UHGV virus genome: UHGV-1363021
Length of the DNA stretch: 40,445 nucleotides
Strand: one strand, 5' to 3'
Origin: a virus
The position numbers and the translations under genes are program-made. Positions 1 to 40,445 of this stretch are shown here, piece after piece. The notes beneath the pieces were generated by a model. The model saw only the letters and a list, made by a program, of their open reading frames with translations. It was not told the DNA's origin and searched no databases. How positions within the stretch are numbered: the stretch's first letter is position 1; each line of letters begins with the position of its first letter.

Positions 1-40
1 GAAGTATGACGAGAGTTATTGGGACTAGGAGTGATTATAA

Positions 41-811
41 ATGCAATCAATGGAAAGTTTAGCTAGAAATATCAAACCTAGTAAAAACATCGTAGAAGAG
101 CAACACAACCTTAAATGTAATAAGTGTGGAAACACATACGACTATTACAAGTTTAGTAACGGGCATGAGTTCAGACATGGTTGTGACTGTTCAATGATAC
201 AAGCAGGTAAAGAAGCAGAGAAGAAACGTAAGCAAAAATATATAAATAATATCTTCAATCAATCTACTGTAAATGGTTCGCTAAGAGATGCAACAGTAAA
301 CAATTACAAACCCCAAAACGAAAAACAAATATACGCCAAAAAAACAGCTATAGAGTACGTTAAAACCTTTTCTGTAGATAAACCTAAGTCTTTAATCTTA
401 CAAGGCTCATACGGTACCGGAAAAAGCCATATAGCGTATGCCATAGCTAAAGCAATTAAAAACGAAGGATATTCAGTGACTTTTATGCACATTCCAATGT
501 TAATGGAGCGTATTAAAGCGACATACAACAAGAACGCTGCAGAAACAACAGATGAACTTGTACAACTGCTAAGCAACATAGATTTGTTAGTACTCGACGA
601 TATAGGTGTAGAAAACACTGAACACACATTAAATAAACTATTCAGCATTGTAGATAACAGAGTTGGAAAGAATAATATTTTCACTACAAATTTTAGTGAT
701 AAAGAACTCAATCAAAATATGAATTGGCAACGGATCAATTCAAGAATGAAACATAACGCTAGGACTGTAAAGGTACTAGGAGATGATTACAGGGAGCGTG
801 ACACATGGTAA
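41..811 (+). CDS. DnaC/IstB-like AAA+ helicase loader with N-terminal Cys/His zinc-finger-like segment
   Basis: Walker A GSYGTGKSHIAYAIAK; Walker B-like LLVLDDIG; GGAG RBS upstream; follows the DnaD-like gene if the genome is circular. Confidence 0.8.
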   Translation: MQSMESLARNIKPSKNIVEEQHNLKCNKCGNTYDYYKFSNGHEFRHGCDCSMIQAGKEAEKKRKQKYINNIFNQSTVNGSLRDATVNNYKPQNEKQIYAKKTAIEYVKTFSVDKPKSLILQGSYGTGKSHIAYAIAKAIKNEGYSVTFMHIPMLMERIKATYNKNAAETTDELVQLLSNIDLLVLDDIGVENTEHTLNKLFSIVDNRVGKNNIFTTNFSDKELNQNMNWQRINSRMKHNARTVKVLGDDYRERDTW

Positions 812-825
812 CGAAAGAGAATGTT

Positions 826-966
826 ATGCAAATACTTGAGTGTTCCGATGTGTATGCTAAAAAAATGATTGATTGGTGCAGTGGGAATCAAGCTGCACTC
901 ATCAAGTTAATCAATGACAAATTGGAAGAAAAAGGCAACAGACAGGCAATAACGGAGGTGTCCTAA
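826..966 (+). CDS. hypothetical small protein (46 aa)
   Basis: ATG with upstream AAAGAGA; stop overlaps next start (TAATG); below the ORF-track size cutoff. Confidence 0.35.
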   Translation: MQILECSDVYAKKMIDWCSGNQAALIKLINDKLEEKGNRQAITEVS

Positions 967-1211
967 TGGGACTTATCGACGGACTTAAAAAGCAATACAT
1001 GTTGTATCAAATTGACGGTTGGAAGATGTGTAGTGTAACGCCGTTAGGAGAAGATACTTATAAATTAGGTGACTGTGCAGGGATACACTTTAGAAACACA
1101 TTTTCAGGAACGGTAACGAAAGATGAACTAGAAAAACTCAAACGTAAACACAAGTTGTTCAGAAAAGAAGAACTGCAACAACAAATGACAATTAACGAAT
1201 TATTATTTTGA
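966..1211 (+). CDS. hypothetical protein
   Basis: ORF with GGAGGTG RBS, start overlapping upstream stop. Confidence 0.5.
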   Translation: MGLIDGLKKQYMLYQIDGWKMCSVTPLGEDTYKLGDCAGIHFRNTFSGTVTKDELEKLKRKHKLFRKEELQQQMTINELLF

Positions 1212-1219
1212 GGTGAGTT

Positions 1220-1627
1220 ATGGAAATAGAGATTAATTTCAATGATACGTATAAGGAACCTATTGGCTCTCCTCGTCCACGTTTTAGAAATGCAGGTAAA
1301 TTCATTCAAACATACATGCCAACGTCTTATACGAAGCATAAAGCATATATACAGAGTCAATTACCTAAAAAGATGTTGAACAGTAGATTGAAAGTATCAA
1401 TATATTTTTACTTCGCACCACCTAAGAGTTGGACAAAGAATCAAAAGTTAATATCGATAGGTCAATACAAACGTACGAAACCAGATATAGACAATTTAAT
1501 CAAAACAGTGCTAGACGCTGCTAACGATCACTTATGGAAAGATGATAACCAAATTGCACACATTGAAAGCTTTAAGCAATATGCAGAAGAACCAAAAATA
1601 ATCATGAATGTAGAGGAAGTGGAGTGA
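1220..1627 (+). CDS. rusA: RusA-family Holliday junction resolvase
   Basis: Size ~135 aa; conserved KPDIDNLIKTVLDA acidic catalytic motif typical of RusA; position in the replication/recombination module. Confidence 0.75.
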   Translation: MEIEINFNDTYKEPIGSPRPRFRNAGKFIQTYMPTSYTKHKAYIQSQLPKKMLNSRLKVSIYFYFAPPKSWTKNQKLISIGQYKRTKPDIDNLIKTVLDAANDHLWKDDNQIAHIESFKQYAEEPKIIMNVEEVE

Positions 1628-1825
1628 ATGTACAAAGGGACAATAGAAATTAAAGCGAAAGTTGATATGAAAATAAAAGTTCCTGTTGAAGTCAACAGAG
1701 TAAGCGATATGTATGAAGAGGAAGAATTCTATAACAAGTTATACCACGATAATAAAGACAAGTTTTTGTCAGAAGCAGAATTTGTGAGAGTAGATATAGA
1801 TGAAACTGGATGGGAGTTGAATTAA
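1628..1825 (+). CDS. hypothetical protein
   Basis: ORF translationally coupled to rusA (TGAATG). Confidence 0.45.
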   Translation: MYKGTIEIKAKVDMKIKVPVEVNRVSDMYEEEEFYNKLYHDNKDKFLSEAEFVRVDIDETGWELN

Positions 1826-2185
1826 ATGGAAGCGACAAAAATGAGAGTTAAAAATAAATACTTCTCTATTACACCAGATGTAGTAGAGAAAATGAAAGAA
1901 GCAGATATCAATTCAGATATCTTAAGACAAAGATTGGCTTCTGGTTGGAAGTTTGAAGATGCAATAGAAGCATCTATTGGAGTAAGACGTAGTGAGTGGG
2001 ATAGTTTGAAACCTAAAGAGGACGAAATCACAAGTTATAAAGAGAGAATGGAGCAACGCAGATTACAGGAATTGAAACGCAAGAAACCGCACTTATTTGA
2101 AGTGCCTCAAGTACATCCTAGAAGAGAATGGTGTGTACACCTTATGAAGTACGATATTTTTCCAAAAAGGGTGGTTAGATCATGA
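1826..2185 (+). CDS. hypothetical protein
   Basis: ORF coupled to upstream gene (TAAATG overlap). Confidence 0.45.
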   Translation: MEATKMRVKNKYFSITPDVVEKMKEADINSDILRQRLASGWKFEDAIEASIGVRRSEWDSLKPKEDEITSYKERMEQRRLQELKRKKPHLFEVPQVHPRREWCVHLMKYDIFPKRVVRS

Positions 2186-2634
2186 GTATTAAAGATTTGA
2201 TTATAGGCGATAGAATCAGAATCCAAGAAGTTAACGGTGTTGAAATTACAGTGCAAATAAAAAATGTTTATCGTTTAGTTCAGTCAAGTCTTGATATAGA
2301 TAAATGGGTTGCTGATGTAGAAGCAATTGACGAGAGAACTTGGACTATTGATGATTGTTATGATTTTTACTCATTACCTAATGGAAATGAAGAAACTAAA
2401 AAGACGTTAGATGATAAGGTTAACCACCCGTCACATTACAATAGTGAGAAAGGTATAGACTTAATCGAATTTTGCCGTCAACAATTCACTGAAGAGGAAT
2501 TTAGAGGTGCGATGAAATTCACCCAGATGAGATATTCACTTAGAACAGGGAGAAAAGAAAATGATATTCAAAATCAAAAGAAATTGGAAGAATATGCTAA
2601 TAGATTTGTTGGAGCTCTAGAGAATGGCAGATAA
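2182..2634 (+). CDS. DUF3310-like phage protein
   Basis: NHPSHY...IDLIEF motif resembles DUF3310 phage proteins; ATGA overlap with upstream gene. Confidence 0.5.
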   Translation: MSIKDLIIGDRIRIQEVNGVEITVQIKNVYRLVQSSLDIDKWVADVEAIDERTWTIDDCYDFYSLPNGNEETKKTLDDKVNHPSHYNSEKGIDLIEFCRQQFTEEEFRGAMKFTQMRYSLRTGRKENDIQNQKKLEEYANRFVGALENGR

Positions 2635-2824
2635 CTCAATAGAACTATCTGACACAATTAATCAGACATACAAGTACCAAACTAAGGGTAAAACACCTAC
2701 AGAGGTACAACATGAATTGAGAAATTTGGGTGTCAAAGGATTCATAGTTGGTATGACATCTAGAAAAGTAAAAATGAAAGTTAAAATAGAAGATATAAAA
2801 ACAAATAGGGAGTGCTTGAGATGA
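2624..2824 (+). CDS. hypothetical protein
   Basis: ORF overlapping the previous stop. Confidence 0.4.
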   Translation: MADNSIELSDTINQTYKYQTKGKTPTEVQHELRNLGVKGFIVGMTSRKVKMKVKIEDIKTNRECLR

Positions 2825-2841
2825 ATTCTGATTATCTATTA

Positions 2842-3102
2842 CTATAACAATTTTATTAATATTCCAGTAATAACTGCGCATGTTCCAAAAAAAGAGAAGA
2901 TGAAAATTAGTATCCATTTAATCCAAAAGTCTTTTACTGAATAATACTTTTCTTCGCCTTCTCTTGTTGCTTCAACATAGTCACTATATTTTGGAGTCAT
3001 TAAAGGAGTATTTTCACTTAAATCAGTATTATAGTAGACAATCGTTGGAACAATCCAATTTTTGGATAGCATATATTCAAAGTGCTTATAGTCAGATGGC
3101 AT
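2842..3102 (-). CDS. small C-terminally membrane-anchored protein, reverse-strand moron (ORF extends to 3171 with a GTG start)
   Basis: Minus-strand ORF; best start MPSDYK with GAAGG SD; C-terminal hydrophobic helix ILIFIFSFFGTCAVITGILIKLL. Confidence 0.45.
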   Translation of the reverse strand: MPSDYKHFEYMLSKNWIVPTIVYYNTDLSENTPLMTPKYSDYVEATREGEEKYYSVKDFWIKWILIFIFSFFGTCAVITGILIKLL

Positions 3103-3215
3103 TTTAACACTGCCTTCTCTTACGCAAGTACGCAACTTCAAAAACATTGAAATGTTCAAAGCTAAGACCACCTTATCTTTATATAGGTTAATTATATCAG
3201 AATAGGAGAATAAGA

Positions 3216-3638
3216 ATGAAGTACTTAGAGATTAAATTATTATCTGTGAACGCGACAATTCCTAAAAGAGCAAATCCTACAGATAGCGGATTAGACCTTT
3301 ATGTATCAGAAACGATTCACATACCTGCAAACACAACTAAAGTGGTTAAAACTGATATAGCAATTGATTTACCTTTTGGTTATGAAGCACAGGTAAGACC
3401 ACGATCTGGTAAAACATTAAAAACTAAATTGCGCGTTAACTTTGGGACTATAGACTACACGTACAATAAAGAAATTGGTGTTATTACTGACAATATTGGG
3501 GATGAACCTATCACAGTAGAAAAAGGCACTCGAATTGCACAATTGGTTATAGCTCCCGTTGTATATCCTAAACCTAAGCAGGTGGATTGGTTCGAAAACG
3601 AAAGTGATAGAGGTGCATATGGAAGCACAGGAGAATAA
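3216..3638 (+). CDS. dut: trimeric dUTPase (short form, ~140 aa)
   Basis: All five dUTPase motifs present: SGLDLY, RPRSG, GTIDYTY, RIAQLVI, RGAYGSTG; GGAG RBS. Confidence 0.85.
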   Translation: MKYLEIKLLSVNATIPKRANPTDSGLDLYVSETIHIPANTTKVVKTDIAIDLPFGYEAQVRPRSGKTLKTKLRVNFGTIDYTYNKEIGVITDNIGDEPITVEKGTRIAQLVIAPVVYPKPKQVDWFENESDRGAYGSTGE

Positions 3639-3757
3639 AGACGTATTAGAAGAGGTTAAAAGAATACTTCGCAAAGAGTAATGAAAAGTGGGGTAAGAAA
3701 TGCAATAAATTAATAATTAAAAAAGAAAAATAAAAAGCCTATAAAGACTTTTTATTT

Positions 3758-4060
3758 TTATGCGAAAAGTAATTTTATTCCTAAATATAAATTTTTAATT
3801 ATATAGTAAAATGTAAGGAAGGCTGTAATCAGACCTACTGTCAGCGTTATATTATTGTGATCGTAACTATATGCAGAAAGGATTAGAAATGACACGATGA
3901 AAAAGATGATTGGCAAAATATGGTAAAGTAAAGCTTTTCCAGCATGTCTTGAAGTATCTCCACTTGCCAATATCCAAACTATGAGTGGAAAGATAAATGG
4001 TGCAAAAAACACACTGAAATAACAAAATGAAGAAAGAATATTATTTGCTGATTTGTCCAT
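3758..4060 (-). CDS. DUF4870-like multi-pass membrane protein, reverse-strand moron
   Basis: Strong RBS GGAGGTG 5 nt before ATG (MDKSANN); pattern L..Y....F.P.I.PLI....D..R.HA..AL resembles the DUF4870 family; 3 predicted TM helices. Confidence 0.55.
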   Translation of the reverse strand: MDKSANNILSSFCYFSVFFAPFIFPLIVWILASGDTSRHAGKALLYHILPIIFFIVSFLILSAYSYDHNNITLTVGLITAFLTFYYIIKNLYLGIKLLFA

Positions 4061-4164
4061 AGCTACACCTCCAAATTTATACTGCAAATATAACGCAATA
4101 ATTTTAAGATTTATAGGAGTTTTTCTTAATCTTACAAAATTGTAATTTTAAAGGAGTCGATAAA

Positions 4165-4305
4165 ATGATTAAGAGATTAATGAGAATATGGTTTACTATC
4201 GCTATGTATGAACTAGGTAAATGGATTGGAAGAGAAATATATTATAAGCTTACTTCATATGATAGTGTCAAAGTACCTAAAGATTTTTATGAAAAGAACG
4301 ATTAA
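4165..4305 (+). CDS. small hydrophobic protein (46 aa)
   Basis: AAGGAG RBS; below ORF-track cutoff; predicted TM helix. Confidence 0.35.
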   Translation: MIKRLMRIWFTIAMYELGKWIGREIYYKLTSYDSVKVPKDFYEKND

Positions 4306-4348
4306 ATAGATATAGAAAATTATATACGAAAGGACGATGAATTTTAAA

Positions 4349-4497
4349 TGTGGATTATCATTTCGATTATATTAGCTATTGCACTCTTAATATCATTATG
4401 TGTTCAAACTGGATTGAGAATTAAACTAAGCGAGCATAAACAACTTAATGAATTATTGAATAAGCAGATTAAATATTTTAAAGATAATAGAAAATAA
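4349..4497 (+). CDS. small membrane protein (49 aa)
   Basis: AAAGGA RBS; N-terminal TM helix MWIISIILAIALLISL. Confidence 0.35.
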
Positions 4498-4513
4498 GTA
4501 TCGGAGGTTTCTT

Positions 4514-4960
4514 ATGAGTCTAGGTAAAGAAGACATACCAAAGTTAGAACAGTTCTTTCGTAATTATGAAGATATGAAAGGACAGTTATTATACAGACGA
4601 TACGAATTATTATATCAGCCTCAAGATACAAATACTGGTGGGGGTAAATCTAATCTTCCAAGCAGGCCTGTAGAAAATGAAATAATTGAGCTACATAAAG
4701 ATGATAAATATCGTAACTTACAGGCAACTATCACAGCGGTTGAAGATGTGTATAGAAATGCGACACCTGAACAGAAAGCTATTATTGAATACAGATATTG
4801 GGAAAAGGACTTATTAATATATGAGTGGGAAGATATCGCTCACGAGTTAACTAAATGTAGAGAAGATGGCAAGGTTATTAGTCAACATTCGGCTATTAGA
4901 ATGCGTAATCAAATAATGAGAGATGTAGCAAAAAGGATTGGATGGATATACTTCGACTAG
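4514..4960 (+). CDS. rinA: RinA/ArpU-family late-gene transcriptional activator
   Basis: ~148 aa; conserved TNTGGGKSN core of the ArpU/RinA family; located immediately upstream of the packaging module; GGAGG RBS. Confidence 0.7.
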   Translation: MSLGKEDIPKLEQFFRNYEDMKGQLLYRRYELLYQPQDTNTGGGKSNLPSRPVENEIIELHKDDKYRNLQATITAVEDVYRNATPEQKAIIEYRYWEKDLLIYEWEDIAHELTKCREDGKVISQHSAIRMRNQIMRDVAKRIGWIYFD

Positions 4961-5443
4961 TCGCAATTGGGCGTATAGTGAATTGCGGGTTGTCAATAGG
5001 GTATTCTTGTATCGTACCTAATATAAACACATGGTTATTTACCCCTCAATTATAAAGACCTTGTGTTTCTTAGCACCTATATTTAAGGGCTTATGTTAAT
5101 AAAGCAGTGCTTAAGTGCATGTGTTGTATATAACCTTCAATATATCTTTTGAAGGTTATCATATCAATTTAAGTAAATTCTTATGTGTAACAAACATTCA
5201 ATGAAGCTAAAAGGTTTCTTTAGTTTAAAAGATTGAATGAAACAAAAAGATTATTACGAAATGAAGTTTGTTGTTTGTATTAATGAATAAAAAGTTTTCT
5301 TAATTTGTTTACATTCTAATAATAAAATATTTTTTATGTAAAAGACAGAATGATTTGAGATTATAAATCTTATTTCGATTTGTCTTTTATTTTTTATATT
5401 TGTAATTGAAGTAAAATTCTTTGAAAGAAGTTGAAAAGAAAAT

Positions 5444-5794
5444 TTGTTTAAAGAACCAAAAGTTAGATTAGGAAACAGAACTCATAGTCAAAGCGAGCTA
5501 CAAGACTATAGGAAAGCCAATGTACAAAGGTATAACCAAGAGGTTAGGCATAATAAGCGCAACAAAGAGTATACATCGTTCTACAACAGTTCTCAGTGGC
5601 GTAAGTTACGTAAACAAGTATTATTACGTGATAATTACTTGTGTCAACACTGTTTGAATAAGGGCATAGTGAATGATAAAGATTTGATTGTTCACCATAA
5701 GGTAGAACTAAAAGAGGACTGGGGTAAAAGACTGGATATGGATAATTTAGAGGTAGTCTGTATCGGGTGTCACAATAAAATTCACAAAAAATAA
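5444..5794 (+). CDS. HNH endonuclease (cos-packaging associated)
   Basis: CxxC...HH...CxxCH HNH zinc-finger motifs (CQHCLNKG, HHKVE, CIGCHNKIH); position directly upstream of terS as in HK97-like cos phages; TTG start with weak SD. Confidence 0.8.
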   Translation: MFKEPKVRLGNRTHSQSELQDYRKANVQRYNQEVRHNKRNKEYTSFYNSSQWRKLRKQVLLRDNYLCQHCLNKGIVNDKDLIVHHKVELKEDWGKRLDMDNLEVVCIGCHNKIHKK

Positions 5795-5936
5795 TTTTTA
5801 TAATATATGTTCTTATAAAATTAATGGGGCGTTCTAAAACCCCTGTGGCTCTAAGGTTCGAGTTAAACGAGCCGGCCTTTTTTTCACCCAAACTCCCAAA
5901 ACTTAGTGTTGTAATATTACAAAAGGAGGTGGTTAG
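5795..5936 (+). other. candidate cos region (GC-rich island 5826-5877 with stem-loop and T8 tract) between HNH and terS
   Basis: Only markedly GC-rich stretch in an AT-rich genome (GGGGCGTTCTAAAACCCC, GAGCCGGCC followed by TTTTTTTT); HNH-cos-terS order as in HK97. Confidence 0.4.
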
Positions 5937-6407
5937 ATGGCTAGACCACGTAAATTGAACCTACAAAAGCAAGGACACCGCACTAAAGAAGAATTGCAAG
6001 AAGCAGAAAACGTTGAAAATGGGCTTTATGAGTTCGACCAGATTAATGCAGAAAATTTACCAGAAGATTTAACCGAAGGTGCTGCTAAAGAATGGGTGCG
6101 TGTTGTTCCTCTTTTACAACAACTACCAATTGCTGAACTAGATTATGGTTTAATCAAGAAATATTGCCAGTTAGTCGACATTAGTGACGAAGCATACCAA
6201 GAAATGCAACAAGTTGGTACATATCAACCAGATAACCATCGTAAAACAGGACCATATGTCACATTCATGGATACTACAAGAGAAATTATAAGCATATGTA
6301 GCAAATTGGGTATGACAATTGATAGTCGTATGCGTTTAGTTGTACCGGTTGAAAAGGATAAAGCAAAATCGGTTTACGATGAATTTGGTGTTGATGAAGA
6401 TGACTAA
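5937..6407 (+). CDS. terS: terminase small subunit, P27 family
   Basis: ~155 aa; N-terminal MARPRKL basic segment and overall P27-family terS features; AAGGAGGTGG RBS; overlaps terL start. Confidence 0.75.
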   Translation: MARPRKLNLQKQGHRTKEELQEAENVENGLYEFDQINAENLPEDLTEGAAKEWVRVVPLLQQLPIAELDYGLIKKYCQLVDISDEAYQEMQQVGTYQPDNHRKTGPYVTFMDTTREIISICSKLGMTIDSRMRLVVPVEKDKAKSVYDEFGVDEDD

Positions 6408-8151
6408 CGTTAAAATACCTAAAGTGTATGAAAAGCTTTTAAATATACCCAATGATTTAAGAGATGATGCATACAAATACTGTGTCATGGTTCTATCCGG
6501 TGCATACATTACATGTAAGGATACTAGACTTGCCTGTATTCGTCATTTAAAAGACATACACAAGTCAATAGATAGTCCTGAATGGAATTATATCTATAAA
6601 CCTAAACGTGCCAAAAAGGTTATTAAATTCATGGAAACACTACCTGATACAAAAGGTAAAATACACAAATTGACATTGTTTCAAAAGTTCATTGTCGCAA
6701 ATGTCAGAGGTTGGTTCACGAAAGACAGAGATATGCTGAGATTTAGAAAAGCTTTTATCTCAATGTCAAGAAAAGGAGGTAAGTCACTTTTAGTAAGTGG
6801 ACTTGTACTTTATTCTTTTTTATTCGATAGGGAACCAGCAGAAGGCAGACAGATATTTTGCGCAGCTAATGACAAGAAACAAGCAAGCGTAGTATTCAAC
6901 ATGGTAACTAAACAACTTATGCATTTAGTATCAAAAGTACCAGAATTAAAGAAAGACATTAAAAAAGTACGCGAGTTGCTTAATAACTTGCGTGATGACT
7001 CTTTCGTTATGCCATTATCACGTGATACAAGTGCAGTCGATGGTTTCGAACCATTCCTAGCTGTTATTGATGAATACCATGCAGCAAAAACAGATGAAAT
7101 GGTAGAGTTAATTCAATCTGGTCAAGGTAACTTATACCAATCACTTATATTTATCATCAGTACCGCAGGTTTTAACTTAAATTCACCGATGTTTGTAAAT
7201 GAATGGCCTTATGCTAAAGATATTTTAGCTGAAATTTATGATGATCCAGAATACTTTGCGATTATCTATGAACAAGACTCGGAAGATGAATGGCAAGATA
7301 AAACAACATGGGCCAAGTCCAATCCATTAATCAATGAATCAGACGACTTAAAAGAACAAATTGAAGAGTATTTGGAAAAACGCGTAGCAGAGGCTAATAA
7401 AAAAGGATCTATGTTCAAGGTACTTGTTAAAAACTTCAATTATTGGTTACAAGCAAGTACAGAATCTTACTTAGATTTCAATGATTGGAAAAAGAATGAA
7501 ACAGATTTTGATATACATGGGTCTAAAACTTATATCGGCCTAGACTTATCACGTGCTGATGACTTAACCGCAGTGTCGTTCGTTCATCTTAATGAAGATA
7601 ATCAAGAGTATTATGTAACCAGTCATTCGTTTGTGGCTACTAAAGGTGGACTAGATGGCAAGATTGACAGAGACTTCATCGATTATAGACAAATTGCAGA
7701 AAACGGTTATTGTACGATTACCGATTTACAAAGTGGAATTATCAATACTGATCAAGTTTTGAATTATATAGAGGATTATATCGACCAATATAAATTAGAC
7801 GTACAAGCGTTATGTTATGATCCTTACTCAATACATGGTGTTATTGCAGAAATTGAGCGTAGAGATTGGCCTTATGATTTAGTAGAAATCAGACAAGGAC
7901 CACAAACGTTATCTAATCCGATACTAGATTTTAGATTGAAAGTAATTAATGGCGACATTAAACATCATAAAAATCCGTTACTAGATATTGCGATAAAAAA
8001 TGCAGTAGCTAAAGATACTAATGACTCATTGATGATTGAAAAGAAAATGAATAGAGAAAAGATAGATCCGCTCATGTCGACTATATTCGCTTATGTGATG
8101 GCTTGTGAACATGAATGGGATAGTGAAACTTTAATGCCATTGTTCTTATAG
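6394..8151 (+). CDS. terL: terminase large subunit
   Basis: ATPase Walker A region (MSRKGGKS); C-terminal nuclease acidic residues; start 6394 or 6400 overlapping terS stop. Confidence 0.9.
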   Translation: MKMTNVKIPKVYEKLLNIPNDLRDDAYKYCVMVLSGAYITCKDTRLACIRHLKDIHKSIDSPEWNYIYKPKRAKKVIKFMETLPDTKGKIHKLTLFQKFIVANVRGWFTKDRDMLRFRKAFISMSRKGGKSLLVSGLVLYSFLFDREPAEGRQIFCAANDKKQASVVFNMVTKQLMHLVSKVPELKKDIKKVRELLNNLRDDSFVMPLSRDTSAVDGFEPFLAVIDEYHAAKTDEMVELIQSGQGNLYQSLIFIISTAGFNLNSPMFVNEWPYAKDILAEIYDDPEYFAIIYEQDSEDEWQDKTTWAKSNPLINESDDLKEQIEEYLEKRVAEANKKGSMFKVLVKNFNYWLQASTESYLDFNDWKKNETDFDIHGSKTYIGLDLSRADDLTAVSFVHLNEDNQEYYVTSHSFVATKGGLDGKIDRDFIDYRQIAENGYCTITDLQSGIINTDQVLNYIEDYIDQYKLDVQALCYDPYSIHGVIAEIERRDWPYDLVEIRQGPQTLSNPILDFRLKVINGDIKHHKNPLLDIAIKNAVAKDTNDSLMIEKKMNREKIDPLMSTIFAYVMACEHEWDSETLMPLFL

Positions 8152-8156
8152 GAGGT

Positions 8157-8357
8157 GTGATGATGAAAAAATTCTTATACGCACTTGTAGTAATACTATT
8201 ATTCGTTGTGGGCTTAATAGGTCTATTCTATGGCTTATTTATACTTTGGAAGCCGTTAGCTTATATTATTGGTGGCTTGCTGCTCATAGGTCTCTCAGGC
8301 GTTTTAAATCAAGCGTACGACAATACCTCGATAAGTCAGAAAGGGGGTGACAGTTAA
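8157..8357 (+). CDS. small two-TM membrane protein between terL and portal
   Basis: GGAGGTG RBS; two hydrophobic helices. Confidence 0.5.
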   Translation: MMMKKFLYALVVILLFVVGLIGLFYGLFILWKPLAYIIGGLLLIGLSGVLNQAYDNTSISQKGGDS

Positions 8358-8359
8358 AG

Positions 8360-9592
8360 ATGCCATTACTTGATTTAGGATTTACAAGCAAACAAGAAAA
8401 GATGAACAGAGATTTAGAACGATTATTGTATTGGCAAGAACATGGCACACATGCAAGCTATGTTGGTATAAACGCGCTACGTAACAGTGATGTATTTACT
8501 GCTACACGTATTATATCTGCAGACATTGCAAGCACCAAGTTGAAAGTTAAAGGTCACGAAACAAATACAGTGATGGACCAAATACTGGATCTATTTAATA
8601 ACAATCCGTATTCGGACTTACCGGGTTGGCACTTTAAGTTTATAATCATCGCGAATATGCTGCTTAACGGTCAATCTTTTGTTGAAATTGTACGTGATAA
8701 AAACGATTTCCCCGTAGGCTTCTATTTCTTACATAATGATTTAGTAGGAGTTGAGGAAAAAGACGGAGATATTGTCTACAACGTGAGCGAAGATGTGGAA
8801 GGTAACGCTGCAAAGATAACCAGTGAGGATATATTGCATTTTAGATACATTACATTAGATGGATATGTGGGTTATAGTCCTTTGTATGCTTTAGCACACG
8901 AAATTGGTATTTCTCAAGGTTCTAAGAGCTTCCTACGTAACTTCTTCGATAATGGTGGGACTTCGACATCAGTATTGAAGTATAGAAAAGGGCAAATCAA
9001 TGCTGAACAATTAAGAGATTTGAAAAAGAATTTCTCAGAAAGCCAATTAAAAAACAATAGTGGCTTAGTTGCTATCGACGACACAATGGAATTCAGCAGG
9101 TTGCAAATTCCTACCGAAGTATTGAACTTCTTAAATAGTTATAAGTTCAGTACATCTCAAGTTGCTAAAGCGTTTGGTTTACCAGTATCGAAGCTAGGTA
9201 TTGAAACAGTAAACACATCTATCACACAAGCTAACCTAGAATATTTGCAAAGTACATTAGACCCAATATTCAAAATGATGATTGCAGAGCTTGAGACGAA
9301 GATATTCAAGTTTATCGATTCTGGATATGAATTAGAGTTCGACTCATCACGTCTCATTGATATTGACCCAGAACTACAATTACAACGTATTACTGAATTG
9401 CACAGTAAAGGAATTATTTCAACAGACGAAGCAAGAAGTGTATTTGGTTATCAACCTATTGAACATGGTGAACAACCATTGGTTGACCTTAACAGAGCCC
9501 CTCTTAATACATTAGAGAATTACCAAAAATCTAAAATTGACAAAGAAGTCGAAAAGAACTCCATTAAGGGAGGTGATGAGTATGGCGAATAG
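8360..9592 (+). CDS. portal protein (HK97 family)
   Basis: 410 aa; position after terL; GGGGGTGA RBS; typical portal size and composition. Confidence 0.85.
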   Translation: MPLLDLGFTSKQEKMNRDLERLLYWQEHGTHASYVGINALRNSDVFTATRIISADIASTKLKVKGHETNTVMDQILDLFNNNPYSDLPGWHFKFIIIANMLLNGQSFVEIVRDKNDFPVGFYFLHNDLVGVEEKDGDIVYNVSEDVEGNAAKITSEDILHFRYITLDGYVGYSPLYALAHEIGISQGSKSFLRNFFDNGGTSTSVLKYRKGQINAEQLRDLKKNFSESQLKNNSGLVAIDDTMEFSRLQIPTEVLNFLNSYKFSTSQVAKAFGLPVSKLGIETVNTSITQANLEYLQSTLDPIFKMMIAELETKIFKFIDSGYELEFDSSRLIDIDPELQLQRITELHSKGIISTDEARSVFGYQPIEHGEQPLVDLNRAPLNTLENYQKSKIDKEVEKNSIKGGDEYGE

Positions 9593-10139
9593 TAACGTTG
9601 ACACTGGACAGCAAGACATGGTTGTTGAAGGGTATGCAATTATCTTTAATTCGATGAGTGATGACTTGGGTGGGTTCAGAGAAATTGTAGCGCCTAACGC
9701 CTTAGATGGTGTAGATGTAAGTGATGTCAAATGTTTAATCAATCATGATTTCAGTTACATTATAGGACGTACACAGGCGGGAACACTTGAGTTGAATGTA
9801 GATGAAAAAGGTTTGTACTTTAAGTGTCGCTTGCCTAATACATCTTATGCCAAAGATATTTATGAGAATATCAAAGCGGGGAACGTTAACCAGTGCAGTT
9901 TCTTTTACACATTACCACCTAACGACGCAACAGCTCGAACATGGCAAAACATTGATAATGAATACGTTCAAACCATAAACAAAATCGATGAGCTTATTGA
10001 GGTTAGTATTGTCACAGTGCCAGCCTATAAAGATACATCGGTTGAAGTCGGTCAACGTGCAAGAGATTTGAAGAAATTTAAACAGTTGGAACAAATGAAA
10101 ATAGCATTGGATTTAGAAAGCCTACGTTTTGAAACGTAA
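9582..10139 (+). CDS. prohead protease (HK97 family, S78)
   Basis: MVVEGYAIIFNSMSDDLGGFREI... typical HK97 prohead protease N-terminus; GGAGGTGA RBS; ORF extends to 9537 with alternative start. Confidence 0.85.
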   Translation: MANSNVDTGQQDMVVEGYAIIFNSMSDDLGGFREIVAPNALDGVDVSDVKCLINHDFSYIIGRTQAGTLELNVDEKGLYFKCRLPNTSYAKDIYENIKAGNVNQCSFFYTLPPNDATARTWQNIDNEYVQTINKIDELIEVSIVTVPAYKDTSVEVGQRARDLKKFKQLEQMKIALDLESLRFET

Positions 10140-10179
10140 GGCTATTTTTTATACCCAAATTTAATAAGGAGGCTTATAC

Positions 10180-11535
10180 ATGGCTAATTTAGATGAGCGC
10201 AAAAAAGAAATCGCTAATCTGATTTCTAAAGCACAAGAAGCAGTCGAAAAAGGCGACCTCGAAACTGCTCGTAATTTAAAAGCTGATATTGATGCTCAAA
10301 AGAAAGAGTACGAAGAACTCGAACAGCTTTCAAAAGAAATTGAAGCGTCAGCACCTAAACAAGATGAACCACCTAAAGATGAAGGTGCAGAAGTTGAAGA
10401 TAACAAAGATGGTAATTCTGGAGAAGAATCAGAGAACAAACCTTCTGATGATGAACCAGAAGGAACTTCAGATGAAGAAAAACCTGATGATAAACCAAAA
10501 CCAGATGACCAACCTGAATCTGAAGCAAAACCGAAACCAGAGGCACCTACAATTGAGAAGGTGGAAGAGCCAACAGAAGAAGAATTAAAAAAAGAAAAAG
10601 ACAAAAAAGAAGGAGCGAAACGTTCTATGGCGAAATTAAACCAAAATCCAGAGACAAACGAAGAAATTCTAGCATTTGAACAGTACATGAAATCAAAAGG
10701 GGCTAAACGTGACAATGTTAAATCTGATGACGTTGGCGTAACAATCCCAGAGGATATTAAATATATTCCTGAAAAAGAAGTTAAGACAGTCCAAGACTTA
10801 TCAGAATTGGTACAAAAAACTTCAGTATCAACTGCAAGTGGGAAATACCCGATCTTAAAACGTGCTAACGCTAAATTCAACACTGTGGCTGAATTAGAGA
10901 AAAACCCAGAGTTAGCTCGTCCGGAATTCGAAACAATCACTTGGGAAGTAGACACTTATCGTGGATCTATTCCGATTTCACAAGAAGCATTAGATGATTC
11001 AGTTGCTAACTTAACTGCTATTGTTTCTGAAAATATTAACGAACAAAAAATCAACACTTTAAACGAACGTATTGGTGAAGTTTTAAAAGCATTCAATCCT
11101 ACTAGTGTATCTAATGTTGACGACTTAAAAGAAATTATTAACGTTAAATTAGATCCAGGTTATGATCGTCAAATCATCTGTACACAAAGTTTCTATCAAA
11201 AACTAGATACATTAAAAGATGGTAATGGTCGTTATTTACTACAAGACAGTATCATTAACACTGCAGGTAACACCGTGTTAGGTATGAATGTAACAGTTGT
11301 GCGTGATGACTTGTTAGGTAAAAATGGAGATGCACTAGCATTTATTGGTGATGTAAAACGTGGTGTGTTATTCGCAGACCGTACTGACGTATCAGTGCAA
11401 TGGATTGAAAACGAAATCTACGGTAAATACCTAATGGGTGCTTTCCGTTTTGATGTAAAACAAGCTGATAAAAATGCTGGTTTCTTTGTAACATTTGAAG
11501 ATGCAACAGAACCTAGTGGAGATTTAGGAGCATAA
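10180..11535 (+). CDS. major capsid protein (HK97 fold) with N-terminal delta/scaffold domain carrying a long acidic low-complexity insert
   Basis: AAGGAGG RBS; coiled-coil N-terminus then D/E/P/K-rich ~100 aa segment, then HK97-like capsid body. Confidence 0.85.
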   Translation: MANLDERKKEIANLISKAQEAVEKGDLETARNLKADIDAQKKEYEELEQLSKEIEASAPKQDEPPKDEGAEVEDNKDGNSGEESENKPSDDEPEGTSDEEKPDDKPKPDDQPESEAKPKPEAPTIEKVEEPTEEELKKEKDKKEGAKRSMAKLNQNPETNEEILAFEQYMKSKGAKRDNVKSDDVGVTIPEDIKYIPEKEVKTVQDLSELVQKTSVSTASGKYPILKRANAKFNTVAELEKNPELARPEFETITWEVDTYRGSIPISQEALDDSVANLTAIVSENINEQKINTLNERIGEVLKAFNPTSVSNVDDLKEIINVKLDPGYDRQIICTQSFYQKLDTLKDGNGRYLLQDSIINTAGNTVLGMNVTVVRDDLLGKNGDALAFIGDVKRGVLFADRTDVSVQWIENEIYGKYLMGAFRFDVKQADKNAGFFVTFEDATEPSGDLGA

Positions 11536-11553
11536 GTAAAGTAGGTGATTTCA

Positions 11554-11895
11554 ATGTTCGAAATAGATAACGTTGAATCTATTAAACAAGCGATACGCGT
11601 CGACCATGATTTTGACGATGATTTAATTATGGAAGTTTATTTACCTGGAGCAATCAGTGAGGTTAAGGCTGCCGTTTCTTTAGATGAAGAAGATGATAAA
11701 TTCTACAACGATAATCCTATATTCAATTTAGCGGTCTTAAATATTATTGCTCACCACTACGATAATCGTTCAATCACATCTAATGAACAATCATTTGATG
11801 TGCCTGCATCATCAATGAAACTTGTACAAACACTAAGAAGCAATCTAGTTAAGTGGCGAAAAGATAACATCGAGGTGATAGCCGATGAATCTTAA
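11554..11895 (+). CDS. head-tail connector / DNA packaging protein (gp6-like)
   Basis: Position and size; AGGTGA RBS 5 nt upstream. Confidence 0.55.
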   Translation: MFEIDNVESIKQAIRVDHDFDDDLIMEVYLPGAISEVKAAVSLDEEDDKFYNDNPIFNLAVLNIIAHHYDNRSITSNEQSFDVPASSMKLVQTLRSNLVKWRKDNIEVIADES

Positions 11896-12214
11896 CCAAT
11901 TAGATTACAGAGTTACTTTTTATGAAGTTGTGAATGATGGACCAGAGGCAGGTATGAATGAACAGAAAGAAATATACAGTTGTTTTGCTGGAATGTATGA
12001 GCCAACACAAAAAGATGTACAGTTAGGTAATTTAGAACTTAGTAAAAGATCAGTTACATTAAATATTAGAGACGCACAACCTCAATTTCTACCAAATCCA
12101 AAACACGTATTTGAGATAAAAAATGGTATGTATGCGGGGTTGTTTTTTAATATCAAAAATGTAGCACCTTCTAAGACGCCTAATTACATTAAAGTGGTGG
12201 GTGAAGAAGAATGA
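11885..12214 (+). CDS. head closure protein
   Basis: Position and size; GAGGTGA RBS. Confidence 0.5.
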   Translation: MNLNQLDYRVTFYEVVNDGPEAGMNEQKEIYSCFAGMYEPTQKDVQLGNLELSKRSVTLNIRDAQPQFLPNPKHVFEIKNGMYAGLFFNIKNVAPSKTPNYIKVVGEEE

Positions 12215-12615
12215 CTATAACAATGAAAGGCGATAAAGAAATAATTGCCTATTTAGAAAAGAATTACGGTAAATCTGCTACTAAACGCATAACTGACTTT
12301 GCACTAACTAAAGGTGGGCAGAAGGTTGTTCAGATAATCAAAAACAACATGAAGTCATTTAAAGATACTGGTGAATCTGTCGAAGAAACGACAGTATCTA
12401 AGCCTATGACGATAAACGGTGTACGCACAGTTAAAATTCATTGGCGAGGTCCTAAACAACGTTATCGTATTATCCACCTAAATGAATATGGTCACTTTGA
12501 TCGTTCTGGAAAGTGGGTTAATACAGCTGGTAAAGGTGTTATTGAAAACGCTATGCGTGAAGGCAGAGAAACGTATTTCAGAACAGTAAAAGAAGAAATG
12601 AGAAAGAGGGTGTAA
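12211..12615 (+). CDS. HK97 gp10-like head-tail joining protein
   Basis: Position and size; ATGA overlap. Confidence 0.5.
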   Translation: MTITMKGDKEIIAYLEKNYGKSATKRITDFALTKGGQKVVQIIKNNMKSFKDTGESVEETTVSKPMTINGVRTVKIHWRGPKQRYRIIHLNEYGHFDRSGKWVNTAGKGVIENAMREGRETYFRTVKEEMRKRV

Positions 12616-12619
12616 TTTA

Positions 12620-13024
12620 TTGGATGACATCACAATGAAAATATACGAAGCGATTATAGATAACAAAGAAATTATGAATCATGTTCAAAAGAACAATATT
12701 AAATTCTTTGATTATCCAAACGCACAAGAAATTAAAGATGTAGTGATTGTCATAGATCCATTAGATACACCTACACCTACTGATTTTGGTGATAATGATA
12801 ATCTCACTTACGAATATTTTTATCAAATAGATGTATTTGTAAAACAAAAACAAGGAGTAAACGGACGAGTCTTATCAGATAGACTCGTTTTTTTAATACA
12901 ACGAATGATGTGGGAAGTATTAGGTTTTGGAGAGACATCATCAATAAAACCCGAATATATCAAAGAATTTAGTATCTACCGACAAGCTAAAAGGTTTGAA
13001 GGTAAACAATATTTTAAAATTTAG
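12620..13024 (+). CDS. tail completion protein
   Basis: Position and size; TTG start with GAGGGTG SD at 7 nt. Confidence 0.45.
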   Translation: MDDITMKIYEAIIDNKEIMNHVQKNNIKFFDYPNAQEIKDVVIVIDPLDTPTPTDFGDNDNLTYEYFYQIDVFVKQKQGVNGRVLSDRLVFLIQRMMWEVLGFGETSSIKPEYIKEFSIYRQAKRFEGKQYFKI

Positions 13025-13036
13025 GAGTATTTTAAT

Positions 13037-13666
13037 ATGGCAGAGAAAAACTATCGTTCATTTACAGGGTTAACAGAATTTTATTATAAAGTGCATGGTG
13101 AAGGTGGCGTTCAAAAAGTTGCTGATCCAGAACGCATTAAATATTTACAAGAAATTTCAGTATCCAAAGATCAAGACATCGAAAAAGCATATGGTGATAA
13201 CCAAGTTGCAGAAATGGCAGTTGCTAACGGAACAATCGAAGTAGAAGCTGGTTTCCACAAGTTACCATTAGAGGACAGAGTTGCATTGTTCGGATTAGAA
13301 AAATCAGAGGACGGCATCGTGTCAGTTGGTAACGATACACCACCATATGTAGCTGTTATGTTTGCGAAAACTATGGAAGATGGTTCACGTGAATATGTTG
13401 GATTACCTAAAGGATTATTCACATTCCCTGAATTAGAAGGTAATACCAAAGAAGATGGCGTAGAATTCAGTTCTGACTCTACTACTGCTGAATTCATGCA
13501 AGCTAAAGTTAAAGGCTTCGAAGAAGAAAAAGCAATGTTATTAGGTCACGATGCTAAAGGTACATCCGTTATGAAAGATGCTATCTGGGAAGCCATCTTT
13601 GGTGATTCTGCACCAAGCAGTAACTCAGAAGAAACTAGCGATGCAGAATCAGAATTAGGAGCATAA
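13037..13666 (+). CDS. major tail protein
   Basis: Position immediately before the G/GT chaperone genes; GGAG RBS; followed by a strong terminator at 13878-13903 after a small ORF. Confidence 0.7.
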   Translation: MAEKNYRSFTGLTEFYYKVHGEGGVQKVADPERIKYLQEISVSKDQDIEKAYGDNQVAEMAVANGTIEVEAGFHKLPLEDRVALFGLEKSEDGIVSVGNDTPPYVAVMFAKTMEDGSREYVGLPKGLFTFPELEGNTKEDGVEFSSDSTTAEFMQAKVKGFEEEKAMLLGHDAKGTSVMKDAIWEAIFGDSAPSSNSEETSDAESELGA

Positions 13667-13678
13667 CTTACAGGAGGT

Positions 13679-13870
13679 TTGATTATGGCTAAGAAAAAGT
13701 ATGAAGTCTTGCACAAATTCATCGATTTAGAGGATAAGAACAAAGTATATAACGCTGGCGATACTTATCCTAAACCAGCAAATAAAAAAGTGCCACACGA
13801 CCGCATTTTAGACCTTTCTACAAGCGATAACAAACGTGGCAAGGCATTAATCAAAGAAATAGAAGAATAA
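13679..13870 (+). CDS. hypothetical small protein
   Basis: AGGAGG RBS; 63 aa. Confidence 0.4.
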   Translation: MIMAKKKYEVLHKFIDLEDKNKVYNAGDTYPKPANKKVPHDRILDLSTSDNKRGKALIKEIEE

Positions 13871-13877
13871 CCAACAC

Positions 13878-13903
13878 GAGGGCTCAAATGCCCTCTTTTT
13901 ATT
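13878..13903 (+). terminator. intrinsic terminator (GAGGGC-loop-GCCCTC plus T-run)
   Basis: Perfect 6-bp GC stem, 6-nt loop, followed by TTTTTATTT. Confidence 0.7.
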
Positions 13904-13933
13904 TACAATTCAAAAACAAAGGAGCAATTATAA

Positions 13934-14296
13934 ATGGCTAAACGTAATTTTATTAAATTAATTCAAATTGATAAAAAGGGTAACGCAGTAACAGATTCAG
14001 AAGGTAACGCAAAATTCGACACTTATATTACACCTACACAAATTCCATTCCGTAAAATCTATGATGCATCTGATTTAATGGATGGTGAATCAGATGAAAG
14101 TACTTCTGTGAAAGAAAACATCGATCAAATGTTAGATATGGTAGTTGATATTTACAACAATCAATTTACAAAAGATGATTTACTAGACAGATTACATGCA
14201 CCAGATGCAGTAGAAGAGTTACAACAACAAATTCAATTTATTGCACAAGGTCAAATGGATGAAGAAAGAAAAAAGCAACTAGCCAAAATGATTTAA
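13934..14296 (+). CDS. tail assembly chaperone G
   Basis: Position between major tail protein and tape measure; AAAGGAG RBS; slippery heptamer A AAA AAG near 3' end. Confidence 0.65.
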   Translation: MAKRNFIKLIQIDKKGNAVTDSEGNAKFDTYITPTQIPFRKIYDASDLMDGESDESTSVKENIDQMLDMVVDIYNNQFTKDDLLDRLHAPDAVEELQQQIQFIAQGQMDEERKKQLAKMI

Positions 14297-14481
14297 AACC
14301 TATCACTTATAAAGAACATAAGGAAAATATGAAGAAGTTAATGTTGGAAATGATGAAAGAAGGCGGTAAGGATATCAACGATATATTAGATATGCCTTTT
14401 GCCTTTTTCATGGAGTTAGTTGATGAAAGTAATAAGAAAAACGTCAAGAAAACTCACAGTATGATCGACGCGTTCATGTAA
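13934..14481 (+). CDS. tail assembly chaperone G-T fusion via -1 programmed frameshift at 14269-14275
   Basis: A_AAA_AAG heptamer at 14269-14275 in the G frame; the -1 frame is open from there to TAA at 14479-14481 (about 68 extra codons), ending just before the tape measure RBS. Confidence 0.6.
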
Positions 14482-14509
14482 TACATCTTATAAGCAAGGA
14501 GGTGGAGTG

Positions 14510-17500
14510 ATGGCAGAAAGAATTAAAGGATTGCAGATTGATCTGTCAATGCGAGATGTAAATATAAATAAGACACTAGCTGGAGTAAAAAGGGAATTTA
14601 GAGCATTAAACTCAGACCTCAAACTATCAAGTAATAACTTTAAGTATGGAGAAAAAAGTGCTGCTTCTTACAAATCTCGAATGAATGATTTAGATGGTGC
14701 CATTAAACAAGGCACAGCTAATTTAGATTCACTCAAAAATCAATACGAAGAAGTTGCACGAACACAAGGTGCTAATAGTGCTAAAGCTGTCAGATTACGT
14801 ACTGAGTACAATAATCAAGCCATAGCAGTTAATAAAATGAGAGATGAATATGGTAGATTAAACAGTTACTATAAGGAAAATTTTTCTATTGCAGGTCGAT
14901 TGAGCAATTCTTTTAAAAGCGTTGGTTCAAACATGCAGAATGTAGGTCAACAAGCACAAAATTTAGGTAGTTCTCTTACAAGTAAAATTACTAAGCCAGC
15001 GTTAGTAGCTGGCACTGCAATGGCAGGTATAACTGCTAAGCTAGGTTTTGACAGATTGGTCGGTCTTGATACTGCCAAAGCAAAACTCGAAGGTTTAGGC
15101 TATTCAACTAAAGAAGTGGGTTCGATTACTGAACAAGTAACACATGCGATTCAAGGCGGTATGACAACAATGGCCGAAGGTACCGATGTTGCAGCAGGTG
15201 CTTTAGCGGCAGGAGTAAAACAAGGTAAGGAATTAGAGAAGTATATTAAATTAGTTGGTGATGCGGCTGTCGGAAGCAATAGACCGGTATCTGAAATGGC
15301 AATGATATTTAATAGAGTTCAAGGTCAAGGAAAACTGATGACTCAAGAATTAAATATGATTGAAGAAGGTATGCCTGGATTTAGTAATGCTATGGCTAAA
15401 CATCTTGGTGTTTCCTATGACGCTTTCAGGGAGATGGTTACTAATGGAGAAGTAAGTTCTAAGGAATTTTTAGAAGTTATGGATGACTTCGCTGGTGGTA
15501 TGGCAGGAGCTTATTCTAAATCATGGAAAGGTATGGTACAAAACTCTAAAGCCTATATAGGTCAAATTGGAGAAGCTTTCTTAAGCAGTACCTTTGAACA
15601 AGCCAAAGGTGGTTTGCATGAATTTGAATCTATGTTGAAATCACCAGGAGCCAAAGAATGGGCAGCTAAAACTGGCGAACAACTTGGTAATACATTAGCT
15701 TCGATTGGCAATGGCATTAAAGGCCTAATAGATTGGTGGCAAAATTTAGACGGTTCCACTCAAAAAACGCTAGGTGGAATTGTTAAATGGTTAGGCATCA
15801 CTTTAGTTACTATGGGACCTGTTTTAACAATATTCGGTAAGTTTGTAAGAACCATTGGTGGTATGTTTAGTGGTTTATCGACACTTATAACATTCATGAT
15901 AAGACATAATGCTGCAGCCAAAATGAGTGCAGTTGGCCAAAAGGTATGGAATGGTGTTACTGCTACTGCTCGTGGTATCGCAAATGGCTATAGATTAGCA
16001 ATAGCAGCTTTAAGTACATCTCAAACTATACAAGCTTTGAAAACTAAAATTGCTGCTGCTGCAACAACGGCTTGGACTGCAGTTACTAAAGGTGCAGCTT
16101 TAGCAACTAAAGGCTTAGGATTAGCTATAAGATTTATGACTGGGCCTGTCGGTATAGTTATTACAGCCATCGGATTATTAGTAGCTGGACTTATTCATTT
16201 ATGGAAAACAAATAGCTCGTTTAGAAATAGTGTGATTACTGCTTGGAATGCTATTAAAAATGCAGCGGTAGCCATATTTGGATTTATCAAACCTTATATT
16301 ATTAATATTTGGAACGCAATTAAAAACTCTACAATTGCCATTTGGAACGCGATTAAAAAAAGTGCTGTAATAATATGGAACGCTATTAAATTTGCTGTTC
16401 AACATCCTATTCAAGCATTAAAAAATGTCTTATCAGCTTTATGGAATGGCATGAAAAATGCTGCTATTAAAATATGGACGTTGCTTAAAAACGGTGTTTT
16501 AGCAATTATTAAAGCATATGTTGCACAAGTAAGATTTAATATCAACCTTATTAAACGCATTGTAGTTACGATATTTAATGCTATTAAAAGCTTTTCTATT
16601 AAAGTGTGGATTGCACTAAAAAATGGCGTGTTAGGAATTGTTCGAGCTTTGCGCAAAGGTGTTCTTTCTGTGTTTAATGCATTAAAAAAAGGTGTTTCTG
16701 CAATATTTAATGCTATAAAGAATGCCACAGTTAGAATATGGACTGCTATGAAAAATACTGTCATTAATCGAGCGAAAGCATTATGGTCTGGAGTTAGAAA
16801 TACATGGAATGCACTCAAAAAAGGTACTATTGGCGTATTCAAATCAGTCGGTAGTTTTATGAGCAATAAATGGAACAGTATTAAAAATAGTACAGTGAAT
16901 AAAGCGAAAGCTCTATGGTCAGGTGTTAAAAGTGTATGGGGATCGCTCAAAAAAGGTATTCATAACACCATGACGGCTGTTGGTGGTTTCATGAGCAAAA
17001 AGTGGAATGGCATCAAAAATACTACTGTATCTATTGTAAATAGCATGAAATCGAAAGTTATGGGCACCATGAATAAAATGAGAGACGGTATCAAAACAGT
17101 TACCGGTAAAATTGGGAATCTTTTTGGCGGAATGGTTAAAGGCGTTAAAAAAGGATTAAATAAATTGATTAGTGGTGTTAACTGGGTTGCTGATAAATTA
17201 GGTATGGATAAATTACCGTCTATTAAATTAAGTACGGGGACAAACGCATCTAAAAAATATGTGAGTCATGGGAAAATTAACCGAGACACTTTTGCGACAG
17301 TAGGAGACAAAGGTAGAGGTAATGGCCCTAGTGGATTTAGGCATGAAATGATTGAGTATCCTAATGGTAAAACAACTATTACACCTAATAGAGATACAAC
17401 CACATTTTTACCTAAAGGTTCTAAAGTTTATAATGGCACACAAACTCATGCGATGCTATCCCAAATGCCTCGTTTTAGTATAGGTTCAGCAATCAAAGAA

Positions 17501-18988
17501 AAAGCTGAATATATGCTTGAAAATGGTAAAAAAGCTGTAAAAAGCACAATTGGAAAAGGCAAAGACTTAGGAGGAAATGCAGTAGACCAAGTTAAGAAAG
17601 TTGGTTCTGAGGTTGCTGTTAAAGCTAAAAAAGTTGGAAGTGCAGTTATATCAGGTATAGGAGATGTATTTGATTATATAGGACACCCTGGTAAGCTAGT
17701 TAACAAAATTTTTGACAAAGTTGGGTTTAACTTTAATTTTCTTAAGGATGCACCTTTACCTTTTGATTTAATGCAAGGAGCCTACAAGAAATTAAAGAGT
17801 GGCGTTAAATCATTATTTGACGAATGGCTTAATGATGCCGGTGGCGGCGATGGATCGTCCTTTACTAAGTTTCCAATTACTACAGGGTATTATCCTAATG
17901 GTGGCGCTCCTGGCTATAGTTTTGGTGGAGGTCATCATTACGGTATTGACTTTGGTGCCCCATACGGTACAACAATCAATGCTACGAATAGCGGACAGTT
18001 AGGTGAATTGCATAACTTTGGCGGAGGGCTTGTTGCAAGACTTTTAACAGGTCAATTCACGTTATTCTTTATGCACTTATCTAAAATACTGAAACACGGT
18101 AAGGTACAGGCAGGAGAACCTATAGCTAAAACAGGTAATAGTGGTAACTGGACTACTGGTCCTCACTTACATTTCCAAGTCGAAAAAGGTAGACATAATG
18201 ATATTACTAACCAGAATACTGTAAACCCACTCAAGTGGCTCAAAGGTCACGGCGGTGGAAAAGTTGGTGGTAGTGGTTCTGCAAACGCACGTAGAGCAAT
18301 TCAAAGAGCACAATCTATTTTAGGTGGACGTTATAAATCGTCTTATATTACCGAACAAATGATGAGAGTTGCCAAGCGTGAATCTAATTTCCAGGCGGGA
18401 GCAGTTAATAACTGGGATAGCAATGCTAGAGCGGGAATACCTTCTAAAGGTATGTTCCAAATGATTGAACCATCTTTTAGAGCGTTCGCTAAACCAGGAC
18501 ATGGGAACATTTTGAACCCTGTAGACGAAGCTATATCGGCTATGAGATACATCGTAGCAAAATATGGTTGGGGTGGTTTCAAACGTGCTGGAGATTATGC
18601 TTATGCTACAGGCGGCCTTATTAACACTGCTGGATTATATAATTTGGCAGAAGATGGATACCCTGAGATAGTGATACCTACAGATCCAAGCAGACAATCA
18701 GATGCGATGAAATTGTTACATCTTGCTGCGAGTAAAATTAGTGGAAATAACAGAAATAAACGACCTAACCAATTACGTACCCCTAGTGTTACTAGTAATA
18801 CAGTTGATAACGCAGAATTACTACTACAAATGATAGAAAATCAACAGAAACAAATAAACGTGTTAATGGAAATAGCACGAAGTAATAAAACTATTGAAAA
18901 ACAACCGAAAGGTTTTTCAGAACGCGATGTAAGTCAGGCACAAGGTTCAAGGTTAAGACTCGCTGCTTATAGCCAGGGAGGTTTATAA
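14510..18988 (+). CDS. tail tape measure protein with C-terminal M23 peptidase and lytic transglycosylase (SLT) domains
   Basis: 1.49-kb ORF after G/GT; central tandem ~11-aa WNAIKN repeats; M23 motifs HHYGID and GPHLHF; SLT motifs AKRES...GMFQMIEPSF. Confidence 0.9.
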   Translation: MAERIKGLQIDLSMRDVNINKTLAGVKREFRALNSDLKLSSNNFKYGEKSAASYKSRMNDLDGAIKQGTANLDSLKNQYEEVARTQGANSAKAVRLRTEYNNQAIAVNKMRDEYGRLNSYYKENFSIAGRLSNSFKSVGSNMQNVGQQAQNLGSSLTSKITKPALVAGTAMAGITAKLGFDRLVGLDTAKAKLEGLGYSTKEVGSITEQVTHAIQGGMTTMAEGTDVAAGALAAGVKQGKELEKYIKLVGDAAVGSNRPVSEMAMIFNRVQGQGKLMTQELNMIEEGMPGFSNAMAKHLGVSYDAFREMVTNGEVSSKEFLEVMDDFAGGMAGAYSKSWKGMVQNSKAYIGQIGEAFLSSTFEQAKGGLHEFESMLKSPGAKEWAAKTGEQLGNTLASIGNGIKGLIDWWQNLDGSTQKTLGGIVKWLGITLVTMGPVLTIFGKFVRTIGGMFSGLSTLITFMIRHNAAAKMSAVGQKVWNGVTATARGIANGYRLAIAALSTSQTIQALKTKIAAAATTAWTAVTKGAALATKGLGLAIRFMTGPVGIVITAIGLLVAGLIHLWKTNSSFRNSVITAWNAIKNAAVAIFGFIKPYIINIWNAIKNSTIAIWNAIKKSAVIIWNAIKFAVQHPIQALKNVLSALWNGMKNAAIKIWTLLKNGVLAIIKAYVAQVRFNINLIKRIVVTIFNAIKSFSIKVWIALKNGVLGIVRALRKGVLSVFNALKKGVSAIFNAIKNATVRIWTAMKNTVINRAKALWSGVRNTWNALKKGTIGVFKSVGSFMSNKWNSIKNSTVNKAKALWSGVKSVWGSLKKGIHNTMTAVGGFMSKKWNGIKNTTVSIVNSMKSKVMGTMNKMRDGIKTVTGKIGNLFGGMVKGVKKGLNKLISGVNWVADKLGMDKLPSIKLSTGTNASKKYVSHGKINRDTFATVGDKGRGNGPSGFRHEMIEYPNGKTTITPNRDTTTFLPKGSKVYNGTQTHAMLSQMPRFSIGSAIKEKAEYMLENGKKAVKSTIGKGKDLGGNAVDQVKKVGSEVAVKAKKVGSAVISGIGDVFDYIGHPGKLVNKIFDKVGFNFNFLKDAPLPFDLMQGAYKKLKSGVKSLFDEWLNDAGGGDGSSFTKFPITTGYYPNGGAPGYSFGGGHHYGIDFGAPYGTTINATNSGQLGELHNFGGGLVARLLTGQFTLFFMHLSKILKHGKVQAGEPIAKTGNSGNWTTGPHLHFQVEKGRHNDITNQNTVNPLKWLKGHGGGKVGGSGSANARRAIQRAQSILGGRYKSSYITEQMMRVAKRESNFQAGAVNNWDSNARAGIPSKGMFQMIEPSFRAFAKPGHGNILNPVDEAISAMRYIVAKYGWGGFKRAGDYAYATGGLINTAGLYNLAEDGYPEIVIPTDPSRQSDAMKLLHLAASKISGNNRNKRPNQLRTPSVTSNTVDNAELLLQMIENQQKQINVLMEIARSNKTIEKQPKGFSERDVSQAQGSRLRLAAYSQGGL
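16190..17110 (+). repeat. tandem degenerate ~33-nt (11-aa) repeats within tape measure (WNAIKN/WSGVKN units)
   Basis: Recurrent WNAIKN..., WNALKK..., WSGV.. peptide periodicity visible in translation. Confidence 0.6.
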
Positions 18989-18989
18989 A

Positions 18990-19823
18990 TTGGAAAATAA
19001 AAAAGTAAAAATATTTAACGATCATTTCGAAGAAACACTAACGGATATTCCTCATCTTAAGTTTCTAGAATTTGAAGAAGAGGATTTAGATAGAAAGTCT
19101 AATCAGATTGAAGTTAATGGTAGCGATGGCGTTTTACAAGGACCGATGAATTTCGGTCCTTTTAATTTGATACTGAGATTTTCATATAAAGGCATGGATT
19201 ATAAAGAATATAGATTAGCAAAAGAAAAGTTACGTCAATTGATAAATAGGAGAGATCCTTATTTCGTATGGCATTCAGATATGCCAGGTAAAAAATATGC
19301 GGTTATACCAGAGGGTGTCAGTAATGAAAACTTAACAAGTCAATTCGGACTTATTGAGGTAATTTATTCTGCCTACAAAGGATATGCAGAATCATTAAAA
19401 GATACTTCTGAATTTAGTTGGACTGATGAAAGTTGGCAGTTTGAACAAGGTATTATAGGAAGTGATGAAGTTAAATATAAACATAATATTCGTTACTTTA
19501 AAATATTTAACGGTTCTAAAGATACCATTAACCCTTTATTAAGACACAAATTAAATATTAATTGCACACTTACAGCACCTTATGGATTTGAAATCGTTAA
19601 TCTAACCACAAATGATATATTTGAATATAAAAAACCTCTTAAAAAGCGTAATACGGTTTCGATTATAGGAGTGCATCCTTATATTAATAATAAAAGAGTT
19701 GGTAAAGACACAAATTATGATTTTATTACTTTAGCGCCGGGTTGGAATGAAATTTTAATTAGAGGGCACAATATATCCAATAGTCCTAAAACAGAATTTA
19801 TATTTAATTACATCTATAGGTAG
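18990..19823 (+). CDS. distal tail protein (Dit)
   Basis: Position immediately after tape measure; size 277 aa; TTG start with GGGAGGT SD. Confidence 0.65.
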   Translation: MENKKVKIFNDHFEETLTDIPHLKFLEFEEEDLDRKSNQIEVNGSDGVLQGPMNFGPFNLILRFSYKGMDYKEYRLAKEKLRQLINRRDPYFVWHSDMPGKKYAVIPEGVSNENLTSQFGLIEVIYSAYKGYAESLKDTSEFSWTDESWQFEQGIIGSDEVKYKHNIRYFKIFNGSKDTINPLLRHKLNINCTLTAPYGFEIVNLTTNDIFEYKKPLKKRNTVSIIGVHPYINNKRVGKDTNYDFITLAPGWNEILIRGHNISNSPKTEFIFNYIYR

Positions 19824-21392
19824 GTGAGAATATTGGAAAATCTAATATTTATGAATAGAGAAGGGACATTTTCGGAAATTGTTAATGACTTTGATTTTGG
19901 TTCCTTTAAATATGAATATGAACAAAATAATGAGCGATCCATATCTCTCACTGCTTATAAAACCAATGTTAACGCGGATATATTTGATAGTTTGATTAAT
20001 GAAAATTATTTAATTTGGAAGGGTCAGAAATATGTCATTAAATCGACTGAGCTTAAGTATGAAGAAGGTGTAATACTTAATGAAATTGAGGCTAAGCATA
20101 TTTCTATGGAATTTCAAAATCATTATGTACCTAAAGATTTAGATGATGAGTCACTGAATGATGAAGATGAGACTGAAGCAAAAATTTCCATGAAAGTTAA
20201 AGAGTACCTTGATTTTGCATTCAAAAATAATAAACTTAATTTCGATTATAAGTTACATGGAAAATTTAATGAGAGTAAATATATTGAAGAGTTAGGAGAT
20301 AAAAACGGTTTAGAACATCTTATTGAAGGTGCTGAGCATTTTGGCTATATATTTTTTGCTGATAATAAAATTTTCCATATTTATACACCTGATAATTTTT
20401 ATAAAAAATCAGATGAAATATTAGTTTATAAATATAATAATAGTTCGGTTTCGGCTAAAACAATCACAACTGAATTACGCACCTACATTCAAGGATATGG
20501 AAAGAAAAAGTCAAAATCCGAAACGAAAAACTATAAACCTATAAAACCTAAAGATTTCTCATACTCTGGAAATTTTAATAAAGAAGGGACTTGGTCTACT
20601 GAACATATAGGAGATTCGTTTTATAAGACATTTGATTGTAAGTGGGGGAATGAAACCTTAACTTGGAATCTAAAAAAAGGACCTAAAGGTGGAATTATCG
20701 AAGTATTTATTGATGATAAGTCGAAAGGGACTTTTGATTGTTACAGCGCTCATGCTTCGACGCAAAAAGTTATTTTAGCTAAAGGATTATCAAAAGGTAA
20801 ACATTCTTTTAGAGGCGTTTTTAAATCGAAAAAAACTGGTATTGATTATAAGAAGTCTAATCCAGTCATGTATGTTGGTACGAGTAAAAGTAGTGTTTTA
20901 AATCTAACTGCAGTTCTTAAAGGTAAAGATATTTATCATGTATATGCTGAATATAAGTCTCCATATTATAAGCAATATGGTAAATCAGAAGCCCCTACAA
21001 TATATGATGATAATATTACAAGTCAATCAGAGTTAAAGAAGAAATTAAAAGAAACACTTGATGATATTCCAACAATCGAAGTAGCAACGAATTATTTAGG
21101 ATTAGAAAGTATTCATGAAAATAATACTATTCGATTTATACACAAACCTATCGGATTTAATACTGATTTAAAAGTTGTCAAACTTACTGAATATCACCCC
21201 CTTGTTTCGCAGCCTATTGAAGTGGAATTCAGTAATGCTCAGAAAGATATTATACAAATGCAATCACAGTTCAATCGTAGGTTAAGAAAGGTTAATAATC
21301 TTATGAAAAAAGGATTCAAAACTAGTGACTATTCTTTAAATGTGTTAGAGGAATATAACGAAACAGTAGGAAGTGTATTGATTGATGAGTAA
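19824..21392 (+). CDS. tail-associated protein Tal / baseplate hub
   Basis: Position after Dit; 522 aa; start uncertain (GTG 19824, TTG 19833 or ATG 19851). Confidence 0.55.
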   Translation: MRILENLIFMNREGTFSEIVNDFDFGSFKYEYEQNNERSISLTAYKTNVNADIFDSLINENYLIWKGQKYVIKSTELKYEEGVILNEIEAKHISMEFQNHYVPKDLDDESLNDEDETEAKISMKVKEYLDFAFKNNKLNFDYKLHGKFNESKYIEELGDKNGLEHLIEGAEHFGYIFFADNKIFHIYTPDNFYKKSDEILVYKYNNSSVSAKTITTELRTYIQGYGKKKSKSETKNYKPIKPKDFSYSGNFNKEGTWSTEHIGDSFYKTFDCKWGNETLTWNLKKGPKGGIIEVFIDDKSKGTFDCYSAHASTQKVILAKGLSKGKHSFRGVFKSKKTGIDYKKSNPVMYVGTSKSSVLNLTAVLKGKDIYHVYAEYKSPYYKQYGKSEAPTIYDDNITSQSELKKKLKETLDDIPTIEVATNYLGLESIHENNTIRFIHKPIGFNTDLKVVKLTEYHPLVSQPIEVEFSNAQKDIIQMQSQFNRRLRKVNNLMKKGFKTSDYSLNVLEEYNETVGSVLIDE

Positions 21393-21558
21393 AGAAGTAT
21401 CGATAAGATATCTAATAGATATAGATGGAGAAGAATATTTTCCAGTCACTCATATAGAGGCAGTCATCGGTTTAGGTGTTTACTTAGATAAAATAGAAAA
21501 TTTGGAAAAAGAAAATGAAGAACTTAAAAAGAGAATATCTCATTTAGAGAAGGAATAA
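21385..21558 (+). CDS. small coiled-coil protein (57 aa)
   Basis: ATG overlapping Tal stop; leucine-zipper-like C-terminus; below ORF-track cutoff. Confidence 0.35.
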   Translation: MSKEVSIRYLIDIDGEEYFPVTHIEAVIGLGVYLDKIENLEKENEELKKRISHLEKE

Positions 21559-21573
21559 AAGGAGGTTCATAAA

Positions 21574-23436
21574 ATGTTATTAACTTTAGACTTTCCTATT
21601 CAAATAGGACACACATTTAGAACCAAGATGATAAATAATTTTAGAACAATACTTAATTATTATAATGAATTAGATCATCAGCATCGCGCACACACAGAAA
21701 CTAAGCTTCATGCACATCAAGCCATGCAGGTTGATTATAGAAATACAAACGTTTCTGCATTTTTAGATTATCTTAACGGTAATATTAATGGGCTTGTTTT
21801 AGGAGCAAATGGAGACGGTATAGCTGAAACAAAACAAGCCAGAGTATCAATAGATGGTACCGTACATCCCTTGTTGCAAGAAAGACTGCTTCATGACTTT
21901 TTAGGAATTAACAGAAAATTAGATAAAGAAATACATTCTAATGGTGCAGTTGACTTTATTTGGAATCCTCCATATATATCAGGAAATAGATTAGGAAAAA
22001 ATGGGACACCAAATAATTGGGAACCAGAAGCCCATATTGAGGCATTTTTAAACCCTTTAGTTGATAATCAATACGTTACAAAAGAAGTTATAGGAGAAGA
22101 TACATCAGGAAAATATAATGTGTACAAATTTACGTTTGAACCACAAAATTACAATAAAACGCTACTTATTACTTCATGTATACACGGTAATGAAACTACT
22201 GGATTTTTTGATATGTGCCATATACTCAACCTATTGGTCAATCAGTGGGAAAAGTATCCTCAACTAACTTACTTAAGAAAAAATGTACGTTTAATTTATG
22301 TTCCTATGGTTAACCCGTGGGGATTCGCAAATCAAAAAAGAGAGAATGTGAACAATGTAGATTTAAACAGAAATTTTGATTATAACTGGAAGGCAGGTAA
22401 AGGGACAGATCCTGATAAATCTAACTTCAAAGGTAAAAGTCCTTTTTCTGAAAAAGAATCACAAAATATGCGTAGCTTAGTTCAACGTATAGATAATTTA
22501 ACTGCTCACTTAGATTTGCATGATATTATTTCAGTAAATAATGATTACTGCTTATTTTATCCGCGTTGGGCCAATCAAAAAAACAATAATATGACTCATC
22601 TCATTAACAATTTAAAAAGTAACGGAGACTTCGTTGTTTGGGGTTCCAGTACATTATCATCTTTTAGTAATTGGGTAGGAATCCGAAATAAAACAACGTC
22701 ATATCTTTCAGAAATAAATGAAAAACGTGTCGGTGAAAAGAAAAGTCCCGAAGAAATGAGACGCTCAGTACGCTGGGTTGGTAATGTAATTTTCAGAATG
22801 GCACAATTTGAATCTTATCAAAATGGTCAAACATCATTAGATCCTTTCATTAAAGTGATGGTATATGATGATAGATTTAACAATAAAACGTCTGAAGTCA
22901 TTACCCTACGTGCAGAAAGGAATGAATGGCAACGTATAATGATGAGTCAGCAGCGTTTCAAAGTTTTAGCGAATGGATTTGTAGAGCTCTATGGATATGT
23001 GACTATAAACGTTGATAGAGATGTCACAGTCGGGATTAGTCCTAATATTGTTCAGAATTATCATCCATTCTTTGGGTTTAATAAAAGTAGAAAACGTAAT
23101 TTATTTTCGATTGAACATAGACTCAACAAAGGAAATATAACTTTCCCTATTTACGCTGCTGCTGGAGTTCAAATGTCGACGATTACTGAACCAGGTACAA
23201 AACGTACTGATACAGTAATGCCGGTACTAGATGTTAAGAAAAAAGGTGCTGGTATTGTAACAATCAAACAAATTAAATTATTTGCGAAGTTCACTCCTAC
23301 GCATTCTGCTAATTCCATTCAGATATTAAAATCTGGAGAATACGGTAATCTTAAAGAAGATACGTTCACACAAATTTACCCTAATACTATATACGATGAT
23401 GATTTAAAAAATGTTATAAATGGGGAGGAAAAATAA
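21574..23436 (+). CDS. tail fiber / receptor-binding-like protein with predicted zinc carboxypeptidase-like (AstE-AspA/M14-type HGNE) domain
   Basis: AAAGGAGG RBS; motif LLITSCIHGNETTGF matches the HGNE zinc-ligand signature of the M14/AstE-AspA superfamily; 620 aa in the baseplate region. Confidence 0.55.
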   Translation: MLLTLDFPIQIGHTFRTKMINNFRTILNYYNELDHQHRAHTETKLHAHQAMQVDYRNTNVSAFLDYLNGNINGLVLGANGDGIAETKQARVSIDGTVHPLLQERLLHDFLGINRKLDKEIHSNGAVDFIWNPPYISGNRLGKNGTPNNWEPEAHIEAFLNPLVDNQYVTKEVIGEDTSGKYNVYKFTFEPQNYNKTLLITSCIHGNETTGFFDMCHILNLLVNQWEKYPQLTYLRKNVRLIYVPMVNPWGFANQKRENVNNVDLNRNFDYNWKAGKGTDPDKSNFKGKSPFSEKESQNMRSLVQRIDNLTAHLDLHDIISVNNDYCLFYPRWANQKNNNMTHLINNLKSNGDFVVWGSSTLSSFSNWVGIRNKTTSYLSEINEKRVGEKKSPEEMRRSVRWVGNVIFRMAQFESYQNGQTSLDPFIKVMVYDDRFNNKTSEVITLRAERNEWQRIMMSQQRFKVLANGFVELYGYVTINVDRDVTVGISPNIVQNYHPFFGFNKSRKRNLFSIEHRLNKGNITFPIYAAAGVQMSTITEPGTKRTDTVMPVLDVKKKGAGIVTIKQIKLFAKFTPTHSANSIQILKSGEYGNLKEDTFTQIYPNTIYDDDLKNVINGEEK

Positions 23437-24650
23437 TGGAATTAAAAAAGATTGGTAAAATTGAAGTTAAAAATGAACCTTACTTAAAACCGATATCTGA
23501 TGAAGGTATCGGTTTTTATAACTTAGATGATAAAACTGCAGTTTTAAGGTTTTATGTGACTAAAAACAAAAAGCCTTTATTAATTAGTGAAGAAAACACT
23601 GAAACGTACATATATCTTGAATCCTCTAACGGTTCTAATCAAATAGTTGAATATGTACGTTTTATTGACCCTTTAAATGGTGTTATTGAAGTAACTATAC
23701 CTATTGAATTCTTACAAGCTTCAACGAATACAATTGTTATAGGTCAAATATATATTTCGATTAACCATCGAAATCAGGTAGATAGCGATAAATCATCAAC
23801 TGCAGTTTTAACTGAATTTGAATTCGAAGTGGGTGACGCAATAATAAATAAAATTAATGGTGCAACTAAAATTAAATATATCCGTATGTTTGATGAATTA
23901 AAAAGACAAATTAATGCACGAGCCACTGAAATACAAGAACAATTAGATAATTTAGAAGATTGCGTTGTTAAAGTGAAAGATGCAAGTGATGAAGGAATTA
24001 CAAAGATTCAGATTGAAACAAAAAAAGGATTGAACAAACTTAATCAACAACATAGTAAAAGTGTAAAAGACGTCGAGGAATCTCTTAACGCGGCTAAAAA
24101 TACAATTCAAAATCTTTATGAAGAATATGACAACGAAATTGACACAAAAGGAAGTCAATATTTGAAAGATTTAAGAATCGAAGTTAGGAATATTGAAAAT
24201 ATATTAAGTCAAGAGGGATACGTCACAATTGATGAACATCGTAAAATCATTACTGAAATACAAGAAAAGTTACCTGAATCTTCAGATTGGATTGAATATG
24301 ATTTGATTAATGGAGCTATAAAAAATAGGCATTATAAAGCTGAAGGACAAAATGGTTTTAATTGCGCTTATAAAATCATTCAACATCAAGACTACAAGGA
24401 AGTGATTTTAAGAATTAACGCTGACAACTTTAAAAGTGGAACTGTTATAGCGAAGTTACCGAGTGAATTAATTACAAGTACGCAAACTGCGTTCCTAAGA
24501 GCGGTGCCTGTTAAAGCTGGTGGTGCTCAATTAACTATTGAACCTAATGGAGATGTTAAAGTTTATATTTCTCAGAGCGATCAGTGGTCAGTAAGTCGTG
24601 AAGCTTATATTTACGGAGAAATTAGAATGATAGATAAAGGAGGTGAATAA
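23436..24650 (+). CDS. tail fiber/baseplate protein with central coiled coil
   Basis: GGGGAGG RBS; 404 aa; coiled-coil middle segment. Confidence 0.45.
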   Translation: MELKKIGKIEVKNEPYLKPISDEGIGFYNLDDKTAVLRFYVTKNKKPLLISEENTETYIYLESSNGSNQIVEYVRFIDPLNGVIEVTIPIEFLQASTNTIVIGQIYISINHRNQVDSDKSSTAVLTEFEFEVGDAIINKINGATKIKYIRMFDELKRQINARATEIQEQLDNLEDCVVKVKDASDEGITKIQIETKKGLNKLNQQHSKSVKDVEESLNAAKNTIQNLYEEYDNEIDTKGSQYLKDLRIEVRNIENILSQEGYVTIDEHRKIITEIQEKLPESSDWIEYDLINGAIKNRHYKAEGQNGFNCAYKIIQHQDYKEVILRINADNFKSGTVIAKLPSELITSTQTAFLRAVPVKAGGAQLTIEPNGDVKVYISQSDQWSVSREAYIYGEIRMIDKGGE

Positions 24651-24654
24651 AGTG

Positions 24655-25278
24655 ATGGATACTTATAAATCTATGACTGAACTTGTGAGAAATGAAAAAG
24701 ATTGGATGATTGAGACGCAAGATAGAAATAGTAAATCACTTATAACTGCTATACACGGAGGTGGTATAGAGTGCGGCACTTCTGAATTAGCGTTATTGGT
24801 TGCAGAATTATCGAATTCAAACTATTTCACTTTTAAAGGTTTAAAACCGAAAAACAATAGAACTCTACACGTCACTTCAACAAATTATGATAACCCCAAT
24901 TTACTATATTGGAATCAATTTATGAATGTAACGATAGCCATACATGGTTATTCAAGCAGTGAAGCGAATAGTTATATTGGTGGACTAGATGAAAGACTTA
25001 TATCTCTTATTACTCACAATTTAAAAGTTTCAGGTTTTAATGTGGAAGCTGCTTCTGACAGAATTGCGGGCAGAGAAATTAATAATATAACTAATAAAAA
25101 TGCCTATGGCATGGGTGTACAGATTGAAATATCAACTCAACAAAGAAAAGAATTTTTTAGTCGAAACGATTTTAGTCAAAAGAATAGAGAAAATACACAT
25201 AATTGGACAGAAGATATGTATTACTATGCTAATGCTATTTGTGCTGCACTTAATGATAGAAAGTGGGTAGAAACATGA
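24655..25278 (+). CDS. poly-gamma-glutamate hydrolase PghP-like (DUF867) zinc hydrolase
   Basis: Motifs AIHGGGIECGTSE, HVTSTNYDNP, IAIHGY, GVQIEIS, QRKEFF closely recall PghP of Bacillus phage phiNIT1 (zinc ligands H-E-H); GGAGGTGA RBS 7 nt upstream. Confidence 0.65.
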   Translation: MDTYKSMTELVRNEKDWMIETQDRNSKSLITAIHGGGIECGTSELALLVAELSNSNYFTFKGLKPKNNRTLHVTSTNYDNPNLLYWNQFMNVTIAIHGYSSSEANSYIGGLDERLISLITHNLKVSGFNVEAASDRIAGREINNITNKNAYGMGVQIEISTQQRKEFFSRNDFSQKNRENTHNWTEDMYYYANAICAALNDRKWVET

Positions 25279-25580
25279 AGAAAACACACAGTATGACTGA
25301 AATGGAATATATTAATGTTATTTCTTTATTATTTATTGGGACAATAGGTATGGCTCGTGGGTCTTTTTTTATATTTGCTTCTGAAACTCAAGTCGATAAA
25401 AGTCCATTGTATAGCAGTATTAATGAAATAATACCCTTAAGTATTTGGGGTATTCCATTCTTTATAGGTGGTTTATGCTTAGCTATTGCAGCTATGGCTT
25501 TACCTTATAGAAATATTAACAAAGTCTATAGTATCACTCTTATTTTAGGAGGGATTATTGTTCTGTGTTTTTCTTTGTAA
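25263..25580 (+). CDS. 3-TM membrane protein
   Basis: Hydrophobic helices; ORF overlapping upstream stop. Confidence 0.45.
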   Translation: MGRNMKKTHSMTEMEYINVISLLFIGTIGMARGSFFIFASETQVDKSPLYSSINEIIPLSIWGIPFFIGGLCLAIAAMALPYRNINKVYSITLILGGIIVLCFSL

Positions 25581-25685
25581 TCACGTTAGCTGGTATTAGT
25601 GATTCTTTAAATTGGATGTCACCTCTCATTTACTTTTTAACTACTTTAACGTGTGGTGGTTATGCTTACTTTGGAGTGTTGCATT

Positions 25686-26093
25686 ATGCCAAACAATGAA
25701 TTACCCCAAAGTTATTATGACGATAGGGATGCTATTCATAAAAGAATAAGAGAAGTCGATGAAAAACATACGAATAATTATAACAATTTAAGTGTGCTAT
25801 TAGCAGAATTTAAACCTACACTTAATCAAATGGTTGAAGCAACTAAAGAGATGAGTGCTGAACAGAAAAAGACAAACCAACAAATCATAGAACAAGGCCA
25901 TCGATTGTCTGTCGTCGAAAAGGATGCTCAAATGTTTAGGAAACATTTAAGTCAAGAAGAACAAGAAGCAAAAGAGAAAGGTAAAGAAAATAAAGAGTTT
26001 ATTTTAAAAGCTACCGGTATATTTGTTGGTGGAGGCGGTGTGGCTTGGCTTATCCACCCATTGTTCGACTTTTTAAAAAATGTGATTAATTAA
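25686..26093 (+). CDS. coiled-coil protein with C-terminal TM anchor
   Basis: ATG at MPNNELPQ with GGAG SD; C-terminal GIFVGGGGVAWLIHPLF helix. Confidence 0.45.
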   Translation: MPNNELPQSYYDDRDAIHKRIREVDEKHTNNYNNLSVLLAEFKPTLNQMVEATKEMSAEQKKTNQQIIEQGHRLSVVEKDAQMFRKHLSQEEQEAKEKGKENKEFILKATGIFVGGGGVAWLIHPLFDFLKNVIN

Positions 26094-26250
26094 AGTGGTA
26101 TTTAAAGAAAAAATCATAGTAAGGCATATATAGTTTTAAAATCTTTCAACTTTGTAAGTTTAAGATGTCATTTTGTAAGAATAGATAAAAGTAATTTTCA
26201 TTAGAATCTTCTACAATTAAATTGTAATTAAATTGAAGGAGAGTTCATTA

Positions 26251-26649
26251 ATGAGAGATTTAAAAATTTTATTAATTCCTATAATAATCATTATATTATT
26301 AGTAATGGGATTACTTTTCGGATTGAGAATTTACGGTGATTATCATCCAAGTAATGAAAATGTAAAAAGTTTGAATATGAAGAACCCTCTTGAGCCGACA
26401 AAAGAATATTATGTAAAAACTACTAAACCAGTAAAAGAAAAGCCTAAAGAAGAGGAAGATCAAACTCATGAATACGAAACAACAGGTTATGATAAAAAAG
26501 GTAACAGTAAAAAAATCAAATATGTAGGAATGAAAAGACTAAAACTCAATCACTATTTAAAAATTAAACAAAAATTAGATACAGTTAAAAGTTATGAAGA
26601 AGTTAAAAAAGATGACATTCCTAAAGAAGCACGTAAACATTTAAATTAA
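26251..26649 (+). CDS. lysine-rich protein with N-terminal TM anchor
   Basis: AAGGAG RBS before MRDLKILL; N-terminal hydrophobic helix. Confidence 0.45.
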   Translation: MRDLKILLIPIIIIILLVMGLLFGLRIYGDYHPSNENVKSLNMKNPLEPTKEYYVKTTKPVKEKPKEEEDQTHEYETTGYDKKGNSKKIKYVGMKRLKLNHYLKIKQKLDTVKSYEEVKKDDIPKEARKHLN

Positions 26650-26712
26650 TATCTTAGAGTCTGGGACATGAATCCTAGGCTCTTTTATTTTACTATAAAG
26701 GAGATGTATTTT

Positions 26713-27123
26713 TTGAAAATTAACTGGATTAATCGTTTTAAAAACGGAACAACACTCACAGCTTTAGTTGGTGCAGTATTATTATTTTCTAAACAAGTAA
26801 CCGAAGCATTTGGTATAGATATATCAAGTGAACTTGAAACAATCAGTAGTATTCTGGGAAGTATTATTACAATACTTGTAGCTTTAGGTATTGTTACAAA
26901 CCCTAACACTAAAGGCGTTGCTGATGCTGGTATTGACCTAGAACTAAATAAACCGCGTAATCAAAAAACGCACCCTGTACAGTTTAAAAGTGAGTCAGGG
27001 GCAGTGAAACCTGAAGTTTTCGACACTAACGAATCGTTTACTGATGATTCTGATGAAGAAGAATTCGAATTTAATAATGATGGAGGAGGAGCTCCAGATG
27101 AAAACGCAATCTCAAATCAATAA
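26713..27123 (+). CDS. holin (phage_holin_1 / SPP1-like family)
   Basis: KINWINRFKNGTTLTALVGAVLLF... strongly resembles staphylococcal phage holins; TTG start 9 nt after AAGGAG; immediately upstream of the endolysin. Confidence 0.8.
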   Translation: MKINWINRFKNGTTLTALVGAVLLFSKQVTEAFGIDISSELETISSILGSIITILVALGIVTNPNTKGVADAGIDLELNKPRNQKTHPVQFKSESGAVKPEVFDTNESFTDDSDEEEFEFNNDGGGAPDENAISNQ

Positions 27124-28561
27124 ACGTTTACGAGATTATAAAAACGGTGTAGTAGATAGTCCATACAGAGTTAAACGTTGGACGAGTTATGACGCTTCCT
27201 TTGGTGCTATGGAACCAGGTTGCATTGATAAAGACCGTGCTTATCACGCACAGTGTATGGACTTGGCGATAGATTATGTAATGTGGTTAACTGATAATCA
27301 AACAGAGATGTGGGGCGATGCTAAAAGCTCTATAATAAACAAATTCCCTAAAGGGTGGAAGATTGTAGAAAACAAACCGTCAACGATACCCAAAAAAGGT
27401 TGGATAGCTGTATATACAGCTGGAACCTATTCACGTTATGGGCATATAGGTATAGTATATGATGGTGGTAATACGAACTCCTTCCAAATACTTGAACAAA
27501 ATTGGAATGGCTGGGCTAATAAAAAACCTAGCTTACGATGGGATAATTATTATGGTTTAACACACTTTATAGTTCCACCTATAGCGAAAGAAATAGAAGA
27601 ACCTAAAAAAGATGCAAAATCAGCTCCTAAACAGTCAGTTAAGGAAAATAGTAGCATCAAAGTCAACACTAATCATATAAAAAGTTGGACTATGACTAAG
27701 AGAGGTCGTAAACCTAAAGGTGTAGTCATTCATAACGATGCCGGCACAATGAATTCAAAACAATACTACAACAATCTAGTAAACGCTGATTACAATAGAT
27801 TAGCAAGAGGCATAGCTCACGCATACGCTGATAGAAACGGTATTTGGGAATCTATATCAGAAGATAGAATTGCTTGGCATGTATCAGATGGTGTTCAACC
27901 AGGTTCAGGTAATTTTGAATTCTACGGAATCGAAGTTAACCAATCGATGTATGCCGGAGATAAAGATTTTCTTAAAAATGAACAAGTTGCGCTTAAATTC
28001 GCAGCGCATAAACTTATAAAGTGGGGGTTACCAGCTAACAGAAATACTGTTCGTTTACACAATGAATTTAGTTATACAGCTTGTCCTCATCGTTCTGCTA
28101 AATTACATGCTGGCATTGATCCAACAAAACAAGCATGGACTAAGGCAACACAGCTTGAGTTAAAAGATTACTTTATTAAGCAAATTAGGGCATATATGAA
28201 AGGTAGTACACCTAAAGTTACTACAGTTAAAAACAAACCTGGCAGTGCATCCACTCCAGCTAATAGACGAGATATGAACGGTTGGAAAATCAATAAGTAT
28301 GGAACTTATTATAAATCAGAAATAGCTCACTTTACGCCAAACACTCCTATTAAAACTCATTATGTTGGACCGTTTAGAAGTTGTCCTGTGAGCGGTGTAT
28401 TACAGCCAGGTCAAACAATAAAATATGACACTGTATGTAAACAAGACGGTCACGTTTGGGTGAGTTATACAGCTTATAATGGTAATGACGTTTGGTTAGC
28501 TGTGAGAACATGGAATAAAACAAATGATAGTTTAGGTAAATTGTGGGGTACAATCAATTAA
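27098..28561 (+). CDS. endolysin: CHAP + amidase_2 (N-acetylmuramoyl-L-alanine amidase) + SH3b
   Basis: CHAP Cys/His (AYHAQCMDL...RYGHIGIV); amidase_2/PGRP segment (VIHNDAGT...AWHVSDG); C-terminal SH3_5-like; GGAGGAGGAG RBS. Confidence 0.9.
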   Translation: MKTQSQINKRLRDYKNGVVDSPYRVKRWTSYDASFGAMEPGCIDKDRAYHAQCMDLAIDYVMWLTDNQTEMWGDAKSSIINKFPKGWKIVENKPSTIPKKGWIAVYTAGTYSRYGHIGIVYDGGNTNSFQILEQNWNGWANKKPSLRWDNYYGLTHFIVPPIAKEIEEPKKDAKSAPKQSVKENSSIKVNTNHIKSWTMTKRGRKPKGVVIHNDAGTMNSKQYYNNLVNADYNRLARGIAHAYADRNGIWESISEDRIAWHVSDGVQPGSGNFEFYGIEVNQSMYAGDKDFLKNEQVALKFAAHKLIKWGLPANRNTVRLHNEFSYTACPHRSAKLHAGIDPTKQAWTKATQLELKDYFIKQIRAYMKGSTPKVTTVKNKPGSASTPANRRDMNGWKINKYGTYYKSEIAHFTPNTPIKTHYVGPFRSCPVSGVLQPGQTIKYDTVCKQDGHVWVSYTAYNGNDVWLAVRTWNKTNDSLGKLWGTIN

Positions 28562-28563
28562 TC

Positions 28564-28578
28564 TGTTATAATAAAATT
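28564..28578 (+). promoter_or_regulatory. promoter-like extended -10 motif copy A (TGTTATAATAAAATT)
   Basis: TGnTATAAT directly after the endolysin stop; one of three near-identical 15-mers. Confidence 0.4.
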
Positions 28579-28709
28579 ACCACGTCATTATACAAGGGTA
28601 GTCGCTATGGCTACCTCTCATAAATTACAATTAATTATGTCTATAATATGAAGATATTAGATTGATATTAAAAAAACATAGTTTAACACTACATTGGTTA
28701 CACGGTCTG

Positions 28710-28724
28710 TGCTATAATTAAATT
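28710..28724 (+). promoter_or_regulatory. promoter-like extended -10 motif copy B (TGCTATAATTAAATT)
   Basis: TGnTATAAT; about 45 nt upstream of the terminator at 28769-28797. Confidence 0.45.
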
Positions 28725-28768
28725 ACATACAATTTAATTTTTTATACTCCTTTATAACTTTTTTGCTA

Positions 28769-28797
28769 CCACGCTCTTTGTGAGCGTGGTTATTTTT
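28769..28797 (+). terminator. intrinsic terminator (CCACGCTC-loop-GAGCGTGG plus T-run)
   Basis: Perfect 8-bp stem, 5-nt loop, TTATTTTT tail. Confidence 0.7.
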
Positions 28798-28826
28798 GCG
28801 AACGCCAACAATTTCTGTCGTAACTA

Positions 28827-28841
28827 TGTTATAATTAAATT
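28827..28841 (+). promoter_or_regulatory. promoter-like extended -10 motif copy C (TGTTATAATTAAATT)
   Basis: TGnTATAAT; about 20 nt upstream of the hairpin terminator at 28860-28889. Confidence 0.45.
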
Positions 28842-28859
28842 GCAAGTCATTTCACAGAA

Positions 28860-28889
28860 GGGTAGTCTTAACGGCTATCCTTTTTTTTA
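28860..28889 (+). terminator. intrinsic terminator (GGGTAG-loop-CTATCC plus T8)
   Basis: 6-bp stem (one G-U), 9-nt loop, TTTTTTTT. Confidence 0.6.
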
Positions 28890-29559
28890 TGTAAAAGTTT
28901 TCATAAAACCTCATGCTAGACATAATAAAAACACTCCTAGAACATCCAGTATTGTCAGTACTGGTTATTCAAGAAGTGTTATGCAACTAAGAAAATGGCC
29001 TCTCGGTAACTAAACCGTAAGGCCAAATAACAAAGAAAGGATTATACCTGGAGCTTCAGAACTTCTCCATATCATATGATAAAATATTTTTGGGATATTT
29101 TCAATTATGAAAGAACAAATATATTTGTATTATTAATATTAAGCGTACCATTACTACTTTTATAGGAAGAGAGATCCATTTTTATTATTTAGATAAAAAG
29201 AATAGACGTAGAAAACTTGAGCGAGTATAAATCAAAAATACTTGAATTGATTAGTAGTATTATAACAGGATATCAGATTTTCAAAGAGCAAGCATAAAAC
29301 AATTTGTCATCTCACAACTACGACTTGAAAATATAGAAGCTGATAACATACTGCAAAAAACTATATGAATATGCTACAAAGTATTATAATAAGGATAGAA
29401 TACAATTATAATGAAGACTGGTGTGTTGTTTATGGGGAGCTAGTGAAAAGTACTTGAATGGTATGAATGACTAAAAAGTACAAAAGTCATAATGTTTATG
29501 TTGAAGGCAAATGGAACACTATTTACATAAAATCATATCAAAGAAGTGAAAAGTGAATA

Positions 29560-29739
29560 ATGAGAAAAGAAATAGAGAAGTTATTAAAGAGTGATCTAAC
29601 AAGCAATTGCATAGCAACAGAAACAGGTGTAGAACAAAGTACTATTCATCGACTAAGATTTGGAGAACGCACACTTGATAATTTAGGGTTAAAACAATGT
29701 GAAAAGTTATATGATTTTGCAATTAAGATAAAACTATAA
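29560..29739 (+). CDS. small HTH-like protein (59 aa) in the cargo region, preceded by a 29-aa ORF (29467-29556)
   Basis: Helix-turn-helix-like IATETGVEQSTIHRL; strong terminator 29897-29926 downstream; below ORF-track cutoff. Confidence 0.3.
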   Translation: MRKEIEKLLKSDLTSNCIATETGVEQSTIHRLRFGERTLDNLGLKQCEKLYDFAIKIKL

Positions 29740-29896
29740 CTATTTCGACTTCGAGGTGGCCATTATATTAAAATAACCCTTGCCCTAATTTAATATTAAT
29801 ACTATATTCTAAACCACTTTCTTTATATCTTTAAATGTGCTAATTTATAAGTATACAATTTAACTTTCCTCTCAAATTTTCATGTATTTATTTAAT

Positions 29897-29926
29897 AACC
29901 ACGTTCTTAACAGAACGTGGTTTTTT
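29897..29926 (+). terminator. intrinsic terminator (AACCACGTTC-loop-GAACGTGGTT plus T6)
   Basis: Perfect 10-bp stem, 6-nt loop, TTTTTT. Confidence 0.75.
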
Positions 29927-30138
29927 GATACCATAATTGATACCAATTTAATTTAAAACTAAAAATATTGTAAAATTTTCAGATACCAAAACCGCTTAAA
30001 ATCAACGTTTTTAGTATCTGAAAAATACAGAAAATAGATATTTTACACGAAATGGAAGGTGCAATTGGATAGCCTTCAAAGGCGTGGTTGAGCCATTCTC
30101 TATCACTGAAAACAGCTATTGATACCATTTTGATACCA
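29925..30138. other. attP-like region: four direct TTGATACCA arm-type repeats flanking an 11-bp inverted repeat, abutting the integrase stop
   Basis: TTGATACCA at 29925-33, 29937-45, 30119-27, 30130-38; perfect inverted repeat TTTTCAGATAC (29976-86) / GTATCTGAAAA (30014-24). Confidence 0.5.
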
Positions 30139-30139
30139 T

Positions 30140-31189
30140 TTACTCGTCAAATATTGCTATTGCATCGTGTTTTTTCTGAGTATATAAATGGCTGTAAGTG
30201 CCCATCGTTTCAGTGATTTGAGCATGTCTCATAAGCGATTGTAAAACAAAAATATCTACACCGTTATTTGCAAGGTAAGATGCGTAAGAATGTCTTAACG
30301 TGTGTATGTTATAATTAGGGAAAGCTTGTTGGAATTTCTTCTGAGCATGCTGGTAGTGCTTAGGAGCCATTCCACCAAAAATAAAGTAACTACGTTCATC
30401 AAAGTATTTGTTTGCTGATTTCTCACGTTGATAGCGTTGAGTTAACATTTCATTGATGAACTTAGGTAAGGGAACAATATCTTCTGAGCTATCTGTTTTA
30501 GGTCGTGGATATATTGTTCTATTAGAGATGTCCATTGTTTTACTAATGGATATCTCTTTTTTATATTTATTAAAATCAGTCCAAACTAGCGCCATTGCTT
30601 CTCCGACCCTTAATCCTGTATAAAACATCAAAGTAAACAATTCTCTATAGTCTTGTTCTTTAATATCTTTTACACGTTCTTCAAATTCCTCTCTTAGCAT
30701 ATACTTCGGTCTAGGTTTTACACGTGGAATAGGTTTGATGGATATAGTTGGATCTATACGCAACCCGAAATACTTTTTAGCATAGTTAACAACTACTTTG
30801 AAACCAGACCATATGGTACGTGCTGTATTAGTTGAAGGTACAGTTTCCATTAAGTATTTACGGAACTCTTGGCACTGATTTTGAGTTATTTTATTCATAT
30901 TGATGTGTCCGAATTTATCTTTTATATGTTTATTATATTCGTTTCGTTTACGCTTTTTTGTTTTAGGTCGAAGATCGCTATTTTCCAGGTAATGATTGAA
31001 AACATAGTCAAAAGTTCTAGAGTCACTATAACCTTCGTTAACTTCATTTAAAAATCTTGCTTCTTCACTCTTCGCTTCACGCTTTGTGGCAAATCCTCGC
31101 TTCAATTTACGTTTGTTATTTCCGTAAACATCTTTGTATCGTATAGAGAAATACCACTTTTTTGTACTTTCATCTTTATATACTGGCAT
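30140..31189 (-). CDS. int: tyrosine integrase
   Basis: C-terminal catalytic region HTLRHSYASYL...LMRHAQITET..YSHLY (R-H-R-Y); N-terminal SAM-like domain; 349 aa. Confidence 0.9.
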   Translation of the reverse strand: MPVYKDESTKKWYFSIRYKDVYGNNKRKLKRGFATKREAKSEEARFLNEVNEGYSDSRTFDYVFNHYLENSDLRPKTKKRKRNEYNKHIKDKFGHINMNKITQNQCQEFRKYLMETVPSTNTARTIWSGFKVVVNYAKKYFGLRIDPTISIKPIPRVKPRPKYMLREEFEERVKDIKEQDYRELFTLMFYTGLRVGEAMALVWTDFNKYKKEISISKTMDISNRTIYPRPKTDSSEDIVPLPKFINEMLTQRYQREKSANKYFDERSYFIFGGMAPKHYQHAQKKFQQAFPNYNIHTLRHSYASYLANNGVDIFVLQSLMRHAQITETMGTYSHLYTQKKHDAIAIFDE

Positions 31190-31207
31190 CTTTACTCATT
31201 CCTCCTT

Positions 31208-31244
31208 AAAAAAGTAAAAAATAATAAGGGTAGACGGGCTACCC
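31208..31244 (-). terminator. intrinsic terminator on minus strand (GGGTAG-loop-CTACCC plus T-run) downstream of the CapA-like gene
   Basis: Perfect 6-bp stem 31228-31244; minus-strand T-rich tail (plus-strand AAAAAGTAAAAAATAATAA). Confidence 0.55.
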
Positions 31245-31403
31245 GATAATATGCTCTCTAAATAATAGTCAATGTTACTTATAATTTAATTAAGATAACT
31301 CGAGAAGGATTAACGCTGGTCCCGAAAAGGAGTAAGTGCATAAGCACTGAGCATTACTATGTGCCTGGGGTTATCTTTTTTATTTCATAAACTATCAACA
31401 AAT

Positions 31404-32561
31404 TTAGTTAGATTTTAAAAATTCTTTATCAATAATTTCATTAGTAATTCTTTCCATATGTTCTTTAGTCATATCCTTGTTTTCACCACTTTGCATACCA
31501 TGTTCATTTGCTATTTTATCGTTATATTTGTCTAGTGGGTAAACAGTAAAATCATATCTAGAATCTTTATTGCCTGGTATTCTTTCTCTATAGAAATTTA
31601 CTAGGGATTTCCAATGAACATTTTTAATTACAATTTTTTGCCCTTTTTTTGTTATATCAAAATTTATGCTACCACAAAGATTATTACTTTCATTACCAGT
31701 ATTTTGACCATTTAAAAAATTACCTAATGAGTAAACTACAAGTGTTTTGTGATTTTTTATGCCTTTTACCCATTTTACCGGTTGAATTACATGGGGATGC
31801 ATACCTATTACGGCATCGACATTTGAATTTGCGAATACTTTAGCATATCTTTCTTGCTTTTTATTTGGATAATGATGACTCTCTTGTCCCCAATGAGTTG
31901 AAACGATAACAGCATCACTATTTTTTTTAGCGTATTTGACGTCTCGCTTTATTTTATTTTCATTTAAATAATTAATTTGATATTTATTTTCTGGTTTAAG
32001 TCCATTAGTACCAAATGTATAATTAAGTATTGCTATCTTTATTCCATTTTTATTTATAATTTGAAGTTTCTCATTATCTTTTTTAGATTTGTATACACCA
32101 GTGAACATAACTCCTTTTTCTTTATACTTTTCCCATAGATTAACTCTATGATTAACGCCATGTGTACCTTTGTCGAGAGCATGATTATTTGATCCGTTAA
32201 TTAAATTAAATCCTGATTCAACCAAATATTTCGACAAATCGCTAGGAGTATTAAACCTTTTAAAACCTGAATAAGGTATATCATCCCCTCCCATTGGGGA
32301 CTCTTGGTTGATGTAAGCAATATCAAATTTCTTTATATAAGGTTTAATGTTTTTATACATTGGTGAAAAATCATAGTCATTATGACGAGTTTTTGCATCG
32401 CTATATACAACTGGATGAATTAAATTATCTCCAACTGCAACAAAAGAAACTTTTTCATGATTAAAGTGGGTGTCAATTTCAGCAAATATTAAAGTTATAA
32501 CTGCTAATAGGCTAAAAAAAATTATAGCTATTATTTTTTTCAATTTACATACCTTCTTCAT
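31404..32561 (-). CDS. CapA/PGA_cap-family membrane-anchored metallophosphatase-like protein, lysogeny-region moron
   Basis: N-terminal TM anchor; metallophosphatase-like motifs (VAVGDNLIHP, INGSNNHALDKG, GMHPHV) and overall CapA/PgsA (PF09587-type) architecture; own terminator. Confidence 0.65.
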   Translation of the reverse strand: MKKVCKLKKIIAIIFFSLLAVITLIFAEIDTHFNHEKVSFVAVGDNLIHPVVYSDAKTRHNDYDFSPMYKNIKPYIKKFDIAYINQESPMGGDDIPYSGFKRFNTPSDLSKYLVESGFNLINGSNNHALDKGTHGVNHRVNLWEKYKEKGVMFTGVYKSKKDNEKLQIINKNGIKIAILNYTFGTNGLKPENKYQINYLNENKIKRDVKYAKKNSDAVIVSTHWGQESHHYPNKKQERYAKVFANSNVDAVIGMHPHVIQPVKWVKGIKNHKTLVVYSLGNFLNGQNTGNESNNLCGSINFDITKKGQKIVIKNVHWKSLVNFYRERIPGNKDSRYDFTVYPLDKYNDKIANEHGMQSGENKDMTKEHMERITNEIIDKEFLKSN

Positions 32562-32568
32562 AATTTAT

Positions 32569-32736
32569 TCATCTATTTCGCTTGCAATTCTCTCTAACGT
32601 TTCTCTAACCTCTTTTAAAGTATACATATCTGAAAATGTGTAACAGAAAGTTTTTCCGTTATCAGTTTCGGCTGTAACAGTGTATAAATCCTCAATATGA
32701 TCATAGCTAATATGATAGTTTAAAATCTTCATTCAT
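32569..32736 (-). CDS. hypothetical small protein (55 aa) between the CapA-like gene and cI
   Basis: Minus-strand ORF with GGGGA SD; below ORF-track cutoff. Confidence 0.35.
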
Positions 32737-32776
32737 AGTCCCCTTTTTGCATGTAGTTTATTAAATTGACCTTTCA

Positions 32777-33403
32777 TTAAAATAACTTTTGACTTGCTAC
32801 AACTCTACCAATTATTTTAACTTCATCATTTTTTCCATATACCTGTGGGTAGTGATTTGTATTGTTTGATTCTGGAATTAATATAACTTGGTCACCATTG
32901 TATCTAATACGTTTAACAGTCGCGTTATAACCATTAATCATAACAACGCCTAACTGACCATTCTCTACTATAGAATCTTTCTCTACCACAACTATATCGC
33001 CGTCTTGAAATATTTTATCCATGCTATCGCCAGACACTTTTAAACCAAATTCTTCTTTATCAGAATTAAGTTTGTTAGTAGCAAAGTATATGTAATCGAT
33101 TAAATTTTCTTCACTATAGATAGGTAAGCCAGCAGATATTTTTGAAACGACTGGAATCTTTTTGACTGGTAGGGTTTCTAATACTTGTTTTTCTTTGTCT
33201 TCTACCAAATCAGCTTTAGTTACATTAAAGTAATCAGCAAGTAATTCTATTTTGTCAATACGAGGATATGTTTTTGCATTTATCCAATCTGACAAAGTTG
33301 TATATTTTACTTTTAAATCATTTGAAAGTTTCTTTCTATCGATATTGTTTTCTTTCATAAGACGAGAAATATTTTTAGCCATTACTTGTTTATTACCTAG
33401 CAT
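32777..33403 (-). CDS. cI: cI-like repressor (XRE HTH + S24 LexA-like peptidase domain)
   Basis: N-terminal HTH; C-terminal S24 motifs GDSM (Ser) and VKRI (Lys); divergent from cro. Confidence 0.85.
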   Translation of the reverse strand: MLGNKQVMAKNISRLMKENNIDRKKLSNDLKVKYTTLSDWINAKTYPRIDKIELLADYFNVTKADLVEDKEKQVLETLPVKKIPVVSKISAGLPIYSEENLIDYIYFATNKLNSDKEEFGLKVSGDSMDKIFQDGDIVVVEKDSIVENGQLGVVMINGYNATVKRIRYNGDQVILIPESNNTNHYPQVYGKNDEVKIIGRVVASQKLF

Positions 33404-33438
33404 TTATTTTCAATCCCTTCATCTAATAACTTAAATCC

Positions 33439-33467
33439 ATTATACGATTATTCCGTAAATATTACAA
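33439..33467 (-). promoter_or_regulatory. putative cI promoter (-35 TTGTAA, 17-nt spacer, -10 TATAAT on minus strand)
   Basis: Plus-strand ATTATA 33439-44 and TTACAA 33462-67 give a near-consensus sigma-A promoter reading leftward. Confidence 0.55.
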
Positions 33468-33524
33468 GTGTAAAATAAAAAATACGGTTTAAGTGTTGAC
33501 ATTACGTTTTAACCGTAATATACT
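33452..33524. promoter_or_regulatory. putative operator sites with CCGTAA/TTACGG core between divergent promoters
   Basis: TCCGTAAATATTA (33452-64), ATACGGTTTA (33482-91, inverted) and AACCGTAATATA (33511-22) overlap the promoter elements. Confidence 0.45.
33496..33524 (+). promoter_or_regulatory. putative cro promoter (-35 TTGACA, 17-nt spacer, -10 TATACT)
   Basis: Consensus -35 and good -10 with 17-nt spacing, 30 nt upstream of the cro RBS. Confidence 0.6.
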
Positions 33525-33555
33525 TAATTCAGTTCTTACAGCAGGAGGTGACAAA

Positions 33556-33783
33556 ATGGTTGAAACTTATGTAAGAAAAGAACCCTATACACTAAAAATG
33601 TTGCGTGCTAAATATGATTTAACTCAAGCACAGGCAGGTAAGAAAGTAGGTGTTTCTGCTGATGTTTGGCACAATTGGGAAAAAGCTAAAACATTTCCTA
33701 ATATTCCACAATTACAAAAGATTGAAGAAGAATTTAACGTCACTTACAATGACATTATTTTTTTAACCAACAATAACGGTTAA
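33556..33783 (+). CDS. cro: Cro-like XRE-family HTH repressor
   Basis: GGAGGTG RBS 5 nt before ATG; HTH LTQAQAGKKVGVSADVWHNWE; divergent from cI. Confidence 0.75.
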   Translation: MVETYVRKEPYTLKMLRAKYDLTQAQAGKKVGVSADVWHNWEKAKTFPNIPQLQKIEEEFNVTYNDIIFLTNNNG

Positions 33784-33808
33784 ACCGTAATAAAGGAGAT
33801 GGAAATAA

Positions 33809-34726
33809 TTGTTTGAAATAGAACACATGAATGAAGTGTTTGATTATTCTCTTATAGATGGTGAAACGGCAGAATTTTTGAAAGAACGAGAATACACAAT
33901 TAACGGAATCGCTGAAGATGCTCGTATCAAAATAGGTAAGGAATTAAAAAAAGCTAAAAACAAATTAGCTAATCATCACGGCGGAGTTTTTCAAAAGTGG
34001 GTTCAAAGTGGTGGCATGTCAATAGATGATGCTTATTACTATATCAATTTAAATGAGTTGTCGAGAAATCTCGATGACATAAAAAAAGACAATTTCCTAA
34101 ACGCTCCTAAATCACTACAAAAAGAAGTAATGAAAAAGAACACTCCAGATGATTTAAAACAAAAAGTTTTAGATGGAGACATCACAACACACAAAGAGTA
34201 CAAGCAACTTCAAAAAGATAAGGAAGAACTCAAGCAACAAAACGCTCAACTTCAATCTCAAGTAAAACAAGCAAAACGTTCAGAATCAATTGCACGTAAG
34301 AAACTCGAAGATGAACAGAATAGAGAACCTGAAGTGATTGAGCGAGAAGTTATCAAAGAGGTTGTACCTGATGAAATTCAACAACAACTCGAACAATTCA
34401 AGCAAAAATTCGAACGTGAAAGTGACAATGCTAATGAACTTAGAAATGAATTGCAGCGCTATAGAAACAGTTTCGGCGACCCTAACCAAGCATACGAAGA
34501 AAAAGAATTAACTAGGCTAGAACGCGAATCGAGTATCAACGCACACAAGATATCAATTAGCATACAAAATTTCATCAAAGAGAACTCAGTTGAAACGTAC
34601 AGACTAGATACAGTCATTAAAGCGAATACGAAGTCGAAAGAAAGACTACAAGAAAATGTAGCGTTATTAAAAGAATTTACAACCAATTTAGAAGCAATGT
34701 TAAACGGAAGAATCGTCGTAAATTAG
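33809..34726 (+). CDS. hypothetical coiled-coil early protein (possible DUF3102-like)
   Basis: TTG start after AAGGAGATGG; long Q/E/K-rich coiled coil. Confidence 0.45.
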   Translation: MFEIEHMNEVFDYSLIDGETAEFLKEREYTINGIAEDARIKIGKELKKAKNKLANHHGGVFQKWVQSGGMSIDDAYYYINLNELSRNLDDIKKDNFLNAPKSLQKEVMKKNTPDDLKQKVLDGDITTHKEYKQLQKDKEELKQQNAQLQSQVKQAKRSESIARKKLEDEQNREPEVIEREVIKEVVPDEIQQQLEQFKQKFERESDNANELRNELQRYRNSFGDPNQAYEEKELTRLERESSINAHKISISIQNFIKENSVETYRLDTVIKANTKSKERLQENVALLKEFTTNLEAMLNGRIVVN

Positions 34727-34736
34727 GAGGAAAGCA

Positions 34737-34913
34737 ATGCAAGAAGAAAAACAAAAAGTCATCTATTACTACTATGACAAGAAAGGTAATAGACGACTAA
34801 TATTTGTATCTAATGAGTTAGTAGATAATTATGACCACTTGATTGAACGCTTTCCACAAATTAATAAAAACTTATATGTCTTAATTAATGGATTAGAGTT
34901 CAAATTACTGTAA
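34737..34913 (+). CDS. hypothetical small protein (58 aa)
   Basis: AGGAGG RBS; below ORF-track cutoff. Confidence 0.35.
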   Translation: MQEEKQKVIYYYYDKKGNRRLIFVSNELVDNYDHLIERFPQINKNLYVLINGLEFKLL

Positions 34914-35013
34914 ACCAAACATTTGTTTAGTAACAGATGTAGCGAGCTGTTGTAGTACTGGAATAGATACCGAATGTATATAGAAAAATTATAACAGAAA
35001 GAAGGAATTCAAA

Positions 35014-35502
35014 ATGGCAAAGCGTAAAGATGAATTAATTTTTTTACAAAATCATATTAAACAAACGAATGAACAAGGGCAACAGTTAGAACAAATCATT
35101 GAAAGAATGTTAGATATGGAAGATCGCGTTGAAAATCGAGTGTCATATGTAGAAGATATGGTAGAAGAAATCAAGAAAGAAGTACCTATAACTTATGAAC
35201 AGCAAAAGGAACTGCAGTCAATTGTTCAGTCAAAAGCAAACCAATTTACAAGAGAGTATTACAAAAATGGTATTCCAGTAGATATGAAGTACCAAAATGA
35301 ATTATTCAAAAAGAAAAAAGGACAATTTATTCGTGCAATGTGGACACGCTTAAAAGAGTATTTCAACGTCCCGAGATACACAGCAATTCAAAAAGTTGAT
35401 TATGACCGTACTAAACAATTTTTGATAATGATTGCGTTTAAAGATTTCAAGCCCAACGAACTTGAAGATAAAGCAAGTTGGAATATCCCTGGTTTGATAT
35501 AG
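35014..35502 (+). CDS. hypothetical early protein
   Basis: ORF with GAAGGA SD. Confidence 0.45.
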   Translation: MAKRKDELIFLQNHIKQTNEQGQQLEQIIERMLDMEDRVENRVSYVEDMVEEIKKEVPITYEQQKELQSIVQSKANQFTREYYKNGIPVDMKYQNELFKKKKGQFIRAMWTRLKEYFNVPRYTAIQKVDYDRTKQFLIMIAFKDFKPNELEDKASWNIPGLI

Positions 35503-35610
35503 AAATGAATTATGGGGCAAAGAAAAGAATTTTTAGAGGATAAGATTTACCTAATAAAAAGAGATTCCTAATCACACTTTTACAAGTGAAGAGGAAACTC
35601 TAATGGAAAT

Positions 35611-35814
35611 TTAATCTTCTAATAAATCAAGATTCTTTAACAATTTTTCAATCATCTTGTCATTAGCAAGTGCGAAAGATTCAAAATAGTTATTTGCTAT
35701 GACATTAGGGTTTTCACTATCCCTTTCTAGAAACATTTCAGCAAATGTTTCTTCGGCATAATCATTTCTTTGATTAATCAGCTCAGATAATTCTTCTTTC
35801 GTAATCTTATTCAT
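35611..35814 (-). CDS. small acidic protein on the reverse strand (67 aa)
   Basis: AAGGGGG SD 7 nt before ATG (MNKITKE); about 24 percent Asp/Glu, net charge about -9. Confidence 0.45.
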   Translation of the reverse strand: MNKITKEELSELINQRNDYAEETFAEMFLERDSENPNVIANNYFESFALANDKMIEKLLKNLDLLED

Positions 35815-35922
35815 TATAAAACCCCCTTTGCCATTCATTATACATGAAAAGATAAAGAAGTAATAATCGAGTTAAAAATTAATTTTAGACGAAAGAATAA
35901 TAATAGATTAGGAGATATAAAC

Positions 35923-36138
35923 ATGATTAAAAACTCACTTCAAGCAAAAGAGTTAGCGCAAATATTATCAGTTTCTAAATCAAAAGCATCATTAATAATC
36001 AGAGAGCTCAATCAAGAGCTAGAAGAAGAAGGTTACATTGCAATAAGAGGAAAGATACCTATTCAATTAGTTAGAGAAAAATTTCCTTATCATAATATTT
36101 CTGATGAGGTGTTGAAAGAATTGGAGAGAACAAAATGA
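35923..36138 (+). CDS. small HTH DNA-binding protein (HTH_17/excisionase-like)
   Basis: AGGAG RBS; helix-turn-helix AKELAQILSVSKSKASLIIREL. Confidence 0.45.
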   Translation: MIKNSLQAKELAQILSVSKSKASLIIRELNQELEEEGYIAIRGKIPIQLVREKFPYHNISDEVLKELERTK

Positions 36139-36317
36139 AGTACTTACTAAGTTACATGACGATGTTTAACGCAATGATAATAACATTAATGTTAGGTGCT
36201 GGTTTCACGACAGTATTAGGAATTTCGATGTTCGCTTTAATTTTTAGTTCGTTCTTTTGGGAGAAATGGCTAAATGTAACTAAAAAAACTAGTAGACGTA
36301 ATAACGTCTACCAGTAA
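36135..36317 (+). CDS. small 2-TM membrane protein
   Basis: ATGA overlap; hydrophobic helices. Confidence 0.4.
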   Translation: MKYLLSYMTMFNAMIITLMLGAGFTTVLGISMFALIFSSFFWEKWLNVTKKTSRRNNVYQ

Positions 36318-36382
36318 GAGAAAGAGACAGTATTAAAATACTATGAATTAATTAAACCAAAAAAGGTGATGATAAGTCAATT

Positions 36383-36646
36383 ATGAATTCACAATTATTA
36401 TTAGATACATCGAGAATACTGAATGAACTTGTTATGTATAGCAATCAAAATGTGGAAGTTGAATTTAAAAAATACAATGACGGTAATGTAGTTTGTGAGT
36501 TTTGGCACTATTCAAGCCATTATCAATATGGGTGTCAAAGTCTTAAATTTAGAAACATTGATTCTATTAATAAAATGAAACAAAAGCTAGAAGTTGCTAA
36601 AAAAGTAATTGCAGGGGAGTGTCTAATCGATGAGCAACTTATTTGA
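36383..36646 (+). CDS. hypothetical protein
   Basis: ORF with GGTGATGA SD. Confidence 0.4.
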   Translation: MNSQLLLDTSRILNELVMYSNQNVEVEFKKYNDGNVVCEFWHYSSHYQYGCQSLKFRNIDSINKMKQKLEVAKKVIAGECLIDEQLI

Positions 36647-37115
36647 ATTAAAAGATAATTATCAACAAGTTTATGACCTTATCGCTGAACAAGAAGATGA
36701 ACAAATTTTAAAAGATACGCTAGCAAGCATAAACGATGCAATCGAAGAAAAAGCAGATGGATATGTAGCAGTTATTAAGTCTTTAGAAGCAGATAACAAT
36801 GCTATAGACGAAGAAATAAAGCGTTTAAGACAACGTAAAACTTCTAATCAAAACGGTGTCAAACGTTTAAAAGAAAGTTTACAGGAAGTTATGGAGCAGA
36901 CAGGTAAAGAGAAGTTTAAAACTGCGCTTAATTCGTACAGCATCGCTAACAATCCACCTAGTTTAGATGTTACAGATGAAAGTTTAATACCTAAACAATA
37001 CTACATCGAACAGCAACCAAAGTTAGACAAAAAAGAGTTATTGAAAGCTATAAAAGGCGGTTTAGAACTCAAAGGAGTAGAACTAAAACAAAGTAGAAGT
37101 TTGAGGGTAAGATAG
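36630..37115 (+). CDS. Siphovirus Gp157-family protein
   Basis: ~160 aa acidic N-terminus protein immediately upstream of a Sak4-like ATPase, the conserved arrangement for Gp157. Confidence 0.55.
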   Translation: MSNLFELKDNYQQVYDLIAEQEDEQILKDTLASINDAIEEKADGYVAVIKSLEADNNAIDEEIKRLRQRKTSNQNGVKRLKESLQEVMEQTGKEKFKTALNSYSIANNPPSLDVTDESLIPKQYYIEQQPKLDKKELLKAIKGGLELKGVELKQSRSLRVR

Positions 37116-37892
37116 ATGACTGAAGAAAAACAAGAGCAAGATATCCTAACTCAACTAGGGGTTAAAGATATCAGCAAACAAAATGCTAACAAGTTTTATA
37201 AATTCGCTATCTACGGAAAATTCGGTACAGGGAAAACGACCTTTTTAACCAAAGATAACAACGCGCTTGTGCTTGATATTAATGAAGATGGAACAACAGT
37301 TACAGAACATGGCGCAGTAGTACAAATCAAAAACTACAAACACTTTGCTTATGTAATAAAAATGTTGCCTCAAATTATCGAAAAACTTAGAGATAACGGA
37401 AAGAAAATCGATGTCATAGTAATCGAAACGATACAAAAACTTCGTGACATCACTATAGATGACATCATGAACGGTAAGACTAAGAAACCGACATTTAATG
37501 ATTGGGGAGAATGTGCGACACGTATTGTGCATATGTACAGATATGTTTCTAAGTTACAAGAACAATATCAATTCCATTTAGCAATAAGCGGTCATGAAGG
37601 TATCAACAAAGATAAAGACGATGAGGGCAGCACGATTAATCCCACTATCACGATTGAGGCACAAGATCAAATAAGAAAAGCAGTTGTAAGTCAATCAGAT
37701 GTTTTAGCAAGAATGACAATTGAGGAGCATGAGAAAAACGGACAAAAGTCATATGAGTATGTACTTAATGCTGAACCCTCTAATTTATTTGAAACCAAAA
37801 TAAGACATGCAAGCAATATAACAATTAACAATAAGAAATTTGTAAACCCAAGCATTACAGACGTTGTACAAGCAATCAGAAATGGAAATTAA
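37116..37892 (+). CDS. Sak4-like RecA-fold ATPase (AAA_24) single-strand annealing partner
   Basis: Walker A YGKFGTGKTTFL; Walker B VIVIETIQ; size and neighbourhood (Gp157 upstream, SSB downstream). Confidence 0.7.
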   Translation: MTEEKQEQDILTQLGVKDISKQNANKFYKFAIYGKFGTGKTTFLTKDNNALVLDINEDGTTVTEHGAVVQIKNYKHFAYVIKMLPQIIEKLRDNGKKIDVIVIETIQKLRDITIDDIMNGKTKKPTFNDWGECATRIVHMYRYVSKLQEQYQFHLAISGHEGINKDKDDEGSTINPTITIEAQDQIRKAVVSQSDVLARMTIEEHEKNGQKSYEYVLNAEPSNLFETKIRHASNITINNKKFVNPSITDVVQAIRNGN

Positions 37893-37920
37893 AAATAACT
37901 AATAAGGACGGTATAAAATT

Positions 37921-38475
37921 ATGAAAATCACAGGACAATCACAACACACTAAAGAAACTAATCAAGAAGCATTTATAAAAGGTGGAGACTTCTTAGGAGC
38001 AGGAGAATTCACAGTTAAAGTTAAAGATGTTGAATTTAATGACAAAGAAGGAAGATATTTCACTATCGTATTTGAAAATAACGAAGGTAAACAATACAAA
38101 CATAATCAATTTGTACCACCATTCCAACAAGACTTCCAAGAAAGACAGTACATTGAATTATTAAGCAGACTAGGAATTCAACTTAATTTACCTGATTTAA
38201 CTTTCGATACAGACAGATTAATTAACAAAATAGGAACAATCGTACTTAAAAATAAATTTAACGAAGATGAAGGAAAGTATTTCGTTAGATTATCTTTTGT
38301 AAAAGTTTGGAACAAAGGTGACGAAATCGTAAATAAACCCGAACCTAAAACTGATGAAATGAAACAACGTGAACAACAAGCTAACGGACAGCAAACGCCA
38401 ATGACAAAACAAGATAATCCGTTTGCAAATGCTAATGGACCAATTGATATTAGTGATGATGATTTAGCTTTCTAG
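37921..38475 (+). CDS. phage single-stranded DNA-binding protein (non-canonical) with acidic SSB-type C-terminal tail
   Basis: C-terminal DISDDDLAF resembles the SSB protein-interaction tail DDDIPF; position after Sak4. Confidence 0.55.
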   Translation: MKITGQSQHTKETNQEAFIKGGDFLGAGEFTVKVKDVEFNDKEGRYFTIVFENNEGKQYKHNQFVPPFQQDFQERQYIELLSRLGIQLNLPDLTFDTDRLINKIGTIVLKNKFNEDEGKYFVRLSFVKVWNKGDEIVNKPEPKTDEMKQREQQANGQQTPMTKQDNPFANANGPIDISDDDLAF

Positions 38476-38486
38476 GACGTGATTAA

Positions 38487-39158
38487 ATGCAGCTTATTAC
38501 AAGATACCAGCGAGATAACGACGGTACTTATTCCGTCGTTGCTACTGGTGTTGAATTAGAACAAAGTCATATCGATTTGTTGGAAAATGGTTACTCACTC
38601 AACGCAGATATAGAAGTGCCAGACCACGAAAAGATAACTCATAAACAACGCAGAACAATTTTCTTGTTATGCGAAGATATTGAATTACATTTAGGTCAAC
38701 CTAAAGAAGCTATGAGGCAAGATTTTCAATTCGAATTAGAAATAATGAATGGCTATGATTCTATTAGTTTAAAGAATTGTTCTAAAAAAATAGCAAGAGA
38801 ATTAATCGAAATGATTATTGCTTTTATGTTTCATCATCAAGTTCCTATGAGATTAAAGACGAGTAAGTTGATGAAAGAAGATAAGAGTTATCTATATTGG
38901 TCAACGATTAACAGAAATTGTGTGATATGCGGCAAACCTAATTCAGACTTAGCACACTTTGAAACAGTAGGTAGAGGTATGAACAGGAACAAGATAGACC
39001 ACTACGATAAATACGTATTAGCGTTATGTCGTAAGCACCATACAATTCAACATCAGATGGGGATAGACAGTTTTAACAAATATTACCAATTACAAGATAG
39101 TTGGATAAAAGTTGATGATAAATTAAACGCCATCCTGAAAGGAGAGAAAAATGTATGA
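38487..39158 (+). CDS. HNH-like zinc-finger nuclease-domain protein (DUF968-like)
   Basis: CVICGKP...H...CRKHH Cys/His cluster in the C-terminal half. Confidence 0.45.
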   Translation: MQLITRYQRDNDGTYSVVATGVELEQSHIDLLENGYSLNADIEVPDHEKITHKQRRTIFLLCEDIELHLGQPKEAMRQDFQFELEIMNGYDSISLKNCSKKIARELIEMIIAFMFHHQVPMRLKTSKLMKEDKSYLYWSTINRNCVICGKPNSDLAHFETVGRGMNRNKIDHYDKYVLALCRKHHTIQHQMGIDSFNKYYQLQDSWIKVDDKLNAILKGEKNV

Positions 39159-39173
39159 AAAAACGTGATCATA

Positions 39174-39656
39174 TCATTTATTTATCGATACTGATCCTAA
39201 GTTTAATAGCGGTTGTTCTTTCAATTGTTTCTCTTTGTAATTAGTAATATAAACACCTTTACTAGTATAAATTTCAAAATTATAAATATCTAAAATTTGT
39301 TTTAAATCAAAAACAATAAACATCTTATGAGAAGCATAAGCGTTTAAATTAATTGGTAACAAACTGCTTTCATTTCTAATATGTTTACCTTTAGTTAATA
39401 ACACTTTGTTTTGAATACACTCGAATTTTAAGCCTTTATTTTCGTCTATTAAAACTATTTTAGTAATAGAAACTGGGTTTTTAGTTTCATTTACTACATT
39501 CAGTTCAAATACATTTCTTTCGCCAGAAACAAAATGATTTTTTAAATCTACTGAAATATTTAATTGATTTTCTTTGTAGTCACGCCAGTATTTATAAGCA
39601 GTTAAACATAAAGAAATTATTGAAACTATTAACGCAATTAAAGAAATCCAATTCAT
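39174..39656 (-). CDS. N-terminally membrane-anchored protein on the reverse strand within the replication module (ORF extends to 39665 with GTG)
   Basis: GGTGA SD 5 nt before ATG (MNWISLIALIVSII); single N-terminal TM then ~130-aa soluble domain; convergent with the upstream gene and divergent from the DnaD-like gene. Confidence 0.5.
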   Translation of the reverse strand: MNWISLIALIVSIISLCLTAYKYWRDYKENQLNISVDLKNHFVSGERNVFELNVVNETKNPVSITKIVLIDENKGLKFECIQNKVLLTKGKHIRNESSLLPINLNAYASHKMFIVFDLKQILDIYNFEIYTSKGVYITNYKEKQLKEQPLLNLGSVSINK

Positions 39657-39699
39657 TTTTATCACCTCGAAAATATTATATCAAAAAGGAGTTGAGTAG

Positions 39700-40445
39700 A
39701 TGAACAACTTATTGATTGATGATTATCCTATATTAGTTTTACCAAAGTTAGCTACTGAGATAGGACTTAATGAAGCAATTGTATTACAACAAATGCACTA
39801 TTGGTTAAAGAAAAGCAATCATAACTACGATGGTAGACGCTGGATATACAATTCATTTTCTGAATGGCAAAAACACTTCCCTTTTTGGTCTGTGATGACA
39901 ATTAAGCGTGCTGTATATAGTTTAGAAAAACAAGATTTATTGCATGTAGGTAACTACAACAAAGCTAAATTCGATAAAACAAAATGGTATAGCATTAATT
40001 ATGGAAAGTTAGAGGATGTGAAACGACCATCGTATCAAAATGATACGACGAGCGTATCAAAAAGAAACGATGGAGTGTATCAAAATGATACAACCAATAC
40101 CAGAGACTACACAGACATTACTACAGAGACTACTAACAATAATATATTGTCGGGCAACCCGACTGTGTCTCGAATACCTTATAAAGAAATTGTTGATTAC
40201 CTTAATGAGAAAACTGGTAAAAACTTCAAGCATAAAACAGCTAAAACAAGAAAGTTTATTGAAGCAAGATGGAACCAAGATTTTAGATTGGACGATTTTA
40301 AAAAGGTAATTGATGTCAAAACTGATGAGTGGTTAAACACAGACAGTGATAAGTACCTTCGACCTGAAACGTTATTCGGTACTAAATTTGAAGGTTATCT
40401 AAATCAAAAGACAAAATCAACTGGTATGGATCAGTTAGAACGTAT
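39700..40445 (+). CDS. DnaD-like phage replisome organizer/replication initiator, 3' truncated at window end
   Basis: AAAAGGAG RBS; open to the last nucleotide; C-terminal conserved region RIPYKEIVDYLNEKTGKNFKHKTAKTRKFIEARWNQDF...RPETLFGTKFEGYL typical of the phage DnaD-like conserved C-terminus; not in the ORF track because no stop. Confidence 0.7.
   Translation, partial: MNNLLIDDYPILVLPKLATEIGLNEAIVLQQMHYWLKKSNHNYDGRRWIYNSFSEWQKHFPFWSVMTIKRAVYSLEKQDLLHVGNYNKAKFDKTKWYSINYGKLEDVKRPSYQNDTTSVSKRNDGVYQNDTTNTRDYTDITTETTNNNILSGNPTVSRIPYKEIVDYLNEKTGKNFKHKTAKTRKFIEARWNQDFRLDDFKKVIDVKTDEWLNTDSDKYLRPETLFGTKFEGYLNQKTKSTGMDQLER

Follow-up and report, generated by a model that had tools for sequence, protein, structure and literature searches.

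What does a small gene lodged between the tail and the lysis genes of a staphylococcal phage encode, and where would its product act? In the 40,445-nucleotide stretch of viral DNA analyzed here (the window), a sequence-only reading had placed a 207-aa enzyme resembling PghP, the poly-γ-glutamate (PGA) hydrolase of a Bacillus phage, between tail genes and the lysis cassette. The open reading frame (ORF) is found at positions 24655–25278, with baseplate genes upstream and holin and endolysin genes downstream. The sequence blocks quoted in support of the assignment are likewise present (IHGGGIECGT, LHVTSTNYDNP, AIHGY, GVQIEIS, and QQRKEFF), and each aligns with its PghP counterpart. The features referred to in the text are as follows:

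21574..23436, + strand, 620-aa tail protein in the receptor-binding-protein (RBP) slot, with RBP stem homology and an M14 zinc carboxypeptidase domain
23436..24650, + strand, BppU_N/FibL-type baseplate fibre gene, homologous to 80alpha gp62 ("Fiber Lower")
24637..24645, + strand, Shine-Dalgarno sequence AAGGAGGTG, read from the sequence, 9 nt upstream of the pghP ATG
24655..25278, + strand, pghP-like gene for a PghP-family zinc hydrolase (ORF, Pfam, PHROG, PDB, and structural model)
25275..25699, + strand, small membrane protein gene (phrog_2968), its start overlapping the pghP stop
25686..26093, + strand, phrog_2990 gene of unknown function, the last of the uninterrupted late string that runs from the tail genes through pghP
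26668..28561, + strand, lysis cassette: holin (Phage_holin_1) and endolysin (CHAP + Amidase_2 + SH3_5)
31404..32561, − strand, CapA-family gene (Pfam PGA_cap) for a 385-aa protein anchored in the membrane by its N terminus, between a cI-type repressor gene and the integrase gene

As read from the window, the pghP-like ORF extends from an ATG at 24655 to a TGA stop codon at 25276–25278, and its product has a mass of 23.6 kDa. Since an alternative GTG at 24643, proposed by the ORF finder, falls within the Shine-Dalgarno sequence, the ATG is the start, in agreement with RefSeq. The gene is tightly packed: AAGGAGGTG overlaps the 3′ end of the BppU/FibL gene, the stop codon of the latter (24648–24650) lies 4 nt before the pghP ATG, and the pghP stop and the start of the following gene overlap as ATGA. 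A search for a promoter of its own returned promoter-like sites at chance frequency only. Both the packing within the late gene string and the lack of an above-chance promoter signal favor late expression.

A zinc hydrolase of the PghP family

The 207-aa product is a single-domain zinc hydrolase of the PghP family (MEROPS M86; Pfam PF05908). Comparison with Pfam returned PF05908 (Gamma_PGA_hydro) with E = 4.6e-58 and a score of 196.3 bits against a cut-off of 22, and residues 4–193 of 207 were aligned with profile positions 1–190 of 191, i.e., a significant match to PF05908/DUF867 over the full length, in line with the PghP-like identity first suggested. Pfam revealed nothing besides this domain in the protein, and NCBIfam gave no match. 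The protein also matched PHROG 4175, "poly-gamma-glutamate hydrolase" (E = 2.8e-58), while a search of the PDB retrieved PghP of phage phiNIT1 (3a9l, E = 2.9e-34), the PGA hydrolase of phage PM1 (21dc, E = 2.1e-32), and YndL/PghL of Bacillus subtilis (5onl and 5onj, E = 7e-28), and no match beyond PGA hydrolases, all of them soluble.

On alignment, the zinc ligands of PghP (H40, E45, and H103) correspond to H34, E39, and H97 of the window protein, and its catalytic or substrate-contacting residues (H78, T80, S81, E165, and R171) to H72, T74, S75, E158, and R164. None of these eight positions varies across 42 homologues with identities down to 34%. The roles of these residues are known from mutagenesis of PghP and from the complex of PghL with hexaglutamate (PMC6506827): replacement of PghP H40, E45, H78, T80, H103, or E165 by alanine impaired or nearly abolished activity, and S81 and R171 are contact residues in the crystal structures, the position of R171 anchoring the substrate in PghL (PMC6506827). 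An AlphaFold2 model built on the 42-sequence alignment (mean pLDDT 96.4, pTM 0.93) displayed a carboxypeptidase-like open α/β fold that could be superposed on PghP. With Foldseek, it aligned to 3a9l with a TM-score of 0.95 and an rmsd of 1.1 Å; 21dc and 5onj were also among the top matches, and the next structure from outside the family scored about 0.5. Judged by this superposition together with the residue alignment, the H-E-H zinc site expected from the initial reading is formed by H34, E39, and H97. Given such close homology, the window protein would be expected to carry out zinc-dependent endo-hydrolysis of γ-PGA, with short oligo-γ-glutamates as products.

Genomic setting and distribution

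On sequence grounds, the window belongs to the StB20-like temperate siphoviruses, which infect coagulase-negative staphylococci. Over 7.1 kb surrounding the gene, it shares 96.9% identity with Staphylococcus phages S-CoN_Ph18 to S-CoN_Ph24 and about 95% with two further phages, StB20-like from S. epidermidis and StB20 from S. capitis; the isolation hosts of the closest phages (95–97% DNA identity) are S. epidermidis, S. capitis, and further coagulase-negative species. The window also has genes for terminase, portal, capsid, tape measure, and integrase proteins and for an S24/HTH repressor. All tested S. epidermidis strains carry capBCAD, which was missing from the S. aureus strains tested (PMC7022728), and the cap operon is encoded by both S. 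epidermidis and S. capitis, again in contrast to the tested S. aureus strains (PMC7022728, PMC4585213); S. capitis AYP1020 and S. epidermidis RP62A are two such strains. The proposal that the phage infects a PGA-producing coagulase-negative host is therefore borne out to the extent that its nearest relatives infect carriers of this operon.

The hydrolase gene is preceded by genes for the tape measure protein (with an M23 domain), Dit, Tal, the 620-aa protein, and the BppU_N protein, and followed by two small genes, a YxeA-family gene, and the holin and endolysin genes, with terminator-like hairpins at 28768 and 28856 downstream of the lysis cassette. The phrog_2968 gene is split into two ORFs in the window by a 1-nt deletion relative to NC_028821. 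When the PghP homologue, the PGA_cap protein, the YxeA protein, the phrog_2990 product, and the M14 RBP were compared with PADLOC defence models, nothing meaningful was obtained.

In the 620-aa protein, residues 21–121 show homology to the RBP stems of 80alpha gp61 (6v8i) and phi11 Gp45 (5efv); together with the kinship of the BppU_N protein to gp62, this means that the hydrolase gene directly follows baseplate genes of the 80alpha type. Beyond the stem lies an M14 zinc carboxypeptidase domain (Pfam E = 4e-22), whose catalytic set is intact (H204, E207, R256, N265, R266, H316, and E380); the corresponding motifs (HxxE, third histidine, NR pair, arginine, and catalytic glutamate) are conserved in staphylococcal relatives and in podophages of B. 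megaterium. The core of the modelled domain has pLDDT values above 90, and the structures it resembles most are those of carboxypeptidases T, B, and A (TM-scores 0.65–0.74). The M14 domain in the RBP slot thus appears to be active, judging from its residues. A weak similarity to MpaA was also noted; it belongs to this protein and not to the hydrolase.

A tblastn survey of 160 loci with PghP homologues showed that all homologues with at least 46% identity and enough upstream sequence reside in phages with the M14 protein, and none of those with 45% identity or less. Shared ancestry can explain much of this association because a distance tree puts most of the former in one clade. The converse, a strict coupling in which the M14 RBP implies PghP, was rejected. 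Among 80 IMG/VR loci encoding an M14 protein in the RBP position, the hydrolase gene was found in 12 of the 12 complete StB20-like loci and in three of four intermediate ones, and in just 8 of the 52 complete StB12/27-like loci. In StB12, it lies directly before the holin gene and not beside BppU, and StB27 has none. The hydrolase is therefore an accessory gene that is not conserved among phages sharing the same baseplate. A frameshift in the S-CoN_Ph23 copy was set aside as proof of dispensability, as it lies within a homopolymer and could stem from faulty sequencing.

The identification is correct, yet it is not novel. The exact 207-aa sequence is listed at NCBI under the name "MULTISPECIES: poly-gamma-glutamate hydrolase family protein" and occurs on 291 contigs, some of which are complete chromosomes of S. 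epidermidis; the gene is annotated as a poly-gamma-glutamate hydrolase in RefSeq NC_028821 and NC_019915 and in the S-CoN_Ph GenBank records, and the 2012 record of StB20 already noted PF05908/DUF867 for orf57. By tblastn, we detected family members in 226 phage records, of which 149 are for Bacillus phages, 75 for Staphylococcus phages, one for a Listeria phage, and one is named only "Phage", and Mamberti et al. had described phage PghP-like genes as confined to Bacillus and Staphylococcus phages in 2015 (PMC4497714). With both the annotation and the occurrence in Staphylococcus phages on record, the novelty implied by the sequence-only reading was overestimated. On the other hand, the literature searched contained no work on a staphylococcal phage PghP homologue by biochemistry or genetics and nothing showing that PGA blocks phage adsorption in staphylococci, and neither of the two papers on StB20-like phages takes up the gene. 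As PGA shields S. epidermidis against salt, phagocytosis, and antimicrobial peptides, an enzyme tuned to staphylococcal PGA could conceivably be of use as a reagent against virulence or biofilms, and also as a means of finding out whether phage infection on skin is limited by the polymer.

Substrate and site of action

We consider that the protein is probably a soluble, zinc-dependent endo-γ-glutamyl hydrolase, produced late and released at lysis, which clears PGA for the virions. Its gene would be transcribed together with the late tail genes, and the product, being devoid of a signal peptide or membrane anchor, would be kept in the cytoplasm until holin and endolysin lyse the cell and free it along with the progeny phage. 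Outside, the enzyme would cut the poly-γ-DL-glutamate on lysed-cell debris and on S. epidermidis or S. capitis cells nearby, and this removal of PGA would let virions reach their cell-wall receptor. Both the release at lysis and any benefit to adsorption are what we infer from the features of the protein and its gene. No export signal or signal peptide was detected in the hydrolase; 248-aa chromosomal staphylococcal paralogues have an N-terminal membrane anchor and a Bacillus YndL-like paralogue has a signal peptide. Likewise, a search for an additional N-terminal or other domain that could anchor the protein to the virion revealed none: the PF05908 domain fills residues 4–193 of 207, which leaves no room for an adaptor. 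Fusion forms do exist elsewhere, as the PHROG 4175 profile comprises 1045 positions and the Priestia proteins 353 aa.

As to location, the sequence-only reading had offered two possibilities, a virion-associated depolymerase or one released by lysis, of which the second is the one favored here. Were the hydrolase part of the virion, it would be docked non-covalently on the BppU/FibL fibre or on the M14 RBP and would clear PGA locally at adsorption, which we regard as unlikely. Such a location would fit the tight packing of pghP directly after the baseplate genes, and S. auricularis and S. saprophyticus prophages keep the order M14 RBP, BppU, PghP, their hydrolases sharing 55–63% identity with the window protein; in StB20 and S. 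saprophyticus prophages, tail genes even flank the hydrolase gene on both sides, a place where one might look for a structural protein, and the restriction of close homologues to M14-RBP phages (at least 46% identity, enough upstream sequence) points the same way. However, the protein is a bare catalytic domain without an adaptor, and the solved 80alpha baseplate was matched through its RBP (gp61) and FibL (gp62) chains only. Moreover, 44 of the 52 complete StB12/27-like loci have the M14 RBP and no hydrolase gene, and in StB12-like phages the gene has moved beside the holin gene; since it was lost or moved while the baseplate genes stayed unchanged, a structural part of the baseplate is hardly to be expected. 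In the GenBank record of StB20, orf55, orf56, and orf60 carry the note "tail protein" and orf57 "hypothetical", and PghP, the founding member of the family, forms no part of the virion and is released by the burst at the end of infection (PMC6966330). An enzyme freed at lysis is thus the reading that agrees with the lack of an anchor or signal peptide, with the dispensability of the gene, and with its position next to the holin gene in StB12-like phages.

It could also be imagined that the enzyme mainly serves the lysogen rather than the infecting phage and, once produced by the prophage, remodels or recycles host PGA like the prophage-derived PghL, PghZ, PghB, and PghC of B. subtilis. Active pghP-like genes are kept in B. 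subtilis prophages and prophage remnants (PMC4497714), the exact window protein occurs within prophages on many S. epidermidis chromosomes, and a CapA-family gene sits in the lysogeny module of the same phage. We nevertheless hold this role to be highly improbable: the gene lies inside the late operon, with no promoter-sized gap before it and a promoter signal at chance level, and in the absence of an export signal, a living lysogen could not deliver the hydrolase to extracellular PGA.

The substrate had been left as an alternative too, either PGA or a new γ-glutamyl substrate. Every side chain that contacts PGA, as defined in the PghL-hexaglutamate complex, is conserved in the window protein, which favors PGA and counts against the other branch; PGA would accordingly be the presumable physiological substrate in staphylococci. 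The PGA of S. epidermidis is a mixture of D- and L-glutamate. As PghL cleaves only stretches of L-glutamate (PMC6506827), the efficiency of the window enzyme on the native polymer is uncertain. The most concrete form of the second option is that the hydrolase cuts another γ-glutamyl bond, e.g., that between D-isoglutamine and L-lysine in the stem peptide of peptidoglycan, and acts as an extra lysin. The gene does lie near the lysis cassette, in the company of genes for tail proteins that degrade the wall; MpaA, an enzyme of carboxypeptidase fold, cuts γ-D-Glu bonds in murein peptides, and the neighbouring M14 protein matches MpaA weakly in NCBIfam. Yet the side chains that bind the α-carboxylates of consecutive glutamates in the PghL complex are invariant, and in staphylococcal peptidoglycan the α-carboxyl of D-Glu is amidated to give isoglutamine, so that the recognition handle would be missing. 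By sequence and profile, the 207-aa hydrolase is no member of the peptidoglycan γ-D-glutamyl peptidase families (such as M14 MpaA or ENP1), the phage already possesses four peptidoglycan-directed activities (M23, Prophage_tail endopeptidase, CHAP, and Amidase_2), and PF05908 genes adjoin capBCA operons in other Bacilli. We therefore judge a peptidoglycan substrate to be very unlikely.

The CapA-family gene and comparison with known systems

The lysogeny module contains a further gene with a possible connection to PGA. Its 385-aa product matches Pfam PGA_cap (CapA/PgsA) with E = 2.5e-62, and the gene is present in 9 of 12 records of StB20-like isolates, being called "CapA family protein" in RefSeq and "hypothetical protein" in the S-CoN records. 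It occurs together with two unrelated integrases. Between cI and this gene there is no terminator, and hairpins resembling terminators are present after its stop codon; it may be considered a candidate lysogenic-conversion gene. Three chromosomal relatives were examined (from S. haemolyticus, a multispecies Staphylococcus protein, and from S. lugdunensis; 49–58% identity), and all lie outside capBCAD operons, so only its family name and its genomic associations connect the gene with PGA. The idea that it represents a captured operon capA is, for the same reason, unsupported. A 74%-identical PGA_cap gene occupies the same slot in an S. saprophyticus prophage, on a 43,102-bp contig that also carries the M14 RBP, BppU, and PghP. 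On the S. lugdunensis chromosome, an orphan PGA_cap gene is directly followed by a gene for a membrane-anchored PF05908 protein, and in Trichococcus palustris and a Carnobacteriaceae genome (both Lactobacillales), a PF05908 gene abuts a capB-capC-capA operon. The sole solved structure similar to the PGA_cap protein, and that weakly, is MslH, a metal-dependent peptide epimerase, which at most hints that members of the family can act on peptide stereocentres. MslH was named a PGA synthesis protein by its depositors.

Taken together, the three genes could be read as a toolkit (M14 RBP, PghP, and CapA-family protein) that StB20-like phages direct against the PGA layer of the host, an interpretation that we find rather improbable. 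The M14 head of the RBP would then bind or trim γ-glutamyl chains at the cell surface, the soluble late PghP would strip PGA off neighbouring cells, and the CapA-family protein, expressed with the repressor, would alter the amount, length, or D/L content of PGA in the lysogen; if this were true, the altered polymer could exclude related phages equipped with stereospecific PghP-type enzymes. The recurrence of all three genes on the diverged S. saprophyticus phage contig is in keeping with it, as is the finding of the closest PghP clade only in M14-RBP phages, and so is the genomic company of PGA_cap, which adjoins PF05908 in S. lugdunensis and stands beside capBC in the two Lactobacillales genomes. 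Against this, shared ancestry can explain most of the co-occurrence, M14-RBP phages are mostly without PghP, and the three chromosomal PGA_cap relatives lie outside cap operons. The M14 RBP and the CapA-family gene are, though unproven, the more interesting leads of this locus, and they raise the question of whether these temperate phages of the skin not only breach the PGA layer but also remodel it.

Among characterized enzymes, PghP of phiNIT1 (M86.001, 3a9l) has the same single domain of about 207 aa, the same fold, and an identical H-E-H zinc site with the same H, T, S, E, and R residues; like the window protein, it is encoded by a phage as a late gene and is devoid of a signal peptide. 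It differs in sequence (36–38% identity) and in host (B. subtilis versus Staphylococcus), and its carrier is a large lytic myovirus, whereas the window is a 40-kb temperate siphovirus with the gene at the junction of baseplate and lysis genes. PghL (YndL) and PghZ (YoqZ) of B. subtilis prophages (5onj/5onl) share the family, the fold, the prophage location, and the hexaglutamate contacts, but their identity to the window protein is about 34%, and the Bacillus YndL-like homologue has a signal peptide that the window protein lacks. The other two classes of PGA-degrading enzymes, represented by PgdS (NlpC/P60) and CapD (γ-glutamyltranspeptidase), act on the same polymer (PMC6506827); being a cysteine peptidase and an Ntn-hydrolase, respectively, they have unrelated folds and chemistry and no similarity to the window protein. 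Closer in host genus, and of the same family, are the PGA hydrolases of staphylococcal myoviruses (Sepunavirus phiIPLA-C1C, phage 80B, and phages of S. xylosus and S. carnosus), with 43–48% identity to the window protein over the full length; unlike the window, these are lytic phages of 140 kb with no M14-RBP baseplate nearby, and their enzymes form separate branches of the distance tree. The hydrolases of StB20 (orf57), StB20-like (gp06), and S-CoN_Ph18–25 are the same gene in the same place, with 95–99% protein identity and essentially no difference, and the window, 96.9% identical in DNA to the best record, represents a further member of this group.

Peptidoglycan-directed enzymes and the RBP slot

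Besides the poly-gamma-glutamate (PGA) hydrolase gene pghP, the phage carries several genes for peptidoglycan-directed enzymes, comprising the M23 domain of the tape measure protein, the Prophage_tail endopeptidase of Tal and the CHAP/Amidase_2 endolysin. The protein in the RBP slot has a stem like that of 80alpha gp61 and phi11 Gp45; behind this stem lies an M14 zinc carboxypeptidase domain in which all catalytic residues are conserved. Its full-length relatives were found in the S. hominis phages StB12 and StB27, as well as in the B. megaterium podophages Page, Pavlov and Palmer.

14507-18988 (+): tape measure protein with a Peptidase_M23 domain (residues 1143-1235)
21574-23436 (+): RBP-slot protein, stem (homologous to that of 80alpha gp61 and phi11 Gp45) plus M14 zinc carboxypeptidase domain

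The CapA-family gene and its association with PGA hydrolases

The lysogeny module contains a CapA-family (Pfam PGA_cap) gene, flanked by the cI-type repressor gene on one side and the integrase gene on the other.

31404-32561 (-): CapA-family gene, membrane-anchored product (PGA_cap, E=2.5e-62)

This gene is present in nine of the 12 StB20-like isolate records, where it is accompanied by two integrase types, and it is labeled 'hypothetical' in the majority of records. Furthermore, a prophage of S. saprophyticus holds a homolog (74%) in the same slot, with a PghP homolog on the same contig. PGA_cap genes also adjoin PF05908 hydrolase genes in the following non-phage loci, given in their own coordinates:

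L255 (S. lugdunensis CP084480.1), 6001-8157: orphan PGA_cap gene and gene for a 280-aa membrane-anchored hydrolase
L056 (Trichococcus palustris), 9965-14372: capB-capC-capA operon beside a PF05908 hydrolase gene
L079 (a Carnobacteriaceae MAG), 9884-13370: capB-capC-capA operon beside a PF05908 hydrolase gene

The S. lugdunensis pair is followed just downstream by a polysaccharide capsule locus, while the capB-capC-capA operon is complete in both T. palustris and the Carnobacteriaceae MAG.

Hydrolase variants and probable contaminants

In phage S-CoN_Ph23, a homopolymer run of pghP is one A longer, so that the C-terminal helix is cut short and the annotated CDS comprises 182 aa. Either this viable phage truly has a truncated gene, or the homopolymer was sequenced incorrectly.

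L252 (S-CoN_Ph23, OR354846.1), 301-922: pghP with one extra A at about codon 179

The profile of PHROG 4175 (PGA hydrolases) spans 1045 positions, of which the C-terminal ones correspond to the hydrolase, and the 353-aa hydrolase proteins of Priestia bear a C-terminal extension of 150 aa; therefore, fused PGA hydrolases exist elsewhere, and these are possibly tail-attached.

Two StB20-like Staphylococcus phage genomes of 41,200 bp each (NZ_JBEORH010000021.1 and NZ_JBITIH010000038.1), 97.8% identical to the window, belong to assemblies labeled Nocardioides sp. and Micromonospora sp. (NPDC collection), and are almost certainly contamination. Cluster members labeled Campylobacter coli, Helicobacter pylori and Mycobacteroides abscessus appear to be contamination of this sort as well.

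Small genes between pghP and the holin gene

25275-25699 (+): small membrane protein gene 3' of pghP (phrog_2968; 141 aa in StB20-like gp05)
26233-26649 (+): gene for a small secreted YxeA/DUF1093-family protein, between the tail genes (5') and the holin gene (3')
26656-26683: terminator-like hairpin after the YxeA/DUF1093-family gene

Compared with NC_028821, a StB20-like RefSeq phage record, the phrog_2968 gene lacks 1 nt in a T-rich stretch near 25557 and is thereby divided into two ORFs (25275-25580 and 25565-25699); either the gene is a pseudogene, or the deletion is a sequencing error. Since StB20 holds a collagen-like tail fiber gene where the window has the YxeA/DUF1093-family gene, this slot is a swap point for accessory genes.

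Follow-up and report, generated by a model that had tools for sequence, protein, structure and literature searches.

Overall, we believe that the 330-bp stretch behind the endolysin gene of the staphylococcal phage genome UHGV-1363021 holds three non-coding transcription units, independent of one another and all on one strand, at the very end of the late (lysis) operon and ahead of attP, a reading to which we assign a probability of about 0.65. Each unit is a tiny cassette running from a promoter to a terminator, whose product is most likely a small regulatory RNA, and the predicted architecture of the cluster is identical with that of one mapped experimentally in S. aureus. The finding is incremental, in that the cluster is a further example of a kind of element already mapped in an S. 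aureus phage. The first-pass annotation had proposed that the cargo region contains small-RNA units in tandem, each running from a promoter to a hairpin or terminator, and every sequence-level test made supports that proposal. A literature search for transcript data on UHGV-1363021, its close relatives or any phage of coagulase-negative staphylococci found none; promoter firing, transcript ends, expression in lysogens, and the base-pairing mechanism with its targets are what we infer here.

A repeated motif behind the endolysin gene

The window, by which we mean the whole 40,445-bp stretch analysed, carries the endolysin gene at 27044-28561 on the + strand (stop codon 28559-28561) and attP and int, downstream of the units, at about 29920-31189. 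Between the endolysin gene and attP lies the three-unit cluster (28564-28892, + strand). With at most one mismatch allowed, the 15-mer TGYTATAATWAAATT has exactly three matches in the window (28564-28578, 28710-28724 and 28827-28841), all on the + strand and all inside one 280-bp stretch, in agreement with the earlier report of three near-identical extended -10 motifs at these positions. The accompanying claim that three copies exceed what AT-richness would produce also holds, since dinucleotide shuffles gave a mean of 0.24 matches and reached three in 0 of 100 cases. The core TGNTATAAT is present in 10 copies over both strands versus 4.8 expected, and three of the four + strand copies in the genome fall within this same 280-bp stretch. 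A CRISPR-like array or mini-array was rejected on the irregular spacing and lengths of the units (146 and 117 bp in UHGV-1363021, against 80-200 bp in the related locus L155), and we know of no resemblance of the units to the S. epidermidis type III-A repeat.

No plausible ORF was found on either strand at the units. On the minus strand of 28562-28895, the single ORF of at least 25 aa encodes 40 aa, has a TTG start, is hydrophilic and lacks a Shine-Dalgarno sequence, while two further minus-strand ORFs of at least 25 aa touch only the first bases of this interval, from within the endolysin gene. Two other coding candidates were set aside: the ORFs of the connector between hairpin 1 and promoter 2 have only 4-5 codons, and a 26-aa ORF at the equivalent position of S-CoN_Ph18 merely overlaps the endolysin end. 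It is highly improbable, in our judgment, that the cluster works as a module of the type I toxin-antitoxin kind or as some other cis-antisense arrangement. Such a module is brought to mind by the cluster of the S. aureus prophage phiNM2, which includes two antisense RNAs, one of them peptide-coding, and the first-pass annotation had itself pointed to toxin modules; however, neither strand of 28562-28895 holds an ORF for a small hydrophobic peptide, and the minus strand of this interval has no terminator and a lone, weak promoter match (9 of 12). The toxin module thus finds no support inside 28562-28895.

The covariance search for an RNA family that had also been suggested likewise came back empty: when 28000-30400 was scanned with Rfam 15, allowing E values as high as 10, no match overlapped 28562-28895. 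The only strong match in the scanned region was a sub-threshold S808 inside the endolysin ORF, and weak microRNA, sRNA and snoRNA matches occurred further downstream.

Promoter-like conservation of the motif

All three sites fit an extended -10 element, namely TG, one free base, and a TATAAT-like hexamer with -12T, -11A and -7T. Promoter 1 (28564-28578, + strand) begins 2 nt past the endolysin stop codon and reads TGtTATAAT, with TATAAT at 28567-28572, an AT-rich discriminator AAAATT and a predicted start at A28579; promoter 2 (28710-28724, + strand) is TGcTATAAT with the discriminator TAAATT and a predicted start at A28725; and promoter 3 (28827-28841, + strand) is TGtTATAAT, again with TAAATT, and would start at G28842. 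The predicted starts are purines throughout, each 7 nt past TATAAT. No -35 hexamer was found at these promoters, nor was a -35-like hexamer found at 16-18 bp spacing in the 29-bp spacer (28798-28826, + strand) that accompanies unit 3 and is conserved upstream of it in L001, L107, L126, L129 and L148.

An alignment of 32 distinct copies of units 1 and 3 (alignment A1) has invariant T12 and G13, a column 14 (the N position) that is T, A or G, a TATAAT that is invariant except in one TAAAAT lineage, and 11 unconserved upstream columns; the 15 distinct copies of unit 2 begin with TGC or TGT, followed by TATAAT, TACAAT or TAAAAT. Over the 32 unit-1/3 and 15 unit-2 copies, TG, -12T, -11A and -7T are invariant and N is variable. 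Because TG and TATAAT are essentially fixed and N and everything upstream are free, the sites are predicted to be -35-independent extended -10 promoters. The conservation pattern is that of such a promoter, putatively of the sigma-A type by its look.

A site acting at the DNA level, either an operator for a phage regulator or a recombination 'linker', would be a different explanation of the 15-mer, instead of or besides a promoter, and we consider it rather improbable. In its favor, unit 2 has a perfect 9-bp palindrome, AATTAAATT (28716-28724) and AATTTAATT (28731-28739), which straddles -10 and +1 and is largely conserved in unit 2 homologues, and the breakpoints of inter-phage homology coincide with the motif and the T-runs, as recombination would give. 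A comparable palindrome is nevertheless absent from units 1 and 3, the conservation tracks the extended -10 consensus base by base, free N included, rather than the dyad, and a DNA-level site would be compatible with promoter function and no true alternative to it. Integrase arm sites were rejected because the motif is common to phages of both integrase types; the units occur with tyrosine as well as serine integrases, units 1 and 2 being common to UHGV-1363021 (tyrosine integrase) and CNPH82 (serine recombinase), and separate arm-type repeats, TTGATACCA in four copies, lie beside int.

Predicted transcripts and terminators

The first-pass annotation had placed a hairpin or terminator after each motif. 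All three hairpins are where it placed them, but if an intrinsic terminator is taken to be a GC-rich stem-loop followed by a U-tract, hairpins 2 and 3 are terminators and hairpin 1, in which the U-tract is missing, is not. Hairpin 1 (28596-28616, + strand; GGGUAGUC-GCUAU-GGCUACC) has 8 bp and folds at -11 kcal/mol (z = -2.5), and the next bases are UCUCAUAAAUU. Pairing in the hairpins of units 1 and 3 is kept in 98.6% of alignment cells versus 29-59% for slid controls, by way of G-U pairs and compensatory changes (U-A/U-G/G-C alternation). A U-tract follows this hairpin in 21 of the 32 homologues, and in each of the 11 that lack it, UHGV-1363021 included, the unit 2 cassette follows. We read hairpin 1 of UHGV-1363021 as a decayed terminator.

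Upstream of hairpin 1, RNA1 would start with a single-stranded 5' leader and candidate seed, ACCACGUCAUUAUACAA (28579-28595, + strand), which is unpaired in both the minimum-free-energy and the centroid fold and is conserved in alignment A1 with limited variants (CGUCAUUAUAC, CGACAUUACAC and CGUAAUCAUAC). A search of the rest of the phage genome for sites complementary to it, with at most 3 mismatches in 17-18 nt, found none. Downstream, a 93-bp connector (28617-28709, + strand) runs from hairpin 1 to promoter 2 and would form part of the long form of RNA1; it accompanies units 1 and 2 at 91-95% identity in CNPH82, CNPx, phiIPLA7, S-CoN_Ph18 and StB20-like. The more likely RNA1 is a predicted species of about 219 nt (28579 to about 28797) that reads through to terminator 2, and the fold of the long form, computed on a 221-nt RNA, has z = -2.5. 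A minor species of about 38 nt is possible if the hairpin stops RNA polymerase.

Unit 2 is predicted to yield RNA2 (28725-28797, + strand), about 73 nt long, in which an unstructured 43-nt 5' part containing the anti-Shine-Dalgarno-like ACUCCUUU (28746-28753) is followed by terminator 2 (28768-28790 plus UAUUUUU, + strand; -16.5 kcal/mol, z = -5.0). The sequence ACUCCUUUAUAA is kept in 15 distinct unit 2 homologues (ACUUCUUU in three), and the stem has undergone a compensatory change from G-C to A-U, CCACGCUC/GAGCGUGG versus CCACAUUC/GAGUGUGG. Unit 3 would produce RNA3 (28842-28892, + strand), about 50 nt, composed of a leader GCAAGUCAUUUCAC, a hairpin and a U-run; terminator 3 (28856-28884 plus the U-run, + strand) is a 12-bp hairpin of -14.3 kcal/mol (z = -4.2), and no site complementary to the RNA3 leader with at most 3 mismatches was found elsewhere in the phage genome. 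The earlier prediction of transcripts of about 50-70 nt fails for unit 1: its terminator is missing in UHGV-1363021, and a length of about 219 nt is more plausible than one of about 38 nt.

Units 1 and 3 remain alike past the 15-mer, both in the leader (GTCATT..ACA) and in the hairpin (AAGGGTAGTC..GGCTAYC), and on this similarity we take them to be paralogous copies of one unit of about 55 bp. Two further candidates were rejected. The likeness of the sequence beginning ACAAGGGUAG and of the ACUCCUUU of RNA2 to the 16S rRNA 3' end needs many gaps and is lost in family members (ACUAGGG, UUAAGGG). In relatives, the downstream small-ORF mRNA has AAUGAC in a 5'-UTR hairpin, but its pairing with the GUCAUU of the leaders spans only 5-9 nt and is not conserved, and this 5' UTR is deleted in UHGV-1363021.

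We rate as very unlikely the alternative that the units are cis-acting leaders, or attenuators, in which a constitutive promoter and a conditional terminator would gate the cargo until an antiterminator protein or RNA releases read-through. The geometry of promoter, short leader and terminator does resemble that of attenuators and of the lambda pR'-tR' arrangement, cargo ORFs lie downstream in many relatives, and unit 1 here probably reads into unit 2. In arrays, however, each terminator is directly followed by the next promoter and not by an ORF, and in relatives each cargo gene is preceded by a promoter and a 5' UTR of its own. Moreover, an alternative antiterminator fold was not found when the leader was folded together with the 3' end of the endolysin gene (z = -1.4, with the same hairpin retained), and Northern blots resolve the equivalent RNAs of phiNM2 as separate species, each with an independent start (PMC5496865).

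Cassettes and arrays in related phages

The first-pass annotation had made its reading depend on conservation of motif and hairpin together in related phages, and they are indeed conserved together, in 32 copies of units 1 and 3. In a sample picked on the endolysin protein alone, 28 loci reach at least 86% identity and have downstream sequence present, and unit 1 stands directly 3' of the stop codon in each of them. Unit 1 is also found 3' of unrelated genes, among them cn31 of CNPH82 and ph29 of PH15, and inter-phage homology runs from the TG to the T-run of the terminator irrespective of the upstream gene or the integrase. Unit 2 behaves in the same way: in PH15 and E72 its homology starts at the TG, behind unrelated ORFs, and its homologues have at least five different flanks directly past the T-run. 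Homologues of unit 3 occur in StB20-like, L107/L148, L126 and L129-133. The units move independently, such that unit 1 alone, unit 2 alone, 1+2 and 1+2+3 are all seen, and in relatives as many as four different units are strung into arrays through the junction T-run-A-TGTTATAAT (four in L155, with further arrays in L113, L090, L091 and PH15). One array member, which we call unit E, shares arrays with unit 1 in phages of coagulase-negative staphylococci and is a sequence homologue of the phiNM2 RNA srn_9344; it is absent from UHGV-1363021. A blastn search with the units against 50,697 phage records matched no S. aureus phage.

In another explanation, unlikely in our view, the hairpins are stacked terminators of the late operon and the 15-mers are not used as promoters, having been conserved within a 3'-UTR block that is inherited and recombined in one piece. 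The location directly past the endolysin stop codon, the AT-rich region and the missing -35 would suit this explanation, terminators 1 and 2 would be needed anyway to close the late operon, and the phiIPLA5/phiIPLA7 genome paper lists both hairpins, hairpin 1 among them, as terminators and predicts no promoter there. On the other hand, a passive block would not account for a TG and TATAAT that are fixed around a variable N and next to variable upstream bases, for homology that has its first bases exactly at the TG although at least five unrelated sequences precede it, or for the junction that recurs before every unit of arrays lying far from operon ends. In phiNM2, furthermore, the same motif lies about 7 nt ahead of mapped primary 5' ends, which are TEX-resistant. 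We accordingly keep to independent transcription units as the preferred reading.

Proposed mechanism and significance

In the model we propose, each unit would start at a -35-independent extended -10 promoter read by the host housekeeping sigma factor, with the layout TGnTATAAT, an AT-rich 6-nt discriminator and a purine at +1. Units 2 and 3 would end at intrinsic terminators about 73 and 50 nt downstream, and unit 1, having lost its own U-tract, would be read through to terminator 2, giving an RNA of about 219 nt that shares its 3' end with RNA2. Promoters of this kind do not depend on a phage activator, so synthesis of the RNAs is expected in lysogens and during infection alike, in the manner of 'morons'. 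Their likely mode of action would be base-pairing through the unstructured 5' segments, namely the leader in RNA1 and in RNA3, and in RNA2 the anti-Shine-Dalgarno motif ACUCCUUU, which could block ribosome-binding sites of host mRNAs. At the same time, an sRNA of 38-50 nt would be unusually small, which counts against the small-RNA reading. The cargo region downstream of the units in UHGV-1363021 is visibly decaying; given this decay and the missing terminator of unit 1, some units could be relics.

The unit-1/3 family invites a more speculative proposal. The 5' strand of its hairpin scaffold, AGGGUAG, is invariant and the 3' strand drifts through wobble pairs, the short 5' leader ahead of the scaffold is diversifying, and a member of this type sits behind the endolysin of essentially every sampled temperate phage of the S. 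epidermidis group. Units 1 and 3 and their GGGUAGGCAC-type relatives might conceivably, at long odds, constitute a family of RNAs of about 45 nt in which a protein-handle scaffold is joined to a specificity leader, serving phage-phage exclusion or anti-defence and not ordinary host regulation.

CNPH82, CNPx and PH15 are temperate phages of the S. epidermidis group that are widely used as models for type III CRISPR and for transduction. Annotations of such phages leave the post-lysis stretch empty or give a 'hypothetical protein' there, and our data suggest that small-RNA genes are stored and shuffled in it, following a very simple promoter-terminator grammar in common with S. aureus phages. 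Provided that the units are expressed, skin staphylococci lysogenised by these phages would be reprogrammed at the post-transcriptional level, and the junction motif would become a cheap annotation aid for phage sRNA genes. Srn_9342 acts on hemQ and RNAIII (preprint 10.1101/2024.10.25.620293) and SprY acts on RNAIII, and both are known to alter S. aureus physiology and virulence.

Comparison with known systems

Several RNA elements are known from comparable positions or phages. The DUF3800-I RNA motif (RF02969) and GOLLD RNA (RF02032) occupy the same post-lysis niche in other staphylococcal phages, DUF3800-I matching the 3' part of srn_9345 in phiNM2 and GOLLD lying about 0.5 kb past unit 1 in L090. 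The units described here, in contrast, are far smaller, have little structure apart from the terminator, and are accompanied by neither motif in the window. Like SprX2/SprY and SprC/SprD, regulatory sRNAs that S. aureus carries on prophages and islands, the units are predicted to specify short non-coding RNAs, each served by a promoter and a Rho-independent terminator of its own, on temperate staphylococcal phages; SprX2 and SprY of phi12 are likewise arranged in tandem, with sprY about 50 bp upstream of sprX2, and act on host RNAs. No sequence or structure match to these families came out of the Rfam scan of 28000-30400, even with E values as high as 10, and the covariance models for SprC, SprD, DUF3800-I and GOLLD gave none at 28562-28895. 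Two related contigs do have a SprC-family match, on the downstream side of unit 1 at a distance of about 1.3-1.5 kb; in L113 it lies past the apparent prophage end.

Unit 1 also invites comparison with Type I 3'-UTR-derived sRNAs, such as DapZ and MicL, which have their own promoter near the gene end and share a terminator with the mRNA. As in this class, of which Srn_9342 is an example, unit 1 starts just behind the endolysin stop codon, and in most relatives it shares the putative terminator of the late mRNA; its promoter, however, lies outside the ORF.

The closest counterpart is the sRNA 'hotspot' srn_9342-srn_9346 at the 3' end of the phiNM2 prophage in S. aureus (Bronsard et al. 2017, PMC5496865). 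The two clusters differ in several respects. The phiNM2 cluster was mapped experimentally, whereas that of UHGV-1363021 is predicted from sequence; the phiNM2 RNAs are 131-314 nt long and the units here, at 50-73 nt, are shorter; neither an antisense partner nor a peptide ORF is evident in UHGV-1363021; and the srn_9342 promoter is SigB-dependent and inside the amidase ORF, its mapped start falling behind a SigB-like -10, whereas promoter 1 is past the stop codon and of sigma-A type by its look. The transcribed sequences are unrelated, with no homology found to srn_9342, srn_9344 or srn_9345, and in a direct comparison only the promoter and T-run junctions match. It is in these junctions, and in the overall plan, that the two agree. 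The T-run-A-TGTTATAAT junctions are present 3' of the phiNM2 amidase gene, and for srn_9344 and srn_9345 the 5' ends mapped by RACE/TEX (PMC5496865) fall at about +7 nt from the two TGTTATAAT motifs, with the starts 151 nt apart as mapped and 152 nt apart as predicted; the four mapped 3' ends of phiNM2 sRNAs coincide with the predicted terminators. These placements use a single phiNM2-Newman offset (1,140,384) that was derived from internal consistency and not read from the Newman record. Both clusters lie between a lysin or amidase gene and attP, and in both at least two units adjoin one another on one strand, every unit having a start and an intrinsic terminator of its own, as predicted here. 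Finally, the first phiNM2 unit overlaps the 3' end or UTR of the lysin gene and has two 3' ends, much like the short and long isoforms predicted for RNA1.

A cluster of candidate small-RNA cassettes behind the endolysin gene

The window represents all or nearly all of the genome of a temperate S. epidermidis-group siphophage, whose closest annotated relatives are the StB20-like and S-CoN_Ph18-24 phages, CNPH82, CNPx and phiIPLA7. The endolysin of its holin/endolysin module (27044-28561; CHAP, Amidase_2 and SH3_5 domains) is separated from attP by 1.58 kb of non-coding or decayed cargo, and a tyrosine integrase (30140-31189, minus strand) lies beyond attP. The first 330 bp 3' of the endolysin stop codon are most economically read as three clustered sRNA cassettes, each running from promoter to terminator (units 1 to 3; 28564-28892, plus strand), with predicted products RNA1 to RNA3. 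We give roughly two chances in three that at least two of them are transcribed as discrete RNAs from the predicted promoters, and considerably less to any particular mode of action.

The tandem promoter-like 15-mer described in the first-pass annotation is borne out by pattern search and shuffling: TGYTATAATWAAATT matches three times, at 28564, 28710 and 28827, all on the plus strand, against a shuffle mean of 0.24, and 0 of 100 shuffles reach three. Counting both strands, there are ten copies of the core TGNTATAAT versus 4.8 expected; the plus strand has only four, three of them within the unit stretch. Units 1 and 3 remain similar far past the 15-mer, through leader and hairpin, and are therefore paralogues.

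Promoter signature and operator-like features

Across 32 distinct unit 1/3 copies, the alignment shows no conservation in the eleven columns 5' of the motif, then a T12 and a G13 that never vary and a column 14 with T, A or G; TATAAT is fixed in all but one lineage (TAAAAT), and a purine follows 7 nt past the hexamer. Unit 2 copies carry TGC or TGT, then TATAAT, TACAAT or TAAAAT, with -12T, -11A and -7T kept without exception. Judged from sequence, this conservation matches, base by base, what would be expected of an extended -10 promoter with no need of a -35 element, and a passive 3' UTR, a dyad operator or AT-richness would not readily produce it.

That the motif is instead an operator or a recombination linker would account for a repeated element at block edges, and the motif could serve in regulation or recombination as well as being a promoter; taken alone, this reading, like the three rivals considered below, leaves part of the conservation pattern unexplained or lacks defining features. 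A perfect 9-bp palindrome, AATTAAATT/AATTTAATT (28716-28724/28731-28739), spans the -10 and +1 positions of unit 2, and homologues largely keep it; an operator is one possible role, a hairpin in read-through RNA1 another. The 15-mers can be dismissed as integrase sites because the units are common to phages with a tyrosine integrase (the window) and with a large serine recombinase (CNPH82), and because the window has its own arm-type repeats beside int. These are four direct copies of TTGATACCA (29925-29933, 29937-29945, 30119-30127 and 30130-30138) flanking about 170 bp by the integrase stop codon; they are probably the arm-type sites of attP, with the core between them. The integrase has an Arm-DNA-binding domain.

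Hairpins and terminators

The first-pass annotation also placed a hairpin or terminator behind each motif. Folding confirms all three hairpins, at 28596-28616 (-11 kcal/mol, z = -2.5), 28768-28790 (-16.5 kcal/mol, z = -5.0) and 28856-28884 (-14.3 kcal/mol, z = -4.2), and a consensus scan calls terminators 2 and 3; the first hairpin, followed in the window by UCUCAUAAAUU, lacks the canonical form of a terminator. In the unit 1/3 stem, 98.6% of 288 cells are paired, versus 29-59% with the 3' strand slid; two of the stem's pairs alternate U-A/U-G and one U-G/U-A/G-C, and the unit 2 stem shows a compensatory G-C to A-U change. The stack might be purely one of terminators, a rival that leaves part of the conservation pattern unaccounted for. 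The phiIPLA5/phiIPLA7 genome paper annotated hairpins 1 and 2 as terminators and predicted no promoter there.

A U-tract follows the hairpin in 21 of the 32 unit 1/3 copies; the other 11, the window's included, all run into the 93-bp connector between hairpin 1 and promoter 2, and on into unit 2. In such copies RNA1 would extend to terminator 2, giving a nested pair of RNAs that share their 3' end. Here too an attenuator might be considered, a rival subject to the same shortfall.

The hairpin 5' strand AGGGUAG (alignment columns 46-52) is almost invariant in unit 1/3: G44-G46, T47 and G49 are identical in 32/32 copies, and conservation at the flanking A positions is 90% or more. Its partner, the 3' strand, drifts via wobble pairs, which suggests that the sequence is constrained by more than pairing.

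Modular distribution in staphylococcal phages

A BLAST comparison with other phage genomes, proposed in the first-pass annotation, shows the region recurring in a modular pattern. Searched with 339 bp, 50,697 phage records gave matches in staphylococcal phages only, save one labelled Streptococcus phage. The whole region is present in StB20-like; units 1 and 2 (28564-28797) in CNPH82, CNPx, phiIPLA7, IME1348_01 and S-CoN phages; unit 1 alone (28564-28615) in BE01, 48, BE21, phiIPLA5 and others; and unit 2 alone (28708-28797) in PH15 and E72. The shared blocks all run from the motif's TG to the T-run. In a second sample, chosen by endolysin protein only, unit 1 lies directly 3' of the endolysin stop in 28/28 loci (at least 86% identity, downstream sequence present). 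It also stands behind unrelated genes: cn31 (CNPH82), ph29 (PH15) and several IMG/VR contexts.

Some host labels deserve comment. Loci L124, L125 and L126 comprise 41.2-kb contigs of the same phage as the window (endolysin 100% identical, units identical) in assemblies labelled Nocardioides sp. NPDC127503 and Micromonospora sp. NPDC050417, and a 97% relative in an 'Anaerococcus' MAG; these occurrences are almost certainly contamination or mis-binning. Streptococcus phage vB_SagS-GXN2 (PQ843100.1) has a unit-1-type copy at 1490-1570, preceded by a T-run, and Xanthomonas phage SU1 (OR842880.1) matches units D and E, cassettes found in relatives; both records hold staphylococcal-phage sRNA units, and their host labels look doubtful.

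Related phages carry other short units at the same place, all behind a common junction: the previous terminator's T-run, A, then TGTTATAAT. Locus L155 has four consecutive units, L113 has units 1, D and E, L090 and L091 have unit 1, unit D and more, and PH15 has units 1, E and D, ORFs, then unit 2. L090, a staphylococcal prophage contig, also encodes a full-length GOLLD RNA (7183-7598, minus strand; 255 bits, gathering score 150) some 0.5 kb past units 1 and D, with a SprC-family match next.

In the window, terminator 3 is joined straight to the first ATG of decayed copies of two small membrane-protein genes (28913-29165), the MLDIIKTLLEHPVL... gene cut to 25 aa and the MTGQMYLSLFILSLPLLLFIGRK... 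homologue frameshifted; both are intact in relatives (L144, L150), with their own promoter and 5'-UTR hairpin. Adjoining the integrase, a 385-aa PGA_cap protein (31404-32561, minus strand; CapA-like, poly-gamma-glutamate capsule synthesis family) is unusual cargo for a staphylococcal phage.

Possible targets and RNA families

The covariance search suggested at first pass came up empty, with no Rfam family matching the three units. A sub-threshold S808 match at 28136-28386 is endolysin coding sequence. A search of the phage genome for complements of the RNA1 and RNA3 leaders, allowing up to 3 mismatches, gave none. A type I toxin-antitoxin module is the last of the four rivals, with the same deficit. 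The unstructured 5' part of RNA2 holds a conserved ACUCCUUUAUAA, which by analogy could mask ribosome-binding sites, as anti-Shine-Dalgarno sRNAs do. We found no published transcript data for this phage or its relatives.

Comparison with mapped staphylococcal phage sRNAs

Like the window, S. aureus phiNM2 has this architecture 3' of its amidase gene, and its sRNAs were studied by Northern blots, RACE and TEX treatment (Bronsard et al., PMC5496865). On the plus strand, srn_9342 (two 3' ends), srn_9344 (131 nt) and srn_9345 (314 nt) are independent primary transcripts, and two antisense RNAs come from the minus strand (PMC5496865). We mapped the phiNM2 record (L165) with one offset, Newman coordinate minus 1,140,384, inferred from internal consistency. 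The srn_9344 and srn_9345 starts then fall at 1141 and 1292, 7 and 6 nt past two TGTTATAAT hexamers, with a mapped spacing of 151 nt versus 152 nt predicted, and each of the four mapped 3' ends coincides with a predicted terminator. For srn_9342, the start (869) lies within the amidase ORF behind a GGGTAGGAT element, which fits the report that the long isoform of this sRNA depends on SigB (10.1101/2024.10.25.620293). Rfam DUF3800-I matches the 3' part of srn_9345 (1444-1560; 53.5 bits, gathering score 44.2). S808, which Table 5 of PMC5496865 equates with srn_9345, matches elsewhere, at 528-782 inside the amidase ORF.

Matches between the window and S. aureus are confined to the junctions, and the transcribed parts of the three window units show no resemblance to the S. 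aureus RNAs. Unit E of coagulase-negative-staphylococcus phages, however, is a sequence homologue of srn_9344 with the same promoter and an invariant core (GAGG.CUU.CUUGCG...AG.AGU.AG.A.CUGAC), so that the arrays that hold unit 1 include at least one member of an sRNA family with experimental verification. Elements of this kind are already known, the window's families are new and undescribed, and a junction grammar common to staphylococcal phages is a useful yet incremental insight. On the sRNA reading, the cluster corresponds, in coagulase-negative-staphylococcus phages, to the srn_9342-9346 hotspot of phiNM2 and to SprX/SprY of phi12.

Follow-up and report, generated by a model that had tools for sequence, protein, structure and literature searches.

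The temperate Staphylococcus epidermidis siphovirus analyzed here carries, as an accessory "moron," a gene for a metalloenzyme of the PGA_cap family that is anchored in the membrane and faces outward. As judged by sequence comparison, the enzyme is clearly not an orthologue of the CapA/PgsA subunit of poly-gamma-glutamate (PGA) synthetase. Its origin lies in the staphylococcal branch of a stand-alone clade, which is chromosomal in most coagulase-negative staphylococci as well as in Carnobacteriaceae and Erysipelotrichaceae. The enzyme probably serves to remodel the surface of the lysogenic cell rather than to build a capsule. All coordinates refer to the window, i.e., the entire stretch of 40,445 nucleotides that was analyzed (UHGV virus genome UHGV-1363021).

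Identification of a membrane-anchored PGA_cap protein

The enzyme gene and the regions that it encodes are as follows.

31404-32561, minus strand: CapA-family enzyme gene (385 aa, PF09587 PGA_cap, stand-alone clade, phrog_23677)
32475-32537, minus strand: N-terminal hydrophobic helix (codons of residues 9-29), the sole such segment
31704-32444, minus strand: catalytic domain, PGA_cap/calcineurin-like (codons of residues 40-286)
31407-31703, minus strand: C-terminal domain made of a beta-sheet and helices (codons of residues 287-385)

An earlier note on this DNA had described a 385-aa minus-strand gene with a membrane anchor and metallophosphatase-like motifs, and the open reading frame (ORF), the hydrophobicity profile, and the sequence alignments confirmed each of these features. 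The search that it proposed against PF09587 returned a full-length match, with residues 40-286 of the enzyme covering positions 2-255 of the 255-position profile (E 2.5e-62) and a score of 211 bits compared to a gathering threshold of 27 bits. In alignments of 14 and 26 sequences, which include Bacillus anthracis CapA, residues D45, E87, N126-H127-x-x-D130, H223-W-G-x-E227, and H255-x-H257 are invariant. Residues 287-385 are conserved inside the stand-alone clade but could not be aligned with canonical CapA/PgsA.

Hydrophobicity peaks at residues 9-29 (Kyte-Doolittle 19-residue mean of 2.7, compared to 0.6 for the runner-up segment). This segment is preceded by the lysine-rich stretch MKKVCKLKK, which should lie on the intracellular side, and the N terminus, which is devoid of a lipobox cysteine, is either a type II signal anchor or a signal peptide that stays uncleaved. 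Since homologues carry lipoprotein lipoboxes at the same position, the catalytic domain is placed outside the cytoplasm. The ATG start (position 32561) lies 3 nt past the stop codon of an upstream 55-aa ORF. The RefSeq form of the protein is 379 aa long and starts at a TTG codon (position 32543), whose Shine-Dalgarno sequence (AGAAGG, 8 nt upstream of the start) is better than that of the ATG. In the phage copies, the ectodomain carries a strong positive charge (pI 9.3-9.6, net charge of +12 to +22), a trait in which most relatives differ. Such a charge is compatible with binding to a polyanion, yet it may simply reflect the AT-rich, lysine-rich composition of a gene with a GC content of 28%. 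No compositional sign of horizontal transfer was found when this gene was compared to the phage as a whole (33% GC).

Organization of the lysogeny module

The enzyme gene is located between the repressor and integrase genes, among the following features.

33439-33474, minus strand: two overlapping sigma-70-like promoter matches (TTTACA-16-AATAAT and TTGTAA-17-TATAAT; consensus matches only)
32777-33403, minus strand: CI/LexA-type repressor gene (HTH and Peptidase_S24)
32565-32732, minus strand: 55-aa acidic orphan ORF (pI 4.5, phrog_17674) with its own Shine-Dalgarno sequence AAAAGGGGA
31218-31244, minus strand: terminator-like hairpin with a U-run (GGGUAG...CUACCC) after the enzyme gene
30140-31189, minus strand: tyrosine integrase of the Arm-DNA-bind_4 type, which adjoins sufB in integrated copies

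The repressor gene, the 55-aa ORF, and the enzyme gene share one strand and are separated by gaps of only 44 bp and 3 bp. No terminator-like site was found on the minus strand between positions 33403 and 31404, and a search for Rfam families in 28500-34000 returned none. From this architecture, a leftward lysogeny transcript probably carries the repressor first, followed by the 55-aa ORF and the enzyme gene, and the position of the latter on the same strand directly downstream of the repressor would be compatible with its expression in lysogens. A terminator had been claimed for the enzyme gene, and a terminator-like hairpin is indeed present, albeit a weak one (-9.1 kcal/mol, z = -1.5). Similarity of the DNA to the StB20-like and S-CoN phages starts at about 31201-31227. 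This boundary coincides with the hairpin, which is thus the site of a mosaic junction to the integrase module.

The 55-aa ORF exists as previously noted, but its coordinates had been given as 32569-32736, which is 4 nt off. Its AlphaFold2 model (pLDDT 90.5) adopts a beta-beta-beta-alpha arrangement that has neither a helix-turn-helix, consistent with the earlier reading, nor a winged helix, and no significant match to this model was found in the PDB or BFVD. Searches of its sequence against Pfam and NCBIfam retrieved no family, and those against PHROG no functionally annotated match. An excisionase gene had been described as missing beside the integrase gene. In agreement, PHROG scans gave no excisionase-annotated family for the 55-aa ORF, a 59-aa ORF, or a further ten ORFs in the window that are small or early. 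A role of the 55-aa ORF as the excisionase is therefore unlikely, given a confident beta3-alpha model without a DNA-binding fold. A word-indexed search retrieved only relatives with at least 87% identity, and an exhaustive search added three small proteins with 46-61% identity. The 55-aa ORF is usually found upstream of the enzyme gene. However, it occurs without the enzyme gene in phiIPLA5 and in a Staphylococcus carnosus prophage, and the enzyme gene occurs without it in a Staphylococcus saprophyticus prophage and in L108, so that the two are genetically independent and the small protein was rejected as a partner of the enzyme. It was also considered as a CapE/PgsE-like protein on account of its similar size, but it is acidic and soluble and has no hydrophobic segment. 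The earlier suggestion of a defense function found no backing in PADLOC-DB, where neither the enzyme nor the 55-aa and 59-aa ORFs had a match.

Distribution and selection of the enzyme gene among phages

The enzyme gene had been detected before: phage StB20-like and hundreds of prophage assemblies of S. epidermidis already carry it under the annotation "CapA family protein," and the article on the S-CoN phages entered it as hypothetical. In the literature searched, we found no discussion of the phage CapA gene and no experiment that addressed a protein of the stand-alone clade. The view that it is an accessory gene was borne out by its rarity (just 9 matches with at least 95% identity among 50,697 phage records) and by the variable cargo that surrounds it. 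In integrated prophages, the order is cI, 55-aa ORF, enzyme, integrase, and sufB; a 97%-identical protein was present in 341 blocks of an assembly index. The same gene, with 96-97% amino acid identity, is gp54 of StB20-like (YP_009200577.1, NC_028821) and is found in the S. epidermidis prophage cluster P0001. The neighbors of gp54 match those of the phage studied here with respect to the repressor and the 55-aa ORF. In contrast, the sufB-type integrase directly follows the hairpin in the present phage, whereas StB20-like and the S-CoN phages have extra cargo and then a different integrase.

Across these mosaic phages, the enzyme gene is always located directly downstream of the immunity repressor and on the same strand. 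This slot is kept in combination with a number of cI alleles and with integrases of two types, and the gene is also found directly behind an ImmR/ImmA module. Outside of this one phage lineage, it was found in a single S. saprophyticus prophage, where a 74%-identical enzyme occupies the same slot. The dN/dS ratios among phage copies (0.11-0.17) correspond to purifying selection and indicate that the gene is functional. A captured host gene could also be kept as a mere passenger, through linkage to the immunity region and without any role in the lysogen. Its narrow distribution and its nearest relatives, which are chromosomal staphylococcal genes, would agree with such an origin, but this explanation appears highly improbable in view of the dN/dS ratios, the intact catalytic residues, the 96-98% identity retained despite the exchange of the cI and integrase modules on either side, and the same post-repressor position in at least three types of immunity module.

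The phage enzyme belongs to a stand-alone clade distinct from CapA and PgsA

The earlier assignment of the protein to the CapA/PgsA family holds at the level of Pfam PF09587 but not as an identity with the PGA synthesis protein. B. anthracis CapA and Bacillus subtilis PgsA were used in these comparisons as proxies for the CapA protein of S. epidermidis capBCAD. A search with B. anthracis CapA retrieved Bacillaceae only among the top 120 matches, and a tblastn search of plasmids with CapB gave no staphylococcal record. The phage enzyme resembles CapA (B. anthracis pXO2) and PgsA (B. subtilis) by its PGA_cap domain, its N-terminal anchor, its outside catalytic domain, and the invariant D/E/NH..D/H/HxH residues. 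However, it is only 23% identical to either protein, whereas CapA, PgsA, and three more Bacillaceae homologues are 47-56% identical among themselves, and a neighbor-joining tree separates its stand-alone clade from canonical CapA/PgsA. In addition to its different C-terminal domain, the phage enzyme and the entire stand-alone clade are devoid of the approximately 25-residue cytoplasmic K-rich N terminus (KLxFxEKLL..KKK) that precedes the helix in all five canonical sequences, and none of the NCBIfam CapA/PgsA models matches the phage enzyme. On pXO2, the canonical gene order is capBCADE. Within 10 kb of the stand-alone relatives, tblastn found CapB, CapC, CapD, or CapE at 0 of 80 loci, and it found no match to these proteins in the phage window.

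These observations bear on the reading, implied earlier, that the enzyme is a working CapA/PgsA subunit that would join the host CapB-CapC synthetase and alter the amount or the anchoring of the capsule. The common Pfam family and topology would favor it, and S. epidermidis is said, in the work of Kocianova et al. from 2005, to produce PGA via capBCAD. Nevertheless, with the low identity, the separate clade, the missing K-rich N terminus, a C-terminal domain that cannot be aligned, and no capB/C/D/E genes nearby, this reading is very unlikely.

The stand-alone gene occupies a syntenic chromosomal locus in the group formed by S. epidermidis, Staphylococcus hominis, Staphylococcus lugdunensis, and Staphylococcus haemolyticus. 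The copies of S. epidermidis (WP_001831857.1), S. lugdunensis, and S. haemolyticus fall in the same clade as the phage enzyme, with 48-58% identity, and share its length, domain layout, extracytoplasmic location, and absence of linkage to capB/C. They differ in that they have a locus of their own (arc operon, esterase ... TPP-dependent decarboxylase, MarR), while the phage copy sits in a lysogeny module. Moreover, a lipobox is present in the S. epidermidis chromosomal protein, and all three proteins are near-neutral or acidic (pI 5.4-8.4), whereas the phage copy is signal-anchored and strongly basic.

The stand-alone clade is present in taxa without known PGA production and never adjoins a PGA synthetase. 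Its commonest conserved neighbor, a VanY D-Ala-D-Ala carboxypeptidase lipoprotein, is encoded directly upstream (about 100 bp) at 24 of the 80 loci, in Erysipelotrichaceae and Clostridia (gut Firmicutes) and not in staphylococci. This neighborhood would suggest a substrate among the peptides of peptidoglycan instead of PGA. In four staphylococcal genomes, a PGA hydrolase is encoded within 4 kb of the stand-alone gene; in S. lugdunensis, for instance, a membrane-anchored PF05908 hydrolase follows it after 175 bp. Lastly, a TagF-type glycerophosphotransferase gene lies 2 kb from the stand-alone gene at ten loci of the Staphylococcus xylosus group.

The predicted fold is closest to the epimerase MslH

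The AlphaFold2 model of the enzyme (pLDDT 89.5) comprises a helix at residues 3-31 and, in the C-terminal region, strands at 295-342 and helices at 348-376. A Foldseek search of the PDB placed MslH first (8itg/8gq9; E 5e-15, TM 0.52-0.56), and MslH was also the only PDB sequence matched by a profile search from the enzyme family (E 2.8e-10). Residues N126/H127/D130, H223, and H257 of the enzyme align with MslH N87/H88/D91, H259, and H295, so that the His/Asp dyad H127/D130 is conserved between the two, as are H223 and H257; from motif order only, D45 would be the counterpart of MslH D11. MslH is a Ca(II)-dependent C-alpha epimerase whose target is the C-terminal residue of its peptide substrate; it binds one Ca(II) ion and does not function as a phosphatase (PMC10406935). 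In other respects, the two proteins are dissimilar. This epimerase of the C-terminal Trp of a lasso peptide (8GQ9/8ITG) is 13% identical to the phage enzyme and is a cytoplasmic, octameric protein of 440 aa from a RiPP (lasso-peptide) cluster, in contrast to the lysogeny module that carries the phage gene. In addition, the enzyme scored 37.8 bits with the MslH equivalog model of NCBIfam (NF038314), for which the cut-off is 700.

The next PDB matches after MslH were 5'-nucleotidases, YmdB, and cyclic-nucleotide phosphodiesterases, and, of the six canonical metallophosphoesterase motifs (DxH, GDxxDR, GNH[DE], H, GH, and GHxH), III-VI are recognizable in the enzyme (NNH, H223, H255-x-H257). Wall teichoic acid is the usual receptor of staphylococcal siphoviruses, and prophage-encoded modifiers of teichoic acid, such as TarP, are known. 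A true metallophosphoesterase that acts on wall teichoic or lipoteichoic acid could thus trim or mask the receptor and cause superinfection exclusion. The calcineurin-like fold, the cationic ectodomain, and the TagF-type neighbor are in line with such an activity, although this neighbor is distant and lineage-restricted. On the other hand, motifs I (DxH) and II (GDxxDR) of the canonical two-metal enzymes are replaced in the phage protein by GDNLIH and NQE, and MslH, the one family member that has been characterized, holds a single Ca(II) and is no phosphatase (PMC10406935). Overall, we consider a phosphoesterase quite unlikely.

A PghP-type hydrolase in the tail module and the link to PGA

The phage also carries a second gene of interest.

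24643-25278, plus strand: PghP-type PGA hydrolase gene that closes the tail module (PF05908 matched over its full length, E 4.9e-58)

The full-length match supports the earlier identification of a PghP-like hydrolase. Its residues H38, E43, and H101 are invariant in an alignment with phiNIT1 PghP, and we take them to be equivalent to the PghP zinc ligands H40, E45, and H103 (PghP numbering). PghP homologues were found in 75 Staphylococcus phage records. At a threshold of at least 80% identity, 12 phage records remained, including S-CoN_Ph25, which was missing from the list of CapA matches; the enzyme gene is thus dispensable for phages carrying PghP. Hence, of the two genes tied to PGA in the earlier note, the hydrolase stands, while the tie of the enzyme is indirect, since it is set apart from canonical CapA/PgsA and its connection consists of the four staphylococcal genomes mentioned above and the phage's own hydrolase.

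In S. epidermidis, PGA protects from salt, antimicrobial peptides, and phagocytosis. The polymer of this species is of the DL type and is not covalently attached, and both PghL and PghP are specific for stretches of L-Glu and inactive on D-PGA (PMC6506827). CapA has been proposed to be a PGA epimerase (PMC8179263). In B. subtilis, pgsBC without pgsA yields PGA with a D/L ratio of 5/95, compared to 75/25 with pgsA (PMC6029982).

Proposed role in the lysogen

By analogy with MslH and PgsA, the only characterized relatives, the likeliest role of the enzyme would be to edit a peptide polymer of the envelope, perhaps the stereochemistry of PGA. The explanation that we tentatively favor overall, as a possibility short of probable, is a surface peptide epimerase or processing enzyme made by the lysogen and likely acting on host DL-PGA. 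In this model, the repressor promoter would drive the repressor, the 55-aa ORF, and the enzyme together, such that the enzyme would be made in the lysogen and could act on the envelope of the very cell that produces it. There, in what is the weakest step of the model, it would work as a metal-dependent epimerase or processor of an envelope polymer with gamma-linked or D-amino acids, the most likely substrate being surface DL-PGA of the host. As PghP-type hydrolases cut only L-Glu stretches, PGA with a scrambled or raised D content would be a poorer substrate for the PGA hydrolases encoded by many phages of coagulase-negative staphylococci, including that of this phage, and the outcome might be superinfection exclusion at the level of the capsule or lysogenic conversion. 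Epimerization is reversible, however, which makes its net effect on an already heterochiral PGA uncertain, and it could even favor degradation. The existence of a 49%-identical chromosomal paralogue in S. epidermidis also counts against this explanation. A more specific version holds that the enzyme epimerizes surface PGA and so changes the D/L pattern of the lysogen to block the L-specific PghP-type depolymerases of competitors and kin, which would be superinfection exclusion through the stereochemistry of a polymer, and that the stand-alone clade consists of extracytoplasmic peptide epimerases working with PghP and VanY; this version is, in our estimation, unlikely.

Another substrate to consider is the stem peptide of peptidoglycan (L-Ala, gamma-D-iGln, L-Lys, D-Ala, D-Ala), of which the enzyme might, for example, epimerize or trim a terminal or gamma-linked residue. 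The changed wall of the lysogen could then alter adsorption, sensitivity to endolysin or virion hydrolases, or antibiotic tolerance. This would be consistent with the VanY lipoprotein gene directly upstream in 24 of 80 genomes, with the wide occurrence of the clade in Firmicutes that have no PGA synthetase nearby, and with the action of MslH on the C-terminal residue of a peptide (PMC10406935). Yet the VanY neighbors belong to Erysipelotrichaceae and Clostridia, whereas the recurrent neighbor in staphylococci is a PGA hydrolase, and an activity on stem peptides has no biochemical precedent. We therefore regard this alternative as rather unlikely.

The editing of surface PGA by a lysogen-made enzyme would have parallels in genomic logic. 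Lambda rexAB and sieB, as well as Staphylococcus aureus prophage tarP, are repressor-side accessory cargo that alters the phage susceptibility of the lysogen. They are unrelated to the phage enzyme in sequence and fold, and in the present case exclusion is a proposed effect.

If the enzyme edits the PGA layer or wall peptides, it would represent a new route of lysogenic conversion and phage competition on human skin. Editing of the PGA layer by a prophage gene would also bear on the therapeutic use of PghP-type enzymes, and, if the stereochemical reading is true, a single phage genome would encode both a hydrolase and an anti-hydrolase. Beyond this phage, the stand-alone PGA_cap clade is large and extracytoplasmic, and its recurring pairing with PghP or VanY offers a tractable route to the chemistry of the CapA family, even that of PgsA.

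Genomic context and mobility of the phage PGA_cap gene

The 385-aa enzyme gene is an already annotated yet unstudied prophage accessory gene, and its product is a surface enzyme of a stand-alone PGA_cap clade, i.e., PGA_cap proteins separate from canonical CapA/PgsA, the poly-gamma-glutamate (PGA) synthetase subunit. The window belongs to the StB20-like / S-CoN_Ph18-24 group of temperate Staphylococcus siphoviruses, whose hosts are S. epidermidis and related coagulase-negative staphylococci. Its lysogeny module is arranged as follows.

32777-33403, minus strand: CI/LexA-type repressor
32565-32732, minus strand: 55-aa ORF, next after the repressor
31404-32561, minus strand: 385-aa enzyme ORF, next after the 55-aa ORF
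31244-31218, minus strand: hairpin with a U-run, between the enzyme gene and the integrase
30140-31189, minus strand: tyrosine integrase, last of the series

The first three genes share one strand, where they lie 44 bp and 3 bp apart; promoter-like sites are found upstream of the repressor gene, and no terminator-like site was found in the interval from the repressor to the enzyme gene. From such sequence features and comparisons, we infer the expression and mobility of the enzyme gene. The terminator that the earlier note had assigned to the enzyme gene corresponds to a genuine terminator-like site, albeit a weak one (-9.1 kcal/mol, z = -1.5). This hairpin also marks a module junction, as the DNA becomes similar to StB20-like from that point. 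A 59-aa ORF (29560-29739) located between the endolysin and integrase genes weakly matches PHROG transcription-regulator families, and a strong terminator-like hairpin (29897-29922) lies downstream of it; integration would place this ORF at the prophage end opposite the integrase. In the early region of StB20-like, gp49 (L001:5134-5397) bears the RefSeq label "CRISPR-associated endonuclease Cas2."

StB20-like carries the same enzyme gene (96-97% amino-acid identity) labelled "capA / CapA family protein," as does a circular 41.6-kb S. epidermidis element ("CapA family protein"), while S-CoN_Ph18-24 has it as hypothetical. The assembly index lists a 97%-identical protein cluster in 341 blocks, and our literature search found no paper discussing the phage gene. 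Integrated copies follow the order repressor, 55-aa ORF, PGA_cap gene, integrase, and sufB. The gene remains constant (96-98% identity) amid changing surroundings: it is accompanied by cI alleles of 64% to 98% identity or by an ImmR/ImmA pair, by two unrelated integrases, and by variable extra cargo, and in all cases it lies downstream of the immunity operon with at most one gene in between. In one IMG/VR contig (L108:7162-9158), it directly follows an ImmR/ImmA-type pair without the 55-aa ORF and precedes a small lipoprotein gene and two further genes, apparently counterparts of those annotated at the same position in StB20-like as "sporulation protein" and DUF3644. One S. epidermidis chromosome (L096:8355-15140) has endolysin, holin, and PghP genes after the integrase instead of sufB, suggesting tandem prophages or a permuted order like that of the window. 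Two 41,200-bp contigs (L012 and L013) from assemblies labelled Nocardioides sp. NPDC127503 and Micromonospora sp. NPDC050417 also carry this Staphylococcus phage (CapA, 98% identity; integrase, 100% and 99.7%; PghP, 99.5%), almost certainly as skin-staphylococcus phage contamination of these actinomycete assemblies; similarly suspect is P0006 (59% identical), a protein that carries a Helicobacter pylori label.

Within the stand-alone clade, the phage copies, among them one from an S. saprophyticus prophage at 74% identity, fall inside the staphylococcal branch. This branch is chromosomal, with a syntenic locus in S. epidermidis, S. hominis, S. haemolyticus, and S. lugdunensis. The chromosomal homologue P0007 (58% identical; L092/L093:7001-8134) lies at an Rce1-like / lplA / comK locus, exactly where the S. 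saprophyticus prophage (L006) is integrated, and so may be a prophage remnant.

The 55-aa ORF, which the earlier note correctly recognized but placed 4 nt off (32569-32736), is a conserved acidic orphan (pI 4.5). Its relatives at ≥87% identity are restricted to S. epidermidis phages; elsewhere, there are three small proteins at 46-61% identity, one of them flanked by ImmA and the integrase in an S. carnosus prophage devoid of the enzyme gene. In phiIPLA5, two other genes follow the ORF, and the enzyme gene occurs without it in two contexts (the S. saprophyticus prophage and L108). The confident model (pLDDT 90.5) has a beta-beta-beta-alpha fold for which no significant structural neighbours were found. 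The ORF is therefore independent of the enzyme. A CapE-like protein was rejected given its acidity and lack of a hydrophobic segment, as was a typical excisionase given the fold and the lack of an excisionase-annotated family for this or any other small ORF scanned.

The phage enzyme is distinct from the PGA-synthetase CapA

Much of the initial description of the enzyme was upheld. An HMM search gave a full-length PF09587 PGA_cap match (E 2.5e-62), the N-terminal anchor is a single hydrophobic helix (residues 9-29) with lysines just before it, and the metallophosphatase-type motifs (D45, E87, N126-H127-x-x-D130, H223-W-G-x-E227, and H255-x-H257) are all present, without variation in 26 relatives and B. 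anthracis CapA. At the position of the phage protein's signal anchor, several homologues carry lipoprotein lipoboxes, which implies an outward-facing catalytic domain. A dN/dS of 0.11-0.17 among the phage copies compared indicates a working gene. In a comparison of the window product with homologues P0002, P0007, and P0011, ectodomains were strongly basic in phage-borne copies and the two nearest chromosomal relatives, P0007 and P0011 (pI 9.3-9.6, net +12 to +22); pI values were 5.4 to 8.8 in other staphylococcal chromosomal copies and ~4-4.5 in non-staphylococcal ones.

Identification of the enzyme as the CapA/PgsA of PGA synthesis, however, did not hold. B. anthracis CapA and B. subtilis PgsA share 50% identity, whereas the phage protein is only 23% identical to either, and a neighbour-joining tree separates the canonical clade from the stand-alone clade containing the phage protein. 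The lysine-rich cytoplasmic N-terminal segment common to canonical proteins is missing in the stand-alone clade, and the last 100 C-terminal residues of the phage protein do not align with canonical proteins. CapB, CapC, CapD, and CapE were found neither in the window nor within 10 kb of relatives (0 of 80 genomes, one per species). The sole NCBIfam match was to MslH, below threshold. The capsule-synthesis label of the phage gene, assigned through homology, is wrong.

Predicted epimerase chemistry and substrate

We infer the enzyme mechanism throughout from structural and sequence matches. The confident AlphaFold2 model (pLDDT 89.5) has as its best PDB structural match MslH, a lasso-peptide C-terminal Trp epimerase that is also the only PDB sequence match, and the alignment pairs the MslH H88/D91 dyad, H259, and H295 with H127/D130, H223, and H257. 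Phosphoesterases are the next structural neighbours, yet phosphoesterase chemistry is less likely owing to changes in canonical motifs I and II. CapA was itself proposed as a PGA epimerase by the MslH authors (PMC8179263), and B. subtilis pgsBC without pgsA yields PGA with 5% D-Glu versus 75% with pgsA (PMC6029982).

Neighbourhoods of the stand-alone clade carry two substrate signals, PGA and peptidoglycan peptides. In S. lugdunensis (L002:6001-8157), a PF05908 PGA hydrolase gene lies 175 bp after the chromosomal PGA_cap gene; this 280-aa hydrolase has its own N-terminal membrane anchor and would thus form a pair of surface-anchored enzymes with the PGA_cap protein. Such a hydrolase lies ≤4 kb from the stand-alone gene in three more staphylococci, and the phage encodes one of its own. 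A VanY (PF02557) D-Ala-D-Ala carboxypeptidase lipoprotein is encoded directly upstream of the PGA_cap gene in 24 of the 80 genomes, from gut Erysipelotrichaceae and Clostridia (24 loci in L046-L090, e.g., L086:856-1863); we know of no description of this conserved two-gene unit. Both neighbours are zinc peptidases whose targets are unusual envelope peptides, which suggests that the clade provides them with a peptide-modifying partner; its staphylococcal members point to PGA as substrate.

The PghP-like hydrolase reported for this phage was confirmed (24643-25278; full-length PF05908, E 4.9e-58; 38% identical to phiNIT1 PghP). In that alignment, H38, E43, and H101 are invariant and correspond to PghP H40, E45, and H103, which we take to be its zinc ligands. 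A Peptidase_M14 zinc carboxypeptidase domain (E 4e-22) is present in a 620-aa tail-module protein (21574-23436), bringing the zinc-carboxypeptidase-type enzymes of the tail region to two (M14 and PghP-like). PghP homologues are common in Staphylococcus phages (75 records). PghL and PghP cut only L-Glu stretches, leaving D-PGA uncleaved, and the PGA of S. epidermidis is a DL polymer with loose attachment (PMC6506827). These points hint that an epimerase expressed by the lysogen could render the PGA layer refractory to phage depolymerases. Since epimerisation is reversible, the opposite role, in which the enzyme helps PGA degradation, is conceivable.

Overall, the initial observation was confirmed and its interpretation partly supported. 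The main value of these results lies in the reclassification of the enzyme and in a testable hypothesis that ties it to PGA stereochemistry and phage PGA hydrolases.
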